64,000 nt of DNA from a virus. Taxonomy: Duplodnaviria > Caudoviricetes. The stretch is from IMG/VR virus record IMGVR_UViG_3300032280_000800, positions 47,750 to 111,749 of that record. One strand, written 5' to 3'. The position numbers and the translations under genes are program-made. The notes below the pieces were generated by a model, which saw only the letters and a program-made list of their open reading frames with translations, had not been told where the DNA came from and ran no database searches. The number at the start of each line of letters is the position of its first letter. The first letter of the stretch is position 1. Below, one piece after another: positions 1-64,000 of this stretch.

Positions 1-26
1 GAATTGGAAATGGGAAAAAATATATC

Positions 27-830
27 ATGGATAATTTTACAAAAATTAATCTGTGCTCAGCCATTCAAGAAAGTAATTCTAAAGAGGATATAGACTATTT
101 TATAGTATGTCACGATCAAGATATCATAATAGATGCTTTGCAAAAAAATAAATTCTCTGGACTCCCAAATTACAAGTTTATGTTTGTAGGACATAAACCG
201 ACTAATTTAATTGAAAATACAGAAAATGTCATTATTTGCAACAAGCTAGAGTTCAACATAGAACAATATCCGAAATTGTGCAGCTTCACAGCATGGTATG
301 CCGTGTCTAAAAATGGTCTTTCTAAGAAAAAATATTGCTGTTTATTGGAATATGATGTTGAACTATCTCAAGATTTTCATGAAAAAAACTTAGAAGCTAT
401 TTCAAAAGCGGGTGTGTGTTCTTATTTTATAGAACTTATAGATAATCCAGTATTCTCTGATGCAACACCTTGGCTTAATGTTTTTTTTAAAAAATACAAT
501 ATCAATACACCTAAAATATACAAAGAAAAATTTTGGCACTGTACTACTAATTTTATAGTAAGAAACGATATTCTTGAAAATTTTAATAATTGGTTTTATG
601 AAATAGCATCAATGTTTAAAGATTGCGATCTTGGAGCATATATGCATGAAAGAATGATAAATATTTATTGTATACTAAACGAAATCAATATAGAATATAT
701 CAAAAATAAATTAAAGCACTTTCAAATGTGCTCTCATCAAAAAGAAGACCTATTTATGATTGCTAAAAAATCTAATTTAGATCTCAATGTTGTTCTGAAA
801 TCGTACGAAGATAATATATCGAAGCATTAG
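27..830 (+). CDS. putative glycosyltransferase-like protein (GT-A-like)
   Basis: 267-aa ORF. 'CLLEYD' resembles a DxD-type motif and 'AYMHERMINIY' resembles the H/L-ER motif of sugar-transferase-associated families. Family not firmly identified. Confidence 0.45.
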   Translation: MDNFTKINLCSAIQESNSKEDIDYFIVCHDQDIIIDALQKNKFSGLPNYKFMFVGHKPTNLIENTENVIICNKLEFNIEQYPKLCSFTAWYAVSKNGLSKKKYCCLLEYDVELSQDFHEKNLEAISKAGVCSYFIELIDNPVFSDATPWLNVFFKKYNINTPKIYKEKFWHCTTNFIVRNDILENFNNWFYEIASMFKDCDLGAYMHERMINIYCILNEINIEYIKNKLKHFQMCSHQKEDLFMIAKKSNLDLNVVLKSYEDNISKH

Positions 831-840
831 AGATCTTCTC

Positions 841-869
841 TTGACACCATAGAAGGCATGAGATACAAT
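841..869 (+). promoter_or_regulatory. sigma70-type promoter
   Basis: TTGACA (841-846), 17-nt spacer, TACAAT (864-869), upstream of the 908 ATG. Confidence 0.75.
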
Positions 870-907
870 ACAGTATCAAATCCCATACAAAAACGTAAAT
901 AGTTGCT

Positions 908-1375
908 ATGCGACCATCCTGGAATCATTATTTTTTAGGACTAGCCAAGGTTGTTTCTCAACGTAGTCATGACATACACACCCAACACGGCTGTATCATA
1001 ACAGATCAACAAAATCGTATACTTGGAGTTGGATACAATGGTTTCCCCAGAGGTATGGACGACAATCTATTGCCGATAACAAGACCAGAAAAATATCATT
1101 GGATGATACACGCAGAACGCAATGCGCTGGCTAATTGTACAATTCGTCCAGATCATGGTATTGCCTATGTAACAGGACAAAGTTGTAATGACTGCATCAT
1201 GTCGTTATGGCAAGAGGGGGTTCATAAGGTTGTAATGTCAAACAGCCACGGAACAGTTCTTTTTGATCAAGAAGCCAAGCGCAGATTTGATACTTTTGTA
1301 GAACAAACAGGTATTGAGATAGTTAGAATAGATTCAGATATGTCTTGGATAAAAAATATTGTTGATGGTGTATAG
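908..1375 (+). CDS. dCMP deaminase
   Basis: GYNGFPRG, HAERNA and SCNDC (PCxxC-like) zinc-deaminase motifs. Confidence 0.92.
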   Translation: MRPSWNHYFLGLAKVVSQRSHDIHTQHGCIITDQQNRILGVGYNGFPRGMDDNLLPITRPEKYHWMIHAERNALANCTIRPDHGIAYVTGQSCNDCIMSLWQEGVHKVVMSNSHGTVLFDQEAKRRFDTFVEQTGIEIVRIDSDMSWIKNIVDGV

Positions 1376-1494
1376 TAAGTCATAAAATATAAATCATAAT
1401 CTTTTACATAGAGTTTTAAATTGACACATATAACTTTTTCTAATACAAAAGTTTTATCATTCGGAAAAAAGTCAATATAATCTAAGGAGCCCAA

Positions 1495-3687
1495 ATGTCA
1501 GCACTTCAAGAATTGCAGAATTATACTTTTGTTAGTAAATATGCCCGTTGGTTAGAAGATCAAAACAGAAGGGAAACGTGGAAAGAAGCTGTTGACAGAG
1601 TTAGAAATATGATGCATACAACGTATGCTGACAAAAATATTACGGCTGATATTGATTGGGCTTATGATATAATGTACAAAAAAAAGGTGCTTGGCAGTCA
1701 AAGAGCTTTACAGTTTGGTGGAGAGCCTATTCTAAAAAGACATGCCAAAATTTATAATTGTACCAGCTCTTATTGTGACAGATTAAGGTTCTTCCAAGAG
1801 TGTTTTTGGCTACTGTTGTGTGGCAGTGGCACGGGCTTTAGTGTACAAAAGCACCATGTTGCAAAACTTCCAAGTCTAGAACATAATCTAACATCGGAAA
1901 ATGGAACAAAATATTTTGTAGAAGATAGTATTGAGGGCTGGGCTGATGCTCTTGGAGTATTATTAAGCTCATATTCTAGTAAACCAATAGAAGAATTTAA
2001 AGAATATAAGAATGCCCATATTATATTCGATTATTCTAATATACGCAAAAAAGGCTCTTCTTTAAGTTCTGGTGTTGGTAAAGCTCCTGGTTTTGAACCA
2101 CTACAAAATGGTTTGGAAAAAATTCGAGCACTACTAGATAGATGTATAGCTAAAGGTCAGAAAAAATTAAGACCAATTGACGCATATGATATTATTATGC
2201 ACAGCAGTGATGCCGTATTGTCTGGCGGCGTTCGCAGAAGCGCATCGCTGGCACTTTTTAGTGCTGATGACGATGAGATGGCAAAAGCTAAGACCGGTAA
2301 TTGGTATATGGATAACCCACAAAGAGCAAGAAGCAATAATTCGGCATTATTGCTAAAAGACGATACTTCATTAGAGCAATTCGAAAAACTAATGGCTAGC
2401 GTGAAAGAATTTGGTGAGCCAGGATTTATTTGGAGTGATTCCACAGAAATGACTTTCAATCCGTGTGTAGAAGTGGGTATGTGGCCTGTGGATGAAGAAT
2501 CTGGTAAGTCTGGTTGGCAAGGATGTAATTTATCAACAATCAATTGCTCTTCTGTAGCAGATGAGGCGGATTTTTATGAAAGATGCAAGGCTGCTGCTAT
2601 TATAGGTACCTTACAGGCTGGTTTTACTAAACTAGATTATCTCGGTAAAATTAGTTGTAAAATCTTTGAAAGAGAGGCTCTTTTAGGAGTGTCTCTAACA
2701 GGTATTATGGAAAAACACGATATTATTCTAACAGAGAAAATACTAAAGCAAGGTGCCCAAATAGCCGTGGAGACTAACAAGCAAATTGCCAAAAAAATTG
2801 GTATCAATCAAGCCGCCAGAGTAACTTGTTTAAAACCAGAAGGTACTAGTAGTAGTATGTTAGGTACAAGCTCTGGCATACATCCGCACCACGCTAAACG
2901 CTATATAAGGCACGTACAGGCGAATGTTTTAGAGGCACCATACCAACACTTCAAAAAAGTAAACCCGCAGGCGTGTGAGAAATCCTCATGGTCTGCCAAC
3001 AATACTGATGAGGTTATTAAATTCCCCATAGAGGTACCAGATGGCGCTAAACTAAAGAATCAATTACCAGCAGTAGAAATGTTGTCGATAGTAAAAGAAA
3101 CACAAAAGAATTGGGTATATTCTGGTAAAAATAGGTCATTGTGTACACAAGCTTATTTGAGCCATAATGTGAGCAATACTGTTACGGTTAAACCAGACGA
3201 ATGGGACTCTGTAACAAAATATATCTATGACAATAGAAAGTTTTTTGCCGGTATTAGCCTAATCCCACAAAGTGGAGATAAAGATTATCCTCAAGCCCCC
3301 TTCACTACTGTTTATACAAGTAGGGAGGTGGTGAAGGAATACGGAGATGCTGCTTTATGGTGTTCTGGTTTAATAGAGTTAGGATTAAATGCCTTTAATA
3401 ATAATTTATGGGCAGCTTGTGACTATGTTAATCTTAATCAAGCAAAAGATGCTGATGGAGAAGATAAACTTAGATTCATAACTAAAATGAAGAATTTTGC
3501 TGGTAAATATTTTGAGGGAGATGTTAAAAGACTGACATACTGTATGAAAGATGTCTATAATTGGAAGTTATATTGTGATTTATATGAAAGTTTCTCGAAA
3601 GTAGATTATACACAACTATTTGAGGACGAGGACAATACCATAGGAATAGAAGAAATTAGTTGTGCCGGTGGCGCGTGTCTGATTTAA
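1495..3687 (+). CDS. nrdJ: class II (adenosylcobalamin-dependent) ribonucleotide reductase, monomeric RTPR-like
   Basis: IYNC, GGVRRSA, NPCVE active-site motif, KPEGTSS, C-terminal CAGGAC redox pair. SD AAGGAG before the ATG. No nrdB small subunit nearby. Confidence 0.85.
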   Translation: MSALQELQNYTFVSKYARWLEDQNRRETWKEAVDRVRNMMHTTYADKNITADIDWAYDIMYKKKVLGSQRALQFGGEPILKRHAKIYNCTSSYCDRLRFFQECFWLLLCGSGTGFSVQKHHVAKLPSLEHNLTSENGTKYFVEDSIEGWADALGVLLSSYSSKPIEEFKEYKNAHIIFDYSNIRKKGSSLSSGVGKAPGFEPLQNGLEKIRALLDRCIAKGQKKLRPIDAYDIIMHSSDAVLSGGVRRSASLALFSADDDEMAKAKTGNWYMDNPQRARSNNSALLLKDDTSLEQFEKLMASVKEFGEPGFIWSDSTEMTFNPCVEVGMWPVDEESGKSGWQGCNLSTINCSSVADEADFYERCKAAAIIGTLQAGFTKLDYLGKISCKIFEREALLGVSLTGIMEKHDIILTEKILKQGAQIAVETNKQIAKKIGINQAARVTCLKPEGTSSSMLGTSSGIHPHHAKRYIRHVQANVLEAPYQHFKKVNPQACEKSSWSANNTDEVIKFPIEVPDGAKLKNQLPAVEMLSIVKETQKNWVYSGKNRSLCTQAYLSHNVSNTVTVKPDEWDSVTKYIYDNRKFFAGISLIPQSGDKDYPQAPFTTVYTSREVVKEYGDAALWCSGLIELGLNAFNNNLWAACDYVNLNQAKDADGEDKLRFITKMKNFAGKYFEGDVKRLTYCMKDVYNWKLYCDLYESFSKVDYTQLFEDEDNTIGIEEISCAGGACLI

Positions 3688-3709
3688 CTCTATTCCGAAA
3701 GGTAATAAC

Positions 3710-4441
3710 TTGAGAAAAAAAACAACAAAGAAAAACCAGAAAAAAGCTCTAGATCTAACCAATAATTTAGTGCCAGAAGATCATGTTATTTTTAGTTTTA
3801 AGAATAGACTAAAGCCGAAAACACATAACCAAGCAGAATATATAAGAACGGTTGCAGAAAATACTATTACGTTTTGTCATGGTGTTGCCGGTAGTGGTAA
3901 AACGCACATTGCAATAGGTATGGCCTTAGAAGCTTTGTTGAATCAAAAAATTGAAAGAATTATAATCACAAGACCAGTATTAGAAGCTGGAGAAAAGCTT
4001 GGCTATTTACCAGGAACAGCAGAAGAAAAATTACATCCATATTTATTACCTATTTTAGATGAAATTAATTATTTTATAACATCACCATTATATAATAAAC
4101 TTAAACTTCTAAATAGAATAGAAATAGTTCCGCTAGGACTTATGAGAGGAAGAAGTTTCCACAAGTGTTTTATTGTTGCTGATGAGTGTCAAAATGCCTC
4201 CTACGACCAGTTAAAAATGTTATTAACCAGAATAGGGATGGATAGTAAAATGGTATTAACGGGAGATGTCGCACAATCTGATTTACAAAGATCATATCGT
4301 GGTGGTTTTGCTACTATGGCACAACTTCTTAGCGAAGTAAACGGCATTGGGGTTAGTAGATTAGAATATGTTGATATTGTTAGAAATCCTATTATAGCAC
4401 ATATTATATCCAAACTTGATGGTCATGAGCAAAATTCATAA
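3710..4441 (+). CDS. phoH: PhoH-family ATPase
   Basis: GVAGSGKT Walker A, TRP, LGYLPG, MRGRSF, DECQN, GDVAQSD motifs. Confidence 0.93.
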   Translation: MRKKTTKKNQKKALDLTNNLVPEDHVIFSFKNRLKPKTHNQAEYIRTVAENTITFCHGVAGSGKTHIAIGMALEALLNQKIERIIITRPVLEAGEKLGYLPGTAEEKLHPYLLPILDEINYFITSPLYNKLKLLNRIEIVPLGLMRGRSFHKCFIVADECQNASYDQLKMLLTRIGMDSKMVLTGDVAQSDLQRSYRGGFATMAQLLSEVNGIGVSRLEYVDIVRNPIIAHIISKLDGHEQNS

Positions 4442-5015
4442 AGCATGTTTACTGCTGAATGTAGACTATACTCCTGTGGCTATAATAGATTGGAAAAAAT
4501 CTATTTGTTGGTATATTAAAATACAAGAACAAACATACCCTAATGTTGATATTTTAGCATATCATGATGAATATATTATTGGGTTAAATAATCAATACAG
4601 ACTTCCATCTGTTATTAAGTCTAATACATATATTCAAACGTATAGAAAATATGTAAAATTCTCTAGAAAAAATCTATTTTTAAGAGATAACCATACTTGT
4701 CAATATTGTGGTAAACAATATCATCATCTTAAATTAACATATGATCATGTTATACCAAAATCTAAATGGAGAAATAACACATCCCCAACCTGTTGGCAAA
4801 ATATAGTTACTGCGTGTTGTAAGTGTAATCGTAAGAAAGCTAATAAAACACCAGAAGAAGCTGGTATGGCTCTATTAAATAAACCCAAAGTACCCACTTA
4901 TAATCATAAATACTTGCCATGGTTCCACGCCCTGTCTAATATAGAATATACTTCAGAGTGGGAAAATTTCATTAAAACGGAAGAGACGAATGAAAATCAA
5001 TATCAAAGATTTTGA
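4425..5015 (+). CDS. HNH endonuclease (McrA-like)
   Basis: LLLN..Y.P N-terminus, RDNHTCQYCG, TYDHVIPKS, NIVTACCKCNRKK. The ATG at 4425 is more likely than the track start at 4416. Confidence 0.88.
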   Translation: MSKIHKACLLLNVDYTPVAIIDWKKSICWYIKIQEQTYPNVDILAYHDEYIIGLNNQYRLPSVIKSNTYIQTYRKYVKFSRKNLFLRDNHTCQYCGKQYHHLKLTYDHVIPKSKWRNNTSPTCWQNIVTACCKCNRKKANKTPEEAGMALLNKPKVPTYNHKYLPWFHALSNIEYTSEWENFIKTEETNENQYQRF

Positions 5016-5403
5016 CATACAACACAAAGAAGATGAGCTTGTAACTAATAGATATTATACTCTTATGGATCAACAGGATTTCTTAGACAAGGACAATAAT
5101 CCATGCAGGAATGAACAGTCAGATATTGTCTATGCAAAAGCAATTCTTAATAAAAAACCTAAACATATTGCTGATAATAAAGTATATTATGCTTATTATG
5201 TTATGTTAAATCCAAAGAACGAACTATATAACCCCGTACAGATACACTCAACTATTAAAGAGAAATCTAAATTTGTAGATAAGGTTTGTAAAACTGAGTG
5301 GTTTTTTAAAGAAGTAGATAAGTCAGTTTTTGATACATATGTAGATTTTTTAAGAACTAAAAACTTAAGACTATTACAAAAGGCTAATAGGAGCTTGAAG
5401 TAA
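4990..5403 (+). CDS. hypothetical phage protein (paralog of 5740-6081)
   Basis: 137-aa ORF overlapping its upstream neighbour. Shares YAK..Y..N..NP..F..V...VF..Y..FL...N..LL pattern with 5740-6081. Confidence 0.7.
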   Translation: MKINIKDFDIQHKEDELVTNRYYTLMDQQDFLDKDNNPCRNEQSDIVYAKAILNKKPKHIADNKVYYAYYVMLNPKNELYNPVQIHSTIKEKSKFVDKVCKTEWFFKEVDKSVFDTYVDFLRTKNLRLLQKANRSLK

Positions 5404-5404
5404 G

Positions 5405-5752
5405 GTGCCAACCTATTCTTATAAGTGCGAAAAGTGTTCGCATGGCTTTGAATTGTTTTTCTCTATTAGTAATTATACTGATGGTCCTCAAAAATGCCCT
5501 GTATGCAAAGCAAAGTCTAATAGAGATTATAATGAAGACATATCCACACTCTCAGCATCGGTTAAAAAATCAGACAGTGAACTAAAAACGATAGGAGATT
5601 TAGCCAATCGTAATAGAGACAGAATGACTGAAGATCAAAAAACAACATTATACGAAAAGCATAATGACTATAAGGAAGTTACATCTGATAAGCCTCTACC
5701 TAGTGGCATGTCTAGAATGAAAAAACCAAACAAGCCCAAATGGCCGACCTGA
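5405..5752 (+). CDS. FmdB-family zinc-ribbon protein
   Basis: MPTYSYKCEKCSHGFE...CPVC signature; GTG start. Confidence 0.85.
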   Translation: MPTYSYKCEKCSHGFELFFSISNYTDGPQKCPVCKAKSNRDYNEDISTLSASVKKSDSELKTIGDLANRNRDRMTEDQKTTLYEKHNDYKEVTSDKPLPSGMSRMKKPNKPKWPT

Positions 5753-6081
5753 ATTTATCAAAAAGTATTTTTTATACTAGTTACTTATCAAAACATAATT
5801 TAGATGGAAATAATTGTGCTGTTGTTAATAAATGGTCGTCAGAAATATATGCTAAAAAAATCTCCGAAAACAATGTAATAATTTATCAGATATTATCTGT
5901 GAATAATAAAATTTTCAATCCATTTAGTATCTATGGAAGAAATAAATCAAAGAGTTTATTTGATAATAAAGAAGAAAAATTTATCAAAGTATCCGAAAGA
6001 GTATTTGAAATGTATATTAGGTTTCTTAATTCGCAAAACATGTCCCTGTTACACAATGTTCAAAGAGAGGTTTCTTTATGA
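5740..6081 (+). CDS. hypothetical phage protein (paralog of 4990-5403)
   Basis: 113-aa ORF overlapping both neighbours; motif similarity to 4990-5403. Confidence 0.65.
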   Translation: MADLNLSKSIFYTSYLSKHNLDGNNCAVVNKWSSEIYAKKISENNVIIYQILSVNNKIFNPFSIYGRNKSKSLFDNKEEKFIKVSERVFEMYIRFLNSQNMSLLHNVQREVSL

Positions 6082-6413
6082 AGAAAAATAAATCACAAGA
6101 GTATGCTATACTATGGCTTCATTCACAAAACAAAAAAAGTGGAGATATAGCGGATGAGCTTAATATCGGTATAGAGAAGGTAGAAGCTGTAATAAGAGTA
6201 AATTCCGAACCTAAGGCATCCACGAATGAGGGATCGGCAACAAAAAAGACAAGCAAGTCCAAGTCGTTAATGATCACGCAAACTTCAGCCAAACAAAGCA
6301 AAAGTGTTGCTATAATGACTTCTGAGGCTTCAATGCTAAATGACGAACTGAAAAAGAAATTTCCCGGAAAAACTAACGACACACAAAACTTTATTTTTAG
6401 ACCAAATGACTGA
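6078..6413 (+). CDS. hypothetical protein with N-terminal HTH-like segment
   Basis: SGDIADELNIGIEKVEAVI resembles a helix-turn-helix; ATGA overlap with the upstream gene. Confidence 0.55.
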   Translation: MKKNKSQEYAILWLHSQNKKSGDIADELNIGIEKVEAVIRVNSEPKASTNEGSATKKTSKSKSLMITQTSAKQSKSVAIMTSEASMLNDELKKKFPGKTNDTQNFIFRPND

Positions 6414-6840
6414 ACATAATTCATATCCATCCAAATACTCGAATGGGAAAAATGTATCTGCGGCACAATTTATTACAGAAATTATCTGTGAGAATAAAGC
6501 CATAAGAGAGAAAAAAGACTTACATTATAAGTTTTGGACAAATAAGGAGTGGGCACAATTTTATAGGAGTCAGATTGCAACAGCGCATAAGTTATTGCAA
6601 AAGTATGTGCCGAATGCAATTATTAAAGCATTAAAGAATACAAAAGCTCGTAATATTTATTCTTTGCGCGCCCCACACCTTATTCCTATCATAGACCAAG
6701 AGCAGGCTTTAATCGACAGTCAGCCTCAAGTTTCTAAGAATTATGACGAGAGCAGACAAGTACAAAATACTCAATTCCGTAAAACTACCCAACCTAAAAA
6801 TATTATTTCCAAATTAAGAGAGATAGATAATGGCACTTAA
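6406..6840 (+). CDS. hypothetical phage protein
   Basis: 144-aa ORF overlapping both neighbours in the operon. Confidence 0.7.
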   Translation: MTEHNSYPSKYSNGKNVSAAQFITEIICENKAIREKKDLHYKFWTNKEWAQFYRSQIATAHKLLQKYVPNAIIKALKNTKARNIYSLRAPHLIPIIDQEQALIDSQPQVSKNYDESRQVQNTQFRKTTQPKNIISKLREIDNGT

Positions 6841-7840
6841 AGAAGATGTTAAGAAAAATTTTGGTTCTGAAGTTATGCAAAGCGCTACCGCTCTAATCGA
6901 TAGAGAGTCAGTAATTATTCCTCTTTGTCCATCATTAGATATGATTCTTTCTGGAGGTGTTCCAGAAGGTAGTTTCGTGGTATTGACAGGTCAACCGAAG
7001 TGTGGTAAAACCACAACATCTTTGGACTTTGCAGCCACGGCACAAAAGGAAATGTATAAAGGTACACTTAAAAAGCCAAGACATGTGTATTACCTTAATA
7101 TAGAAGGTAGATTGAAAAAAAGAGATTTAGAAGGTATTAATGGATTAGATCTTGATAGATTTGATATTATTGGATCACAAGAAGGTAAAATTTTAAATGC
7201 AGAAGAATATCTGCAAATAGCTGAACGTATTATTAACGAGGAACCTGGATGTTTACTCATTATAGACTCGTACTCTGCGCTATGTACAGAAGCGGAGATA
7301 ACTTCTGATATGAACAAGATGCAAAGAGCTGACGGAGCTAAGCTATTAGCCAAATTTTGTAGAAAAGTTGCTAATGTTATTCCTGTTAATCGTAATATCG
7401 TAATAGGTATTACGCATCTTATGGGTAATCCAACAGGCTATGGAGCAGAATTTAAGGAGAAGAGCGGTCAGGCTATTGCATATCAAACAGATATCAAATT
7501 ACGAGCCAAGACTTTTAAGCCGTGGACTTTGGGAGCAGATAATACGCAGATAGGTCAAGAAGTAGAGTGGCAAGTTATATGTTCTGCTCTTGGACCACCA
7601 GGAGGAGTAGCAACATCTTATATCAGATATGGTTCTGGTATAGATAAGGTTACGGAAATTATGATGTTAGCTATTGATATAGGTATTATTAATAAGGGTG
7701 GTGCGTGGTATAGTTTTGATGTTGACGGAGAAACACAAAAGTTTCAAGGTACAGAAAAATTAAGACAGTTCTTAGTTGACCATCCCGAAAGCTATAATAA
7801 GATATTAGAAGAAACCAAGGCCACTATGGGTATTAAATGA
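6830..7840 (+). CDS. recA: RecA/UvsX recombinase
   Basis: LDMILSGGVP, GQPKCGKTT Walker A, IIDSYSAL Walker B, KGGAWYSF...KFQG C-terminal RecA motif. Confidence 0.93.
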   Translation: MALKEDVKKNFGSEVMQSATALIDRESVIIPLCPSLDMILSGGVPEGSFVVLTGQPKCGKTTTSLDFAATAQKEMYKGTLKKPRHVYYLNIEGRLKKRDLEGINGLDLDRFDIIGSQEGKILNAEEYLQIAERIINEEPGCLLIIDSYSALCTEAEITSDMNKMQRADGAKLLAKFCRKVANVIPVNRNIVIGITHLMGNPTGYGAEFKEKSGQAIAYQTDIKLRAKTFKPWTLGADNTQIGQEVEWQVICSALGPPGGVATSYIRYGSGIDKVTEIMMLAIDIGIINKGGAWYSFDVDGETQKFQGTEKLRQFLVDHPESYNKILEETKATMGIK

Positions 7841-8241
7841 ATACTATTGGATTAGATGGTTCTTCGCACAAGTTAACATTTTCTGGACTAACGTCTAAAA
7901 GTAGTATGAATAATAAATCTAGTTTTCATTTAGAAGCTAGACATATTTTGAAGGGATTATATCCGACACTACAAATTATTGAAGAAGTACCTATTTATAT
8001 TAGAAAATCAGAAATTTTATACATTGATTTTTTTATACCTCTAATTAAAAAATGTATAGAGGTTCATGGAGAACAACATTACGGATTTGTTGCATTTTAT
8101 CATAGATCAAAACTTGATTTTTTAAAACAAAAAAAGAGAGATAAAGACAAACAAGAGTGGTGTGATACCAATAATTTAACTTATGTAGAATTACCTTACA
8201 ACAAACAATCTGAATGGATAGAGATTATAAATAATGCATAA
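7837..8241 (+). CDS. DUF559/Vsr-like PD-(D/E)xK endonuclease
   Basis: YIDFFIP..KCIEVHGEQHY...RDKDKQEWC...ELPY pattern. Confidence 0.75.
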   Translation: MNTIGLDGSSHKLTFSGLTSKSSMNNKSSFHLEARHILKGLYPTLQIIEEVPIYIRKSEILYIDFFIPLIKKCIEVHGEQHYGFVAFYHRSKLDFLKQKKRDKDKQEWCDTNNLTYVELPYNKQSEWIEIINNA

Positions 8242-8722
8242 AACGAGCAAGGAAGAACTTGAACACTGGGATAAAATTTTAGACGAGTATGAATCTTCAT
8301 TGGGTATACCTAAGGTTATGGCCAACGTAGAATCTTCGGATGAGCTTAATCAATATTTATCAATGGATAGAAATACTATTGAAAAATTAACCCCAGAAGA
8401 TTGTTTTCAAATAGCATATCGTCTTGGTCAGATGGCTTTCCATATACAAAGAAATTTAAATCGTGAAATCGCAAGACACAATTGGGCTGAAGATACTGTG
8501 AAAATTGTGATTGCTGACGATATTAATAACTATAAAGGCTATGGATATATGGAAAAGTTATATCAGGCTATTAAGAATAATGAAAAAGCTAACAATTTAC
8601 ACAAGATACAAAAATATGCTAAACAAAGAATGGATAGATTGTCTTATTTAGCTAATAGTTTAAAGAATTTATCAGATATATTAATTGCTATTCAAAGAAA
8701 CAAGGTGAGAAATGTCAACTGA
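8234..8722 (+). CDS. helical protein, possibly a UvsY-like recombination mediator
   Basis: 162-aa amphipathic/coiled-coil ORF in the recA-dnaB block. Function inferred from context only. Confidence 0.4.
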   Translation: MHKTSKEELEHWDKILDEYESSLGIPKVMANVESSDELNQYLSMDRNTIEKLTPEDCFQIAYRLGQMAFHIQRNLNREIARHNWAEDTVKIVIADDINNYKGYGYMEKLYQAIKNNEKANNLHKIQKYAKQRMDRLSYLANSLKNLSDILIAIQRNKVRNVN

Positions 8723-9134
8723 TAATATTAATGATTTATTAAAAAATCCTGATCAGATTAAACAAATGATAGGACTATTGTCGGCTCTATTAGAGACAGC
8801 AAATACAAATGCGTCTTCTATTGGGACTGATATAGAAACTGAAGCAAAACCAAAACCACTACAAAGTAAAGAATTTAATACTAAGGAAACCAAAAAGAAA
8901 AAAACAACAAGAGAAAACAAGTTTCTTTCTATGCCAGAAGCTGCTATGTATAAAGAAGATCCAGAACTGGCACAAAAACTATATAAGCAGCCTCCCGTTG
9001 CTCGTAGTAGAAAGCCACAAATGGTGAGTGTTACATGTAGAGTTTGTGGAAAACAAGAGAAAGTACAATCCTCTTTATTGTATGGTGGTATAGATAGATT
9101 TAAGTGTAATAAGTGTTCGACAACGCCGGGCTAA
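8712..9134 (+). CDS. hypothetical protein with C-terminal zinc ribbon
   Basis: CRVC...CNKC at the C-terminus. Confidence 0.65.
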   Translation: MSTDNINDLLKNPDQIKQMIGLLSALLETANTNASSIGTDIETEAKPKPLQSKEFNTKETKKKKTTRENKFLSMPEAAMYKEDPELAQKLYKQPPVARSRKPQMVSVTCRVCGKQEKVQSSLLYGGIDRFKCNKCSTTPG

Positions 9135-9155
9135 TTAATAAAATATAAAGGATTT

Positions 9156-10637
9156 ATGAAAACTACAGAATATTTGGCAGACCCTTCGGCTGAGCGTGCG
9201 GTTTTATCTGGTTTATGTAAATATGGTGAAAATTCTTATTTAGATATTTCTGATCTTTTATCCAGCAAATCTTTCACCATAGACAGTAACGCTCTAATAT
9301 ATAGTTGCATACAGCACATATATAATAATGACAATAATGCAGTTATTGATTTGGCATATATATACTCTGTAGCTCAAGATCTGGGTTGCAAAGATGCTTT
9401 ATCGTCAAAAGATGAAGCCATGCATATCAAGGCTATATTAGATTTCCCTGTTGATCAAAGTAATATCAGAAAATTTGCCACTAAAATCAAGAAGCTTGAA
9501 GTAGCTAGGAATATTAGTGAACAACTTGGAATAGCACAAAAAGAGCTGAGTGACATAACAGGATCAGAGTCTATTGCGGAAATACTAAATATAGCAGAGA
9601 GTAAGGTTTTCGATTTGGGTCTATTGCTAGGAGACGGTAAATCTGAGCCAGAAGCTATCGGAAAGAATATAGATGAGTATATTCAAAATCTAGAAGATAA
9701 TCCTGTTGATCAAGTAGGTTTGTCTACTGGATTCCCTATATATGACCAAGCAATAGGTGGAGGGTTAAGGAAAAGCACAGTAAATGTTATTGCGGCCAGA
9801 CCCAAAACTGGCAAAACATTATTAGCAGATAATATGGGATATTATTTAGCCAATAGCAATATTCCTGTATTAAATATGGACACGGAAATGACAACTGAAG
9901 ATCATATTAATCGTATTATTGGTATGATGACAGAGGTGGATTTGAGAACCATAGAAACAGGTAAATTCAAAGACTCTGCGGACTTAAAAAGCAAAGTATA
10001 TGATGCTAAGTCCAGATTAAAAAATATGAAGCTTTATTACAAGTCAATAGCTGGTAAGCCATTTGATGAACAATTGGCTATTATGAGAAGATGGATTATC
10101 AAAGAGGTTGGCTTAAATGATGACGGAACAGCAAAAGATTGTGTAATATTTTACGATTATTTAAAGCTAATGGATTCTATAGGTATGTCTCAAGATCTAA
10201 AAGAATATCAAGTATTAGGCTTTATGATGACATCATTACATAATTTTGCGACCAAGTATAAAATACCGATAGTGGCCTTTGTTCAGTTAAATCGTGATGG
10301 TATAACTAAAGAAAGTACAGACACAGCAAGCGGATCAGACAGAATCATCTGGTTGTGTAGTAACTTTTCTATTTTTAAACGCAAGTCTGATGAAGAAATT
10401 GCCGAAGATGGACCTGCGGCAGGAAATAGGAAGCTGATACCTCTTGTTAGTAGACATGGTGGCGGACTCGATGATAACGACTATATAAACTGTCACATGA
10501 AGGGTTGGTGTGCACAAATTACAGAGGGGCAAACCAAACTAGAACTAACAAATAATTCTCCAAAAAATAGAAACACATTCCAAATTACTACAGATATAAC
10601 AGATGAGCAAAACGAAGAAGAAATCCCGTTCGTTTAG
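9156..10637 (+). CDS. dnaB: replicative DNA helicase DnaB
   Basis: AERAVLS N-domain, STGF..YD..IGGGL, AARPKTGKT, EM, YDYLKLM, QLNR. Confidence 0.93.
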   Translation: MKTTEYLADPSAERAVLSGLCKYGENSYLDISDLLSSKSFTIDSNALIYSCIQHIYNNDNNAVIDLAYIYSVAQDLGCKDALSSKDEAMHIKAILDFPVDQSNIRKFATKIKKLEVARNISEQLGIAQKELSDITGSESIAEILNIAESKVFDLGLLLGDGKSEPEAIGKNIDEYIQNLEDNPVDQVGLSTGFPIYDQAIGGGLRKSTVNVIAARPKTGKTLLADNMGYYLANSNIPVLNMDTEMTTEDHINRIIGMMTEVDLRTIETGKFKDSADLKSKVYDAKSRLKNMKLYYKSIAGKPFDEQLAIMRRWIIKEVGLNDDGTAKDCVIFYDYLKLMDSIGMSQDLKEYQVLGFMMTSLHNFATKYKIPIVAFVQLNRDGITKESTDTASGSDRIIWLCSNFSIFKRKSDEEIAEDGPAAGNRKLIPLVSRHGGGLDDNDYINCHMKGWCAQITEGQTKLELTNNSPKNRNTFQITTDITDEQNEEEIPFV

Positions 10638-11760
10638 TCAGGCCAAGATTAAGGCTGTATGCGACGAATTGTGTGACAATATAGACTTGTTATGTGAAAC
10701 ATTTCAACTAAATTGTAAACACACAAATAAAATGATAACAATGGCATGTCCAATTCATGGTGGAGATAATGAATCGGCACTTAACTTATATTACGTTGGA
10801 GACTCCTATCGAGGTAATTGGGTGTGTAGAACACACCACTGCGAAAGAATTTTCCAACCATCAATTATAGGGTTTCTAAGAGGCGTACTGTCTGTTAAAA
10901 ATAGTAACTGGAACAAAGATGGAGATGAAACGTATAGTTTTGATGATACTATGACAATGGCATTAAAAATTTTACAAAAAGATCTTAGGGATATTAAAAC
11001 TAATAATGTTAATCTAGAGAAAAAAACATTTATTAAGAATATACAAAGTATATCCCCTGTTATTAATAATCTTGATAAATTACCCAGTAGAACAATGGTG
11101 AGAAAAGCATTAGATATACCAGCAAATTATTATTTACAAAGAGGATACTCTACAAATATTCTAGATAAATACGATATTGGCTTGTGTGATAATCCAAATA
11201 AAGAAATGTTTGATAGAATCGTAGTACCAGTATATGACCAACAACATAGTCGTATGGTAGGTTGTAGTGGAAGAAGCATTCATGAAAAATGCCAAAAATG
11301 CTCTTATTATCATAATCCTAAAACAGATTGCGTAGGCCATGAGTATGGATGGAAGTACTCTAAATGGAAACATAATAAAGACTTTAAGTCTAAAGATCAC
11401 CTTTACAACCTATGGTTCTCTAAAGAATATATACTTAAGACCGGCATAGCTGTGATAGTTGAAAGTCCGGGTAATGTATGGAGATTAGAAGAAGCAGGAA
11501 TCAAGAACTCGGTAGCCATATTTGGAACATCTCTAAGCGATAGACAAAAAATGCTACTAGATTGTTCTGGGGCTATGTCTCTATTGGTACTATTAGACAG
11601 CGACGAAGCTGGACAGGTTGGAACAAAACAAATATACGATAAGTGCTATAGAACATATAATGTTAAAACACTATCAATCGTTACTAACGATATAGCCGAT
11701 ATGGATGTAGATACTGTTAAACGAACTATTATACCAGAAATGGAAAAGATACATGTCTAA
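10603..11760 (+). CDS. dnaG: DNA primase (zinc finger + TOPRIM)
   Basis: CPIHGGDN...CRTHHC zinc finger, RIVVPV, GCSGR, IVES TOPRIM glutamate, LDSDEAG DxD. Confidence 0.9.
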   Translation: MSKTKKKSRSFSQAKIKAVCDELCDNIDLLCETFQLNCKHTNKMITMACPIHGGDNESALNLYYVGDSYRGNWVCRTHHCERIFQPSIIGFLRGVLSVKNSNWNKDGDETYSFDDTMTMALKILQKDLRDIKTNNVNLEKKTFIKNIQSISPVINNLDKLPSRTMVRKALDIPANYYLQRGYSTNILDKYDIGLCDNPNKEMFDRIVVPVYDQQHSRMVGCSGRSIHEKCQKCSYYHNPKTDCVGHEYGWKYSKWKHNKDFKSKDHLYNLWFSKEYILKTGIAVIVESPGNVWRLEEAGIKNSVAIFGTSLSDRQKMLLDCSGAMSLLVLLDSDEAGQVGTKQIYDKCYRTYNVKTLSIVTNDIADMDVDTVKRTIIPEMEKIHV

Positions 11761-12346
11761 TTTTATTTTAGCTTTTGCGGGAAGAAAGCAGTCGGGTAAG
11801 ACAACATGCGCTCAATTTGCAGGAGAAATATTTGCAGCGCATACTATGAAAAAATATGATGTGTATAACTTTGCGGACCCATTAAAACAAGACATCTGTA
11901 TAAATATACTTGGATTAACATATGATCAATGTTATGGTAGTGATGATCAAAAAAATGAACTAGTAGACTGTTACTGGGAGAACAAACAACTATCCGCAAG
12001 GGAAGTTATGCAAATGGTGGGAACGGATATGTTTAGAAAACTACAAACAAATGTTTGGTCAGAAGCTACCATTAGGAGAATTAAAAAAGATAATCCTAGA
12101 CTAGGCATAATAGCCGATTGCAGATTTCCAAATGAGGTCGAGGCCATTAAGAGCGCTGGTGGACTAGTTATTAAGCTTACTAGAAATCCATATAATTCTG
12201 ATCATAGTAGCGAAATAGCGCTGGACGAAAATAATTATGATCATAGTAGATTCGATATGGTTATTGATAATAAACATATGACTATACAGCAACAAAATGC
12301 TATTTTATTAGATTTTCTTAAGCATAAAGGAATATTACAATTATAA
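11753..12346 (+). CDS. deoxynucleoside monophosphate kinase
   Basis: GRKQSGKTT, FADPLK, REVMQMVGT, DCRFPNE, HSSE motifs. Confidence 0.88.
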   Translation: MSNFILAFAGRKQSGKTTCAQFAGEIFAAHTMKKYDVYNFADPLKQDICINILGLTYDQCYGSDDQKNELVDCYWENKQLSAREVMQMVGTDMFRKLQTNVWSEATIRRIKKDNPRLGIIADCRFPNEVEAIKSAGGLVIKLTRNPYNSDHSSEIALDENNYDHSRFDMVIDNKHMTIQQQNAILLDFLKHKGILQL

Positions 12347-13404
12347 TTACATATTTTAGAAGCTCGTCATATAATACGCATTCTATGTGCGAGCAACAAT
12401 ATTTTATTGAATATGTTCTTGGTAGACGAGGACTATCAAATAAAAAAGCAGACAAAGGGACTATAGTTCATAAGGTACTAGAAATACTAGCCTTGATGAA
12501 AAAAGCACATCAAGATAAACTAGAAAGTATCAATGACGATATTGTAGGACTAATAGACTTTAAAAAACAAGATATGCATGATGATAAATTCATTTTATCG
12601 TTAGTAAATATTATTTATGAGTATTATACATCTCAGTGTCAGCATCACTCATGGTCAGAAAAAGACCGTAAAGATTGTATAGAATGGGTGAGCAAAACTC
12701 TTAGATCTCATAATCGCATGTTTGACCCAAGAGAGCGCAATATCTTTAGGGCTGAGCAACACTTTGATCTTGTAATAGATAAAGAGTGGGCTAAGTATGT
12801 ATATGATATAGACGGAAAAAAGGTGAGTGGTAATTTAGCTATCAAAGGAACCATAGACTTAGTTACCAAAATAGATGATTCTACACTAGAGATAATTGAC
12901 TGGAAAACTGGAAGAAGACTAAACTGGGCAACCGGCGAAGAAAAAACACAAGCAAAGCTGGAGGATGATCCACAGTTAAAGCTTTATCATTATGCTATTC
13001 ATCGTTTATTTCCAGAATTTAAACATATTATTGTGACAATCAACTTCATTAATGATGGTGGTCCGTTCTCAATATGTTTTGATAATGAAGATAATGCTGC
13101 TAAGACCGAGTATATGCTTAGAGAAAAGTTTATTCATATACAGAAAACACAAAAGCCAAAACTTAAAAAATCTTGGATGTGTAGTAAGTTATGTCATTTT
13201 GGTAAAAATACATTCGTTAACGATAAGCACGTATCACCAATTGTGGAATATAGAGATAATCAGTTAACTCCAAAAAATGCAACAATGACACAGTGTGAAC
13301 AAATTAAGCACGATTTGGAATTACATGGTATGAATGAGGCTGTTGACATCTATCAGCTCCCAGGATATAGTGTAGGTACCTACAAAGCACCCGGAGAAGT
13401 ATAA
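12340..13404 (+). CDS. Cas4/AddB-like PD-(D/E)xK exonuclease with probable Fe-S ligands (probable ATT start)
   Basis: GTIVHKVLE, KGTIDLV, IIDWKTG, QLKLY, Cys ligands (MCEQ; CSKLC...C). The frame is open upstream of the ATG at 12385 and encodes the family's N-terminal motif FRSSSYN..C. Confidence 0.85.
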   Translation: MIITYFRSSSYNTHSMCEQQYFIEYVLGRRGLSNKKADKGTIVHKVLEILALMKKAHQDKLESINDDIVGLIDFKKQDMHDDKFILSLVNIIYEYYTSQCQHHSWSEKDRKDCIEWVSKTLRSHNRMFDPRERNIFRAEQHFDLVIDKEWAKYVYDIDGKKVSGNLAIKGTIDLVTKIDDSTLEIIDWKTGRRLNWATGEEKTQAKLEDDPQLKLYHYAIHRLFPEFKHIIVTINFINDGGPFSICFDNEDNAAKTEYMLREKFIHIQKTQKPKLKKSWMCSKLCHFGKNTFVNDKHVSPIVEYRDNQLTPKNATMTQCEQIKHDLELHGMNEAVDIYQLPGYSVGTYKAPGEV

Positions 13405-15296
13405 TGTATATTCCTTTGCATGTTCACACACACTATAGTTTATTAGACGGCCTATCTAAACCAGAACAAATAGCAAAGAGATGTCAAGCTATTGGTGTGA
13501 CCAGCTGTGCCGTGACTGATCATGGCACAATATCTGGTAATGTTAATTTTTATAAGACTATGAAGAAAAATGGTATTAAGCCAATTATGGGCTGTGAATT
13601 ATATATTTGTAATAATGATGCTACCATTAAAGATAAAACAAATAATGATCTATCTCATATGGTTGTGTTGTGCAAAAATTATAAGGGATGGCAAGACCTA
13701 ATCAATTTGGTTTCTCTATCTAATAATGCTGAGCATTTCTATTATAAACCTAGACTAGATCTTGATCTTATAAAAAGAACGCTTAATGGTAATCAGAACC
13801 TTATTTGTATTACCGGACACCCAGGATCCACCTTGTGTGATACTATCTATAGTTTTGATAATTCAAGCCTATTAGATAATTGGGAAAATAAAGGCTTGGA
13901 ACATATTCAAAAACTATATGATATTTTTGGCAAAAATAATGTATTTATAGAAATACAGCTAATGGATTCACAAAATACTCATCAGCAAACTATAGGAACA
14001 ACATTAAGAAAATTATCGGTGTCACATAATCTTCCAAGAGTTGCAACAATTGACGCTCACTATTGCGAAGCATCTGATGCTGTTGATCAAAGAGTATTAC
14101 TGTGTAGTTCTTTGAAAGTCACCTTGCCAGAAATATCTAATAAAATCATTAATAACGAAAAGGTTCCACTATCTAGCTTTTTTATATCTGATAAGTATTA
14201 TATACTATCTCCAGATGAAATGCAGGAAATACACGATAAAGAAGAGTTAGATAATACCATTCTAATAAATAGTATGTGTGAGGAGTATGAAATACTTTCT
14301 TCTCCACAATTACCAAACTTTCATTGTCCAGACCAGCAAAAGCCTATCGATTACCTAAGACATTTATGTAGACAGGGCTGGTTAAGTAAAATACAAAATA
14401 AAATTCCAAAAGAAGAACAGGCCGTTTATGTAGATAGGGTAAAAAAAGAACTAGATATTCTTGAGGCCACTAATCTAGCAAGTTATTTTTTAATCATACG
14501 AGATATCGTTAGTTATGTAAAAAATAAGAATTGTTTACCTGGGCCAGGAAGAGGATCTGCTGCTGGATGTTTAGTCTCTTATCTTATTGGGATTACAGGA
14601 ATAGATCCGATTAGGTATGATTTAATCTTTGAAAGATTCTATAATACAGGTAGGAATACAAGCACGAACATCTCCATGCCAGATATAGACGTTGACGTAC
14701 CTATTGAACATCGAGAAGAAATTATCAACTATATTAAAAATAAGTATGGTTATGATAAGGTGTCTCAAATGATTACTTTTAATACTCTGAAGGGTAGAGG
14801 TGCTCTCAAGGAAGTATTGAGAATATATGGTAATATATCATTTGAAGAAATGAATAGAATCACAAAACATATTCCTGATGAAGCTAAAATAGCAGATGAA
14901 CTACAAGAAATGAAAGAAGAAGATGGAGAAGCTTCTATCATAAAGTGGGCTCTAGAGAATAACGGAGCAAAGCTTAAGGAATGGTGTTATATAGGTGACG
15001 ACGGAGCCTTATACGGGCCTCTTGCCAAGCGTTTTGAACAGGCTATTAGATTGGAGGGGTCAAAGTACAATCAATCTAAACACGCAGCAGGTATAGCCAT
15101 ATCCAACAAGTCACTAAACACAATTTGTCCAATGATCTGGGACTCAAAAACAGAGCAAAGCATAGCCGGATTTGAAATGGCTGATTTAGAATCTATTGGG
15201 GTTATCAAGTTTGATATTCTTGGTATAGCATTGTTAGATAAAATTATGTGTGTTAGGGATATACTAAAAACCAAAAAGGTGAAATGTGCTATTTGA
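13404..15296 (+). CDS. dnaE: DNA polymerase III alpha, N-terminal part (PHP + palm/thumb)
   Basis: HVHTHYSLLDG, TDHG, GPGRGSAAG, FERF, PDIDVD, HAAG, KFDILG; ends just after the third catalytic Asp. Confidence 0.93.
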   Translation: MYIPLHVHTHYSLLDGLSKPEQIAKRCQAIGVTSCAVTDHGTISGNVNFYKTMKKNGIKPIMGCELYICNNDATIKDKTNNDLSHMVVLCKNYKGWQDLINLVSLSNNAEHFYYKPRLDLDLIKRTLNGNQNLICITGHPGSTLCDTIYSFDNSSLLDNWENKGLEHIQKLYDIFGKNNVFIEIQLMDSQNTHQQTIGTTLRKLSVSHNLPRVATIDAHYCEASDAVDQRVLLCSSLKVTLPEISNKIINNEKVPLSSFFISDKYYILSPDEMQEIHDKEELDNTILINSMCEEYEILSSPQLPNFHCPDQQKPIDYLRHLCRQGWLSKIQNKIPKEEQAVYVDRVKKELDILEATNLASYFLIIRDIVSYVKNKNCLPGPGRGSAAGCLVSYLIGITGIDPIRYDLIFERFYNTGRNTSTNISMPDIDVDVPIEHREEIINYIKNKYGYDKVSQMITFNTLKGRGALKEVLRIYGNISFEEMNRITKHIPDEAKIADELQEMKEEDGEASIIKWALENNGAKLKEWCYIGDDGALYGPLAKRFEQAIRLEGSKYNQSKHAAGIAISNKSLNTICPMIWDSKTEQSIAGFEMADLESIGVIKFDILGIALLDKIMCVRDILKTKKVKCAI

Positions 15297-15468
15297 AGAA
15301 ATTTTAGCTGGTCAAAGATTCAGACATAATGAATACGAGTATTTAAAAATACCAGAAATTAAACAGACTTGTTGTAAGATTCAAGCTAATGCCATAAGAT
15401 TAAAAGATAATAAAGAAACACTGTTCGAATACAAATCCCAAGTGGAGATCATTATAGATGATAAATAA
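15286..15468 (+). CDS. small hypothetical protein between the dnaE halves
   Basis: 60-aa GTG-start ORF overlapping both neighbours, preceded by AAGG. Confidence 0.6.
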   Translation: MLFEEILAGQRFRHNEYEYLKIPEIKQTCCKIQANAIRLKDNKETLFEYKSQVEIIIDDK

Positions 15469-16156
15469 TAAAATATGCGTTTTTGATTTTGAGACCGATG
15501 GAAAAAATCCAGAAGAGTGTAGTCCGGTCCAGCTTTCTGCTCTAATTATTGATCCGATTAAATTAGAGATTATACCAAAATCTGAATTTAATACGTTTCT
15601 AAAGCCAGATAAATTAATAGATACAACAATAAGTAATCCTTATACTGATTCTGACATTCTGGAGTGGCATGGCAAAATTAGAAACATATCCTCTGATCAA
15701 GTATTAGAAGAATGGAAAACTTATCCAGAGCAGAAATATGCTTGGGCACAATTTGTAACATATTTAGATAAGTATCACCTAAAGTCTAATGGTGGCAAAA
15801 AGTCTCAATTCACAGCACCAATAGCTGCTGGATATAATATATTACGATTTGATATGCCCATCGTGAATAGGCTGAGTAATAAATATAGTAATACAAATAA
15901 AGAGAAAGAGACATGTTTATTTCATCCACGAGATAAGATTGATATTATGCATGTATTCGGTATGTGGATGAGCTATGTGTCAGAAGTTAAGGGACTATCT
16001 CTGGATAGTATGAGAGACTATCTGGGTATAGATAAAACAAATGCTCACAATGCCTTAAAGGATGTTGAGGATTGTGCTCAAATTTTAATTAGATTTTTAA
16101 AGCTACATAAAAAATTAAGCCAAAAGATTAAATTCAAGGACTCGTTTAAAGTATGA
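15458..16156 (+). CDS. DEDDh 3'-5' exonuclease (DnaQ/epsilon-like)
   Basis: FDFETDG (ExoI), GYNILRFD (ExoII), AHNALKD (ExoIII). Confidence 0.9.
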   Translation: MINNKICVFDFETDGKNPEECSPVQLSALIIDPIKLEIIPKSEFNTFLKPDKLIDTTISNPYTDSDILEWHGKIRNISSDQVLEEWKTYPEQKYAWAQFVTYLDKYHLKSNGGKKSQFTAPIAAGYNILRFDMPIVNRLSNKYSNTNKEKETCLFHPRDKIDIMHVFGMWMSYVSEVKGLSLDSMRDYLGIDKTNAHNALKDVEDCAQILIRFLKLHKKLSQKIKFKDSFKV

Positions 16157-17760
16157 AGACAGTTACATTTGATGATTGTAAGTGTAAATTTCATTTAAAT
16201 AATGAAGATACTATTGACTTAGATATTGACATAGAAAATATGGATCTTCATTGTCCTAAAACATGGAGAATGATATCCGATGGTAATACCAAGGGATGTT
16301 TTCAGTTAGAGTCTAGACTAGGACAAAGCATGGCTAAAAAACTAAAGCCAGAAAATATAGAACAATTATCTGCGCTTATTAGTATTATGAGACCAGGATG
16401 TCTAGAAGCATATCGTGATGGTAAATCTGTAAGTAATCACTATATTGATAAAAAAAATAAGAATGAAGCCGTAGACTTCTTTCATCCAGCACTAGAGCCT
16501 ATACTGAGTACCACATACGGAGAAATGGTATATCAAGAACAGGCTATGCAAATTTGTCAAAAAATAGCTAATTTCGACCTTACAGAAGCTGATCAGTTAA
16601 GAAAAGCTATCGGTAAGAAAAAGCCAGAAGAAATGGTGAAGATTAAAAAATTATTTCTACATAAATCTGAGGCTAGTAACATTATCTCCAAAGCAGAATC
16701 CGAGGAGCTATTCGGATGGATTGAAAAGAGTCAAAGATACTCCTTTAATAAGAGTCACGCTGTAAGCTATGCATACAACGCATACTTATCTGCATACACA
16801 AAAGCTCACTTTCCAGTAGAGTTTTTTGCCTCTTATTTAAAATTTGCTAAGGATAAAATAGATCCACTAAAAGAGATACAAGAATTAATTAGTAATGCAA
16901 ATGAGATGGGTGTTACTGTTAGACTACCGTCTATTCTTAATCCATCAAAAGAATTCTTTATTAATACAGAAGATGATAGTATTTGGTTTGGATTAACTAA
17001 TATAAAGGGTCTTGGAGACTCTGTTTATGATAAGTTAAATCAATTATTACAGCAGTACTCTATTGGGACGATGAACTTTACCCACATATACTGTTATATA
17101 TTAAGACATATAAATTCAACAGCTTGTAAGGGATTAATATCGGCTGGTGCTATTACTAATGCTACTATTTCTAGAACTAAGATGCTATTTTATTATGAAA
17201 TATTGAACAATCTAACAAATAGAGAGGTCGATGTTTTAGCTAAGGTTTGTGAAAATCATCCGATAGATCGCGCTTTACAAATATTAGTAAACTCTAATAT
17301 AATCAAAATTACAGTTAAAAGAAAACAAACTATTGGATCTTTAATTAATACAATCAATCATCCTCCATATAATCTTGAGGATAGTCCTGAGTGGTTGGCA
17401 AATAATGAAAAGTTTTATTTAGGAGCATCTATTACATGCCACAAGATTGATGGCTGTGATATATATTCGGCCAATGTAGAATGTAAAGATTTAGCACAAG
17501 GAACCAATACAAAAGTACCAATTCTTGGTGCAGAAATAAGTGAGATTAATGTTATTCGTACTAAAAGAGGAGTAAATCCTGGTCAAGAAATGGCTTTTAT
17601 AAAAGTCACAGACTCAACAGGGTCTTCTGATTTAGTGGTTTTCCCAGAAGAGTACTCCCAGTATAAAGACCTATTAATGGACGGAAATACATTACTAATT
17701 AAATTAGACAGGTCCAAAGATAAGGAGACTTTCATTATTAAAAAATGTTGGCAAGTCTGA
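16153..17760 (+). CDS. dnaE: DNA polymerase III alpha, C-terminal part (fingers, HhH, OB)
   Basis: GCFQLES, MRPG, TYGEMVYQEQAM, ADQLRKAIGKK, YSFNKSHA, GLTNIKGLG (HhH), EMAFIKVTDSTG (OB). Confidence 0.93.
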   Translation: MKTVTFDDCKCKFHLNNEDTIDLDIDIENMDLHCPKTWRMISDGNTKGCFQLESRLGQSMAKKLKPENIEQLSALISIMRPGCLEAYRDGKSVSNHYIDKKNKNEAVDFFHPALEPILSTTYGEMVYQEQAMQICQKIANFDLTEADQLRKAIGKKKPEEMVKIKKLFLHKSEASNIISKAESEELFGWIEKSQRYSFNKSHAVSYAYNAYLSAYTKAHFPVEFFASYLKFAKDKIDPLKEIQELISNANEMGVTVRLPSILNPSKEFFINTEDDSIWFGLTNIKGLGDSVYDKLNQLLQQYSIGTMNFTHIYCYILRHINSTACKGLISAGAITNATISRTKMLFYYEILNNLTNREVDVLAKVCENHPIDRALQILVNSNIIKITVKRKQTIGSLINTINHPPYNLEDSPEWLANNEKFYLGASITCHKIDGCDIYSANVECKDLAQGTNTKVPILGAEISEINVIRTKRGVNPGQEMAFIKVTDSTGSSDLVVFPEEYSQYKDLLMDGNTLLIKLDRSKDKETFIIKKCWQV

Positions 17761-17761
17761 C

Positions 17762-17789
17762 TTGACATGTTCGTGCGTTCTGATACAAT
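17762..17789 (+). promoter_or_regulatory. sigma70-type promoter with extended -10
   Basis: TTGACA (17762-17767), 16 nt, TACAAT (17784-17789) preceded by TG; upstream of ssb. Same GATACAATA as the 841 promoter. Confidence 0.7.
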
Positions 17790-17831
17790 AAACCGTGGTT
17801 CGATCATACACTTTTGATTTTAGGAGCATTT

Positions 17832-18245
17832 ATGAATTTAGTAATTTTGAGAGGTAATTTAGCCAGAGATCCGGAGATCAGGTACGTTAATCCATCTGGC
17901 AAAGAGACTGCCGTAGTTAATTTTACTGTGGCTGTTTCCAGAGAATTTACCAAAAACAACGGCGAAAATGATAAGGTCACAACTTTTGTGAATTGTGAGG
18001 CATGGGACACTGGTGCTGAAGCAATATCTTCTTCTTTTAGAAAGGGCGATTTGGTAATGATCGAAGGATCTCTAAGGAATGATACCTGGGAAAAGGATGG
18101 CGTCAAACGGTCAACGATGAAGGTACGAGTTAATAATTTTGCTCGTATACAGAAGGTGGTAAAGGGAGGACAAACTAAAACTTCTACCGCCAATGCAGAC
18201 GCTGATGTGGATACGCAGGAGAATGAGGAAGTTGTAGCGTTTTGA
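17832..18245 (+). CDS. ssb: single-stranded DNA-binding protein
   Basis: MNLVILRGNLARDPEIRY, FTVAVSR, IEGSLRNDTWEKDG, acidic tail ending in AF. SD AGGAG before the ATG at 17832. Confidence 0.93.
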   Translation: MNLVILRGNLARDPEIRYVNPSGKETAVVNFTVAVSREFTKNNGENDKVTTFVNCEAWDTGAEAISSSFRKGDLVMIEGSLRNDTWEKDGVKRSTMKVRVNNFARIQKVVKGGQTKTSTANADADVDTQENEEVVAF

Positions 18246-18262
18246 GGATGGTGTGTGAACAG

Positions 18263-18295
18263 TAGCCCCTTCGCAAGGAGGGGCTATATGTTTTT
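18263..18295 (+). terminator. intrinsic terminator after ssb
   Basis: TAGCCCCTTC-GCAA-GGAGGGGCTA hairpin with a GNRA loop, followed by TATGTTTTT. Confidence 0.75.
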
Positions 18296-18307
18296 ATATA
18301 TAAATAC

Positions 18308-19921
18308 ATGACCAATAATAAAAAACGAATACTATTCTGTACAGAGTCTACACATATTAGATCTGGCTATGGTAACTACACTAGATCTATTCTTGATAGA
18401 CTATTTGCAACTCAAAAATATGAGATAGCTGAATTATCTTGTTACCGAACCGTTAATCAGGATAAGGACTGTCCTTGGAAGGTTTATCCAAATGCAGTAG
18501 AAAAGGAAGACCAAAGATTTCAGCAGTATAGTTCTAATGCTAATAATGGTTTTGGTCAATGGAGATTTGATATTGTTGCTGGACATTTCAAACCAGATAT
18601 AGTTATTGATTTTCGTGACATATTTATGACTGTTTTTGAAAGAACATCTGTATTTAGAAATAAATTTCATTGGGTGTTAGCGCCAACTATTGATTCTTTT
18701 CCAATAAAACATGAATGGTTAGAGTTATTAAAAAATTGTGATACGTTATTAACACATACTAACTGGGCAAAAGAAGTCATAGAGAAATCGCATGGAATAA
18801 GTGTGTCTGGTGTTGTTAAAGACTCTATAGATACCAATAACTTTAAACCTAAAAATAAGATTCAGTGTAGAAATGAACTTGATTTGGATTTGGACGCTTT
18901 TATTGTGGGTTCTGTGATGAGAAACCAAAAAAGAAAGCTGATACCAGACCTATTTAAGATCATAAGTAATCTAAAATATAAATTTAATCAGAATATCTTT
19001 TTGTATATGCACACAAGCTATCCCGAAACTATGGGTTGGGATATTCCCGATTTATTATTAGAGCATAAAATATATGATAATGTAATATTCACATATGTTT
19101 GTAAAAAATGTAAATACTGGAAGCCAATGAAATGGAAGGGTTCTCAGAGTATATGTCCAAAATGTTCTCAGAGACAGATGACATTAGCTAGTGTTACAAA
19201 TGGAATATCGGATAACGACTTATGTAAAATATACAATACTTTAGATATTTATGTGCAATATTCTATCTGTGAAGGATTCGGTATACCTCCACTAGAAGCT
19301 GCTTCATGCGGTATTCCTTTTATAACAGTGGATCACGGAGCAATGGCAGAACTTGCTGATGATTTATATGGACTCAAGGTTCCATTGGCTGGATTATTTA
19401 GGGATCAAGAAATTGGTTCTGACAGAGCCTATCCCTCCAATGAAGATTGTGTAGAGTTAATTCTAAAAATTAAAGAAATGTCTTTATCAGATAAAGCATC
19501 TCTCTCTAGTAAGCAGTTAGAAAAAGTATCAAAAGAATACTCCTGGGATATTACTGCTAAGGAGTTTGAAAAAATTATTGATGCTATAAATATATCAGAC
19601 ACAAATAGGTGGTCTCATATACCAAATACGTACTTCACAGATGTGCCCAAAAACACACAAGAAACTAAAAATAATAGAGAATTTGTATATAGTGTGGTTG
19701 ATGATATTTTAGAAACCCCAGAACTAAAACATAGTTTTTTCATACAACATCTTATTATGGCATTAGATAATGGATATGTCATGTCTGATAAAAATATTAT
19801 CCCATACACACAAAAAGATGCTCTTAAAACACTAGAAATGTGGTTTAATAATAAAATTATGCTAAATAGATTTTTAGAAGACAATAGTATTGTAGCACAA
19901 AATGATTTTCTTAATTATTAA
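18308..19921 (+). CDS. GT-B (GT4-like) glycosyltransferase with zinc-ribbon insertion
   Basis: SGYG N-terminal motif, RNQKRK, EGFGIPPLEAASCG, YSWD; internal CKKC...CPKC. Confidence 0.88.
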   Translation: MTNNKKRILFCTESTHIRSGYGNYTRSILDRLFATQKYEIAELSCYRTVNQDKDCPWKVYPNAVEKEDQRFQQYSSNANNGFGQWRFDIVAGHFKPDIVIDFRDIFMTVFERTSVFRNKFHWVLAPTIDSFPIKHEWLELLKNCDTLLTHTNWAKEVIEKSHGISVSGVVKDSIDTNNFKPKNKIQCRNELDLDLDAFIVGSVMRNQKRKLIPDLFKIISNLKYKFNQNIFLYMHTSYPETMGWDIPDLLLEHKIYDNVIFTYVCKKCKYWKPMKWKGSQSICPKCSQRQMTLASVTNGISDNDLCKIYNTLDIYVQYSICEGFGIPPLEAASCGIPFITVDHGAMAELADDLYGLKVPLAGLFRDQEIGSDRAYPSNEDCVELILKIKEMSLSDKASLSSKQLEKVSKEYSWDITAKEFEKIIDAINISDTNRWSHIPNTYFTDVPKNTQETKNNREFVYSVVDDILETPELKHSFFIQHLIMALDNGYVMSDKNIIPYTQKDALKTLEMWFNNKIMLNRFLEDNSIVAQNDFLNY

Positions 19922-19926
19922 TTAAT

Positions 19927-21036
19927 ATGAAAAATATACTATATATAGGACCATATAAAGAAAATACCGGCATGGGAAGGTCTTCCAGAAGGTATATAGA
20001 TGCACTAGGATATAACTTTGATATTAATCTAAGTATAAGACCCGTATATTTTACTCCTTACCTAGATACTAACAATGAGTCTGGTAAAGACTATAGTGAG
20101 TTTGAAGATAATAGTAGCTCCTACTACGACATGATTATTCAGCATGGGGTGCCTAATTGTTTTGAATATAGATCCGAATTTGGTGAAAATGTAGTTATTA
20201 CTGATATTGATACACTTGGTATAGGGCATACTGGATGGATAGATAGAATTAATATGATGGATAGAGTAATAGTTCAATCAGAATGGTCTAAAAAATCTTT
20301 AATTCAAGCTGGTCTATCAACAAAAGTACAGGTATTGCCAGAACCCTTTGATTTAACTAAATTTCATCAATCCTATGACACACTATTTGCTAATCCAAAT
20401 AATGATTTTGTATTTTATTATATAGGTAAACACCAAGATAAAAATAATATTAAAGCTTTATTAGCAGCATTTTTTTTAGAATTTAAAAAACATGATGATG
20501 TAAAACTAATTATTAAAACAAATATGGATGGTTTTGATCATCAAGAAGTAGAAAAAATTATAACATACGATATACAACAAGTAGAGCGAACACTAAGAGT
20601 TAACAGTAAACATGTTCAAGCTCCGCATGTCGTTATAGGATACTATGAACAAGAGTACATGATGAGACTACATAATCAGTGTAGCTGTTACGTTAATGTT
20701 TGTCGCTGCGAGTCGTTTGGGGCTAGTGCTATAGAATCTATGTTGTTTAATAATTTAGCTATAGTAAATTCTGGAATAGGATCTAATACATATATAAATA
20801 AATATAATGGATTAGAAATAGACAGTATACTAACAAATGTATATAGTAAAGATTTTTATATGGAAAATACATACACTATATATGAACAATGGAGAGAACC
20901 ATATTTGGACTCAATCAGAGAACAAATGAGAAAAGCTTATGAAACAACAGAGAGTGAAAAAAAACAAAAGCTTAGTAATTTTGATAAACAACAGTTTTCA
21001 GAATCATCTTTTATAGAAAGTCTTTTACATAAATGA
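19927..21036 (+). CDS. GT-B (GT4-like) glycosyltransferase
   Basis: TGMG N-terminal motif, KNNIKALL, RCESFGASAIESM. Confidence 0.82.
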   Translation: MKNILYIGPYKENTGMGRSSRRYIDALGYNFDINLSIRPVYFTPYLDTNNESGKDYSEFEDNSSSYYDMIIQHGVPNCFEYRSEFGENVVITDIDTLGIGHTGWIDRINMMDRVIVQSEWSKKSLIQAGLSTKVQVLPEPFDLTKFHQSYDTLFANPNNDFVFYYIGKHQDKNNIKALLAAFFLEFKKHDDVKLIIKTNMDGFDHQEVEKIITYDIQQVERTLRVNSKHVQAPHVVIGYYEQEYMMRLHNQCSCYVNVCRCESFGASAIESMLFNNLAIVNSGIGSNTYINKYNGLEIDSILTNVYSKDFYMENTYTIYEQWREPYLDSIREQMRKAYETTESEKKQKLSNFDKQQFSESSFIESLLHK

Positions 21037-21503
21037 ACTCTATTACTGGTATATTATCAAGAGAATTTATAAACGAAAATAGTTTATTGAATATACTGTG
21101 GACACCATCTGAAAATATGATTTTTGAGCAAACTATCAGGAAACTGAAATATAACTTGGTCGGTTTTGATCATTTATATTTTGGTCAAGATGTACCGCAC
21201 TTGATTATATGTAATAATAAAATTTTATTTTATGAAAAATGTAAGAATATTTCTATTCAGTTTCATACCCCAGTTTTACTGATTGATCATTCATTAAAAC
21301 CAAAAGAATTATCAAATGAAGAAATTAATCCATATGCATATGATTTTCCATCGGCTTATACAATAGCGGCTAATGAAAAAATTGCACAATCATGGTCTAT
21401 GCAGTATAATAAAGTATTAGAAAAGAACGATATGACCGATACTAATCTATGGCGTAATATATTTTTTCAAACTTCAAAAATGGTTTTTAAATACTATGGA
21501 TAA
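21033..21503 (+). CDS. hypothetical protein (possible degenerate glycosyltransferase domain)
   Basis: 156-aa ORF in the GT operon with Rossmann-like alternation; no catalytic motif recognised. Confidence 0.5.
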   Translation: MNSITGILSREFINENSLLNILWTPSENMIFEQTIRKLKYNLVGFDHLYFGQDVPHLIICNNKILFYEKCKNISIQFHTPVLLIDHSLKPKELSNEEINPYAYDFPSAYTIAANEKIAQSWSMQYNKVLEKNDMTDTNLWRNIFFQTSKMVFKYYG

Positions 21504-21915
21504 TTCTATACTATTTCATATCTCAGATCAAGAACTATCACCAACAAAAAGTACATATGACAATATTTCAAATATAGATAACTATGAGAATAATTCTATC
21601 AAAGAAATAGTTTATCAAGATTTATGCGACTATTGTACAGAAGAAGAGGTTGGAATTCTATTTAAAAAAGCTTATAATAAGCTAATAAGTTCTGGTGTTT
21701 TACATGTACAAGGCTCAGATTTTCGTCAGCTTGGCATTGCTATTACGTTTAATATGGTTGACGAAGGCGTATTGAAAAGGGTTCTCTATCCTAATAAAAA
21801 ATCTATCCATACAATGTCTGAAATACTAGACAAATTAAAGTCTTTAGGATTTAAAATTAGTAATAAAAAATATATTAATGTATTTGAATATTATATCAAA
21901 TGTTATAAAGAATAA
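21496..21915 (+). CDS. truncated/degenerate SAM-methyltransferase-like protein
   Basis: 'NSIKEI...LFKKAYNKLISSGVLHVQGSD' resembles the L-kpgG-l segment of Methyltransf_11-type folds; motif I is absent. Confidence 0.45.
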   Translation: MDNSILFHISDQELSPTKSTYDNISNIDNYENNSIKEIVYQDLCDYCTEEEVGILFKKAYNKLISSGVLHVQGSDFRQLGIAITFNMVDEGVLKRVLYPNKKSIHTMSEILDKLKSLGFKISNKKYINVFEYYIKCYKE

Positions 21916-21918
21916 TTT

Positions 21919-22611
21919 ATGTATTACATACTAGTGGCATCTATGCCAGATAAATCAATGAAATACACAAATAAAGCATTAATTAAAATATATAAAGACA
22001 TATTTATTAACCATCAAATTAAAAATTTATTAAAAGTTAATATACGCTCTAAAATTTTGGTGGTTTGTGCATTTGAAAGCAAGAGAATAATCGGACATGT
22101 CATCAAAAATAAAAGAGTAACGTATATTAACCATGAGTACAATGAATACTCTAATATAGGCGAATCGATTAAAGAAGCCATTAAAACAATACCAGATGAT
22201 CAGGATATTACCATAATTAATTTATCTATGGTGATAGATCCAAAGATTATGAAACAAATCAAACCAAAGAACTCCTCTATCATAAAAAGTGACTCTACTA
22301 AATTTAAATCTAAAATAGGATGTACTCATGACCCAAACAATAATGTTGAGTTTATCTTTTATGATTTAGAACATAAAATATGTGAGTATCTATATATTCA
22401 TAAAAAAGATACTAAAATATTCAAGAATATAGTACAAAACCATATAAAAGACAATATGTATTTATTTGAAATTATTAACACTATGATTCATCATAAAATG
22501 AAAATTAGTATGGAAACCATTAAGTCTAATATTATAAACTTCACTAATATAGACCAGCTACCTTATATCAAAACACTATTTAAAAAAATAAATAATGCTA
22601 CCACTGTATAA
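21919..22611 (+). CDS. degenerate nucleotidyltransferase (LicC/GlmU/MobA-like NTP transferase fold)
   Basis: YILVAS...MK..NKALIKI, NHEYNEYSNIGESI resemble NTP-transferase N-terminal motifs, but the canonical glycines are lost. Confidence 0.55.
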   Translation: MYYILVASMPDKSMKYTNKALIKIYKDIFINHQIKNLLKVNIRSKILVVCAFESKRIIGHVIKNKRVTYINHEYNEYSNIGESIKEAIKTIPDDQDITIINLSMVIDPKIMKQIKPKNSSIIKSDSTKFKSKIGCTHDPNNNVEFIFYDLEHKICEYLYIHKKDTKIFKNIVQNHIKDNMYLFEIINTMIHHKMKISMETIKSNIINFTNIDQLPYIKTLFKKINNATTV

Positions 22612-22912
22612 GCAATATATCTATAAAGAAGACCTAGCCTTTATTGATTTATATAAACAGCTATGCAAAGATCTCAATAAAGACCCAATTCTTTTTGTTG
22701 ATCAGTACCATGCTGTTCCAGATATGGCAGTATTTCATTCTCTATATGTTACTAAAGTTTTAAAATCATCAGACATTATTTTAGTTTCATCAAAAAAAGA
22801 TTCTGATATTATACTATCATTTAATATACCAAATGTACAAATAATTACTATCGATCCAACCCAACGTAAAGAAACTATTGTTTTACAAATAAAAAGGAAA
22901 TTAAATGAATAA
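22595..22912 (+). CDS. hypothetical protein
   Basis: 105-aa ORF overlapping its neighbours. Confidence 0.55.
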   Translation: MLPLYKQYIYKEDLAFIDLYKQLCKDLNKDPILFVDQYHAVPDMAVFHSLYVTKVLKSSDIILVSSKKDSDIILSFNIPNVQIITIDPTQRKETIVLQIKRKLNE

Positions 22913-23699
22913 ATATGACCAGTTAACAGATGAAGCTAAAAAAGACATAATAAATAAATTATATTGCCAAGAAAATTTAAGCTTTAAAGACATTGCTATA
23001 AAGTATGATACGTATACTAATAAGATCTTAAGGGATGCAAAAAAGTTTGGTATAAAAATTAAAAATAAATCAGAGGCACAAAAAAATGCTCTTAAAACAG
23101 GAAAACATAAACATCCAACCAAGGGCAGGCAAAGATCAGATGCTGAGAAACACAGTATTGGCGTATCTGTTATGAAAAACTGGGCATCGTTAGATGATCA
23201 ACAAAGAGAACAAAAAAAATCAGTATACAAAGATTTGTGGGATAAAAAAAGCGATGATGAAAAAGCTAATATGTTGCATAAAGCTAACGTGGCCGTTAGA
23301 CAAAGTAGTAAACTAGGGTCAAAACTAGAACACTTTATTCTAAAGTTTCTGGTGAAAAACAATTTCAAAACAGAGTTTCATAAGGAACAACTGCTAGCAA
23401 ATACAAAGTTGCAAATTGATATTTTTTTGCCTACCATGAATATAGCCATTGAGATTGATGGACCATCGCATTTTGTTCCTGTGTGGGGGGAAGAGGTACT
23501 GAATAAAAATATAGCTTATGATAAAAAGAAAGCGGGACTATTGATCGGTAAAGGCTATAAGTTAATCAGAGTCAAACAAACAAAAGATTTTTCTAAAGCT
23601 AGGGCTAATATACTTTGTGATAAACTTTTAAGTGCTATTACAGAAATACAAGATACAGTTACTACTAATATAATAGAAATAGGAGATTTGGATGGCTAA
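22905..23699 (+). CDS. DUF559-type endonuclease with NUMOD-like DNA-binding repeats (homing-endonuclease-like)
   Basis: N-terminal HTH-like LSFKDIA, KGRQRSDAEK..IG NUMOD3-like segment, SKLE, QIDIF..IAIEIDGPSH, YD..K..GYKLIR. Confidence 0.75.
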   Translation: MNKYDQLTDEAKKDIINKLYCQENLSFKDIAIKYDTYTNKILRDAKKFGIKIKNKSEAQKNALKTGKHKHPTKGRQRSDAEKHSIGVSVMKNWASLDDQQREQKKSVYKDLWDKKSDDEKANMLHKANVAVRQSSKLGSKLEHFILKFLVKNNFKTEFHKEQLLANTKLQIDIFLPTMNIAIEIDGPSHFVPVWGEEVLNKNIAYDKKKAGLLIGKGYKLIRVKQTKDFSKARANILCDKLLSAITEIQDTVTTNIIEIGDLDG

Positions 23700-24426
23700 A
23701 ACAAAAAATGTTGACGTTGCAACAAATGATACAGTGTCTGAGGCACCAGTAGTTACAAAAGTTAGTATCGGAGATATCGAGTGGACTGATTTTGTATTAC
23801 ATCAGTTGTCCGATGATGAGAAAATCCAGGGTAATCCTACTACTGATGGTTTGCGTAGAGTTTTTGAAAGAGTTATGAATTGTACTGTAATCCAATCAGA
23901 CTCTACTGTCGTACAATCCCCCGAGCCTTCAAATGAAAAGCGGGCATCTGTTGTACATTCATTAACATGGTATGATTTAAATTCAGAAACCGATGATGCT
24001 TGTAAAATTAAAACGGTGAGTGGGGCTGCTGATGTATATTGGGGTAATTGTGATAAAGCATATCGCAATCATCCGGTAGCTGTAGCAGAAACAAGGGCTG
24101 AGGGACGAGCTTTAAGAAGAGCTATGAGATTAAGAAAAGTTGTAGCAGCAGAGGAGCTTGCTGAAAATATTGAGGATGATATTAGTGGTGATAATGTAAC
24201 AAAAATTACTAATAATCAAATCAATTTTATTGATGTATTAGCTAAAAGATTAGATATTAACGTATTAGAATTGCTTAAAACTATCAATATAGATAATAGT
24301 AATATTAAAAATATATTGCATCATGATGCTCTAAGTGTTATTAGAGAATTGTCATCTTATCAACAAAAGACAGATGGCATTCCGGATAATGTTAAAGGGT
24401 ATCTAAATAACTGGAGTATCATATGA
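23692..24426 (+). CDS. putative Rad52/Sak-like ssDNA-annealing protein
   Basis: GAAD...AVAETRAEGRALRRAM and a C-terminal ITNNQINFI helix resemble phage Rad52-like annealases. Confidence 0.5.
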   Translation: MAKTKNVDVATNDTVSEAPVVTKVSIGDIEWTDFVLHQLSDDEKIQGNPTTDGLRRVFERVMNCTVIQSDSTVVQSPEPSNEKRASVVHSLTWYDLNSETDDACKIKTVSGAADVYWGNCDKAYRNHPVAVAETRAEGRALRRAMRLRKVVAAEELAENIEDDISGDNVTKITNNQINFIDVLAKRLDINVLELLKTINIDNSNIKNILHHDALSVIRELSSYQQKTDGIPDNVKGYLNNWSII

Positions 24427-24752
24427 AAGTAAAATATAAAGTTGGAGATAAATTAGAGTTTGAACTTGAGGGTGCTGGCCAAAAAGAAATTTTCAAAGAG
24501 CTGGCAACTATTCAAGAAATTTTTGCAGAAGAGAAATGTGGATTGTGTGGTAGTACTAACCTACGATTTGTAGTTAGGAATGTTGAAGGGAATGATTACT
24601 ACGAATTAAGATGTAATGAGTGCGGAGCTGTTCTTGCTTTTGGACAGCATAAGAAGGGCGGGACACTATTTCCCAAACGAAAAGACGATGACAATAAGTA
24701 CTTGCCAAATCATGGATGGCATAAGTGGCAGGGGAATAAAGAAAAAGAGTGA
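24423..24752 (+). CDS. zinc-ribbon hypothetical protein
   Basis: CGLCGS...RCNECGA; last gene of the + arm. Confidence 0.7.
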   Translation: MKVKYKVGDKLEFELEGAGQKEIFKELATIQEIFAEEKCGLCGSTNLRFVVRNVEGNDYYELRCNECGAVLAFGQHKKGGTLFPKRKDDDNKYLPNHGWHKWQGNKEKE

Positions 24753-24754
24753 TG

Positions 24755-27700
24755 TTATATTTGGGGTGGCGGGGTATAGCACTCAACTATATCCTCCCAC
24801 ACCAAACAATCTGGACCACTAGTCTCTTGCTTATGTACTAGTGCTTGATGCTTACCTTCTTTGAAGTTTTTTAATGTCTTTAAGCATTCTAGATCGCACC
24901 AACAGTTGGTAGATAATGTAGGTGTTGGTTGGCTTGGCTGAGTTTGTGTCGAAATTGTTTCTGTTGTGCTTGTTGTAACGCAACATCCTTGATTTGGATC
25001 TTTGTACGCTCTATTACTTTCTAATACAATATATCTATTATCATCATAATAAGCATATACATGGTCACATTTACACAACGACACACCCAAGAAGTCATAA
25101 ACTTTAATCTTTGCTTTGTGTAGAGATCCTTTAATATTAGCTCCATCATTAGACCAAATAGAATATTCTTCATAAAATTTGATATTTCCAGCTTGCGGAT
25201 CAATTAACTCAGCCTCTGCTGTACCAAATGGTGATAAATTTGATAATAGTCTTGCTACTACAATCTTATTGGATGGAGGAGATACCCACACCCCACGCTC
25301 TCTATCCCAACGCAAATCAATAGGCCCAGCGGGCCATGTCTTGGGGTTAGAAAGCCAATTTTTTAAAAATTTGTCTTGCAACCCGTGTCTTCTAAATTTA
25401 CCCTTCTCTGCATGTGCAGCAGAGTCTATGGCGTTTGGAACAGGTTTCCCTGACGTGTCGTAACCCCAAGCTTGCAGCGTTAATGGGCCCCTTAAAGCAT
25501 TGTATCTAAAATTTGTTTGATCTTGTTTGGTGTTTTCAACAGCTTCTGAGTTTACAGTAGAAAAATCTATAGCTTTTTCTCCGTAGGTGATAACATTGGT
25601 TATAAATCCATCAGTACTGCCATTAATTCTACTTAACCAATCGCTAAGCATAGCTGTGGATGTAACACTATTCAAATACATTTGATGTATGGGTAAGTCA
25701 TACTGTAATATGTCGTTAAAATAAAATGGAGGAATTTCCAGACGAGGTTTTGAATTTGGGGCTCTTCCGTCACCCAATGCTGTAGAACTTTTGTCTTTAA
25801 ATTCTAAAAAACTACCTGAATAAGAATGGTACATAGCCAATCTGGGTAACTCTGCATCGGGATCATTTTCTTGATTAGTACTAATGGGACAATATAATAG
25901 GTCTAATGAATTAAGAGCAAATCTTTCAAAATGATTTTCTTTGAACCATGTGTTGTGTAAACTATCCTCTGTCATTACAACGTGCTGATTTTTATTATAA
26001 TTGCCAGGAGTTATTGTTGATGGGGCAGGGGTTACCTCTGGAGGAGCAATTGGTTTACACGGATTACAGGGCGGCGGTAAGGCTGGGGATGTGTCATAAT
26101 AATCCAAGCCTCCTCCACTATTATAGGTTCTAGTCTTAAGTCTATATCCACCATAAATAAATAAATTAGGAGTGTTTTGACCACCAGCGCCTTTGGTTTT
26201 TGAATCTGTTGTAACAACATCTCCAGAAGCACCTCTTTGATCTCTACGCAAACCTTTTTGTTTCTGAATTTCCGAACTAGTCTTATTTATTAACTCTTTT
26301 AGTTTTAGATTTTCTAGTTTAAAAAACTTATTAATATAAGACATAGACTTATAATTTCTAGTCCATAAATCAGATAAGTGTCTTCCTGGTCTACCAAACT
26401 TAGGAGTATATGTTTGAAAATTATATGTTGTTGTATAGCCACTTTCACCAATATTAATTTGTAGATCTGTTAGTGTTGCAGCATTTCCTCCAACTACGTA
26501 TCCTATTCCGTAGGATGGTAATGCTGCTACAGTGATAGATCCACTCTCTTGCTTTTGTAGTCCTCGTGGTCCATCACCAGCTATAAGGCCTCCATAATAG
26601 CTCATCGTATCATAACCATTATTCTGCAAATTAGAAAAATTCCATGGGGCTAATTCTCTTTCAACCGCTACTTCTGTTCCTCCAACAGGATTGGCCTGGA
26701 AAAACCATGGACCATAAACAAAAACATTACTCTTAAAAGGAAGGCAAAAACTATCTGGAGTAATTCTTGGTTTATTCATTTCAAAAATATTAAGATTACT
26801 AAATTCTAACATTAGTCCAGTATGATCTCCGTCAGCATCATCACATGCTGCTCGTCTTAGTGGTTCTATGAATTCATCGCCATGTAATGCTATAATTGCA
26901 ATAGCTCCATTAGAATCCAAAACATGTTTACATTCTTCAGAGTTTGGGGATAGTCCTAATTCACCAGGGCTATCTAATGTTACTAGTACGTATTGTTTAT
27001 TTTCAATTTTATATAATGATGGATCTATACTAGCTTTTACATATAGTTCCTCGTCAGTTTTTTGATAAAAATTTGTATCTCCAAGCTTACCAAGATCAAC
27101 ATCCCAAATAAGATTATATTTAGATATACCTAATGTTTTATTGAACTTAACAAAAGTTCCTATTCTATTATCATTTTCTGTGAATGGATATAGTTCTGGA
27201 CCAACAGACAAGCCCATAACTTGATTTTGAAACTTAGGCAGCCATCCACCAGCTATAGAAGGAGAGTCAGAACTATAAAATATTCCACCATCAGAATCTA
27301 CTTTTATTGTTCCAGATGGAACATTACCGAATCTATCTTTAACGCAAATTCCAACAGAAGAGTCTCCAACTTCAATTAAATATTTTTGACCATAATATTC
27401 ACTGTATATATTTGACAGCCAATTTCTAGCAATTTCTATTTTTGCTGTAATTTCTGGGGCTTGTCTTTTAATAAAGCTTTCAGATACTGCAAAAGCTTTG
27501 TGATCTAATAGGTCTGCGAATGCTTTAAGTGTATTTTCTGCAAACTCTGTCCAGTCTTCTCCTGCTAGTTCTTCAAAAACTTTAGTTCCTAATAGTTCTG
27601 TTTCTCCCCCAGCTTCTTCTCCTCCACCAAATGCCCTAGCACAATAACTTAGCCACATATTTGTAGATGTGCACGAAAGAAGCTCTGCCTCTGTAAGCTT

Positions 27701-27847
27701 GAAGGTTTTAAAATTCAAGTCCAAAGCCTGAGACAGAATAGAACAATCAAAATCCGGGTAGTTCAGATCATCGGGTTCTGTATAATATACTTTTAATCCA
27801 CTAGCTGTATATCTTTCGCCTAAATATTGATAAACATTACATGCCAT
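24755..27847 (-). CDS. large virion tail-tip/baseplate-region protein
   Basis: 1030 aa, downstream of the TMP, beta-rich, with LTDLQINIGESGYTTTYNF hub-like C-terminal strands. Assignment rests on synteny. Confidence 0.6.
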   Translation of the reverse strand: MACNVYQYLGERYTASGLKVYYTEPDDLNYPDFDCSILSQALDLNFKTFKLTEAELLSCTSTNMWLSYCARAFGGGEEAGGETELLGTKVFEELAGEDWTEFAENTLKAFADLLDHKAFAVSESFIKRQAPEITAKIEIARNWLSNIYSEYYGQKYLIEVGDSSVGICVKDRFGNVPSGTIKVDSDGGIFYSSDSPSIAGGWLPKFQNQVMGLSVGPELYPFTENDNRIGTFVKFNKTLGISKYNLIWDVDLGKLGDTNFYQKTDEELYVKASIDPSLYKIENKQYVLVTLDSPGELGLSPNSEECKHVLDSNGAIAIIALHGDEFIEPLRRAACDDADGDHTGLMLEFSNLNIFEMNKPRITPDSFCLPFKSNVFVYGPWFFQANPVGGTEVAVERELAPWNFSNLQNNGYDTMSYYGGLIAGDGPRGLQKQESGSITVAALPSYGIGYVVGGNAATLTDLQINIGESGYTTTYNFQTYTPKFGRPGRHLSDLWTRNYKSMSYINKFFKLENLKLKELINKTSSEIQKQKGLRRDQRGASGDVVTTDSKTKGAGGQNTPNLFIYGGYRLKTRTYNSGGGLDYYDTSPALPPPCNPCKPIAPPEVTPAPSTITPGNYNKNQHVVMTEDSLHNTWFKENHFERFALNSLDLLYCPISTNQENDPDAELPRLAMYHSYSGSFLEFKDKSSTALGDGRAPNSKPRLEIPPFYFNDILQYDLPIHQMYLNSVTSTAMLSDWLSRINGSTDGFITNVITYGEKAIDFSTVNSEAVENTKQDQTNFRYNALRGPLTLQAWGYDTSGKPVPNAIDSAAHAEKGKFRRHGLQDKFLKNWLSNPKTWPAGPIDLRWDRERGVWVSPPSNKIVVARLLSNLSPFGTAEAELIDPQAGNIKFYEEYSIWSNDGANIKGSLHKAKIKVYDFLGVSLCKCDHVYAYYDDNRYIVLESNRAYKDPNQGCCVTTSTTETISTQTQPSQPTPTLSTNCWCDLECLKTLKNFKEGKHQALVHKQETSGPDCLVWEDIVECYTPPPQI

Positions 27848-27857
27848 AATTTATTCC

Positions 27858-28835
27858 TTAGATAGGAGAGGGCGGTCCCGGAGGAGGAGGTACCGGTGGT
27901 GGAGGAACTGGTGGTGGAGGAGCTGGTGGAGGAGGAGACGGTGGCGGTGGTGGTGCGTATGGATCTTGTGTTGTGGGATCATTACCAACACCCCCTACAC
28001 CCCTGCCTCCTGTTGTAGGATTGCCTTCACAATTCTTATGTACCACCATGAGATAGTGTACATTTTCACCAATTACCAATTTTTTACTTGGCTCGTATGT
28101 TGTTTCTTCTCCATATCGATAGTCTACAGTACCACTACCTCCACAAGCGCTACTAGCAACAGCATTTAAAAAAGTACCAAGTGCTCCATCTGGTGGTACC
28201 GATCTTTTATCTATAGGTATAGCAGTAAACGTATTCCCTATAATAGTAACTATGAAATCACAACCAGCCTCATCACAAGCCTGACCGATGATGCTTAGTA
28301 CATTAGAACTTGTTTCACTAATTTTTAAATATGCTGGACATATGGCGATAATTGCTGATACATCTATGGACATCGTAACGCCACAAACTGGTAAAATACA
28401 AGGCTGTCCCTGTAAAGCATTTAAAACATATAACATCGGAATACCGAGATCGTCTTTTAAAGATGCCATAAAGTCTGAGCAGCCTAAATTACATACTGAT
28501 GGCTCAAGTAGTGCCAATACATTAATTAAATTAGGAGTATTAATATTACAATAATAATCATTCATTATAACAGATACGTTAGATAAGCTTTGTCTACCGT
28601 CTGTTAATCTAACATCCCAAATAAAACCCGAAGCCGATTGACTGTAAGTATGATCTGCTAATACTCCAGTAAAATTAAATCCTCCAACAGATATCGTATA
28701 AACACATCCTAAGGATCCATTGTATGGAGAACCACACTCAACTAATTTAAGACTCAGAGAAGACTCTTGTCCACCAAATCCTAAATTACATGTTAGATTA
28801 ACAATTTCGCAGCCAAAGGCTTTGGCACTAGGCAT
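27858..28835 (-). CDS. tail-tip hub-like protein with C-terminal polyproline tract
   Basis: 325 aa, beta-rich N-part (FTGVL..DGR), ends in PPPPPSPPPPAPPPPVPPPP; follows the TMP block. Confidence 0.6.
   Translation of the reverse strand: MPSAKAFGCEIVNLTCNLGFGGQESSLSLKLVECGSPYNGSLGCVYTISVGGFNFTGVLADHTYSQSASGFIWDVRLTDGRQSLSNVSVIMNDYYCNINTPNLINVLALLEPSVCNLGCSDFMASLKDDLGIPMLYVLNALQGQPCILPVCGVTMSIDVSAIIAICPAYLKISETSSNVLSIIGQACDEAGCDFIVTIIGNTFTAIPIDKRSVPPDGALGTFLNAVASSACGGSGTVDYRYGEETTYEPSKKLVIGENVHYLMVVHKNCEGNPTTGGRGVGGVGNDPTTQDPYAPPPPPSPPPPAPPPPVPPPPVPPPPGPPSPI
27866..27956 (-). repeat. polyproline-coding low-complexity repeat
   Basis: GGT/GGA/GGC triplet runs on the + strand. Confidence 0.85.
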
Positions 28836-30765
28836 TATCTTTATCCTTGTCTAATATTACTGTAACTGTTTCTTTTGTTGTGTTATAAAAAAATTCTATA
28901 TTTTGTGTTACATATCCTTTTTTAAATATTTCCACACTGTACTTTCCATAACCTAAATCTTTAATAATCTTATATCCACAATCGTCTAAAGTATAATTTT
29001 GACCAATTATTTTATAGCAAGCATCGATGGGGTTTATATTTAATAATACCCCGTTTTTAAATTCTGGATCAGAAAATAATAGCCTATTAGGCGGTTTATT
29101 ATATACATTTAATAACGATGCGTCAATATCGAACGTGCTTGCTGATTGTATCATAGATAATTCTCTTTCTTTTTCAGAAGAGTCTAAAATCTCTATATCA
29201 AAAGAGTCAGTATTAATAAATTCATTATTATAAATTAAAGCGCTACTATTATTGTCTTTAATTTTAAGAATGTATTTACCATACATTAAATTATTTATTG
29301 TTAAATGATATTTATCATTAAAATTTAAAGTTCGCGTATCTCCAAACTCATTTGTTAATATTGCAATCAAGGAGCTTTTATCAGCATTCGATACATGACA
29401 GGTTATTGACCCAAGCCTATTATTACTCTTTGTAGTTAATGACTGAGTAGTTAAATTTTTGTGTTTATTAATAAACAGTATTGGTTCAATATCTATTGTA
29501 TTATTATGAATAATGTTTAATATAGTAGAAATATTATTAGAAAAATACAATCCGCTTTTAATAAATACTTGTTTAATTTGAGTATCTATGTAACTATTGT
29601 TTGATAATTCATTTATTTTTATAATATCATTATTTTTATAAGCAAAACTATAATCATTAGATATAATCATAGATCCTATAACTAATTTAGCTCGACCACT
29701 ACCAAAAACATGTTCTAAATTAATTTCTTTATCATTAAATAAAAGCTTACTTTTTACAAAATGTGGGGCCTCTATACCTGGAGATATATAGTAATATTGA
29801 TATTCTTGATCATTTATAACAATATTTCCATAATCCATACATAGTTTTTGTTCTATTTGATGATTACCATTTTTAATAGATATTTCAGACGAAAGAATAT
29901 CTGAATAGTCTGAGGATTTACTTAATGGTAGCAGCAATAAATTGTATACTACTTTAGCTTCTACAGGATCAAATAATGCCTTGGTGCTATAATCATTAAA
30001 TCTACTCACATTAACAGATATTGGTTTTGGTTGACTAATAGTAAAATTTCTAATAATCTCACAATTATTTTTATCTGTAACTATTAATTTATAGTCCCCA
30101 GCAACTAACTTATAATTAATAGATGTTTGATTTACTATAATAGGCTGCGGAACGTCTTCTTTAAACCATGCTACTTTATATGGCTCAACACCACCAGTAA
30201 TATTGCAAGAAACATTGCTCGAAACCCCATTGTACTGTGTAATGGGCTCCCATTTTATTTCTACAGATAGTGGCTTTGTAATAATTCTTATTTCTTTTTT
30301 TTCGGCTATACATCCATTTTTATCAGTAACGGATATGTTATAATAATAATTGGGCTTAATTATATAATCATAAAATGTTTGAGATGTATTAATTTTAAAA
30401 TTATTAATACTTAATATATATGGGGCTAGTCCACCAGACCACTCTATATGCATAGAAATATTATCGTTATAGCACTGTATATCTCCAACATGAACCAAGT
30501 CCATAGACAAAGCGTCTGCACAAGATAAGTCAATATCAATAGTTTCTGTTGATTTTTTAAGTAAATTATAAATTTGAAGAGTATATACTCCACAAGATAG
30601 ATTGTATACTGTTTTACCATAGTCAGCTATCAAAGCATCAGTATTAATATTAGTCCAACTAAAAGATAGTAGACCATTAGATCTATCGATAATGGTAATA
30701 CTACCAGTTTTCTGATCTATGCATTTAGGCTTAACTGTTTGTATTGAATAAGATTTTGTATTCAT
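28828..30765 (-). CDS. SprB-repeat-like beta-sandwich protein (possible receptor-binding/adhesin), C-terminal PEGA-like domain
   Basis: SGGLAPY, TGGVEPYKVAW, AGDYKLIVTDKNNC, VTDKNGC repeats; LGYGKYSVEIFKKGY at the C-terminus. Visibly more AT/Ile/Asn-rich than its neighbours. Confidence 0.6.
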   Translation of the reverse strand: MNTKSYSIQTVKPKCIDQKTGSITIIDRSNGLLSFSWTNINTDALIADYGKTVYNLSCGVYTLQIYNLLKKSTETIDIDLSCADALSMDLVHVGDIQCYNDNISMHIEWSGGLAPYILSINNFKINTSQTFYDYIIKPNYYYNISVTDKNGCIAEKKEIRIITKPLSVEIKWEPITQYNGVSSNVSCNITGGVEPYKVAWFKEDVPQPIIVNQTSINYKLVAGDYKLIVTDKNNCEIIRNFTISQPKPISVNVSRFNDYSTKALFDPVEAKVVYNLLLLPLSKSSDYSDILSSEISIKNGNHQIEQKLCMDYGNIVINDQEYQYYYISPGIEAPHFVKSKLLFNDKEINLEHVFGSGRAKLVIGSMIISNDYSFAYKNNDIIKINELSNNSYIDTQIKQVFIKSGLYFSNNISTILNIIHNNTIDIEPILFINKHKNLTTQSLTTKSNNRLGSITCHVSNADKSSLIAILTNEFGDTRTLNFNDKYHLTINNLMYGKYILKIKDNNSSALIYNNEFINTDSFDIEILDSSEKERELSMIQSASTFDIDASLLNVYNKPPNRLLFSDPEFKNGVLLNINPIDACYKIIGQNYTLDDCGYKIIKDLGYGKYSVEIFKKGYVTQNIEFFYNTTKETVTVILDKDKDNA

Positions 30766-30776
30766 TATTTCCTATA

Positions 30777-32384
30777 TCAACAATTATGAGGCTTGGTCCA
30801 TTCTTTAGATACTCTGAGAGTTCCAGTATTATTTTTTGTTATTGAACTTTGTGTTAAATACCATCCAGATGCACCCTCGCTTGATGCTAGACTGTTTGCT
30901 ATACCAACAGCACAACCTATTACTCCAGACATATCTCTAACATCACATCCTGGATTTTCTACGGTGGCTGTGACGTTTACTGCTACGGTTTCTTTTGTTG
31001 TTGTACCAAGATCCTGTAAAAGTGGCTCACCTCTAAATGGTATAGTAAATTCAGCAAATACGTCGGTAGGATAATTATGAGTAACTTCTGTTTCAACCTT
31101 AGTTGCCCCAGGAATACTACAATTTTGAGCTGTTGAATATTCAAAAGAAAAACCTATGGTTCCTTGTCCAAAATTTCTAGTTTCACTCTTATTAACTAGT
31201 CTTAATCCGCACTCTTGAGGAGGAACATAACTAGGACATATGCCTAATAGACCTCCGTCAGTACAGTCTCCAGTATCTGTTAAGACACCAGATAGGTACA
31301 TTGTTGCTAAACCTATAAAAGACCCAGACAAAGAGCTATAAGCACTTTCGGCATTACTTATTCTATTAGTACTCGATGGATGAAATTGTCCATTAGTTAT
31401 TAAGTCACTAAATGATGTTGTATATAAACCTTCTACTGTTCCTGATACAGTCACATTACGACCAACTTGTGCTGTCTCTGCTCTTGAATCGACGCTAATA
31501 TCTATAAATGCTTGAGGATACGGCGTTCCTGTTGGTCTAATAATTAAATCACCATTGACAGTTATCGTACCATTAATGGGGTCTGCATCCAAACTTCTAA
31601 CATGCATATATTTAGGACCAGCATGATATGATCCTAAAGCACTAATTAAAGAATTGGACGTTGATAATCCATTACTAATACTTCCAGACTCTAAAGCTGA
31701 TAGTCTTCTCTTTAAAACCTCCTCAGCTGCTTCTAGTCCTGTTTTTCTAGATACAGAAGCATCACAACCAACACCACCTCCTGTAGCACTAATATTGAAA
31801 CTATACTTAGCATGCGCCCTTCCCGCTTTATTTCCACCAGGTATTGAATCGCTAGAAAATGCATCATTATCTATATTCAATGTTATAGATTCTGATATAT
31901 CTTTGATGATCTCATTAGAAGTCACATAAGAAGTAGCTTTCGCATTAGGTTTTACTACAAGCTCACTCTCATTCTCATACATTTCTAATTCTACGGAATA
32001 GGCGGCAACTTGTGTCCAGCTAGGCTCAGGGCCTTCTTCGATATTTACAGATCTAACTGTACCGTATCCATTTACTAATATTGAGCCACTACAGTTAATA
32101 TTAATAGATACACAATCGCCTTTTTGACCAATATCTTTAAATTTACTCTTTAATTTACCAGCAATGTCGCTAAATCCACCATCAGTAGTATAAACAGTGC
32201 CATTTAAAGAAACAATTAGTGAACCACCAATAATTAAGTCGCCAACACGATATTGTTCAATAGATAATGATACAAAAGGAGCAGGGTCTAGTGAGACTCC
32301 ACCAACAGTTACCGTAGCTCCACCGGGAGGAATATTTTGAACGCTAATATTATCTACAGATGTTTCGTTTTGTACTTTAAACAT
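30777..32384 (-). CDS. tail protein immediately downstream of TMP (distal-tail-like)
   Basis: 535 aa, beta-rich, with repeated 'VSGTVEG / GTI.F.FEY' units; synteny. Confidence 0.6.
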   Translation of the reverse strand: MFKVQNETSVDNISVQNIPPGGATVTVGGVSLDPAPFVSLSIEQYRVGDLIIGGSLIVSLNGTVYTTDGGFSDIAGKLKSKFKDIGQKGDCVSININCSGSILVNGYGTVRSVNIEEGPEPSWTQVAAYSVELEMYENESELVVKPNAKATSYVTSNEIIKDISESITLNIDNDAFSSDSIPGGNKAGRAHAKYSFNISATGGGVGCDASVSRKTGLEAAEEVLKRRLSALESGSISNGLSTSNSLISALGSYHAGPKYMHVRSLDADPINGTITVNGDLIIRPTGTPYPQAFIDISVDSRAETAQVGRNVTVSGTVEGLYTTSFSDLITNGQFHPSSTNRISNAESAYSSLSGSFIGLATMYLSGVLTDTGDCTDGGLLGICPSYVPPQECGLRLVNKSETRNFGQGTIGFSFEYSTAQNCSIPGATKVETEVTHNYPTDVFAEFTIPFRGEPLLQDLGTTTKETVAVNVTATVENPGCDVRDMSGVIGCAVGIANSLASSEGASGWYLTQSSITKNNTGTLRVSKEWTKPHNC

Positions 32385-32410
32385 AGTTTATGACCTTATA
32401 ATTATAATAC

Positions 32411-35400
32411 TTATCTACCTAATCCAATCAATTCGGTAACTCTTAATTGTATCTTATCTACTAGTCGTTTTTCGTCTTCTGGACTTAATTTATAGCTACT
32501 ATCTGCTGGAGATGTTAATTCTACTTCTATCTTACCCCCTTTAAAGGTTACTATTTCTGGAATACTTGGTCCTTTAATTTCAATAGATTTAATAGAATCT
32601 AAACCTCTAATAAAAGTATCAACATGTTTTCCAAAAGCGCTAACGGGACCACCTAATGCAGGGAAAACTCTTGCTAGATTATTTATAAGAGCTCCTAAAT
32701 TAGCAGTCTCAGCACCAAAAGATTTGATAAAGCTGTCAAATACTGTGTTGGCACTAGTCATATCAAATCCCATAGCCTTACCAAAAGATTGTGCCACGTT
32801 CATAACATTACTTCCTCCGCCAACCTTTCTATATATTGGATTAATAATTCCTCCAGATTGAGCATATGAAACTCCGCCCATACTGGGGGCGCTGCCAATA
32901 CTTCCATTATTAATAGCATTTAATAGTGGTAAGTGTTTATTTGTCGCTTGTTTATTTACAACATATTCTCCACGAGTTAACATTGCTGGAATAGTATCTG
33001 TACCCTTGGGTTGATAATTTACTAAAACAGAACCACCAGAGGATAAGTATTTGGGTTTAATAACATTGTCTAGATGGCTTCTTAATTTTTTCTCTTCTAA
33101 TATTTCTGGCCTATAAGCAGCTACATCATTCATATTAACTGCAACGTCTCCAAACCTATGCATACGATTATAATATTTTTGATATCCAAACCATGAAGAA
33201 TTCTCTTGGGTACTATTGTCTTTAAATGTTGGAATATTCTCAAATAATAATTTACCCAGATCAGATAATAATGGAGTGTATTGCTCGGCTTCGGATCGTT
33301 GAAGTGTCTCATCATTAAAAATTGCTTGAGCTTTTTGTTGTACTCTTTGATGAGCTAATTGAATTTTCTCTTTAACGTCTTGACCTAAAGATGGAGATGC
33401 TGCTGGGGCTTTGGGAGGAACTACTCCTGGCTTGTCTCCACCAGCACCAGCTGCTTCAATATCCTTAGCTTCCACAGACTGCATATCTAGATGTTTTTTC
33501 AAGTAAATAAAATTTGGATTACCGAATGGTGATGGCATAGTTGGGAAATTTGAAATTTCGCCAGTATATTTGCCTCCGAGTCTAGCTACTTGTTGTTTAA
33601 TCATTTCATATGGCTGTTGATACTCTGTAAATAGTCCAGAATATCCAGCAAAGAATCTATCAACAGTATCTGCTGGTATTTGTTTGTCAGCAATTTCTAC
33701 CTGATTTGCTCCCCTGTAAATTTTAGGCATTCCATTATTATCAATGGTTTGCACAATAGTTTTATTAGCATTTGGATCTGGCTTATTTACTAAGTCGGCA
33801 ACAGGCTCTGTGCCATAGCTTCTTAATGAATCCCAGAATTCATATGGCTTTTTAAGAGTTTTTAATCTATCTTGTATACCTTTTGCTGCTTTGTGATAAG
33901 ACGTATCTGGTGTTGTTGCTTTTAAATCTTTTGAACTTAATGCTTCTAGTCTTGCTTGTCTTTCGCTTACATTACGATCCTTATTAAAATTAAGAGTGTC
34001 TACTAAGAATTCTAAAAATTTAGTTTCTCCAGATAATGGCTTATTGTCCTGACCCATGAAAGGCTGCGCTGCTGCGTCACCAATTTCTGTATTTGCTCCG
34101 TTTAATAGATTAGCTCCTGCTGCAATTTCTCTCATTAATCCTGGAGTAATAGATTCTCTATTATTAATGGTAAATGTGTCAAGATTTTTAATTCTATCCA
34201 AAGTATTAACATCTGCTAAAACTGTATTTCTAACTTCTTCTGGGGTTCCGGGTAGTTTATAGTTGTCGTCAATTCTTTTCCATTGTTTAATGTCTTTTGG
34301 TGCTATTCCACCAAAAACCTTATCTAAATTAGCTCTCTTCCAAGTTGTATATCCTTGTCCAAGTTTTTTACGTAAACTAGTAATTTGTTCTTCTTCTGTT
34401 TTCCCTTCTGGTTTATTATCTATAGTTAGTTTCTTAAATCCTGGATTTACTTTTTTATATATGTTAGGATTACCATCTGCCATTTGTCCAGTATACAAGC
34501 CCATAGCAGCAATAGCATTCTGATAATTCTTTATAGTTTTTGGCAAAACATATTGTTCTTTGGATCTATTATCAGTTTGTGACGATGTAACCCCCTTAAT
34601 CTGTTTAAGGAATGCTTGCTTATAATTTTCTACAAAACTATCATCGTATGCTTTTTCTGTTGTTTGCAAGTTCCATAAACCAAACTTATCTGCAAAACTA
34701 TCGGTGGTAGGATTAGCACTTGCTGTACCATACATATTTTGTAGTTTATCCAAATTCCACGATAAACTACTATTAACAGATGGTAGGGACTGTGCAATAG
34801 TTGGATCTATTTTTTGTATCCAAGCTTTAAATTGTTCATTATTTTCTGGTATTTTTTCTTTAATACCAAGAGCACTACCATAATTCTTTAGCATTGTACT
34901 GATTAATTCATTAGTATCTCTAATGTATGGTCCAGACTCTCCGACAACATTCATCGATCCGGGTCTGCCATATGCCATATCAAAATTACTAAAAGTTTTG
35001 AATGGATTAATATGGGCTCCACCCTTTAATGGAGTATTAAATAATACGTATTCCATAGATGGAGAAGATTCAAATTTAACGCCAGCACCAACACGATTTT
35101 TGTATAGTTTATCTAATACTTCTTGTTTTTGTCTTTCTAATAGTTTAACAGAGTCTGAGTCTCTGCCTTCTTTTTTAATTTTCTCTGCTATATCTTTGTC
35201 AATTTTCTGCATTTGTACAGTAGCTTGATTTCTTTCTTCTTCGCTAAGAGTACCCATTCCAGTCATCATTTGGAGTGGATTGTTTTGTAAATCTTCTCTG
35301 TTTTCCCATCTGGCTCTCATAGTCCAATACTTCTCAAGCTCAGCATCATATTTATCTCTTTGCTTATTAAAGAAATCCCATGCTTTGCTAGATTCAATAA

Positions 35401-38400
35401 TGTTATTAGCTTTGGATGTTTTTTCTTCTAATTTACTGACTAATTTTTTACGGTTATCTTCAGAATCTCCAGGGTATCCATACTTGGTTAGTAAATCATT
35501 AATAACCTTTTGTGCAGCAACTTTATCTTCTTTGGTAACTCCAGTAATACCAGCAGATCCAGAGCCACTAAAGTTTTGCGACTTAAATTTACTATCAGAT
35601 AACTTATCTCGTAAATGTTTTTGTAGCATTTTACTTTGTGTTGTAACCTGTTGTGCGGCTTCTGGACCTCTTGATATTGGACTGTTATCTAGGTCTGGTA
35701 TGGATCCGCCAGCAAAATCTTTAAGATATCTAGATTTTAATTCATTAAACTTATTAATAACTAAACTATTCTCATCAGTATCTGTACCAGCAATATCCTG
35801 TTGAACAACACCAAATTCTCTTAAGTATTGTTGTAATGCCTGTTCGTTCGTTTGTTTTTTCTTATCTGACGGTATTGAAGATAGTGGAGTACTAAGAATA
35901 GATGCATTTCTCGTATACGCATTAAAATCCATTTTACCATCACTTTTCATAGCTTTGGCAACAATGGCTGGAAATGGCTTTCCGTTCATATCAAAAATAT
36001 CTTCTCCGTCAAATTTGTCTTCATTATTTCCTTTAAAGCCAAAATCTTGTGGTTTTGGTATTATTGGACTGGTAACATTAAATGCTGGGAAAGTATTTCC
36101 ATCTACATTCGGTATTCCAAGATTATTTTGTGCGATATAATCTCGTTCTAATTTTTTACGTAAAGCATTTCTTTCGTCAATATCCTTTTGCATATCTGGG
36201 GATATTGTCTTGGCATCTGACACTGTTTTGAGTTTCTCGTCGAGCTCTTTAAGTCTCTTATTTGCTTCTTCTCTTTCTTGTGCTCTTAACAGTTGCCCAC
36301 GATCAGAGCCATCACCCAGTTCATATTTTGGTATTTTTGCTCCACGAGCAGTAAAGTTAACCGCCCCCATAGGATCTTTAAGTCCCATAGCTTGTGCAAG
36401 TTGCATCTGACCAAACATATACTGATTGTCTTTGGTAGCAAATTCTTCAGTTCTATCTCTTTGCGTTGTCTCATAAGCTCTCTTTGCTACTTCCGCATTA
36501 ATTTTCATCTCTTCAATTGGGTCTGCCGACCATGTTGGTTTTGGTAATGGTCCTCCAGTAACCGGACCAGATGATCCAGAAGCTCCAGCATCTGGTGGCA
36601 TTGGTCTTTCTCCAAAAACAGCATTATATGCAGCAGAACCGATACCAGATACAATAGGCAGTGCTTGAAAAGCAAGACTAGTATAGCTTAATTTTCTCAA
36701 TACATCCCACGCTTTTGCTGATGTGGTATCTCCCTTTATTTTTAATTTTTCCCAAGCCCATTTACCAACAACATCTTTATAAGACGGACCCTTGGGGGCC
36801 TTCTTTTGTTTTATTAGGAGTTTCCCCTTCCTCTTCGGATCAGGTAAAACATTAAGACCCTGCTTTTTCAGAAGATCTAGTGCTTCGTCTTGACTAGTAG
36901 CCTCTATTGTGTCTCTTACTTCTCTTCCAGTTCGTGTGTCTAGGGCTTCATATATAAAAGTGGATTTTGGAGGCGTTTTTCCTGCTGCTGGAGCAGGTTT
37001 TGGTTTCGTTGAACCCGAAGGTTTTTTGGGTTTTGTTGTGTCAGAAGACTTGGGCTTGTATATGCTAGGTTTACCCTTCTCTACACTACGGCGACTAGCC
37101 AAAACATCCAAACCTTGCTTTTTAAGAAGTGCTATCGCTTCCTCTTGACTAACCGCTTCTATCGAATCTCTTACATCCATTCCAAAAGTTTTAGAACCAG
37201 CTCGTGTATCTCTAGCTTCATATTTGAAAGTAGATTTTGGTTTTATTGGGACTATTGGTGAATCCGCCCTTGGTTCTGCTGGAGTAGCTTCTGGTTTTGG
37301 TGCGACTGGTTTGGGAGGAGCTGCTGTTGGCTTTGTGTCTGACGCTTGTTGAGCAACCGCAGCTTCATTTGGAGTTTCTGGAGGTTTAGTTTTGGTTCCG
37401 GTTTTAGCTGCTTTTGCTTTAGCTGCTTTTCTAGCAGCATTAGCTGCTTCACCTACTCTAGCCTGTTCAAGTAATCTTGCACGTTCTGCCATCATTTCTG
37501 GCGTTGGATTAACAACAGCCTCACCAACCACCCTCTTGGATTTTTGAACAGTTTGTTCTGTACCGTCTTTAAATAATGCTAAACTTCTATTAGTAATTTC
37601 ATTAGCATTAGCGATAGGAATACTATTGGGAGAAAGTTTAATAGCATTAGATGTAATAGCGCCATTCTGTAACATTTTTGAGCTTACTGAGGTCGCTTTA
37701 CCAAAAGCTGATGTCATACCCTTTCTGATCATATCATCAGCAGCAGCACCTCCCATTAACTCAGCACCAAAGCCTATCCACTGTCCTCCTGAATATGATT
37801 CTGGACTAGCCTTCATCTTGTCCATAACTCTCTTCTTCATAGATGCTGGAATATATTTATTCCAGATATATGAATTTATATCTTGTCCTATTTGATCTCC
37901 AAGCATACCTCCAGTAAAGCCTAAAGATAATGCTCCAGCGGTTCCTGTAACGATTGCTCCTGGGCCAGTAATCAAGCCGCCCAGAGTTCCGATGGATCCA
38001 CCGGCAATTGCACCTAAACCACCACCAACAGCACCCAATACCCCAGGAATTGCTTTACTAGCCAAGCCATACATTAGACTTTCGAAATCAGCTGGCTCAA
38101 GGCCTAGTTTAGTATTTCTAAAAGCATTATCAACCTTCATAAATTCTGGAGTAAATGGAAAATTTCTATCTCCACCGAAGTAATTTTCTTCTAACGGATT
38201 ACGTCCACCAGTGATTCGTTTATCATACTGTATAGCGTGAGCAGCTTCGTAGGTTTTGTACCAATCCAAACTCGGACCAGGTTTAAGTTGTTTGTCTCTA
38301 AATGCTATTGCTTTATTTAAACTTTGATTGATTTGTTGAGTTTTGTTTTTATCTCCTCCAAAACCTAAAAATCCAGCAGCTTGTTTCTTTTCTTTTTGTA

Positions 38401-41400
38401 AATTGTCTATCAAAAGATCATTATCTGATAATATCTTATATTTTTGTTGTGCGGACGTTGAGAGGTATTTCTCATGATGCCCTGATACTGCCGAATTATA
38501 ACTCTTTAATTCTGACTTATTCAGTATGTTGTCTTTTGAGTTTGATCTAAAATCTACATACTTTAATAGATCGCTCTGTGGAAAATTATTTAAAGGAATA
38601 TGATCGGATGTTCCAGCTAATTTTTCCCACTCTGTATCTGGCACTATGGGGAATCTACTGCGAACACTACGGTCTAATAAACCTCCCTTAGATAAATATT
38701 TAACGCTGCCACCATTACTATACTTACCACTATTTATACTTTGTAATAATGGTAAATTCCTAGCTGTAGCAGCTCTATTAACAACGAATTCTCCCGGTGT
38801 TAACATTGCTGGAACAGTATCTGTTCCTTTGGGAGCAAAATCAACCATAGAGCCCATAGCGTAATAACTTATTAAACCACCTTTAGCTTTAGGAACAGCT
38901 CCGTCCACTCCTCCCAACCCTAATCTATTAGCAACACCATTTAATTGATCAACAATATCAGTAATAGCTGTTCTCATCTTATTTGTAAAATCATCAGCGG
39001 ATAACGACAGAGCCTGTGCTAATAATTGTCCGCTATCAGATATTAATCCTGATTGAGCCATAACAGCTTCTGTTTGAATTTTGGCAGCTTGGTTGAATGC
39101 ATCTATGTATGGTTTAATTTGTGGATTTTCTTGTGGTCTACCAAAATCAGGACCGAATACTTCTTTAAACTGATCAAATACAGCGGGGTCTCCGCCAGCA
39201 TTACCCAGTATGCGTGTAATATTATCAAATAATTCTTTTTGTAAGCGGGCAAATTCTTCTGGTGTTCTAGTAGATTCCAAAGATTGTAATGTTGATATTG
39301 CTCCCGGAATATCTTGTCTGCCACCAGCACCACCAACAACTCTATTGTAAGACTCAGTATCTTTAGCAAAATTAAACATAGCTTCAGGATTATCTAACAT
39401 ACCAAAGAAATCCATAACACTACGACGACGACCAGCAGAAATTTGTGATTGTTCATCAATCTTCTTAAGAGCGGCAGAAGCCCTATCTGTATTATTCGCT
39501 AGTGTATCTAGTGCTTTAGTATATTTATTAATTTTTGATGTTAGTTTTGCAATTTCGCCTGAGCCTAACGCGCTAGTTGCTGTTCCAGGATCGCTTTCTA
39601 GTATTCTCTTTCTGGCAACAGCATCCGCTATTTCTTTACCAATAGCAGTTGGATCTGTTATACCTCCAGTTAATCCTCTAACAGCAGAGTCTGATGGGTC
39701 AGTAAGCTCTCTTAATGAGATTGTTTGATTAAACTTTTCTTTAAGCTGTATGGCGCTTTGTAAATTGATGTCTTGTACTCTCACAGTATTATCTGCTAAT
39801 TTATCAAAATTACCAGCTAGCTGATCAGACACTGCACCAAGCTTACGATTAACATCTATTTGTTTCTTAGCATAATCTTCAAATGTTGCTCTAGCTTTTT
39901 CGGCAGCATCACTCAATTCTTTGAACGCTTGAACATCATTTGCAAGTTCTTCCATGGTCATGCCTTGTCTATTCATACTAGTACTAGCCCTTATCCACTT
40001 CATGACCTCGTCTTCTAGTTCTTTACGAATATCTGGAGACATATCAAGTCCACCAAACATGTTTGTTAGTCTTGAACGAACATTAGCTTCTGAACCAGCC
40101 GAAATATCAGCATTTGCCGTATCTCTTAATATTAAAGGCAATTCTTGTTGAATAGCCTGAAAGCCTTTAATAAAATCCCCCATTTGTTTGGTTTGCTTAT
40201 TATCTCCTAAACTCTTACCCACACTATCTACAGCAGATGCTAGCTCCTCTCTGCTATATGCTGTGATATTTTCTAGAATCCTAGCGTTTTGTGAATCTCC
40301 TTCATAGGCTTTGGCACCTCCGCCAGATAATTCACCAGCAACACTCATAGCTCTATCAGCACTTGCTCCTATTTCAGATACAATACGAGTCATGCTTGTT
40401 GATAGTCTATTCATAATATCAACAATATCTAATGTGAATTTTTTAACTGATCTATTAACAATCTCAAGTCTAGCTGCTAGTATTCTAGATCTATTTTCTC
40501 CACCTAGTTCTTTTTCTACAATAGCATCGATGTTGTCTGCTGCTGTTTTATTTTGGACTTTACCTTCTGGTGAGTAAGCTTGTTGATATTCTTTAACTGC
40601 TGTGGCTTCGTCCATACCTTGTCTTTGTCTGGCTTCATAATATATTCTTTTTCTAAGCTGGTCCTGTGCTTTAGCAACAGCCTCATCTGCTTTTTTACGT
40701 TTCTCAGAACCCGGCGCTAATGTGTCTAAAAATTCTTGTACGGTCTGAGAATTATCTACCTTCATTCCTTGAGCTTCTAAATTACTCCGCATCTGTTGTT
40801 CTTGTAAAATATTTAAAGAATTAAGTCTACCAGCACTGTCTTTTGATCTACCATATGCTGCTCTTCTTTGGTCTGCTGTTAGAGCAGCCTTCTCTATTGG
40901 TTGGCTTTGAGTAAGAACTCTTTCTGCAAAGGCTTGATTGCTAGTAGCGAACGCTTCGGTATTGTCTGCAATCTTTCTAAGTTGAATCAAACTCTCCATT
41001 TCTTTTTTAGCTTGTTCTATATCTTTACTATTATCAAAATAACCTTTGAAACCTTCAAATACTCCAACTAATTGAGATATAACAAATGCTATTTCTAATA
41101 GACCAGCGGCGCCACCACCCTTATATCCTCTAACAGCACCACCAGAAGCTAAGTGCTGAACACCTCCTGATGAAACTTTTGGTGATCTACCTGATGTTGA
41201 AATTTTGCTAGAAAACGCCCCAACAGAACCACCACGAGCAACTCTTTGTTGTTCTTGTATAGCATTTGGTTTCATTACTTGAGAATTAAACATATCTTGT
41301 ACAGACGATGATTTTATAACATAACTGAACGGCTTTACAGAAGTAGATACAGTATCAACATTGCTTGGTGCTCCCGGAACAATGTATGCTGACCCCAATT

Positions 41401-44400
41401 TCTGAGCAACTGTATTATTAACAGCACTTGCTCCACCACGATTAAGAGCGTCCAATTCTTGTATACTAGCTGGTAACGGTGGAGGTATAACCATCTCACC
41501 TTTTGCTAATTTAACAGGAACTAATCCTCCAGCAGACAACCCTACTCTACCGCCAGCAGCTTTTCTACTACGCCTTCTGCCTCCTCCACCGCTGGGCATA
41601 CCTCCTCCTATACGACTACCAATTTGAGCAGCTACCATCATACCCATAATGCTTGTCATAGTTGATAGCATACCTTCAAGGCCACTAGCAAAAGCATTCC
41701 ATACTTTATTATCCTTAATGGTTGTAGCTGATTTTTCTAAAGAAACATTTAATGCTTGATAGTTTCTATTCATTCTATCTAATAGTTCTTCTCTTTCTCC
41801 AAAAGTTTTAGCAGTAGCAAGCTCTCCTAGTGTTTTGTTGAGTTCGTTTGAAGCTCCAGCCACACCTCTCATAGCAAGTTCGGTTTCTTTGGCTGTTGAT
41901 TCTTTTATGAAACCAGCAACAGCACCGCTGGCTATACCAGCAGCACCACCTATAGCAGCACCCTTACCCTTAAAAGCCTGAGCGCCGATTAATGCTCCAC
42001 TCATACCGTATGAGCCAGCGCTTTGTAATGCTCCAGTAAAACCAGCTAGTGCTGGACTAGTATCAGAAACAGTACCAGCAAATTGATCTAAGCTATTTAA
42101 TATGGACGGCATTTGTGCGCTTAGTTGTGTTGCTCCTAAGCCTATAATACCAGTAATACCACCTATTTTATCTCCCATCTTGGTAACTCTGTCAGCAACT
42201 TTGGGAAAAGATCTCTCTATTAATCCCATTCCTGGAAGATTAGCTGTACTGTTAGCTCGTGCAACCCTGTCTAATCTTTGTCCTGTTGTCGATTCTAAAT
42301 TTCTTTGAGCCTGCCTTAAGTTTCCTTGTTCAAAGGCTCCAAACTTACCTTCCTTAAGAGACTGTTGTGCCCTAACATCAATACCCCTCACCTTCATTTT
42401 GCCGGTTAAGAACCCTAGTTCTTTTTCAAATTCTGAATGAGCGTGTTCTAATTCTGATAAGATTGTAATATCTTTATCTATAACGTTTGCTAATCCCTTA
42501 GAATCAAGGCTAGTTTTAATATCAGCAATAGAAGAGCCTCCTACTTTCTGCATACTTGCTATGATATCGTCTATAGATTTAGCTAAATCTGTTTCACCTA
42601 TTTTAGGATCAATTTTCTTAAATAACTCAGTAAGTCCTTCTCTGGTAGTTTTTTCAACATCTACATCTCCAATCTGACCCATATTTTTAGTAATTAGGTC
42701 TTGTATATCTGTTTGCGCAGTTGTCTTCTCCTCTGTCGCTTTTTCTGCCCTATTGTAAATTTGCTGTCTTATATTACGTTCATATTGTTGAAGGCTAATG
42801 CCGAGTTTATCAACAATTCTTTGTAAATAATCCATTCTATCAGCATCAACAGAGCCACCTCCTGCAAATTTACGGAGACCAACTCCACCACCACGATTAA
42901 GCCCTAAAGCTTTGGTCGCCTTTGCTCTCAAAACAAAACTACCAACTGGTAGATTAGTTCTGATGCTGTCGCTAGTACCACTACCCGGCCCTTTAAATAC
43001 TCCAACGCCACCACCTACCGCAAAACTTCCCATACCATTTTTATCAGCTTGGTTCATGCGGCCTAGCCTGCCATATCCTATACTTTTGGCAGTTGCCGGA
43101 GGAATGTAAGCCTCTCCATTACTAACTAGCGCAGGAACAGTTCCTCCCCCAGCAAATTGCGTAATGAATCCGCCATTAGCTTTTTGTTCAGCATCTTTGT
43201 TTCTATTGGCTCCTAAAAATTTAAATACATCATCAAAAGATCCACTATATACAATCTTAGCGCCACCTTCTGGATCATGCTCAAAAACATCATACCAAGT
43301 CCTTTTAGAATTAAAGGAATCCATGATGCTTTTACCTTCTCTCCACGAATATTTCTTACTCGGAGTTCCTCCGTCTGCAAACTTTTGTAGTATTCCTCCA
43401 TGAGATTTTTTAGTAGGTAACTTCTGCCCCATGGCTTTAAGAATATTATCTAATTCGGATACGGCAATATCTCCACTACCATACTGATCTAATAAAGCAT
43501 ATAGGGTCTCTGATAATGCGGTTACTCTACCTTGATTTGGTACTGACGTTCCCTTGGCTAGCTCCTGATAATCTGGCCAAGCCTTTTGTGCTTTAGATAG
43601 TTTGCGTTGAATAGAAGTTTTTTCGTCAGGGTCTTTTGTTGACTTTAATTCATCTTCTAATTCGCTAATATAGCTTGGAAAAGATGATCTAATATGACTA
43701 TCAATTGATGGATCAAAAGATAACTGTCCAGTTTTCTTAAACGAGCCTATAGCTTCTTCTGCTTGTGTATAAGCAGTATTACGACTTTCTGCCATTAGCG
43801 CTGCTGATGCTCTAGCTTCTTTAGCTGCTAGTGCTGGATTTTTTGTTTGTACTGACTTACCAAATGGTAATACTTCTTCTATCTCTGTATACCATCCGTC
43901 ATATTGCTTAATTAAATCTGGCTTAAGGGCTTCTAAAGCTTCTGGTTCTATATCATCTGGTAACTTAACTAATTTTTTGCCAATAGCAATACCAGCGCCA
44001 CCAGATTCAAAAGTCCACTTGTTAAGCTTATCATAATAATCAGCTAATACTTTGGGAAGCTTAATGCCGTAATGATCTGACCACTCAACACTATCATCGG
44101 TATCCGCATCCCTATAGGCTTGCGCAGCAAATGCGGCGTGATCTGATGGTGATAGTGGAACAAATCCACGAGCACCATAGGCCCCTCTTCTTTTGTTCTT
44201 GGTAGATCTATCTGGCTTAACGCCTCCCATAGACCCATCATCAAAAGCTTGAACTTGCCCACCCTCAAACCATTTACTAGGATTCTCATCATAATATCTA
44301 CCAAACTCTTTACGAGCTCTATCAAAAGCATAGCCAGTAAGAGTTCTCTTTACTTCTGTTGGAATATTACTTGGTATACCAAAATATTTAGCAGCTGGGC

Positions 44401-47400
44401 CGAGACCATTTTCAAAGTCTACAGCTCTATTTTGTTCTAGTTGAGCAATTGGTGGTAGGCTGGCACCAAGCTCTGCTAATGCTGCCTCTACGACAGCGCC
44501 CTCAATATTTCCTTGACCCATTAACTCTTGATATTCTGGAGCTAGTCCTGGCTCTTTATAGAGATAAGCTTTTTTTCCAGATTTTTCAGCAGCACCAACA
44601 TTATCTGCGTTATCATCAATTAATTTTTCTGCTTTACTTAAATTAGCTGCTTTGGCACTAGCAATATCTGTTCCAAGACCCTGACTGACTCCGGTAATAT
44701 CTTCTTTACGGTAAGGTAAACCAAAACTCTGAAGAGTCTGTGCCAAAAGATCCTCAGTATTTTGTGGTCTAGCAGTAAGGACTCTGGTTTGTTTAATAAA
44801 GTCTGGATTGGCATCTATTAGAGATTTTAACTTGGCTCCTAGTTTTGTTAATCTACCCTTCTTTAGAGCTTCTTCTACGACGGTTCTATCAGAATATTTG
44901 GGAATGTCAGGCTTGCCTTTTTCATTAAGAATATCTGCTCCAGCAACTAAAGTTTCATCAAAATCGAAAGCTAATGGCTCGCCAGTGAATATATCGGCAT
45001 ATTGTAGATTTTCTGCAAACTGACTCTTAGCGGATGCTGTTTGTTGTTGCATTTTAGTAACAGCATCGAAATATTGGGACTTGAAGCCTCTAGCATAAGC
45101 ATAAACAGTGCGATTATTACCAATATCCCAATTATCAAAATCTTTAGAATAATCTAATTTACCCTGACTATCTACTAAACCAACAACACCAACCTTTTTC
45201 ATTTTTTCAACTTTGGCAGCATACTCTGCGTCTTGTACTCCCTTAGACGATAGAGCATTATTGATTACGTCTGAAGCACCAAGTAAATCTATCTGCCCCT
45301 TAGAAATCATGTCTTTCCTAAGCCTTCTGCGTAGATTAGTAGGGATAGCCGTTAGTTCTGCTACACCAGCTTCGTTACCTAGTCCGGCTAATTGCTTAAC
45401 TAAAACATCTCTAACAGCTTCTTCTATACTTAATCCTGCGTCACTCTTAAGGCTCTTTTTAGCTAAAATACCAACTTGTCCATAAGGTCTTAATAAGCTT
45501 TCATCAACATCAACTTCACCAGCATCAGCAAATTTTTGTATGAATCCTCCATTGGATTTTTTATTTGCCAGCACTTCTCTCATTCCTGTAGTAATATTAT
45601 GACGTCCGCTATTTCCTTCTTTCTTATATGCGGCGGGCTGATTGAATCCTGCTAATAATTTTTTAGCTTTGTCGTCTTTGTCAGTTACAACCTGTTCAAT
45701 AGATTGTGTTAATACTCCTGGTAAAATTTTTGATACCTCAGGATCAGTATCATAAAAATCGTTGCCTAAAGCTTTTATATTAGCAGCTAACTGTTTTTTT
45801 AAGGGCGTGTAATTATCATTCAGTATTTCTTGTTCTTCTGAATCTCCTCTACCTGTGAATCTAAATCTCTTATTGCTACCAGTTCTTAAAGATTTGAAAA
45901 CATCTCTACTCTTAACATAAGAAGCTAATTTACTATTAAAAGACCCTTCATTATTTATGATATATTTACCATCTACTTGCTTGGCCCAGTCAGCATTCCA
46001 AGTTTCTGGTAAGTCAAGCCCCATATTACTATAAAGCCTAGTAATATTCCCATAACCATTTTCTTGAGCATATTTTTTTAAATTTTTTGGAATATCAGTT
46101 TGAGTTTTAGCTAGCTCTATATGAGTAAAATCAGTATCTCCACCAGAAGGAAGTTGTTTATTAACTGTTTTAGATTTTTTAACTCCCTTATCACCAGATG
46201 ACCCCTTACCAAATCTTTGTACAACTCCCCCACTATTCATAGCATCTAGTGTGTCTGTGCCATATTTATTAACAGCATCACGACTCATAACATATTCTCT
46301 TGGCTCTAATAGAGCAGATACTTTGTCTCCTCTACCAGTACCAGGAACACTACCACCTCTTTTAAATCCTAATATCTTGCCTCCATTACTAGCTGTTGTT
46401 GGACTAGTTGGGCTAGATCCTCCTGTTGTAAGAGACAGAGTATCTATAGCTTGAGTTAGATTATTTAAGCCAATAATCATATTTGCTAATGTAATATTAA
46501 CAATCGATAATTGTGATGTATTTGCTGCTGTAGCAATAGTATTGGCTTTTACAGATTTGGAACTTGCTGGAGTACCCTTACCACCTTTGCCTCCAGAACC
46601 TCCTGAGCCGCCACCACCTGGACCGCCACCACCTGGACCGCCACCAGAACCACCTCCTCCAGTTGGAGGTCCACCAGAACCACCACTTGGTGCTCCACCT
46701 CTGCCAATACCTCCTACAAACCCAGAAGCAAATTCACTAAGAATAGAAGCTCCCTTAATAGCGGCCAAGGCTGTCAACATTGGCAATAGTGGCTTGAGTG
46801 CTGATGCCATAGAAATAAAAGCATTGGCTGTGGTTAAGCTAATGGTTGCAATTGTTCTAAATGTACTACTATTACCAATATCTCTAATTAAAGCAACAAA
46901 TGCTTGTCGTGTTTTTTCAAACTGAACAGCTAATGATTGTTGAGCTTGTACAGCGTTTTTGCTTAATGATGCCTGACCATTTTGAGCAACTGATAAGGCA
47001 TCTTGAGCAGTGGCGAATTGTTGAATAAGTGGGATAACTTTACCTATTTGTCTAAATCCACCAAGCTCTTCTACTATTTTAGAAAATCTTATATCTCTAG
47101 GATCAAGACCGGATAACCCTTCACTTAATCTTCTTACGGCCTCATATGGCCCAACGAACTTCCCTTCTAGATCGGTTAATACTATGCCGTACTCCTTTAA
47201 AGCTTCTATTGTTGAGCCTCTCTGAATTCTAGTAAAAATAGTCCTTAAGCCCGTAGCAATAGTTTCTGCACTTTCACGAGTTGTTGCTCTAACACTAGTA
47301 AATAAAGCAACGAATTCATTTAAAGCGTCTGTGCCTTTGCTAACTCCATTGCTAGCAGCAGCAAAAACACCACCGGTCCTTTGAATAGCTGTGATAATAT

Positions 47401-48217
47401 CTCCGGCCTCAACAGCAAATGCAGCAGCTACAGCATTGATACTACCCAAAGCACCCTCTAGCTCACCAGTACTAATATTAAACTGACGCATTAAAGCAAT
47501 ACTGCCTTCGACCGTACTATTTAAATCATCAAAGGATGGAGCTAATGCCGACTTGGCTAGGGCTTCTAATGCTGTTTTGGTGTCTTGGGCAGATAATCCT
47601 GCCTGTGCTAGTGTCACTGACACTTGTAGTAAATCGGACGAAGTCACACCCAAATTGGTAGATAGTCTTGTAATTTCTTTGGTAATATCAGATAGTCCCG
47701 AAACACTTGTTCCAGTAACTTGTGATAATCTAACTATCTCTTTATCAAAATTAACGAATTCTTTAAAAGCACTATTAACTGCATTGGTTAAGCCATAAAT
47801 AACACCAGTAACCGTACTAAAAGCAGCAAACCTTCTAATAGCTAATCCAGACTGCTTACCAAACTCTTGCATTTGTGTACCAGCAACAGAAACAGCTTTA
47901 CCAGCATTGCTAGCGGCTTTACCTGTTGCTGCCAATGTTGTTGGTCCAGAAGAACCTAGTCCTCCTAAGCTAGTTGCTAATTGTTGTATGCTAGCACTTA
48001 ATTGATTAATATTACTATTAGCTTTAATCGCATTAGTAGAAATATTTTGTAATCCCTTATTAACTGTAGCTATACTTTTAGAAGCCGATCCTTTGAGGTC
48101 TAAATCAACCTTAACTTTAATATTAGATAATTGTTTTCTAATAGAAGAAGCAATAGCTCTTGTATTTGTAGGACCTCGTAGATTAATCTGTGCAGTTAAA
48201 TTAAATGCTGCTGCCAT
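32411..48217 (-). CDS. giant tape measure protein with embedded cargo domains
   Basis: 5268 aa. N-terminal TP901-type tape-measure region (FDKEIVRLSQVTG...LAQAGLS...ETIATGLRTIFTRI), repeated GTD(T/S)VPAML..GE.V modules typical of TMPs, position after the tube and chaperone genes, SD GGAG. Confidence 0.9.
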   Translation of the reverse strand: MAAAFNLTAQINLRGPTNTRAIASSIRKQLSNIKVKVDLDLKGSASKSIATVNKGLQNISTNAIKANSNINQLSASIQQLATSLGGLGSSGPTTLAATGKAASNAGKAVSVAGTQMQEFGKQSGLAIRRFAAFSTVTGVIYGLTNAVNSAFKEFVNFDKEIVRLSQVTGTSVSGLSDITKEITRLSTNLGVTSSDLLQVSVTLAQAGLSAQDTKTALEALAKSALAPSFDDLNSTVEGSIALMRQFNISTGELEGALGSINAVAAAFAVEAGDIITAIQRTGGVFAAASNGVSKGTDALNEFVALFTSVRATTRESAETIATGLRTIFTRIQRGSTIEALKEYGIVLTDLEGKFVGPYEAVRRLSEGLSGLDPRDIRFSKIVEELGGFRQIGKVIPLIQQFATAQDALSVAQNGQASLSKNAVQAQQSLAVQFEKTRQAFVALIRDIGNSSTFRTIATISLTTANAFISMASALKPLLPMLTALAAIKGASILSEFASGFVGGIGRGGAPSGGSGGPPTGGGGSGGGPGGGGPGGGGSGGSGGKGGKGTPASSKSVKANTIATAANTSQLSIVNITLANMIIGLNNLTQAIDTLSLTTGGSSPTSPTTASNGGKILGFKRGGSVPGTGRGDKVSALLEPREYVMSRDAVNKYGTDTLDAMNSGGVVQRFGKGSSGDKGVKKSKTVNKQLPSGGDTDFTHIELAKTQTDIPKNLKKYAQENGYGNITRLYSNMGLDLPETWNADWAKQVDGKYIINNEGSFNSKLASYVKSRDVFKSLRTGSNKRFRFTGRGDSEEQEILNDNYTPLKKQLAANIKALGNDFYDTDPEVSKILPGVLTQSIEQVVTDKDDKAKKLLAGFNQPAAYKKEGNSGRHNITTGMREVLANKKSNGGFIQKFADAGEVDVDESLLRPYGQVGILAKKSLKSDAGLSIEEAVRDVLVKQLAGLGNEAGVAELTAIPTNLRRRLRKDMISKGQIDLLGASDVINNALSSKGVQDAEYAAKVEKMKKVGVVGLVDSQGKLDYSKDFDNWDIGNNRTVYAYARGFKSQYFDAVTKMQQQTASAKSQFAENLQYADIFTGEPLAFDFDETLVAGADILNEKGKPDIPKYSDRTVVEEALKKGRLTKLGAKLKSLIDANPDFIKQTRVLTARPQNTEDLLAQTLQSFGLPYRKEDITGVSQGLGTDIASAKAANLSKAEKLIDDNADNVGAAEKSGKKAYLYKEPGLAPEYQELMGQGNIEGAVVEAALAELGASLPPIAQLEQNRAVDFENGLGPAAKYFGIPSNIPTEVKRTLTGYAFDRARKEFGRYYDENPSKWFEGGQVQAFDDGSMGGVKPDRSTKNKRRGAYGARGFVPLSPSDHAAFAAQAYRDADTDDSVEWSDHYGIKLPKVLADYYDKLNKWTFESGGAGIAIGKKLVKLPDDIEPEALEALKPDLIKQYDGWYTEIEEVLPFGKSVQTKNPALAAKEARASAALMAESRNTAYTQAEEAIGSFKKTGQLSFDPSIDSHIRSSFPSYISELEDELKSTKDPDEKTSIQRKLSKAQKAWPDYQELAKGTSVPNQGRVTALSETLYALLDQYGSGDIAVSELDNILKAMGQKLPTKKSHGGILQKFADGGTPSKKYSWREGKSIMDSFNSKRTWYDVFEHDPEGGAKIVYSGSFDDVFKFLGANRNKDAEQKANGGFITQFAGGGTVPALVSNGEAYIPPATAKSIGYGRLGRMNQADKNGMGSFAVGGGVGVFKGPGSGTSDSIRTNLPVGSFVLRAKATKALGLNRGGGVGLRKFAGGGSVDADRMDYLQRIVDKLGISLQQYERNIRQQIYNRAEKATEEKTTAQTDIQDLITKNMGQIGDVDVEKTTREGLTELFKKIDPKIGETDLAKSIDDIIASMQKVGGSSIADIKTSLDSKGLANVIDKDITILSELEHAHSEFEKELGFLTGKMKVRGIDVRAQQSLKEGKFGAFEQGNLRQAQRNLESTTGQRLDRVARANSTANLPGMGLIERSFPKVADRVTKMGDKIGGITGIIGLGATQLSAQMPSILNSLDQFAGTVSDTSPALAGFTGALQSAGSYGMSGALIGAQAFKGKGAAIGGAAGIASGAVAGFIKESTAKETELAMRGVAGASNELNKTLGELATAKTFGEREELLDRMNRNYQALNVSLEKSATTIKDNKVWNAFASGLEGMLSTMTSIMGMMVAAQIGSRIGGGMPSGGGGRRRSRKAAGGRVGLSAGGLVPVKLAKGEMVIPPPLPASIQELDALNRGGASAVNNTVAQKLGSAYIVPGAPSNVDTVSTSVKPFSYVIKSSSVQDMFNSQVMKPNAIQEQQRVARGGSVGAFSSKISTSGRSPKVSSGGVQHLASGGAVRGYKGGGAAGLLEIAFVISQLVGVFEGFKGYFDNSKDIEQAKKEMESLIQLRKIADNTEAFATSNQAFAERVLTQSQPIEKAALTADQRRAAYGRSKDSAGRLNSLNILQEQQMRSNLEAQGMKVDNSQTVQEFLDTLAPGSEKRKKADEAVAKAQDQLRKRIYYEARQRQGMDEATAVKEYQQAYSPEGKVQNKTAADNIDAIVEKELGGENRSRILAARLEIVNRSVKKFTLDIVDIMNRLSTSMTRIVSEIGASADRAMSVAGELSGGGAKAYEGDSQNARILENITAYSREELASAVDSVGKSLGDNKQTKQMGDFIKGFQAIQQELPLILRDTANADISAGSEANVRSRLTNMFGGLDMSPDIRKELEDEVMKWIRASTSMNRQGMTMEELANDVQAFKELSDAAEKARATFEDYAKKQIDVNRKLGAVSDQLAGNFDKLADNTVRVQDINLQSAIQLKEKFNQTISLRELTDPSDSAVRGLTGGITDPTAIGKEIADAVARKRILESDPGTATSALGSGEIAKLTSKINKYTKALDTLANNTDRASAALKKIDEQSQISAGRRRSVMDFFGMLDNPEAMFNFAKDTESYNRVVGGAGGRQDIPGAISTLQSLESTRTPEEFARLQKELFDNITRILGNAGGDPAVFDQFKEVFGPDFGRPQENPQIKPYIDAFNQAAKIQTEAVMAQSGLISDSGQLLAQALSLSADDFTNKMRTAITDIVDQLNGVANRLGLGGVDGAVPKAKGGLISYYAMGSMVDFAPKGTDTVPAMLTPGEFVVNRAATARNLPLLQSINSGKYSNGGSVKYLSKGGLLDRSVRSRFPIVPDTEWEKLAGTSDHIPLNNFPQSDLLKYVDFRSNSKDNILNKSELKSYNSAVSGHHEKYLSTSAQQKYKILSDNDLLIDNLQKEKKQAAGFLGFGGDKNKTQQINQSLNKAIAFRDKQLKPGPSLDWYKTYEAAHAIQYDKRITGGRNPLEENYFGGDRNFPFTPEFMKVDNAFRNTKLGLEPADFESLMYGLASKAIPGVLGAVGGGLGAIAGGSIGTLGGLITGPGAIVTGTAGALSLGFTGGMLGDQIGQDINSYIWNKYIPASMKKRVMDKMKASPESYSGGQWIGFGAELMGGAAADDMIRKGMTSAFGKATSVSSKMLQNGAITSNAIKLSPNSIPIANANEITNRSLALFKDGTEQTVQKSKRVVGEAVVNPTPEMMAERARLLEQARVGEAANAARKAAKAKAAKTGTKTKPPETPNEAAVAQQASDTKPTAAPPKPVAPKPEATPAEPRADSPIVPIKPKSTFKYEARDTRAGSKTFGMDVRDSIEAVSQEEAIALLKKQGLDVLASRRSVEKGKPSIYKPKSSDTTKPKKPSGSTKPKPAPAAGKTPPKSTFIYEALDTRTGREVRDTIEATSQDEALDLLKKQGLNVLPDPKRKGKLLIKQKKAPKGPSYKDVVGKWAWEKLKIKGDTTSAKAWDVLRKLSYTSLAFQALPIVSGIGSAAYNAVFGERPMPPDAGASGSSGPVTGGPLPKPTWSADPIEEMKINAEVAKRAYETTQRDRTEEFATKDNQYMFGQMQLAQAMGLKDPMGAVNFTARGAKIPKYELGDGSDRGQLLRAQEREEANKRLKELDEKLKTVSDAKTISPDMQKDIDERNALRKKLERDYIAQNNLGIPNVDGNTFPAFNVTSPIIPKPQDFGFKGNNEDKFDGEDIFDMNGKPFPAIVAKAMKSDGKMDFNAYTRNASILSTPLSSIPSDKKKQTNEQALQQYLREFGVVQQDIAGTDTDENSLVINKFNELKSRYLKDFAGGSIPDLDNSPISRGPEAAQQVTTQSKMLQKHLRDKLSDSKFKSQNFSGSGSAGITGVTKEDKVAAQKVINDLLTKYGYPGDSEDNRKKLVSKLEEKTSKANNIIESSKAWDFFNKQRDKYDAELEKYWTMRARWENREDLQNNPLQMMTGMGTLSEEERNQATVQMQKIDKDIAEKIKKEGRDSDSVKLLERQKQEVLDKLYKNRVGAGVKFESSPSMEYVLFNTPLKGGAHINPFKTFSNFDMAYGRPGSMNVVGESGPYIRDTNELISTMLKNYGSALGIKEKIPENNEQFKAWIQKIDPTIAQSLPSVNSSLSWNLDKLQNMYGTASANPTTDSFADKFGLWNLQTTEKAYDDSFVENYKQAFLKQIKGVTSSQTDNRSKEQYVLPKTIKNYQNAIAAMGLYTGQMADGNPNIYKKVNPGFKKLTIDNKPEGKTEEEQITSLRKKLGQGYTTWKRANLDKVFGGIAPKDIKQWKRIDDNYKLPGTPEEVRNTVLADVNTLDRIKNLDTFTINNRESITPGLMREIAAGANLLNGANTEIGDAAAQPFMGQDNKPLSGETKFLEFLVDTLNFNKDRNVSERQARLEALSSKDLKATTPDTSYHKAAKGIQDRLKTLKKPYEFWDSLRSYGTEPVADLVNKPDPNANKTIVQTIDNNGMPKIYRGANQVEIADKQIPADTVDRFFAGYSGLFTEYQQPYEMIKQQVARLGGKYTGEISNFPTMPSPFGNPNFIYLKKHLDMQSVEAKDIEAAGAGGDKPGVVPPKAPAASPSLGQDVKEKIQLAHQRVQQKAQAIFNDETLQRSEAEQYTPLLSDLGKLLFENIPTFKDNSTQENSSWFGYQKYYNRMHRFGDVAVNMNDVAAYRPEILEEKKLRSHLDNVIKPKYLSSGGSVLVNYQPKGTDTIPAMLTRGEYVVNKQATNKHLPLLNAINNGSIGSAPSMGGVSYAQSGGIINPIYRKVGGGSNVMNVAQSFGKAMGFDMTSANTVFDSFIKSFGAETANLGALINNLARVFPALGGPVSAFGKHVDTFIRGLDSIKSIEIKGPSIPEIVTFKGGKIEVELTSPADSSYKLSPEDEKRLVDKIQLRVTELIGLGR
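36845..37238 (-). repeat. two tandem ~41-46-aa PilC/GspF N-terminal-like domains inside TMP
   Basis: KSTFKYEARDTRAG...VRDSIEAVSQEEAIALLKKQGLDVL (~37238-37100) and KSTFIYEALDTRTGREVRDTIEATSQDEALDLLKKQGLNVL (~36968-36845). Confidence 0.75.
44555..44980 (-). other. HAD-superfamily phosphatase domain inside TMP
   Basis: AFDFDETL (motif I), VLTAR (II), AK (III), LIDD (IV). Confidence 0.8.
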
Positions 48218-48249
48218 AGGCTACACATATCTCCATAATCTATGAAATT

Positions 48250-48288
48250 TAAAGTAAAATCCTCCATACCCACATGAATATGGAGGAT
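48250..48288 (-). terminator. hairpin/terminator between chaperone gene and TMP
   Basis: Minus strand ATCCTCCATA...TATGGAGGAT inverted repeat followed by TTTACTTT. Confidence 0.6.
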
Positions 48289-48320
48289 AGTTACAAGTAT
48301 TTAAATAAACAAATAGACTA

Positions 48321-49223
48321 TCAAGCACTAGCTGTTGACGACTGATCAACAATACCAGGTGTTGAAACAGGTTCCTTGGGGGTTGTTGCTGACGCCGGTT
48401 GATCAACGGTTGATGTATCATTCTTTGGTTTTTCCAATACAACAGGTTTGCCTTCGTCGTCAGTAAATGGACTGAAATCTACAATATAATCTCCCTTTTC
48501 ATCAACCAAATTTCCATCCCGATCAACAAATTTACCTTCCTCATTAACATATCTTCCGTTTTCGTCTACGAGTCTACCGTCCTCGTCTACTAATTTACCA
48601 CCATTATTAACATATCTCAAATCATCATTAATAAACTTATAATCCAATAAAAACTTATTTTCTGGTAGTTTTTTCTCAAAATCTGAATCCAATCCATATA
48701 ACATTGATGCTAATTTTTGTGCACCAAGTATACCAACAGGATCCGAGGACCTATTCAAATAATCTTCATAATTACTAAAATAAGACTTCTTATTATCATT
48801 ATACACCACACAACATGAAACTAGATAGTTAAATCTAGCATTATCGGCTTGACCCTCTGCTGTATGGGTATCTAGGTTAGTCTTAACAGAAATAAGGTCT
48901 CTGAGTTCGTCTCTGACCCTTTTCATTGATATGGCTATGTTTTTAGCTTCCTTCAAAGAAATACCTCCAACAGCTAATTTCTTTTCGCTATCATTTAATT
49001 CTTTTTGAATGGCCAAAAATCTAGCCTGTTTGGAGTCGTCCCATAGTCCTTGTTCTGTTAGTAGATCGTCTAATTTTGCTCTAACTATAGATCCAGATTT
49101 AACAGCATCTGAGAAAGCTTGGTTGTATATTTTTTGTCCTTCTCTTTGATTCTGTAGGTTAGGCATTTTTACTAGGAATGTTGTTTCTTTGTCCTCTATC
49201 TTTATCTTAAAAGTTTCACTCAT
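48321..49223 (-). CDS. putative tail assembly chaperone
   Basis: 300 aa immediately upstream of the TMP; helical N-part plus heptad (V-D-x-x-G-x-h) repeats. Synteny. Confidence 0.55.
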   Translation of the reverse strand: MSETFKIKIEDKETTFLVKMPNLQNQREGQKIYNQAFSDAVKSGSIVRAKLDDLLTEQGLWDDSKQARFLAIQKELNDSEKKLAVGGISLKEAKNIAISMKRVRDELRDLISVKTNLDTHTAEGQADNARFNYLVSCCVVYNDNKKSYFSNYEDYLNRSSDPVGILGAQKLASMLYGLDSDFEKKLPENKFLLDYKFINDDLRYVNNGGKLVDEDGRLVDENGRYVNEEGKFVDRDGNLVDEKGDYIVDFSPFTDDEGKPVVLEKPKNDTSTVDQPASATTPKEPVSTPGIVDQSSTASA

Positions 49224-49531
49224 CGGTTATTCTCCTTGTTATGATTATAAAATACTTGTAGTCTATATTTCTCAACATTATTTAAATACATATTCAATTC
49301 TTCTAGTCCTTGACGGATTTGATTATTTCCATGGTCCAAAAGATCGTGTCTGAGATCTTCCCACTTGTCTCTAAAATAAGCTTCCTGATTATTGGACGGA
49401 TCATTATTATTATTCCATAAGTTACCAAATTCTGTTTCAAATCTAGATAATGCTCCTATCATAATAGTTTTAAATCTAGTTTCAATTTGTTCTATAATTT
49501 CACGCCTACTATTATATTGATTGTGCTTCAT
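49220..49531 (-). CDS. hypothetical protein
   Basis: 103-aa helical ORF overlapping the downstream gene by ATGA. Confidence 0.65.
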   Translation of the reverse strand: MKHNQYNSRREIIEQIETRFKTIMIGALSRFETEFGNLWNNNNDPSNNQEAYFRDKWEDLRHDLLDHGNNQIRQGLEELNMYLNNVEKYRLQVFYNHNKENNR

Positions 49532-49534
49532 AAA

Positions 49535-50584
49535 CTATTTTCCTTTTGGTAGAGACGTTTGACTTTTTTGTTTAAGTTTATTTTGTAGTTCCATTTTAAC
49601 GTGTGGTAAATCAGCCCATTGTATCGGCTTATCGCTAGTTTGAGATAATGTTTTCATATGATTAATAGCAGCCATAGCTTCTGGATCATTTAAACTATAT
49701 ACCTCTTTAGCTTCCTCAATTGAATTAGTCACAATAAAAATCTCATTAGCATTTTTATACTTTCCGCCAACACTATCCATTAATTTTGTTTTCTTACGTT
49801 CTTTTTCAACTTTTCTTTTATGAAATAACATCCATCCGTCCAATGCGTCATCGTCTGCGGTAACATCATCATCTGGCGATTCTGGATGATCCCTAACAGA
49901 GTCGTACATCTTACTCAAATTAATTAATAGTCTTTGTTCATCGGTCCAATTATATGCTGGCAACGGAAAAACATTTTCTTTTGCAGCATCCCAGTATGAT
50001 TTCCATAAATCGTTCCTTGCAACAGCCCTTAAAGTATCCATTCCCATGGCAGATTTATTAATTGCTGTAACTATAGATTCAAAAAATAGAGTATCAGCCG
50101 AATCCCCAAAAGCTAAAATTTCATTATTATCATACACCGTTTTTAGGATAATATATTCATTTTTTAATCCTTCGGCATAATTTTCTAGTGTTAAATAATC
50201 CATAGAATTTTTAAGATTAGTTAATTCTTGTATTTTATTTTTACCAGTCTCTAAACTAGCCTTAATTTTCTTTTTCATTGTTGGATCAAGAAACTTAAGA
50301 TATAACTCGATCTTCATATCGTCTAGTCTATTATTTAATATTTTAAGCTGTTCCTCTTTTTCATTATTCCATATCTGATTATTTTGTAAAATATTTATAG
50401 TTTCAGATTTACGTAACCAATTGGAATCATCAAATTTATTTCCGCTAATGACAGATAAGTATAGGTCATGAGCTTGTTGTTTAATAGATAGGCTTGGAGA
50501 TACTATCTTATATGTAATATTATTAATATTTAGATAATAATATCCATTAATAATTCTATATACCAGTTCTTCTATATCCCGCAT
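49535..50584 (-). CDS. hypothetical protein, possible second tail assembly chaperone
   Basis: 349 aa between the tube genes and the TMP, with a YD.V..HPE.P...DDDALDGW motif. Confidence 0.5.
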   Translation of the reverse strand: MRDIEELVYRIINGYYYLNINNITYKIVSPSLSIKQQAHDLYLSVISGNKFDDSNWLRKSETINILQNNQIWNNEKEEQLKILNNRLDDMKIELYLKFLDPTMKKKIKASLETGKNKIQELTNLKNSMDYLTLENYAEGLKNEYIILKTVYDNNEILAFGDSADTLFFESIVTAINKSAMGMDTLRAVARNDLWKSYWDAAKENVFPLPAYNWTDEQRLLINLSKMYDSVRDHPESPDDDVTADDDALDGWMLFHKRKVEKERKKTKLMDSVGGKYKNANEIFIVTNSIEEAKEVYSLNDPEAMAAINHMKTLSQTSDKPIQWADLPHVKMELQNKLKQKSQTSLPKGK

Positions 50585-50618
50585 ACTTCCCTTAAAAATA
50601 TCCTAATAATTTTATCAA

Positions 50619-51476
50619 TCAACTAACTGTTAAATTATTATATGTTGTATATGTAAAATTAATTGTGGCATTACCTCCACTAGTATCTCCACCGCCATAT
50701 GTAACATTACTTAATTTGCATTTTTCCATCAAAAATGTTTTACCACAAATATTCAATGAAATATTTTGTTCATCAAATGCTCCTCCAGATGGACTAACGC
50801 AAGCTCCCGCAGTACTTATGGCTATCGCATCAACTGTTGTTGCGCTAACCTCGAATTCAACAGTTACTTCTGCTGGTAAATTTGCATAATTATGATAAGA
50901 TTGCCATTGACCCAATTTAAATAAATTTTCTCTACCAACAGATGTACTAATTGTAATATTTGTTAAGTTTCCAGCATTAGTAACCAAGGCTGGAGCACCA
51001 CTAGAATAATGTTGTCTCATTTTTGCTTTAGATGTTGTATCTTCAGACATAGTAATACTACATCCACCCAAACTTTTGTTCTGAGCAACAAATGTTGCTT
51101 CTTCTGTAAACATGCCATCTACAGGAAATGTATATGTGACACCACTCAGGCCAACTCCAGTACAATAAATAGAGGCACTACTAGACAGTAGTGGAGAAGC
51201 ATCATCTCCTATAGCGATACACAAGGTTTTATTTGCTGAACCAACATTAGTGATAAAATCACCACTCCACATAGTTTGGTTTTGATCAGTAAGAACCCTA
51301 CTAACTGTAATTTCTACGTTAGGATTTATCGTTAGAATATCTACTGGTTTAACTTGTCCTAATTGAAAAACCGGCTCTAGGTCAAAACTAGTAGTAATAC
51401 CAACACTTTGAGCACCATTAACTGCGGCTCCATCTATTGCTACAGCTTGACAGGCATAAAAAATTCTATTAGGCAT
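50619..51476 (-). CDS. tail tube (major tail) protein paralog 2
   Basis: MPNRIFYA...GAQSVGITT.F.LE..FQLGQ...YGGGDTSGGNATI; clear paralog of 51580-52473; synteny. Confidence 0.7.
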   Translation of the reverse strand: MPNRIFYACQAVAIDGAAVNGAQSVGITTSFDLEPVFQLGQVKPVDILTINPNVEITVSRVLTDQNQTMWSGDFITNVGSANKTLCIAIGDDASPLLSSSASIYCTGVGLSGVTYTFPVDGMFTEEATFVAQNKSLGGCSITMSEDTTSKAKMRQHYSSGAPALVTNAGNLTNITISTSVGRENLFKLGQWQSYHNYANLPAEVTVEFEVSATTVDAIAISTAGACVSPSGGAFDEQNISLNICGKTFLMEKCKLSNVTYGGGDTSGGNATINFTYTTYNNLTVS

Positions 51477-51533
51477 CTATGGTACTCCTGCTCCTACAAA
51501 TTTTATAAAATATAATACTATTATAGTAAGTAT

Positions 51534-51553
51534 GGAGGGGATTTCTCCCCTCC
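51534..51553 (-). promoter_or_regulatory. GC-rich stem-loop between the two tube genes
   Basis: Minus strand GGAGGGGA-GAAA-TCCCCTCC with no strong U-tract. Confidence 0.6.
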
Positions 51554-51579
51554 TTACTCATGTTCCCAATAAGCAGATA

Positions 51580-52473
51580 TCAGCCAGTGATATCTAGTTC
51601 ATTATACGTACTATATGAATACGTAATAGTAGCATTACCACCACCTGTATCGCCACCACTATAGTTAACACTGGTAAGCTTGCACTTAGTACCAAGATCA
51701 AAACCATAAATATTACTGCCAGCTCCGTCGCACACCTGGATATCAATGGTTCTATCATTAGAAGCTAAACCACTACAAGCTGTGCTTGGAATATCTACAG
51801 CAACACCGTCAAGATCGGTAGCACTAACTTCAAACTCGCATGTTACTTCAAGTGGGAAGTTTACAAAACGATGAAATGGGGCTAGACTACCAAGCTTATA
51901 CATTGTTTCTCTTCCAAGATCGGCACTAATAGTAATACTAGTAATATTCTTATTTTGTACTTCTTCTGGAATACTGGAAGCAGCAATATTGACGTTTTGT
52001 CTACGAAGTACACTATTGGATGTTTGAACTGGAGCGCTGACGCTACCGCTTAATGCTTTGGCATTACCAATAAATGTAATTTCTTCTGTGAGATTGCCGT
52101 CAACAGGGAATGTATAATTGACTGACGAAACATACATACCTGTGCAAGTAACAGCACTACTACTACTAAGTGTACTAGCAGTATCACTACCTATACCAAT
52201 TACTACTGTTGTGCTGTCATTGGCATTATCGATAAGACTTGTACCGCTGGTACCAGCAAGACTCCAAATTGAATCTTCTCCGTCTAAAACCTTAGATACT
52301 GTGATCTCTACCTCTGGATCTAGAGAGATGTTGTCATAAAGAGCGAGCTGACCTAATTGAAAAGCTTGCTCTAGATTAAAATTTGTTGTGATTCCGACAC
52401 TTTGGGCGCCGTGAACCGTCGTGCCCCCAACGCTAACGCCCTGGGAAGCATAAAATACTCTATTATTTGGCAT
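51580..52473 (-). CDS. tail tube (major tail) protein paralog 1
   Basis: MPNNRVFYA...GAQSVGITTNFNLEQAFQLGQ...YSGGDTGGGNATITY; SD GGAG; follows the tail-terminator-like gene. Confidence 0.72.
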   Translation of the reverse strand: MPNNRVFYASQGVSVGGTTVHGAQSVGITTNFNLEQAFQLGQLALYDNISLDPEVEITVSKVLDGEDSIWSLAGTSGTSLIDNANDSTTVVIGIGSDTASTLSSSSAVTCTGMYVSSVNYTFPVDGNLTEEITFIGNAKALSGSVSAPVQTSNSVLRRQNVNIAASSIPEEVQNKNITSITISADLGRETMYKLGSLAPFHRFVNFPLEVTCEFEVSATDLDGVAVDIPSTACSGLASNDRTIDIQVCDGAGSNIYGFDLGTKCKLTSVNYSGGDTGGGNATITYSYSTYNELDITG

Positions 52474-52542
52474 AATAAGATCTCCGTTAATTATAAAACT
52501 GTGGGAACACTATTGTTTGTATACACCAAATGTTTAAAACTA

Positions 52543-53487
52543 TCATATAGAGCTGAATATAATTTCAGCCGTTAATCTAATTTTAATCTCTTGGAAATAG
52601 TATCTAGATTCAACTTCAGAAATACTAAAATTTTGCAAATGACATGTTTTCCAACGATAAGAATTATTATTGACAATTTGACCATAATTTAATCTATTAC
52701 TATTTAATGAGCCATCAAAATTAAATGGCATAACATTAGCGCTAATAATAGAATTAGTGTCATATAACCAAATAACCTTATCTTCCTGAAGTCTGATTAT
52801 ATCTGCTATAGAATTACGATTACTAATATCTGAAGATACTATATGTAGAATCATATCCTGAAATGTTCTGAGTGACTTGTCTCCTAATTGGTATGGTTTA
52901 GACTGGCTTCTTGGTATAGTCTGGATAATAATAGAAGGTAGCTGTACTCTATTTTGGGCAAAAAGTGAGTAGTCTCCAGTATTAGCGTCAAATTGTGCTG
53001 TGTCATTAGCCATGTCTAGTTCAAATTGTTTCCACCATACAGAAGCATCGTGAGCTTTGTGAATTTGTACTAATCTATAAGCGTAATCCATTGTAACAAT
53101 ACTGTCTATAGATATAGAGTTATTAAATATTACTCTACTATTAATATAGTCTAAGATATAATCATTACTATTAATAGTATTGCCATTAACTTTAACCGAT
53201 GTAATCATAGTTGGTGAGGATGAACCAAATACTATTCCTGTCTCCCATACCCAATTATGGTGCCTAGTTTGCCACACCTGACCATCAGTATAGTTTGGGT
53301 CAATAACTATACCAAGTTTGTTAGGATTATTGCTATAGTCCGTAGCAGAAGAATTAACATTGATAAATCCTCCGATATTTAAAAATCCCCAATCTAAAAA
53401 AGAATGTATATTATTTTCTAAATTTGAAATTAATAGATAATCATTAATAGACTCAACGCCTGTAAATTTTTCATTATCATGTGTCAT
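52543..53487 (-). CDS. tail terminator/completion-like virion protein
   Basis: 314 aa, RVQLPSIII..PYQLG motif, directly upstream of the tube genes. Confidence 0.5.
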   Translation of the reverse strand: MTHDNEKFTGVESINDYLLISNLENNIHSFLDWGFLNIGGFINVNSSATDYSNNPNKLGIVIDPNYTDGQVWQTRHHNWVWETGIVFGSSSPTMITSVKVNGNTINSNDYILDYINSRVIFNNSISIDSIVTMDYAYRLVQIHKAHDASVWWKQFELDMANDTAQFDANTGDYSLFAQNRVQLPSIIIQTIPRSQSKPYQLGDKSLRTFQDMILHIVSSDISNRNSIADIIRLQEDKVIWLYDTNSIISANVMPFNFDGSLNSNRLNYGQIVNNNSYRWKTCHLQNFSISEVESRYYFQEIKIRLTAEIIFSSI

Positions 53488-54143
53488 AATCCACCCTTGA
53501 GACTATTATTGAGTAATTCTACTACATCATTATTTACACTATCAATAGCTCTTGTTATCCAGTTATTATTTTTAGTACCAGCAAATTCAGCTGGTACACT
53601 CCATCTACCACTAGTTTGACCAACCATAACAGCATTACCCGTACGAGATCTAGGGTTTGGACCAATTTGAACAACATATTCTTTGATAATAGTTTTATCT
53701 CCAAACAATAATAACCATTTTAACCACTCCAATTGAGAACCCTTCTCTGTTACTAAAACTGCTGATGATAAAGATAATAAATTACTATAATCAGATGGTA
53801 ACATATTAAGATCAAAGGAGCCTATAATTGTATTTTTACTAATTTGAGGTTTATTATATTTAACTGTTATATTTTGTTGTATAGCGGTTAGTATCTGTGA
53901 AAGTCTCGATACTGAGTCCGGTAAACCAAATTCATATTGTAGTTTACCAGATTGTAATGACTGATATTCAGGAGATGCGATTATTGCTTGTGATATAATA
54001 CTATTAATATTATTTTTACATTGATCAAAAACTTTTTGGAAATATATATTAACCTCAGGCAAAAGAGCCCTAAGTATTTTATTTGTAATTTGATCAGTAG
54101 ATTCTATAATATCTATACTTATATTCATTAGGGTCTTGCCCAA
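53484..54143 (-). CDS. neck/tail-completion protein
   Basis: 219 aa, SRTG.A.M...W.VP..FAGT..NNWITRA; synteny. Confidence 0.5.
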   Translation of the reverse strand: MGKTLMNISIDIIESTDQITNKILRALLPEVNIYFQKVFDQCKNNINSIISQAIIASPEYQSLQSGKLQYEFGLPDSVSRLSQILTAIQQNITVKYNKPQISKNTIIGSFDLNMLPSDYSNLLSLSSAVLVTEKGSQLEWLKWLLLFGDKTIIKEYVVQIGPNPRSRTGNAVMVGQTSGRWSVPAEFAGTKNNNWITRAIDSVNNDVVELLNNSLKGGL

Positions 54144-54631
54144 TTAGTAAAAATATATCTATTATCTCCCAATCCTATGGGTTGTGGTTCATTTTTCCGC
54201 ACATAAATATTATTACTAAGGCTTGCTATGTCGCTATTAAAAATAATTTTAGAACATTGACGAAGTTTAGTTAAATAATCTATGCTACAAATTGTCTGAA
54301 CTGCAATATCTGGAATATTTACTTGTCCAATAAAATTTTTAGAATTAATAATAATAGCTAAATACAGTTCTTCTTCTATCATAGAATTACTAGTTGTACC
54401 AACTCCTAAGCAATAAGGACATGTTTGACCATTAGCAAAATTAATAGGACCACCAGATTTATATCTATTAGATGATTTTTTACTAATACTATCATAAATA
54501 CAATTAGGGCACTGTTGTAATTTTGTAGACTCAAATATGAGTTTACATGGGGTGGTTAGTCCGGTACTAGCTAATAGAGCATCTATAGCATCATTATAAA
54601 TAGCTTTGAATGGAGTTAAGTCTAAATTCAT
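54128..54631 (-). CDS. head-closure-like protein with zinc-finger insertion
   Basis: CPNC...CPYCLGVG, EPQPIGLG; synteny. Confidence 0.5.
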   Translation of the reverse strand: MNLDLTPFKAIYNDAIDALLASTGLTTPCKLIFESTKLQQCPNCIYDSISKKSSNRYKSGGPINFANGQTCPYCLGVGTTSNSMIEEELYLAIIINSKNFIGQVNIPDIAVQTICSIDYLTKLRQCSKIIFNSDIASLSNNIYVRKNEPQPIGLGDNRYIFTNWARP

Positions 54632-55158
54632 GAATAAAATCCGTCTCTTGTGCTTCTGGCGGGTAGGTCTGAGGACTGTAAATATCTTGGATCAAATTGA
54701 TTTCCTGCAAACGGACTAAGAATTGCTCTAACGGCAGTAGCCTCTCGAACGTCCCAATGAGATACAAGCTCGTCATAAGCAGCACATGGGCCTTTTTCTA
54801 GAATCAAATCAAAACCAGCAAGACTGCCACCAATAGATAATTGGGCTGGGCCTAAAGCTGCTCTTATTCCTTCTAACGCTGCCTTGGCCCTAAGAACGCT
54901 TTGATCAATAATACAGGCGGCTTTGAGACCTGTTAAGCTAATAAAAATACTATCATTATTCGCTGTGGGATCTGGCGATATATTCAAATTAACAACATCA
55001 ATTATGTAATTATTTTCTAAAGATACATCAAACTGAACAAATTTAGCAGCTACTGCTATGACTTGCAAAAGTCTTTCGTCCGAATAGGTTTGATTATTTT
55101 GATCCAAGTCATTAATAAGAGTTCTTACAATAATGGGTATTTCTGCTTGCCAGCTCAT
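54628..55158 (-). CDS. head-tail adaptor-like protein
   Basis: VRTLINDLD...YSDERL pattern typical of adaptor N-termini; synteny. Confidence 0.55.
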   Translation of the reverse strand: MSWQAEIPIIVRTLINDLDQNNQTYSDERLLQVIAVAAKFVQFDVSLENNYIIDVVNLNISPDPTANNDSIFISLTGLKAACIIDQSVLRAKAALEGIRAALGPAQLSIGGSLAGFDLILEKGPCAAYDELVSHWDVREATAVRAILSPFAGNQFDPRYLQSSDLPARSTRDGFYS

Positions 55159-55267
55159 ATTTTGATCCCTTTAAATTATGTAGAAATATCTAATACTTTA
55201 ATACACCTTATAGTGACTGGTATAGAGTTTTAAATTAAGTGGCTAATATATTTTTAAGAAAAATTGA

Positions 55268-55296
55268 TTGACTATATAAAAAATTTGACCTATAAT
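55268..55296 (+). promoter_or_regulatory. sigma70-type promoter
   Basis: TTGACT (55268-55273), 17 nt, TATAAT (55291-55296), upstream of 55327. Confidence 0.75.
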
Positions 55297-55326
55297 AAAT
55301 AAATCTCACAACTAAAGGTGCAATAA

Positions 55327-56310
55327 ATGCTTTGTAAACTTGCTTTAGAAAATCATGGATTTGTATATCCTATGATTGTTCCATTATCAAATAATCTTGG
55401 GCCATCTTTAAGCAATCCAACTATTTTGATTTCTAAAAATAATGAAATCCTTATTAATCTTAGAAATTTAAATTATGTTCTTTATCATAGCGAAAGCGGA
55501 TTGTTTGAACATAGCTGGGGGCCATTGTGTTATTTGCACGAAGAAAATAATCAAAGATTAGTTACAAATAATATATTGTGTAAATTAAATAATAACTTTC
55601 AAATTATTTCTCATAATATTATTGATACAACATTTTTAGATGAGGACCCTATATGGGAATTTGTTGGTCTAGAAGACGGCAGATTAGTAGAGTGGGGCGA
55701 TAAGCTATTCTTAAGTGGAGTAAGAAGAGACACCACAACCAACGGGGTTGGAAGAATGGAGCTGTCTGAAATAGTCTATAAAAAAGATAAAGTCATAGAA
55801 AAAAGCAGATTTAGGATTCCTGCTCCAGGACAAGATGATAGTTATTGTGAAAAAAACTGGATGCCAATTTTAGATAAACCATATACATATATAAAGTGGA
55901 CAAATCCTACAGAAGTTGTCGAAGTTGATCCTTTGACCAAAACTTGTAAAACTATAATACTTACAGAATATAAATCATTAGGTATAAATTATGACTTAAG
56001 GGGCGGATCTCAAGTTATACCATTTAACGGATATTATTTAGCAGTGGTTCATGAGGTGGATTTGTATAAATCTGAAGCGGGTAAGAAGAACGCTAATTAT
56101 AGACACAGATTTGTCGTATGGAACAAAAATTTAGAATTAATAGAGGCCTCTGAATCTTTTGGGTTTATGGGAGCCAAAATAGAATTTTGTTGTGGTCTAG
56201 CGGAATTTGAGGATAAGCTATTGATAACATTTGGATTTCAAGATAATGCGGCATATATTTTGGGTATGCCAAAAACTTTATTAGGAAAATTTTTAAAAAC
56301 ATATGAATAA
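55327..56310 (+). CDS. five-bladed beta-propeller glycoside hydrolase/phosphorylase-like protein (GH130/GH43-like)
   Basis: NPTI, GLEDGRL, EKNWMP, LRGGS, YRHRF, IEFCCGL, FGFQD blade motifs. Confidence 0.7.
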   Translation: MLCKLALENHGFVYPMIVPLSNNLGPSLSNPTILISKNNEILINLRNLNYVLYHSESGLFEHSWGPLCYLHEENNQRLVTNNILCKLNNNFQIISHNIIDTTFLDEDPIWEFVGLEDGRLVEWGDKLFLSGVRRDTTTNGVGRMELSEIVYKKDKVIEKSRFRIPAPGQDDSYCEKNWMPILDKPYTYIKWTNPTEVVEVDPLTKTCKTIILTEYKSLGINYDLRGGSQVIPFNGYYLAVVHEVDLYKSEAGKKNANYRHRFVVWNKNLELIEASESFGFMGAKIEFCCGLAEFEDKLLITFGFQDNAAYILGMPKTLLGKFLKTYE

Positions 56311-57544
56311 AGAACTAATAGACTATATACAGAATACCAACGATATAAACGCATTTAATTTAGCATCATGGTATGAGAATCAAAATCACTTATCTCCTGC
56401 TTGCAGTTATTACTTACAGTGTGCAGAATCAACAAAAAATGAATCTTTAGCGTATGAATGTTTATTAAGACTATATTTATGTTACAAACAACTCTGTAAT
56501 AGAGATTATACTTGTGAAAATTTATTAAAAAGTGCAATTAATTTATGTCCCAAAAAACCAGAAGCTTATTTTCTATTGAGTCAATTCTATGAATATAAAA
56601 ATAACTGGCTTGACTCTTATTTGTATGCTTCTTTAGGGTTGTCATTACCGAATAGAGATCCATCCGGATTGAGTAAAAATTATGGATACGAATCAGAATA
56701 TATGCTGATCTTTCAAAAAGCTGTAAGCTCTTGGTGGTATGGCAGACCAAAAGAATCCAGAAAATTATTCCGAAAATTAAAAAATGAGTATATAGAAACA
56801 ATTAATTCAGAATACTATAAACTAATAGAAAACAATCTTATGAGCTTGGGGGCCGGGCCAGATTCAGAAACTTCGATCAGATATAATATATCTAGCGACA
56901 GTTTAAGGTTTGATTTCAATGGTTCTGATACAATACAGAAAAATTTTTCCCAGGCTTGTCAGGATTTGTTCGTATTAGCAGCATTGAATGGCAAAAAGAA
57001 TGGAACATATTTGGAGATAGGGTCAGCACACTCATTCCACAATAGCAACACAGCATTATTAGAACAGCTTGGTTGGACTGGTATAGGGGTGGAAATGAAT
57101 AGAGAATTAGCTTCTATGCACGATAGAGAAAGAAAAAATAAAGTTCTTTGTGAAAACGCCCTTAGTCTAAATTATAGCAAATTACTAAGAGATAATTTTA
57201 ATAGTGATATTATTGATTATTTGCAGCTGGATATAGAACCTTCTCATAATACTTTTGAAGCTCTACTAATGATGCCATTTGATAAATATAAGTTTAGAGT
57301 AATAACCTATGAACATGATCATTATGTAGATATGAGCAATTCTTATAGAGAAAAAAGCAGAAGATATCTACAAAATATGGGATACACACTAGTATTTAAT
57401 GATATAGCTACAATAGACGGGTGTTCTTTCGAAGATTGGTGGGTAAAAGAAGAATTAATAGAACCATCAATATTAGAAAAATTATTATCTTATTCAAAAG
57501 AAGAAATAAATTTAGTAAATCATTTAATGATGGTTAGTCTGTAG
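56303..57544 (+). CDS. TPR-domain + FkbM-family methyltransferase
   Basis: Helical TPR-like N-half (PEAYFLLS); C-half SQACQD..YLEIGS..SNT..LE..GWTGIGVE, IDYLQLDIE, ITYEHD, FEDWW. Confidence 0.78.
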   Translation: MNKELIDYIQNTNDINAFNLASWYENQNHLSPACSYYLQCAESTKNESLAYECLLRLYLCYKQLCNRDYTCENLLKSAINLCPKKPEAYFLLSQFYEYKNNWLDSYLYASLGLSLPNRDPSGLSKNYGYESEYMLIFQKAVSSWWYGRPKESRKLFRKLKNEYIETINSEYYKLIENNLMSLGAGPDSETSIRYNISSDSLRFDFNGSDTIQKNFSQACQDLFVLAALNGKKNGTYLEIGSAHSFHNSNTALLEQLGWTGIGVEMNRELASMHDRERKNKVLCENALSLNYSKLLRDNFNSDIIDYLQLDIEPSHNTFEALLMMPFDKYKFRVITYEHDHYVDMSNSYREKSRRYLQNMGYTLVFNDIATIDGCSFEDWWVKEELIEPSILEKLLSYSKEEINLVNHLMMVSL

Positions 57545-58127
57545 TTAAATTAGCTGTTTTCCAGCTGTTTTCATCAACAACAAAACCAAACATAAATAGT
57601 GTTCGTGGATTATCTCCGTGACAAACTTCAACACTGTGGTAAAGTTCTGTTACTAAATAACACATCATATCACCTTCGTTTAGATCATAGGTCTTATCTT
57701 CAACATGAATTGCTCCACCGCTTTGTGCTTTGCTGGCTAGAATATTGCATCTCAAACCAACAACCCCTTCTCCGACACTCGGATCTTTGTGTTTATAAAC
57801 ATCACCATCATTGTATGTTATACTAACAACAACTCCATCTTTACCATGACCCTCAATAACTGGAGCTTCTGCTGTTAGTGGAACAGTTTGACGAATTCGA
57901 TCCTGCAAGGTCTTTACTAATTCTGGATAATTAATATTCTGACTCATACGATTAGTAAGTCTTTTCTTTGTTCGATCAAATTTTTTCTTATTCCAGTCTC
58001 CTGTGATTCCGTCAACAAACTGACCATCAACTACAGCTTGATTAGTCCAATCCTTAAGAACTTGAATTTCTTCTGGTGATAAGAAATTACGAACTAGTAA
58101 AACCTGGCCATCAAAATTGTTTGCCAT
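57534..58127 (-). CDS. 2OG-Fe(II) oxygenase
   Basis: HKD...GG...H.V...PR.LF facial-triad pattern. Confidence 0.82.
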   Translation of the reverse strand: MANNFDGQVLLVRNFLSPEEIQVLKDWTNQAVVDGQFVDGITGDWNKKKFDRTKKRLTNRMSQNINYPELVKTLQDRIRQTVPLTAEAPVIEGHGKDGVVVSITYNDGDVYKHKDPSVGEGVVGLRCNILASKAQSGGAIHVEDKTYDLNEGDMMCYLVTELYHSVEVCHGDNPRTLFMFGFVVDENSWKTANLTTD

Positions 58128-58653
58128 AATAATTCTCCTTTAATTTTTGATATAGCTTATTGTCATTATAGTATTGTTTGGTAACTAACTCAATTTGTTT
58201 TTCGTTTAAAGCTGGCTTCTTATCATCTTTTTCTTCATTTAATCTTGGCACTGGTGTTGGTAATCCTAACCAATCTGCACAATCGTCAATTTGTTCTGGA
58301 AATAGGAAGTATTTAATTTTGTCATTTAAAAGCCCCATACTTTCCATAGTCCAAAAGTGAACCTCGTCCTCTAATAAACCCTCTTCAACAGTTTTATTTC
58401 GTCTTGCACAAGCACTTCTGAATCTATCTACGGGATTTCTTACCATGCAACAAACTTCACATTCAGGTAAGCCCATTTTCAAATCATGTCCTCGTAAGTT
58501 CATTATAGGATGCCACTTTTGATCTTTAAGAGATTCTGGGTGAGTTTTTACGTGATCTTTTGGAAGCATCAAATTCATTAATGCATGACTTCCGCTTCTT
58601 GTAACAAGAGCTAGAGCTTTATTATTGTATATTGAACAAACCCCTCTAGACAT
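58111..58653 (-). CDS. sulfotransferase family protein
   Basis: TRSGSHAL (5'-PSB-like), MVRNPVDRFRSA (3'-PB), P.LN, YYND..LY. Confidence 0.7.
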   Translation of the reverse strand: MSRGVCSIYNNKALALVTRSGSHALMNLMLPKDHVKTHPESLKDQKWHPIMNLRGHDLKMGLPECEVCCMVRNPVDRFRSACARRNKTVEEGLLEDEVHFWTMESMGLLNDKIKYFLFPEQIDDCADWLGLPTPVPRLNEEKDDKKPALNEKQIELVTKQYYNDNKLYQKLKENYYGKQF

Positions 58654-58667
58654 TTATGCTTTCTATC

Positions 58668-60032
58668 TTAGGTTACTGTTGTTATCACATGCTTAAATGT
58701 TGTATCTGCTATCTTTTGATTAGTCCATTCAGCACCATCAGGAGCATTAGTGTAATCTCTATGTTGAAGATATCCGTTTGTGGAATCTGTGCCAAAAGTC
58801 ACCTTTGAAGTTGAAGATTCTGATCCGCTCAATGATGATGATAAAGCTAAAGTAGAATTAGTGTCAAGCTTATATCCTAAAACATACTGCCTAACATTAA
58901 TAGGAGCTTTAGTTTCTGAACTTAACGAAGCTGCTCTTAGATTCATGTTTTGTGAGAACTGATTACCAGCAGCAACCGATGTCATTGATGTTGTTCCAGA
59001 GAATGTTTCACTAACTCTTGATAGACCTGTTGACGAACTTACGGGATCGCTAAATGTGTAGGTGTTAACAGTATCATAGTTTGACTTTTTGCACATTACC
59101 CTGCCTAGAAAATCGTTGTCAGCAGTACCAGATAAATCAGTCCAGTAAAAATCGTCAATGTATGTGTTCCATACTCTACTAGTGTCAGAGCTTATGGTTC
59201 CGAAACAGAAACCCCTTGTGTACCAATATGCACCAGCATATTCGCAGCCATTTTTTCCGCAATTATAAGGATCATAAACTGCGCTATAATCCCACCCTAT
59301 TGAAGCATTGGAATTAATTCCAGCATTATAGCTTGATGAATTAATGTCTAATGTGCTATCTGTTTTGTTTCTATTTATTTTTATTTGCGTAAGAGCCTGA
59401 GGACTATTATTGTACCCGGCACGACCTCTTAATATGTATTTTATTTCAATATAATTCCATTGATTAAGGGTCAGAAGGCTAGTTGATGTGCCGACCAGAG
59501 TACCAGCAAAATAATTTGACAAATAGGCTTTTTGACATCCGCTTTTGTCGCAACTGTAGTCTTTGACTATAGAATCAAAATAGTGAGAGGTGCCTGCATT
59601 GTCTGGCCCGTTATTAGCATAGTAAACGCCAGCCAAATTGTAATTCGGCCTTCTAATCTCTATATTTAGATTACTATTTATACCTATAATAAAGTTAGGA
59701 ACAGGATTAGAATGACTAGCACTTCCTCTGATATTTGCCCCGATAGGAGTAAAAGTCCCAAAGCTTCCGCCGGCAGGAAGCATAGGATATATAGCAAAGC
59801 CAACCACACCAGAAATATTGTGTGTGCCAGTAGGTGTTTTAAAGTATACGCGAGGAAAAGTACTACCACTACTTGTCATTTTCAAGCAGCTTCCTCCGTT
59901 TCGTGGAGCTACGCCGTTACCATCGGTACTATTAATTACCTGTATTGTGCCAGTATTTGTATAGTTAAGATAGCTTTTAACAGCATCAAACGAACTATAA
60001 TTTTCAAAACCGTCATATGTTATAATTGCCAT
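58668..60032 (-). CDS. virion fibre/accessory beta-sandwich protein (LamG/concanavalin-like)
   Basis: DGFE N-terminus, LNQWNYIEIK, YIDDFYW...DFLG, PDGAEWT motifs typical of phage fibre-associated domains. Confidence 0.55.
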   Translation of the reverse strand: MAIITYDGFENYSSFDAVKSYLNYTNTGTIQVINSTDGNGVAPRNGGSCLKMTSSGSTFPRVYFKTPTGTHNISGVVGFAIYPMLPAGGSFGTFTPIGANIRGSASHSNPVPNFIIGINSNLNIEIRRPNYNLAGVYYANNGPDNAGTSHYFDSIVKDYSCDKSGCQKAYLSNYFAGTLVGTSTSLLTLNQWNYIEIKYILRGRAGYNNSPQALTQIKINRNKTDSTLDINSSSYNAGINSNASIGWDYSAVYDPYNCGKNGCEYAGAYWYTRGFCFGTISSDTSRVWNTYIDDFYWTDLSGTADNDFLGRVMCKKSNYDTVNTYTFSDPVSSSTGLSRVSETFSGTTSMTSVAAGNQFSQNMNLRAASLSSETKAPINVRQYVLGYKLDTNSTLALSSSLSGSESSTSKVTFGTDSTNGYLQHRDYTNAPDGAEWTNQKIADTTFKHVITTVT

Positions 60033-60045
60033 CTTATTTCTCCTT

Positions 60046-62247
60046 TTAGATTGGATCGCTATAAATATTACTTAAGAAAGTTTGAGCTATTCTAACATTA
60101 TCAAATTCATTTTCAGCAACAGTGTCCGTATGGATATTACTTAAGAAAGTTTGACCTATTCTTATATTATCAAATTCGCTATCAACAACAAGATCAGTAT
60201 GAATATTGCTCAAGAAAGCCTGACCCAGACTCAGCGGCCTAATATTAGAGCTAGAAGGAGTGATGTTGTCTGTGATATATTCATCGCTAGACCCTGTTGA
60301 ATTAGTTGCTGTTATTTTTAGCTTATATGATACTCCGTTTGTTAGTCCGTTAATAGAAATAGGACTTGCTGGACTTGTTTGTCCGTTGCCAAATAGAGAA
60401 TAATTATTTCCATTATCTGAACTATAATATATAGTATAATATGTAGCTGGGGCGGATACTGTCGTTATATAAAGATCTATCTTTGCATTTAAAGCTTCTG
60501 CTCTTACTATTGATATTTCTGGTGGTTCACTTCCAAAGTTATTAGCATAGAAGTAGGTTGCCAAACTGGTTCGTTCGCTAATGCCGGGACCAGACCAACT
60601 GAATCTTAAATCATCTCCACCGTCTCCTTCTCTGTGGATGATTCTTATGGCATATACCTGATTGGCTGTCAAGCTTATCGTTCCACTTCTTCTTGTGCTT
60701 CCTTGATAGCCAATAATATTATTATTAAGAACGGTATTTGAGGATGAACGACCAGAAGAAGCACTAGCTATATCTCCTAACCATACTGCACTTCCGTCGT
60801 CGCTACTAGTATAGAATGTGTAGGTTCCGTCTGTTGGCGGCACAAAATAGCCTATTGCTATAAATCCATATTCATCATCATTTTCCCCGTAGTCTATACT
60901 AGAGTATAAAGAAGGAGAGGAAAGAGGCGTTGACAATACGTTTCCTGACAACATCTCGGAATCGGTTGGTCTTCCCCCTCTCTTAAATTTGCCATATAGA
61001 TTACCCACAATTCCAGGAGGAGTAACTATAGAGTTACTACTACTAGAAGGACTACTATTTCCTACGCTATTAACAGCAACTACTCTAAATATATAGGTCT
61101 TATAATACAAAAGATTATTTACTACAATATTTGAAGTCGCAGTGGAGGTTGCTCTAGTAAAGTCTGTCCAGGTTGTACCATTGTTTTTAGAATATTGAAT
61201 AATGTAATTTGTTATAGAGCTTCCACCGTCACTAGATGGCGCAGAAAAGCTTATTATAGCATCTTTACCAGAAAGGGAAGCTGTGACATTGGTTGGGGCG
61301 GAAGATATTGAAACAGGATTAAGAATATTCGATATTACTGCTACGGCGACACTACTTATTTCCTGTGAGCTTATGGAATTAGTCAAAGGAGCAGTTATAC
61401 TTTGTAGTATCTGTGATGAATAAACTATAGAAGAAACAATATTGCCAGAATTAGCTTGATTAACTTGACTTTGAGATATTGAATTAATATTTTGTGCTAA
61501 ATTAGACACTGCTGTTGGATTTGGAACATTTTGGTTATCTGTTAATCCTAATGCTTTTTTCTGAATTTTTGAAACAATATCTGTTGCGTTATTACTAAAA
61601 AACTGAGTAGGAGTAGATGCGGTTATTCCAGAATTAATAACTTCGCTTACACTTTCTAAAATAGAAGATAATGTAGAGTTTGAAATATTAGATTGGGAAG
61701 CTGTTGACAAAACTTGAAGTCTGCTTGCGGTTTCAGCAATCAACCCTGATGGTGTTGTGTCATTTTGGCCATTTACATATTGAGTAATATCTATCCCTAG
61801 ACTACTACTTATTTTTGAAGGTATATTTTGAACATTCTTTTTAATCATCGAATAATATAAAGAAGATAAAATAGAAGAAATTAAATTTCCTCCTGATTGA
61901 AGATTTTGAGAAGATATTGGGTAGTAAAAGTTAAAGACTATAGACAGACCAGTATCAGAGTCTATGCTATTTTGATTGCTTTCTATTAAAAAACCGTCCG
62001 GATTAAGAGCTAGTATTTCATTTATTTGCGTATTATTCGATGTATAAGTAGAACCAGAAACAACTATAGAATAATTTAGTTTTTGATAGTTAGATATTGG
62101 GAATATAGTAAAATTACTTATTGAGGATCCGAATGCTTCGATTGTTATGGGGCCGCTCTCTGGTGGAATATACTTTACATAAAGTTCCCCTGTTGGAGAT
62201 CTCCTGATAAGTCTTTTACTATTCTTGTTATTGATAAATATTCCCAT
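60046..62247 (-). CDS. FN3 + PA14 + FN3 virion protein
   Basis: FSAPSSDGGSSITNY..FRVVAVNSVG (FN3), YTFYTSSDDGSAVW..E.DGGD (PA14), GLTNGVSYKLKITATN (FN3). Confidence 0.8.
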   Translation of the reverse strand: MGIFINNKNSKRLIRRSPTGELYVKYIPPESGPITIEAFGSSISNFTIFPISNYQKLNYSIVVSGSTYTSNNTQINEILALNPDGFLIESNQNSIDSDTGLSIVFNFYYPISSQNLQSGGNLISSILSSLYYSMIKKNVQNIPSKISSSLGIDITQYVNGQNDTTPSGLIAETASRLQVLSTASQSNISNSTLSSILESVSEVINSGITASTPTQFFSNNATDIVSKIQKKALGLTDNQNVPNPTAVSNLAQNINSISQSQVNQANSGNIVSSIVYSSQILQSITAPLTNSISSQEISSVAVAVISNILNPVSISSAPTNVTASLSGKDAIISFSAPSSDGGSSITNYIIQYSKNNGTTWTDFTRATSTATSNIVVNNLLYYKTYIFRVVAVNSVGNSSPSSSSNSIVTPPGIVGNLYGKFKRGGRPTDSEMLSGNVLSTPLSSPSLYSSIDYGENDDEYGFIAIGYFVPPTDGTYTFYTSSDDGSAVWLGDIASASSGRSSSNTVLNNNIIGYQGSTRRSGTISLTANQVYAIRIIHREGDGGDDLRFSWSGPGISERTSLATYFYANNFGSEPPEISIVRAEALNAKIDLYITTVSAPATYYTIYYSSDNGNNYSLFGNGQTSPASPISINGLTNGVSYKLKITATNSTGSSDEYITDNITPSSSNIRPLSLGQAFLSNIHTDLVVDSEFDNIRIGQTFLSNIHTDTVAENEFDNVRIAQTFLSNIYSDPI
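60049..60230 (-). repeat. ~2.6 tandem 23-aa (69-nt) repeats at C-terminus
   Basis: GQAFLSNIHTDLVVDSEFDNIRI / GQTFLSNIHTDTVAENEFDNVRI / AQTFLSNIYSD. Confidence 0.85.
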
Positions 62248-62256
62248 ATTATTACC

Positions 62257-62772
62257 TTAAATTGATATATTATTTAATTCTTCAATAGTAGAAGCATTAT
62301 TTATTAGCTCTCTTTTAAGTGCGTCTTGTGAGCTCAGCTGTGATCTAAATTGACCATATTGTAACATTAACATTGTCATATCTTGTAACGATAATTCATG
62401 TGACTTTCCATCCATATCAATAACTGTTCCTGTGGTAGACAAACCCATATTATTTGCTTCTTTCGCTAATATAAAAGCTCCTGTTAATAATGTTACATCT
62501 TGATTATCTGTTCCAAGCTTCCACTCATAAGGAGTTACCCATCCATTACTCATAGTGTTTTTCCAAGCTGTGTCTACTTGTTCTAATTTTTCTAATTTAG
62601 CTTTGTGTAACGGCCATACCATTATTATATTATTAACTTGTTCTAGCTGTTCTGAACTGGGCTCTATTAAATATTCTATGTGAAATGTATTATTTCCGAG
62701 GTCTTGAACCCCCTCAATACTAACTATAGAGTTAATTTGCTCATGCAACTTGGATAGATAAATCATAAACAT
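62257..62772 (-). CDS. tail fibre assembly chaperone-like (DUF4376-like)
   Basis: AKLEKL...INNASTIEELNNI C-terminal signature; directly after the fibre gene. Confidence 0.65.
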   Translation of the reverse strand: MFMIYLSKLHEQINSIVSIEGVQDLGNNTFHIEYLIEPSSEQLEQVNNIIMVWPLHKAKLEKLEQVDTAWKNTMSNGWVTPYEWKLGTDNQDVTLLTGAFILAKEANNMGLSTTGTVIDMDGKSHELSLQDMTMLMLQYGQFRSQLSSQDALKRELINNASTIEELNNISI

Positions 62773-62782
62773 TTCCTTGATT

Positions 62783-64000
62783 TTAACACGTTATTGAGGC
62801 TGTTAAGTATGCATTATTGAATGTTGCTCCGGCAGCACCATACTGTAGCATTGCTAGATAGTGATATCCTGCTCCTGCAAAGGTTTGGTAGTCAGTACTT
62901 CCGGTTCGTAAAGTAGCAGTGTCAACATTATTTATAATCGCTAATGTGTTAACACCATTAGTTATATCTGCTCCTATTCCTACTGGTATTGTTGCTGCTG
63001 GATTAGCTTGAGCACTTGATACTATTGTCATATTTATTGCAGTATATCTATCTAACCCGCTTATAAATTCAACAATATTAGAGCTTTGATTTCTATATAG
63101 TCTAAAAGCTGCTGTTGCATAAGTGTGGGTGGTTCCTTCTGCTGCTGTCATATTTTTATTAACTCTATTATACATATTCCATAAGAATCTTTGATCTGGT
63201 CCATCAGATATAAATCCTGCTGTAGCATTTGTTCTTGCTGTTCCTAAATATCTTTTGTTGGGTGATCCGCTTTTAACGTATACTCCATCCTGTAATGCTA
63301 AAACAGATCCTGATGATCGTGCGCTAACTATAGCTGCTGGACTAGCATATCCTCCTTGTGTTGTCCACGCTGTTAATTCTAGCGTTTTAGTACCAGCATT
63401 ATCAAAAATAAATACATCATACATAGTGTTGGTTGCATAGCCTGATGCTAAAGATATAGAAATTTGTGAAAATGTGTGAATTTTCCATCTACTATTAGTA
63501 GTATCATATAATGATATTCTGTTACCATTAAAGGGAGTAAAGTATAATATATTTCCAAAAGTATTACCTACTTCTGAGCCTATAGGATCTCCTGTGTAAA
63601 TAGTTAATCTTCCGTCTACAACATTATTATTAGATGCATTTCCTGCTATAGATGTAGCTATTAATCCTCCAGCTATATTAACATCTGTTCCGTCAAATGT
63701 AAAATTAGCGGATCCAGAAGCTATATTACTAGCATTTTTATAAACTATTTGATTGGCACTACCTGCTACTGGGCCAGTTATTCCTTGTACTCCTTGACTA
63801 CCAGTGATGCCTTGACTTCCAGTATTGCCAGTGGTGCCTTGACTACCGACGCTACCCTGACTACCAGTATTGCCAGTAGTGCCTTGACTACCGACGCTAC
63901 CCTGACTGCCGGTGATACCTTGACTACCGACGCTACCCTGACTACCAGTGATGCCTTGACTTCCAGTATTGCCAGTGGTACCTTGTCGGCCTTGTATACC
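62783..64000 (-). CDS. collagen-like tail fibre protein (5' truncated by window edge)
   Basis: The frame is open from the window edge through 63424: Gly-X-Y repeats, then [41 protein letters not shown] fibre domain. Confidence 0.8.
63771..64000 (-). repeat. Gly-X-Y collagen-like repeat ([15 protein letters not shown])
   Basis: 9- and 18-nt periodic repeats such as CCTTGACTACCAGT and CCAGTATTGCCAGT. Confidence 0.9.

Follow-up and report, generated by a model that had tools for sequence, protein, structure and literature searches.

Exchangeable cassettes and a recurrent joint motif in a giant phage tape measure protein

The giant tape measure protein (TMP) described here is divided by a recurrent joint motif, and in related phages cassettes have been gained, lost, exchanged or reordered, with junctions in or beside this joint. 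Through cassette addition, the TMPs of the clade have expanded to 3,000–7,800 residues. A wider account, in which such a cassette-grown TMP exchanges its parts at the joints and carries enzymes in the tail to the host, is in our judgement fairly probable. Among phage proteins, TMPs enter the cell first, with a known cargo of cell-wall hydrolases and one RNA polymerase. The hundreds of contigs in the clade, together with about 37,000 protein clusters bearing the module described below, suggest that the ruler of long-tailed phages is often a chassis carrying exchangeable enzymes of intracellular type, such as ADP-ribosyltransferases and a HAD resembling polynucleotide phosphatases. The cassettes, mostly without a known fold, could hold a stock of takeover or anti-defence factors made in advance.

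Identity and layout of the protein

Judged from its sequence, the protein is the TMP of an uncultured phage of ~140 kb, with a TP901-type N-terminal core (the PF10145/TIGR01760 kind). Its gene is a genuine ORF within the window, the stretch of 64,000 nucleotides that was analysed as a whole (Table 1). PF10145 (PhageMin_Tail) matches aa 180–374 (E 3.7e-25; 89 bits against a cut-off of 33), PHROG TMP families 28, 4211, 1533 and 1272 are matched as well, and a Pfam search with the entire TMP returned no family beyond PF10145. The precomputed family annotation on this TMP is PF28597. DNA and protein searches of cultured phages found no close relative of the TMP, the match there being limited to the N-terminal core (SPbeta-like TMPs, 24% identity). 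The uncultured clade comprises ~100 homologous TMPs of 2.9–7.7 kaa and 433 IMG/VR stretches. The gene shares its orientation with small ORFs lying upstream (300 and 103 aa) and larger ones lying downstream (535, 645, 325 and 1030 aa); the neighbouring ORFs gave no match to recognisable tail families, and a search for a sheath was negative on the contig, which is 79% complete. The intact TMP would have a mass of ~570 kDa, and if it were fully extended at 1.5 Å per residue, the expected tail length would be ~0.8 µm.

Table 1. Parts of the tape measure protein and their positions in the window
Feature	Position	Strand	Remarks
Whole tape measure ORF	32411..48217	-	5268 aa incl. stop codon; full-length relatives 91–92% identical, on independent contigs
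Conserved TMP N-terminal core, aa 1–500	46718..48217	-	56–100% identity across 100 relatives
Gly/Pro-rich low-complexity stretch, aa 501–608	46394..46717	-	G+P 0.39
Joint block 1, aa 609–680	46178..46393	-	motif, GEFV module, then motif-like GGVVQRFGKG
Cassette A, aa 669–886	45560..46213	-	no function assigned; 37–54% identity to relatives otherwise 99% identical
Lone motif KSNGGFIQKFADAG, aa 887–900	45518..45559	-	disordered in AF2 model
Folded globular unit B+C, aa 902–1317	44267..45514	-	pLDDT 80–97; dN/dS 0.07
Predicted cap-less HAD phosphatase domain, aa 1078–1224	44546..44986	-	T4 Pnkp 3'-phosphatase-like
Lone motif WFEGGQVQAFDDG, aa 1316–1330	44228..44272	-	GG invariant, 19 sequences; disordered in model
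Cassette D, aa 1331–1602	43412..44227	-	no function assigned; dN/dS 0.11
Lone motif KSHGGILQKFADGG, aa 1604–1617	43367..43408	-	motif match
Joint block 2, aa 1678–1788	42854..43186	-	motif, two GEFV modules, motif
Segment F, aa 1789–2217	41567..42853	-	helix-forming residues abundant; Gly-zipper hydrophobic stretch aa 2086–2104
Joint block 3, aa 2218–2360	41138..41566	-	motif, degenerate GEFV module(s), motif
Segments G/H, aa 2361–3108	38894..41137	-	long, ruler-like, helix-forming residues; common to ~40 relatives
Joint block M3, aa 3109–3180	38678..38893	-	almost invariant in family
Segments I–N, aa 3181–5060	33038..38677	-	no function assigned; common to closest relatives only
Joint block M4, aa 5061–5135	32813..33037	-	canonical lambda-like place close to C terminus
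C-terminal domain, aa 5136–5268	32414..32812	-	putative docking role, by comparison with other phages

The segments are a mixture of helix-rich or Gly-zipper ruler-type stretches and folded globular units. The initial annotation had described several inter-motif segments as globular; aa 902–1317 is confidently modelled as such a unit, and segments F and G/H are ruler-like and, by composition, rich in helix-forming residues, with hydrophobic stretches at aa 2086–2104 and 2368–2390. Segments I–N include a twin small domain (aa 3660–3780). By analogy with lambda, Douge and T5, the C-terminal domain may be the end that docks at the tail tip (PMC12617516, PMC13033339).

The joint, its module and cassette exchange

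All 11 motif copies listed in the initial annotation are present, each no more than 3 nt from where it had been placed. The consensus, K[KY][SA]NGGx[VI]x[YK][FY]ADGG, describes a joint of 15 residues, with nine loose and four strict matches in the TMP against 0.3–1.0 loose and 0.01–0.05 strict matches in shuffled sequences. Gly-rich stretches are present in the TMP and would fit a biologically meaningless recurrence, produced by Gly-rich low complexity or by assembly chimerism, but the chance of this is negligible. Block-preserving shuffles gave 0.05 strict matches against the four observed, hundreds of independent contigs, as well as lambda and Douge, preserve both the sequence and the position of the motif and its module, and full-length relatives, 91–92% identical, stand on separate assemblies. 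Shuffles, independent relatives and profile conservation together already refute that explanation.

The motif flanks a GEFV module of ~45 aa (..GTDTVPAMLTPGEFVVN..L..IN.G), and each protein has four to nine places where the joint brackets one. The module's core positions D, A, L, G-E-x-V, L and N are almost invariant. Profile searches found a mean of 5.1 modules per clade TMP and no TMP with zero; the count correlates with TMP length (r 0.68), and the last module lies a median of 171 aa short of the C terminus. The module matches lambda gpH at 753–778 (E 2e-8) and 712–795 (E 2e-5), occurs twice, and internally, in the TMP of mycobacteriophage Douge (gp16), and is present in the TMPs of 174 cultured-phage records and in 37,395 protein clusters. 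It lies outside the coverage of Pfam family PF09718 (Tape_meas_lam_C). The block profile has no match in T5 pb2, and gp96 of Thermus phage P23-45 has neither the GEFV module nor the GG motif and shows no sequence similarity to this TMP. The TMP of mycobacteriophage Patt was considered as a case of GEFV modules around a known enzyme and set aside, since Pfam found no enzyme there. An AF2 model of the block alone reached a pLDDT of 61, with only ~30 core residues above 70; this is insufficient for a fold search, and the idea of the module as a self-contained fold, comparable to the hairpin of S24/S26 peptidases, found no support. With no fold predicted for the block alone, its role may need a partner.

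Cassette exchange is visible directly among close relatives. P0001 is ~99% identical to P0002 and P0003 save at aa 669–856, where identity is 37–54%, and DNA homology to L005 ends at aa 671–683 and restarts at aa 884. P0003 and L005 carry a 178-aa insert bounded by a duplicated motif (GGAVQRF...GGAIQKF), and joint block 1 is a hotspot for insertion and replacement among relatives. Two cassettes of ~430 aa stand in swapped order in P0011 and P0012, whose TMPs are 91% identical, with the junctions within the motif. Across the alignments, a joint is found no more than 20 aa from 34% of HSP ends, where random placement gives 9.6%; for pure insertions (n = 25), a joint occurs at a boundary in 64% (random, 22%) and at both boundaries in 16% (random, 1.2%). 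The C part of the B+C unit recurs in 52 of the 100 relatives, at positions ranging from 885 to 3487; no stand-alone B+C homologue of 228–728 aa was found. The proposal that the motifs delimit exchangeable cassettes is thus borne out by the breakpoints, the insertions, the replacement, the ADP-ribosyltransferase (ART) insert and the permutation, all of which map to the motif. The check suggested for it, aligning the TMPs of relatives, revealed inter-motif segments inserted, replaced and reordered with their junctions at the motif.

Motif copies within the TMP gene share no long identical DNA, so the motif was rejected as a recombinogenic DNA repeat, and the joints resemble permissive junctions that selection has maintained rather than recombinogenic sequences.

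Predicted folded cargo and selection

The AF2 model of aa 902–1317 has an overall pLDDT of 83, with the bordering motifs disordered, and the predicted domain within it has a Rossmannoid HAD fold, identified through fold search only. Its catalytic motifs are D1085-F-D1087-E-T1089, T1148-A-R-P, K1189 and D1201-D1202; the four motifs (DFDxTL, TARP, K, DD..N) each reach a conservation of 80% or more among 50 homologues and do not vary in an alignment of 19 sequences. By the model, the domain is nearest in fold to the 3'-phosphatase of T4 polynucleotide kinase and is predicted to be a cap-less phosphatase. Neither the HAD segment by itself nor its family profile had a match in sequence searches of the PDB. 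The HAD motif reported earlier between the linkers is accordingly confirmed as an intact signature in a folded unit. For the PD-(D/E)xK-like motif, the candidate residues E1244, D1267 and K1290 are invariant or almost so; D1267 lies in coil in the model, and that half contains a single strand (aa 1287–1293). A nuclease of this kind would have an alpha-beta-beta-beta-alpha-beta core bearing D...(D/E)xK on strands 2 and 3; the three strands at aa 1008–1044 hold no invariant residue, and the HAD domain dominated the fold search.

Other enzyme domains occur in relatives, the HAD domain being the sole one assigned in this TMP. In L005, aa 600–900 match the ART family PF03496 (32.5 bits against a cut-off of 23.4), and LNRSL, FLSTSS and EKE, corresponding to the R, STS and ExE motifs, are visible in the insert. 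A search of aa 669–886 of this TMP gave no match to PF03496, and the ART is confined to the relatives P0003 and L005. An NTase-associated domain is also found in relatives. Pfam gave one match among 20 sampled variable regions of relatives, and an ESM Atlas search with segment D returned no usable match. The term enzyme cassettes, used in the initial annotation, is apt for the HAD unit here and the ART in a close relative, but most segments hold no recognisable enzyme, and the term overstates the case for this TMP. The cargo units are under strong purifying selection (dN/dS 0.07–0.11), the same as the core, which argues that they are not filler.

Proposed delivery through the tail and the cleavage question

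In the proposed mechanism, the joints would serve as disordered inter-domain linkers tolerating in-frame recombinants, and the TMP would occupy the lumen of a very long tail. It would be expelled before the DNA, after which the enzyme cassettes would refold and act early on the host. Since modules are inserted, replaced and reordered at the joints, the host may receive ready-made enzymes by way of the tail. Phage tail lumens are ~4 nm wide, so a folded unit of 415 residues in three or six copies is too large for it and would have to be stored unfolded. That bulk would also suit a protein of which only the N-terminal core is a tape measure, the rest being a fused polyvalent ejection protein packaged in the head or displayed externally, and there are precedents for polyvalent proteins that bear ART and other domains and are packaged in the head (PMC5512222). 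We consider such a fusion very improbable: the last GEFV module and the C-terminal domain stand in the canonical TMP place, as in lambda, Gly-zipper segments and helix-rich stretches lie deep inside the protein, P23-45 pairs a TMP of 5,002 aa with an extremely long tail, and Pfam and PHROG searches detected no MuF, portal-associated or capsid-targeting domain.

For the early delivery that we infer for a tail-borne TMP, the experimental precedent is gp96 of P23-45 (also P74-26, G20c and TSP4), a TMP of 5,002 aa fused to a virion RNA polymerase, which has been shown to work in the host ahead of phage gene expression (PMC10770324). Together with lambda gpH, gp96 is the characterised precedent nearest to this TMP. 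The two proteins are giant TMPs of ~5,000 residues, and gp96 belongs to a long-tailed siphophage and delivers a large enzyme; unlike this TMP, gp96 has one fixed N-terminal enzyme rather than a chain of exchangeable cassettes, and shuffling is not described for it. T5 pb2, SPbeta YomI and mycobacteriophage TMPs also hold enzyme domains within the TMP, but the cargo known from them consists of one or two cell-wall hydrolases per protein, and neither intracellular-type enzymes (HAD, ART) nor routine cassette exchange is described for them. The polyvalent proteins that Iyer et al. 2017 described from phages and conjugative elements are similar as large virion-delivered strings of unrelated effectors, ARTs included, which serve early in invasion. 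They differ in being head-associated and in their pervasive MPTase processing domains, of which none was found here, and their survey makes no mention of tape measure proteins (PMC5512222). Effectors of the Sle1 type share a TMP-derived scaffold, an exchangeable domain and ejection from a tail-like tube, whereas they carry a single C-terminal domain and belong to an actinobacterial CIS rather than a phage, and they are not known to have a repeated joint (PMC13277306).

The linkers had also been proposed as processing sites, which they may be by analogy with lambda gpH. Lambda gpH is cut in a Gly-rich region to gpH* and gpHC, by a protease and at a site that have stayed unidentified for 50 years (PMC12617516). 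Among TMPs, a cut site has been mapped only in T5 pb2, where cleavage after R1127 frees a metallopeptidase fragment and so separates enzyme from ruler (PMC10038345). By the analogy with lambda, the GEFV blocks might double as maturation cleavage signals, with the TMP delivered in several pieces, which is possible rather than probable. A broader version, in which FAxGG-GEFV-YAxGG is a general TMP maturation signal and the determinant of the lambda gpH cut, multiplied here to yield 5–13 proteins, is somewhat doubtful. If true, the TMP would count as a polyprotein of the virion, and its interchangeable parts (phosphatase, ADP-ribosyltransferase and many without an assignment) would be fired into the host before the DNA. 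The TMP contains no peptidase domain or HExxH motif, and the 112-kb contig contains no JAB or NlpC/P60 domain; a JAB or NlpC/P60 peptidase resembling lambda gpK and cutting after ...GG in the manner of a deubiquitinase was rejected on the latter ground.

This empty peptidase search favours an intact ruler in which GEFV blocks and GG motifs are uncut structural joints, a reading that we hold tentatively and regard as rather unlikely. Such joints could bind the tail assembly chaperone, the tube lumen or the tip complex, or register three or six chains. Most cassettes would be fast-diversifying length filler, for example evading TMP-sensing host defences, and embedded enzymes would work still tethered, as proposed for the P23-45 polymerase. 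The invariance of the module core exceeds what a flexible linker needs, the block lacks a fold alone as a partner-binding peptide would, P23-45 gp96 has been modelled as active while fused to the TMP, and the long segments F and G/H resemble an ordinary ruler. On the other side, the cargo is under purifying selection like the core, the unrelated cassette folds (ART, HAD) argue for a function beyond length, and the module-bearing lambda gpH is cut nearby.

Cleavage at the joints is directly testable in lambda, which is genetically tractable, and a concrete conserved element is now pinpointed beside the gpH cleavage region. Within the C-terminal fragment freed by the cut, gpH carries FATGG-...-RGEFVFTKEAT..L..L-..YATGG at aa 731–785 (FATGG 733–737, GEFV 754–757, YATGG 779–783), preceded by a hydrophobic Gly-rich stretch comparable to those of segment F before block 3 and of the core before block 1 here. 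It differs in having a single copy near the C terminus of a protein of 853 aa without enzyme cargo, and in its N-terminal family (PF06791 versus PF10145). The gpH cut lies ~10–25 aa upstream of this single module copy: the 14-kDa C-terminal fragment would begin at ~aa 710–725, slightly upstream of FATGG at 733.

Cassette exchange at a conserved joint

The window's tape measure protein (TMP) belongs to a family of about 100 proteins of 2,897–7,733 residues, in which the N-terminal 500 residues (the core) are 56–100% identical and the other parts are divergent; the core is encoded by 433 IMG/VR stretches. Alignment of the relatives' TMPs bears out the initial annotation's expectation that segments between motif copies are swapped, as replacement, insertion and reversed cassette order were all found at the joints, the ~15-aa GG motifs. 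Two relatives (P0002 and P0003) are ~99% identical to the window's TMP almost throughout, but only 37–54% identical across aa 669–856, which lie between block 1 (the first motif-module-motif unit) and the next motif. Directly after residue 668, P0003 and the IMG/VR locus L005 carry a 178-residue insert flanked on both sides by a motif that has been duplicated (..SGGAVQRF|SIGG ... ALGGAIQKF|GKGSS). The insert matched ADPrib_exo_Tox in a Pfam scan (32.5 bits; cut-off 23.4) and has recognisable R, STS and ExE motifs in its sequence. The window and L005 lose DNA homology at aa 671–683 and regain it at aa 884. Two ~430-residue cassettes stand in reverse order in P0011 (aa 869–1764) and P0012 (aa 874–1770), TMPs that are otherwise 91–92% identical, and all four junctions fall within GGxVQKFxxGG.

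Family-wide, 34% of long-HSP ends lie within 20 residues of a joint, compared to 9.6% at random positions. Among 25 non-redundant pure insertions, a joint was detected within 30 residues of a boundary in 64% (22% at random) and at both boundaries in 16% (1.2% at random), and several others show the motif by eye. Among 100 relatives, 52 carry the HAD-containing segment, anywhere from position 885 to 3487, and in 27 of 41 cases it is followed by a motif. The proposed reading of these segments as interchangeable cassettes with a conserved joint at their borders is well supported. No long identical DNA was found between motif copies within the window's TMP gene; thus, the joints are read as sites tolerating in-frame recombinants and not as recombinogenic repeats. 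Additionally, dS against L005 is 1.28 in the core and 0.47 in the HAD unit, a 2.7-fold difference that gives the parts of one TMP gene different histories, another sign of mosaicism.

Features of the TMP gene, its surroundings and a relative
Feature	Nucleotides	Strand	TMP residues	Remark
TMP ORF	32411-48217	minus		5,268 codons, uninterrupted
Core	46718-48217		1-500	
Block 1			609-680	
GEFV module			621-664	
HAD unit (unit B+C)	44267-45514		902-1317	
Segment D			1331-1602	
GEFV module			1690-1727	
GEFV module			1735-1776	
Segment F			1789-2217	
GEFV module			2232-2263	
Segments G/H			2361-3108	
Block M3			3109-3180	
GEFV module			3122-3166	
Tandem ~35-aa copies (two)	36878-37240	minus	3660-3780	PKSTF.YEA.DTR....VRD.IEA.SQ.EA
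GEFV module			5061-5106	
645-aa ORF	28828-30765	minus		Two genes downstream of TMP
PF16581 match	L047:15395-15718		~1240-1347 (TMP of L047)	E 1.4e-7

The motif and the GEFV module

Recurrence of the motif in the window's TMP is confirmed and extended. All eleven copies listed in the initial annotation were recovered, at most 3 nt from where it placed them. A loose pattern gave 9 matches and a strict one 4; shuffling the whole protein yielded 0.34 and 0.0075 matches, and shuffling it in 60-residue blocks 1.0 and 0.05, respectively. The profile made from the copies has the consensus K[KY][SA]NGGx[VI]x[YK][FY]ADGG. The motif forms the flank of the ~45-residue GEFV module (consensus GGGVPPGTDTVPAMLTPGEFVINKKATKKIGLGLLNAINSG), a longer conserved element that was overlooked before; the window's TMP has six of these modules. 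Every family member contains the module (mean 5.1, up to 9), and its count correlates with protein length (r 0.68). The family consensus has four scaffold modules with variable stretches between them. Across the family, the median start of a protein's first module is residue 538, and its last module ends a median of 171 residues before the C terminus, a lambda-like position. The biggest relatives found, P0102 (7,794 aa) and P0103 (7,872 aa), carry 13 and 11 joint-block copies.

The GEFV module is an old TMP feature. Its profile matched lambda gpH at 753–778 (E 2e-8), where aa 731–785 read FATGG-FTGTGGKYEPAGIVH-RGEFVFTKEATSRIGVGNLYRLMRG-YATGGYVG, the same motif-module-motif layout as in the window's TMP. 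Profile searches also placed two copies in the mycobacteriophage Douge TMP (1,699 aa) and the module in TMPs of 174 cultured-phage records. In a library of 1.8 billion proteins it occurs in 37,395 clusters, the best matches being giants with up to 13 copies. Pfam Tape_meas_lam_C maps to gpH 627–701 and so does not cover the module, which no structure resolves, the modelled residues being only gpH 818–849 and Douge TMP 1658–1699 (PMC12617516, PMC13033339).

The joints may serve as processing sites, as initially proposed, a reading that has good precedents. Lambda gpH is cleaved within a Gly-rich region to gpH* and the ~14-kDa gpHC, with the exact site and protease not established (PMC12617516); by mass, a 14-kDa fragment would start near residue 710–725, 10–25 residues upstream of FATGG. 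Domain and motif searches found no peptidase in the TMP or the contig. Block M3 modelled alone (AlphaFold2, 141-sequence alignment) reached a pLDDT of only 61, with a short confident core (..TVPAMLTPGEFVVN plus helix) between low-confidence motif flanks. This model would fit a partner-dependent peptide and a processing site alike, without discriminating between them.

Predicted cargo

The claim that the cassettes are enzymes holds in part: one domain is predicted here (HAD) and one in a near-identical relative (ADPrib_exo_Tox), whereas the only Pfam match among 20 variable regions sampled from relatives was PF16581. The AlphaFold2 model of aa 880–1335 (19-sequence alignment) has a mean pLDDT of 83, with all sequence folded between two bordering motifs below 50, and the four HAD motifs are ≥80% conserved among 50 homologues. 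The dN/dS values against L005 are similar in the HAD unit (0.07), segment D (0.11) and the core (0.065). Regarding the suggested PD-(D/E)xK nuclease, the HAD domain dominated the fold search; conservation extends to E1244, D1267 and K1290, although these residues do not lie on a canonical nuclease core in the model. The C-terminal half of the unit (G..E...D..GLG.AA.F....PT..KRT) occurs naturally without HAD in L049, L063, L007, L014 and other loci, and therefore the HAD domain is itself an optional insert in a larger unit. A homologue search found no stand-alone version of the B+C unit, and an ESM Atlas search found no neighbour for segment D. By composition, segments F and G/H resemble an ordinary ruler, with abundant helix-forming residues and Gly-zipper hydrophobic stretches. 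In L047's TMP, the PF16581 region (cytidyltransferase-related C-terminal region) precedes the HAD unit. Precomputed Pfam labels are PF28597 on the window's TMP, P0002, P0003 and P0095, EF-hand domains on P0024 and P0028, and sigma-70 region 3 on P0060.

Comparable systems and genomic setting

The putative injection of TMP cargo before gene expression, also proposed initially, has good precedents. The nearest experimentally characterised case is gp96 of Thermus phage P23-45, a 5,002-residue TMP from an extremely long-tailed phage. The RNA polymerase fused to gp96 transcribes pre-early genes, showing that an intracellular enzyme can be delivered in working order by a giant TMP (PMC10770324). However, gp96 lacks both module and motif and shares no similarity with the window's TMP. 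T5 pb2 is cleaved after R1127 to free a peptidase fragment (PMC10038345) but did not match the block profile. Polyvalent proteins follow the same logic, yet they are metallopeptidase-dependent and are not TMPs (PMC5512222). Actinobacterial injection systems have TMP-related reconfigurable effectors (PMC13277306). No paper in the literature searched describes TMPs in which a repeated gpH-type joint marks off exchangeable cassettes.

PhageMin_Tail (PF10145) matched TMP aa 180–374 (E 3.7e-25), and several PHROG tape-measure families matched the first 1,000 residues. Independent assemblies carry full-length relatives at 91–92% identity; thus, the giant ORF is no assembly artefact. The IMG/VR contig that contains the window is 111.7 kb long, with an estimated completeness of 79%. 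DNA and protein searches of cultured phages found no close relative, and the TMP's resemblance to SPbeta-type TMPs is limited to the core (24% identity). PHROG and Pfam searches assigned no family to any TMP neighbour except the 645-aa ORF, which has a Hoc-like Ig-domain match (phrog_2973, E 8e-7). Within the TMP, the two tandem ~35-aa copies are 61% identical to each other and embedded in Pro/Lys-rich linkers.

Follow-up and report, generated by a model that had tools for sequence, protein, structure and literature searches.

The 5268-aa tail tape measure protein (TMP) of this virus carries two tandem copies of T2SSF_N (PF28597, Pfam 38), the ~40-aa N-domain of the GspF/PilC platform proteins, an identification that we regard as almost certain. 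The window, that is, the whole stretch of 64,000 nt analysed here, belongs to a virus contig of 111.7 kb with a GC content of 34.5%. Both copies lie inside one ORF, where the first-pass annotation had correctly placed them, and together they span window positions 36836-37234 on the minus strand, ~70% along the TMP (Table 1). They are the only two T2SSF_N copies in the whole contig.

Table 1 Features of the tape measure gene and of its N-domain region, in window coordinates.
Feature	Start	End	Strand	Details
TMP gene	32411	48217	-	single 15.8-kb ORF, 5268 aa
PhageMin_Tail domain PF10145	47096	47680	-	residues 180-374; E 2.6e-24 (Pfam scan)
Glycine-zipper-like hydrophobic segment	37898	38053	-	residues 3389-3440; 52 uncharged aa (hydropathy/charge scan)
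Exchangeable cassette, basic linkers and both N-domains	36767	37516	-	residues ~3568-3817; from P0018 alignment
T2SSF_N copy 1	37094	37234	-	residues 3662-3708; 47 aa; PilC-N profile i-E 1.2e-7
Lys/Pro/Ser-rich inter-copy linker	36965	37093	-	net +7 over 30 aa; low pLDDT
T2SSF_N copy 2	36836	36964	-	residues 3752-3794; 43 aa; PilC-N profile i-E 9.7e-10
Uncharged 27-aa segment	36611	36691	-	residues 3843-3869; Kyte-Doolittle maximum 1.14

The ORF was taken as a TMP gene because it has a PhageMin_Tail domain. PHROGs 4211, 28, 1533, 1272, 4704 and 29312, all TMP families, matched its N-terminal part, and phrog_25241 matched near its C-terminus. Judged by the PF10145 and PHROG profiles, the product is a tail tape measure protein, as had been claimed from the sequence at first sight. 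PHROG and Pfam profiles matched hardly any of the co-directional neighbours; the layout is compatible with a TMP position, with the neighbours unannotated. Related TMPs of 5291-5483 aa were present in independent assemblies. A phmmer search of the PDB sequences returned nothing relevant to the repeats or to either half of the TMP.

The likeness of the repeats to PilC/GspF N-termini, on which the first-pass annotation was built, was far above chance in the profile comparisons, and chance resemblance to PilC was rejected on these statistics. A Planctomycetota PilC N-terminus profile, run against the six-frame translated window, matched only these two sites. The profile search suggested at that earlier stage was thus positive, with T2SSF N-terminal matches at E 1e-7 and 1e-9. 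Alignment of the repeats to the PilC N-domain by hhalign gave a 99% probability (E 3.6e-18), and positions 1-37 of TIGR02120 (NCBIfam GspF) matched with an E-value of 2.9e-4 for copy 2 by itself and of 2.4e-6 for the two copies together. In the protein database, the TMP carries the precomputed Pfam annotation PF10145+PF28597, and PF28597 was carried by all of the 30 ESM Atlas clusters nearest to copy 2. A profile of the repeats, searched against 1.84e9 proteins (hmmsearch), recovered the T2SSF N-terminal fragments P0009 and P0010. Arg_repressor and PASTA matches in the repeat region were sub-threshold noise, seen with a Pfam copy without PF28597.

Structure prediction agreed with this assignment. 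Copy 2, modelled by AF2 with an alignment, reached a pLDDT of 90.5 (E2-9, E14-21, H25-34, E37-39), and copy 1 was likewise predicted as beta-beta-alpha-beta (pLDDT ~80). The PDB neighbours of the predicted copy-2 fold were YkzG and T7 Gp2, the same two that are given for the PulF N-domain (PMC10790770). No solved PilC N-domain structure was found for comparison. A second PDB structure comparison of the repeat gave Z ≤4.5, uninformative at 43 aa, and the ribosomal Foldseek matches to the two-domain model were meaningless, due to the floppy linker.

The resemblance ends with the N-domain. The full-length PilC HMM aligned to the TMP over positions 3-42 only, and PF00482 (T2SSF) had no match anywhere in the virus record. 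According to these profiles, the TMP is not itself a platform protein, and the captured part is the N-domain alone. The "platform" decoy of the first-pass annotation is thereby reduced to a ~40-aa domain.

The two copies share 69% of their amino acids, and the beta-hairpin of copy 1 is longer by a 5-aa insertion. Their DNA is ~75-80% identical, synonymous differences are numerous, and dN/dS between them was 0.195, at a dS of ~1 (saturated). With a ratio of ~0.2, the copies are, to judge from their codons, kept under purifying selection. Three related TMPs retain the N-domain copies; in a fourth, P0018, an unrelated segment takes their place. P0018 is near-identical to the TMP until residue ~3567, continues with ~200 unrelated aa in which T2SSF_N is absent, and realigns weakly from ~residue 3818, at a KWAWEKLK block. 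Copy 1 is identical in the relatives P0003 and P0017, and the substitutions among the related TMPs sit at positions that are also variable among PilCs. By these alignments, the copies form a swappable cassette within the TMP family, which has several hypervariable stretches. An assembly chimera was rejected, because the same architecture was present in three independent assemblies.

Lys/Pro-rich stretches flank both copies, in line with the earlier description of Pro/Lys-rich linkers. The inter-copy linker differs in length among the relatives, by insertions of 7-9 aa. The loop of residues 3441-3834 has 70 K+R vs 43 D+E, a net charge of +27. Upstream of it, the glycine-zipper segment that had been described first was recovered as 52 uncharged residues (nt 38053-37898). 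It is identical in four of four relatives, and possibly folds as a helical hairpin. Less of the claimed downstream TM helix was retained: there are indeed 27 uncharged residues, but the hydropathy maximum of 1.14 and the variability in relatives make it less convincing as a TM helix than the first-pass annotation had suggested. This moderately hydrophobic, poorly conserved segment is a candidate TM or amphipathic helix.

T2SSF_N copies were also detected in an unrelated phage lineage (P0005, P0013, P0019 and P0020; loci L052 and L053). The gene for its giant protein, uncharacterised and known from metagenomes, follows portal, protease, major head and adaptor genes and precedes tail-fibre-like genes, which is the TMP position. 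The members have 3-5 diverged T2SSF_N copies, the last of them 25-30 aa upstream of an uncharged segment of 36-41 aa, and they share a GTD-x-IPAM...GE-x-V-x-N motif. The second lineage differs in its unrelated head genes, its protein length (2300-3300 aa), an SNase domain and far more diverged copies, and its precomputed Pfam annotations are without PF10145. Viral contigs scanned with P0001 and P0005 gave no match, a tblastn search of 50,697 GenBank phages with repeat 2 gave E=9 noise only, and a TMP with T2SSF_N was not found in the literature searched. The sole match to the degenerate DNA pattern D-[ST]-I-E-A-x-S-Q-x-E-A, the IMG/VR ORF L028, looks like chance.

The nearest cellular relatives of the copies are type IVa PilC proteins of Planctomycetota (41-62% identity, the upper value reached by copy 2), with the best matches in pilT-pilB-pilC operons. 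Matches were obtained in 41 of 151 Planctomycetota genomes (best 47.8 bits) and in 7 of 151 genomes from the phylum of the Rhodospirillales GspF genome (best 20.9 bits). The N-domain does not behave as a promiscuous module, because 37 of the 43 matches in the 151 Planctomycetota genomes were to PilC-sized frames (396-566 aa). Of the other six, several seem to be weak matches or frames cut at a contig end, among the latter the PilC locus L019. A free-standing P0006 ortholog did not turn up in 48 genomes of the G003 order, where every match was PilC-sized. From these similarities, the N-domain was apparently taken from a bacterial pilC/gspF gene, most likely a Planctomycetota-type type IVa pilC, and then duplicated. 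A planctomycete host, at which the first-pass annotation had hinted, is moderately supported. The nearest relatives speak for it, but the proteobacterial GspF N-domains are likewise ~50% identical to the copies and the GC content does not match: planctomycete loci have mostly 58-68% GC vs 34.5% in the phage, with a few lineages down to 43-45%. To our knowledge, almost no cultured phages of Planctomycetota exist, and the Planctomycetota-type PilC provides a host hint for a very novel 112-kb virus.

The passage of siphophage DNA across the cytoplasmic membrane is poorly understood. In the few known cases (lambda, HK97, T5), it involves contacts of the TMP with host inner-membrane proteins. Because the T2SSF_N copies adjoin the putative membrane-inserting segments of the TMP, we suggest that they may act as a virion-delivered pilus mimic. 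The TMP would leave the virion before the DNA does, with its hydrophobic segments entering the host cytoplasmic membrane. The basic cassette (net +27) would then reach the cytoplasmic face, the compartment of PilC's own N-domain, and could repeat there the native contact of this domain with the inner-membrane part of a type IV pilus or T2SS machine. [quoted passage not shown] The N-domain of PulF (residues 1-54) hangs by a flexible tether at the cytoplasmic side of the membrane and makes pilus assembly more efficient (PMC10790770). The pilus-dependent siphophage JBD30 releases three copies of its TMP ahead of the DNA (PMC11445458). We consider the whole chain, from N-domain mimic to docking at the pilus base, tentative, with the odds leaning slightly against it. 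A bolder version, in which the mimic plugs the DNA conduit into the pilus basal body or reprogrammes the basal body immediately, and phage lineages exchange the cassette as an entry module specific for a host machine, seems to us somewhat unlikely.

Several points weigh against docking. The PulF N-domain is peripheral, can be dispensed with for PulF function and has no known partner (PMC10790770). The ATPase contact of PulF is modelled on the Cyto1/Cyto2 domains and not on the N-domain (PMC10790770), so that the engagement of PilB/PilT, which the first-pass annotation took for granted, is not established for this part of the protein. The topology argument leans on biased charge and on a second segment of weak hydrophobicity, and a hydrophilic loop of 390 aa would have to cross the membrane from outside. 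Only a few planctomycete lineages go down to 43-45% GC, against 34.5% in the phage, and the virus record, searched for other pilus-related genes, encodes none.

The cassette could also work with no specific pilus contact, if, where the TMP channel opens, the N-domain and the Lys-rich linkers bound anionic phospholipid head groups, DNA or both and thereby anchored the conduit or guided the genome. MD simulations of PulF showed the N-domain and its loop remaining on PG/cardiolipin membranes but leaving POPC (PMC10790770). Residues 1-80 of the N. meningitidis PilG show non-specific binding to ss and ds DNA; PilG RKK43-45 is required for DNA binding and transformation (PMC4527729). The TMP copies end with KK-Q-G-L and are followed by R/K-rich stretches, within the strongly basic loop, and hydrophobic segments adjoin the copies in both phage lineages. 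However, lipid or DNA binding by Lys-rich linkers would not require a conserved folded domain, and the PilC-conserved positions are retained by purifying selection. The near restriction of the domain to PilC/GspF in cellular genomes fits a machine-specific role better, and we rate such a generic role in lipid or DNA binding as somewhat unlikely.

It is quite improbable that the injected, membrane-tethered N-domains titrate PilB or PilT as a decoy, halt pilus extension/retraction and so exclude superinfecting pilus-dependent phages. Disarming of type IV pili via PilB or PilC is known from Tip, Aqs1, Zip and the host CpiA (PMC11656802; PMC13436744), but the inhibitors known so far are produced from phage genomes and not brought in with the virion. 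A mutation in the meningococcal pilG N-domain, as cited in PMC10790770, is suppressed by PilT loss, which links the domain to extension/retraction. With three TMP copies, as in JBD30 (PMC11445458), the tandem duplication would bring six domains per virion; these ~6 domains would face many pilus machines. Deletion of the N-domain merely lowers efficiency (PMC10790770), so that piliation would survive a competition for its partner. Because the ATPase is modelled on other domains and the N-domain is dispensable, an N-domain decoy alone need not jam the pilus.

Slightly more improbable still is a role inside the virion alone (tail assembly, length determination, a lumen plug or spacer, or a tolerated passenger): TMPs tolerate insertions, hypervariable stretches occur in this family and P0018 manages without the domains, but dN/dS is ~0.2 over a saturated dS, copy 1 is unchanged in three relatives, the second lineage repeats the arrangement beside a membrane segment, and a folded beta-beta-alpha-beta domain would be an odd filler of a helical lumen.

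Docking by mimicry, if true, would be the first mimicry built into an ejection apparatus, in an arrangement that recurs in two unrelated phage lineages. The phage copy, being under selection, would also offer an independent handle on the partner of the GspF/PilC N-domain, and a natural bait. The TMP copies share with that domain (PulF 1-54, PMC10790770) the motif F-x-Y-x-A-x-D ... I-E-A-x-S-x-x-E-A ... G-L, the predicted beta-beta-alpha-beta fold with its weak YkzG/T7 Gp2 neighbours, and a flexible basic linker after the domain. They differ in being internal and tandem, instead of standing N-terminally in a T2SSF protein with three TM segments, and the TMP is without the Cyto1, Cyto2 or T2SSF (PF00482) domains of the platform.

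Accessory domains inside tape measures, delivered at infection, have precedents. Mycobacteriophage TMPs contain Rpf-like motifs, and those of SPbeta-like phages and T5 a lytic transglycosylase/peptidase; among our database matches, the SPbeta-type TMPs carried a lytic transglycosylase annotation. These known cargoes are cell-wall hydrolases acting outside the membrane, whereas the cargo described here is a copy of a cytoplasmic host-machine domain. Lambda gpH needs ManYZ, and the HK97 TMP needs PtsG/FkpA. Both exit the tail first and engage the cytoplasmic membrane or its proteins for DNA entry, as proposed here, where homology alone points to the partner; we know of no host-protein mimicry domain in either.

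Tip, Aqs1 and Zip act on PilB/PilZ and are phage proteins directed against the cytoplasmic/inner-membrane pilus motor (PMC11656802, PMC13436744), a possible target of this TMP. PfsE of Pf, which acts on PilC, belongs to the same group. They are small non-virion proteins without pilus homology, made after infection or by prophages. In contrast, this TMP has a host-derived pilus domain built into an ejected structural protein.

One ORF in the window encodes a tape measure protein (TMP), since its product matched PF10145 (PhageMin_Tail; residues 180-374, E 2.6e-24) and PHROG TMP families, six in its N-terminal part and one more near the C-terminus. Supposing a full helix at 1.5 Å per residue, the tail it measures would be ~0.8 µm long. 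The window comes from a linear virus contig of IMG/VR (111.7 kb, estimated completeness 79%), and the phage is very distant from described phages. Nearly all neighbours of the TMP gene in the structural module lacked a PHROG or Pfam match, the sole matches being a Hoc-like Ig stretch and a weak virion-protein match. Another product, of 733 aa, combines two fibronectin type III domains with a PA14/GLEYA carbohydrate-binding domain and may be an adhesin or a virion decoration that binds glycans.

Features of the window, its TMP and the compared loci
Feature	Sequence	TMP residues	Positions (nt)	Strand	Remarks
TMP ORF	window		32411..48217	-	ORF call; single, 15.8 kb, 5268 aa
Uncharged glycine-rich segment (glycine zipper)	window	3389-3440			52 aa; upstream of copies
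N-domain copy 1	window	3662-3708	37234-37094	-	tandem repeat
N-domain copy 2	window	3752-3794	36964-36836	-	tandem repeat
Uncharged, only moderately hydrophobic segment	window	3843-3869			27 aa; downstream of copies
~65-aa motif, first site	window	3123-3188	about 38653-38850
~65-aa motif, second site	window	5065-5130	about 32827-33024
TMP structural-module neighbours	window		24755-32384, 48321-53487	-	Hoc-like Ig stretch in 28828-30765; weak virion-protein match in 50619-51476
733-aa protein	window		60046-62247	-
Stand-alone T2SSF_N ORF	L049 (G042:C18)		4091-4309		planctomycete genome
Second-lineage phage contig	L052 (Ga0114974_10001139)		1-17098		JGI; 42% GC
Second-lineage phage contig	L053 (Ga0209296_1002893)		1-11954		JGI; 42% GC

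The TMP carries two tandem copies of a small domain that are 69% identical, with 5 aa inserted into the first hairpin of copy 1. Both are surrounded by Lys/Pro-rich linkers in a loop (residues 3441-3834, net charge +27) between two uncharged segments. The first-pass annotation had described them as mimics of the PilC/GspF N-terminal domain, and both the repeats and the homology were confirmed. A profile of both copies, searched against 1.84 billion representative proteins, retrieved a 92%-identical relative and two short proteins, P0009 and P0010, whose matching N-termini run into a T2SSF domain; P0010 is 97% identical to PilC of a Planctomycetota MAG. A reciprocal HMM (48 positions) was built from 25 PilC/GspF N-termini, 24 from Planctomycetota and one from Rhodospirillales. 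In the six-frame window it matched only copy 1 and copy 2 (i-E 1.2e-7 and 9.7e-10), and the full contig gave no further match. By hhalign, the repeat pair aligned to 18 PilC/GspF N-termini, proteobacterial ones included, with 99% probability (E 3.6e-18; 39 columns, 49% identity). The top NCBIfam match was the curated GspF model TIGR02120, aligned via model positions 1-37. The newer Pfam annotation in the protein database gives this TMP PF10145 and PF28597 (T2SSF_N), and PF28597 was found in 30 of the 30 nearest ESM-Atlas clusters. AF2 modelled a single copy as beta-beta-alpha-beta (pLDDT 90.5), with YkzG and T7 Gp2 as weak PDB neighbours; exactly the same two were reported for the PulF N-domain by Guilvout et al. 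(PMC10790770). The likeness is therefore real by several independent routes and well above chance. The N-domain is the only part of PilC/GspF captured, since a full-length PilC HMM aligned to the TMP solely via positions 3-42 and no T2SSF domain was found anywhere in the virus. Searches of the phage for a T2SSE ATPase, a pilin signal and tRNAs were also negative.

Two phyla were sampled directly for the origin of the domain. A two-sequence profile matched 41 of 151 Planctomycetota genomes (best 47.8 bits), against 7 of 151 from the phylum to which the Rhodospirillales GspF genome belongs (best 20.9 bits), which supports the planctomycete flavour noted at first pass. Planctomycetota PilC N-domains were 41-62% identical to the TMP copies; proteobacterial GspF N-domains also reached about 50%. 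The matched planctomycete genes sit in pilT-pilB(MshEN)-pilC operons and are therefore type IVa-like. Of the 43 Planctomycetota matches, 37 lay in reading frames 396-566 aa long, and among the other six several look like contig-end cuts (one being the PilC locus L019) or weak matches. In cells, T2SSF_N is therefore essentially restricted to PilC/GspF rather than a promiscuous module. GC content was 34.5% in the window (1-64000), 38.0% in the TMP gene and 41.9% in the N-domain region, a slight rise that is weak evidence for a foreign (host) origin of the cassette. The 34.5% of the phage compares with 58-68% at most planctomycete loci; a few lineages have 43-45%, among them that of L019 (genome G003), one of the best matches. 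On balance, the host is slightly more likely than not to belong to Planctomycetota or related phyla.

Stand-alone T2SSF_N domains were also seen. The metagenomic P0006 (97 aa), whose N-domain is 80% identical to the L019 PilC, adds one TM helix and is a natural membrane-tethered N-domain; no ortholog of it was found in 48 genomes of the order of G003. Another, an ORF of roughly 73 aa in a planctomycete genome, lies between cobalamin genes and a desaturase gene.

Many synonymous changes separate the two copies (40 codons; dS about 0.98, dN 0.19, dN/dS 0.195), so the duplication is old, with both copies maintained. Both were kept in three TMPs from independent assemblies, P0003 (5291 aa), P0017 (5467 aa) and that of the window. 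Copy 1 was identical in all three, and copy 2 had 7-11 substitutions, all at positions that also vary among PilCs. A further relative, P0018 (5483 aa), is near-identical to the window TMP up to a point about 130 residues past the glycine zipper. At the site of the N-domain pair it has an unrelated segment of ~200 aa and then a Pro/Lys-rich linker of its own, and it weakly realigns before the second hydrophobic segment; residues about 3568-3817 therefore form an exchangeable cassette. Hypervariable blocks were found at residues about 600-900, 3200-3400 and 4800-5000. At residues 701-900, P0003, the relative with 92% identity, is only 31-42% identical, and near this block P0017 has ~170 extra residues and a precomputed PF03496 (ADP-ribosyltransferase exoenzyme). 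This suggests one tape measure with several swappable cargo cassettes.

The domain recurs in a second phage lineage. Its giant proteins P0005, P0013, P0019 and P0020 (2300-3300 aa) have precomputed PF28597 and carry 3 to 5 diverged copies, the best of which matches the PilC-N profile with i-E about 2e-6. On contigs L052 and L053, the giant protein (more than 2300 aa) directly follows portal, protease, major head and head-tail adaptor genes and precedes tail-fibre-like genes; it thus holds the TMP position in an otherwise unrelated phage. It also has an SNase domain alongside the diverged copies. In all members an uncharged segment of 36-41 aa follows the last copy at a distance of 25-30 aa, an adjacency shared with the window TMP.

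A ~65-aa motif, K-G-T-D-T-[VI]-P-A-M-L-T-x-G-E-[FY]-V-V-N ... L-P-L-L-x-x-I-N-x-G, occurs twice in the window TMP. The two sites cross-match in P0018 (48% identity), PHROG TMP families match the motif, and P0005 has a similar motif. Residues about 1079-1222 (44551-44981) had no Pfam match (E<=0.1) and no phmmer match among PDB sequences.

In Klebsiella PulF, the N-domain (residues 1-54) sits at the periphery on a flexible tether; trimerisation and stability are independent of it, and it is dispensable, yet pilus assembly and secretion are fully efficient only when it is present (PMC10790770). That study names no partner for it, and its model places the PulE ATPase on the Cyto domains of a construct without the N-domain (PMC10790770), so the first-pass annotation overstated ATPase engagement as established for this domain. 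A meningococcal pilG N-domain mutant is suppressed by PilT loss (as cited in PMC10790770), and in cyanobacteria, regulators of the PatA type bind the cytoplasmic domain at the N-terminus of PilC (bioRxiv 10.1101/2021.06.11.447907). Siphophage JBD30, which depends on pili, releases three TMP copies ahead of its DNA, and these are proposed channel formers (PMC11445458).

The results above establish the domain's identity, its copy number, the selection on it, the cassette behaviour, its closeness to hydrophobic segments and its recurrence in two phage lineages; the mechanism is inferred. We tentatively prefer a reading in which the DNA conduit is docked or stabilised at a pilus or T2SS basal body. 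Once ejected, the TMP would insert its hydrophobic segments into the cytoplasmic membrane. Its strongly basic cassette would end on the cytoplasmic face, favoured by the positive-inside bias and a membrane potential negative inside, and the N-domains would then make the same contact as PilC's own. The main rival, somewhat less likely, takes the domain and its Lys-rich linkers as generic binders of anionic lipid or DNA. In MD simulations the PulF N-domain and loop remain on PG/cardiolipin membranes (PMC10790770); residues 1-80 of N. meningitidis PilG are non-specific DNA binders, with RKK43-45 important for transformation (PMC4527729). A decoy or ATPase-docking mechanism, as first proposed, is plausible, but a decoy for pilus jamming or superinfection exclusion is improbable, weakened by the dispensability of the N-domain and by the small number of copies, only about six, that each virion would deliver. 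A purely virion-internal role is slightly more doubtful still, being hard to square with the selection pattern and with the recurrence in the second lineage.

No paper linking TMPs with GspF/PilC domains was found in a literature search, and no GenBank phage had a detectable copy. The known phage anti-pilus proteins Tip, Aqs1 and Zip are small, expressed and act on PilB (PMC11656802, PMC13436744). A host pilus-platform N-domain as a swappable TMP cassette appears to be an undescribed architecture, and it belongs to a known kind, the TMPs with embedded cargo domains.
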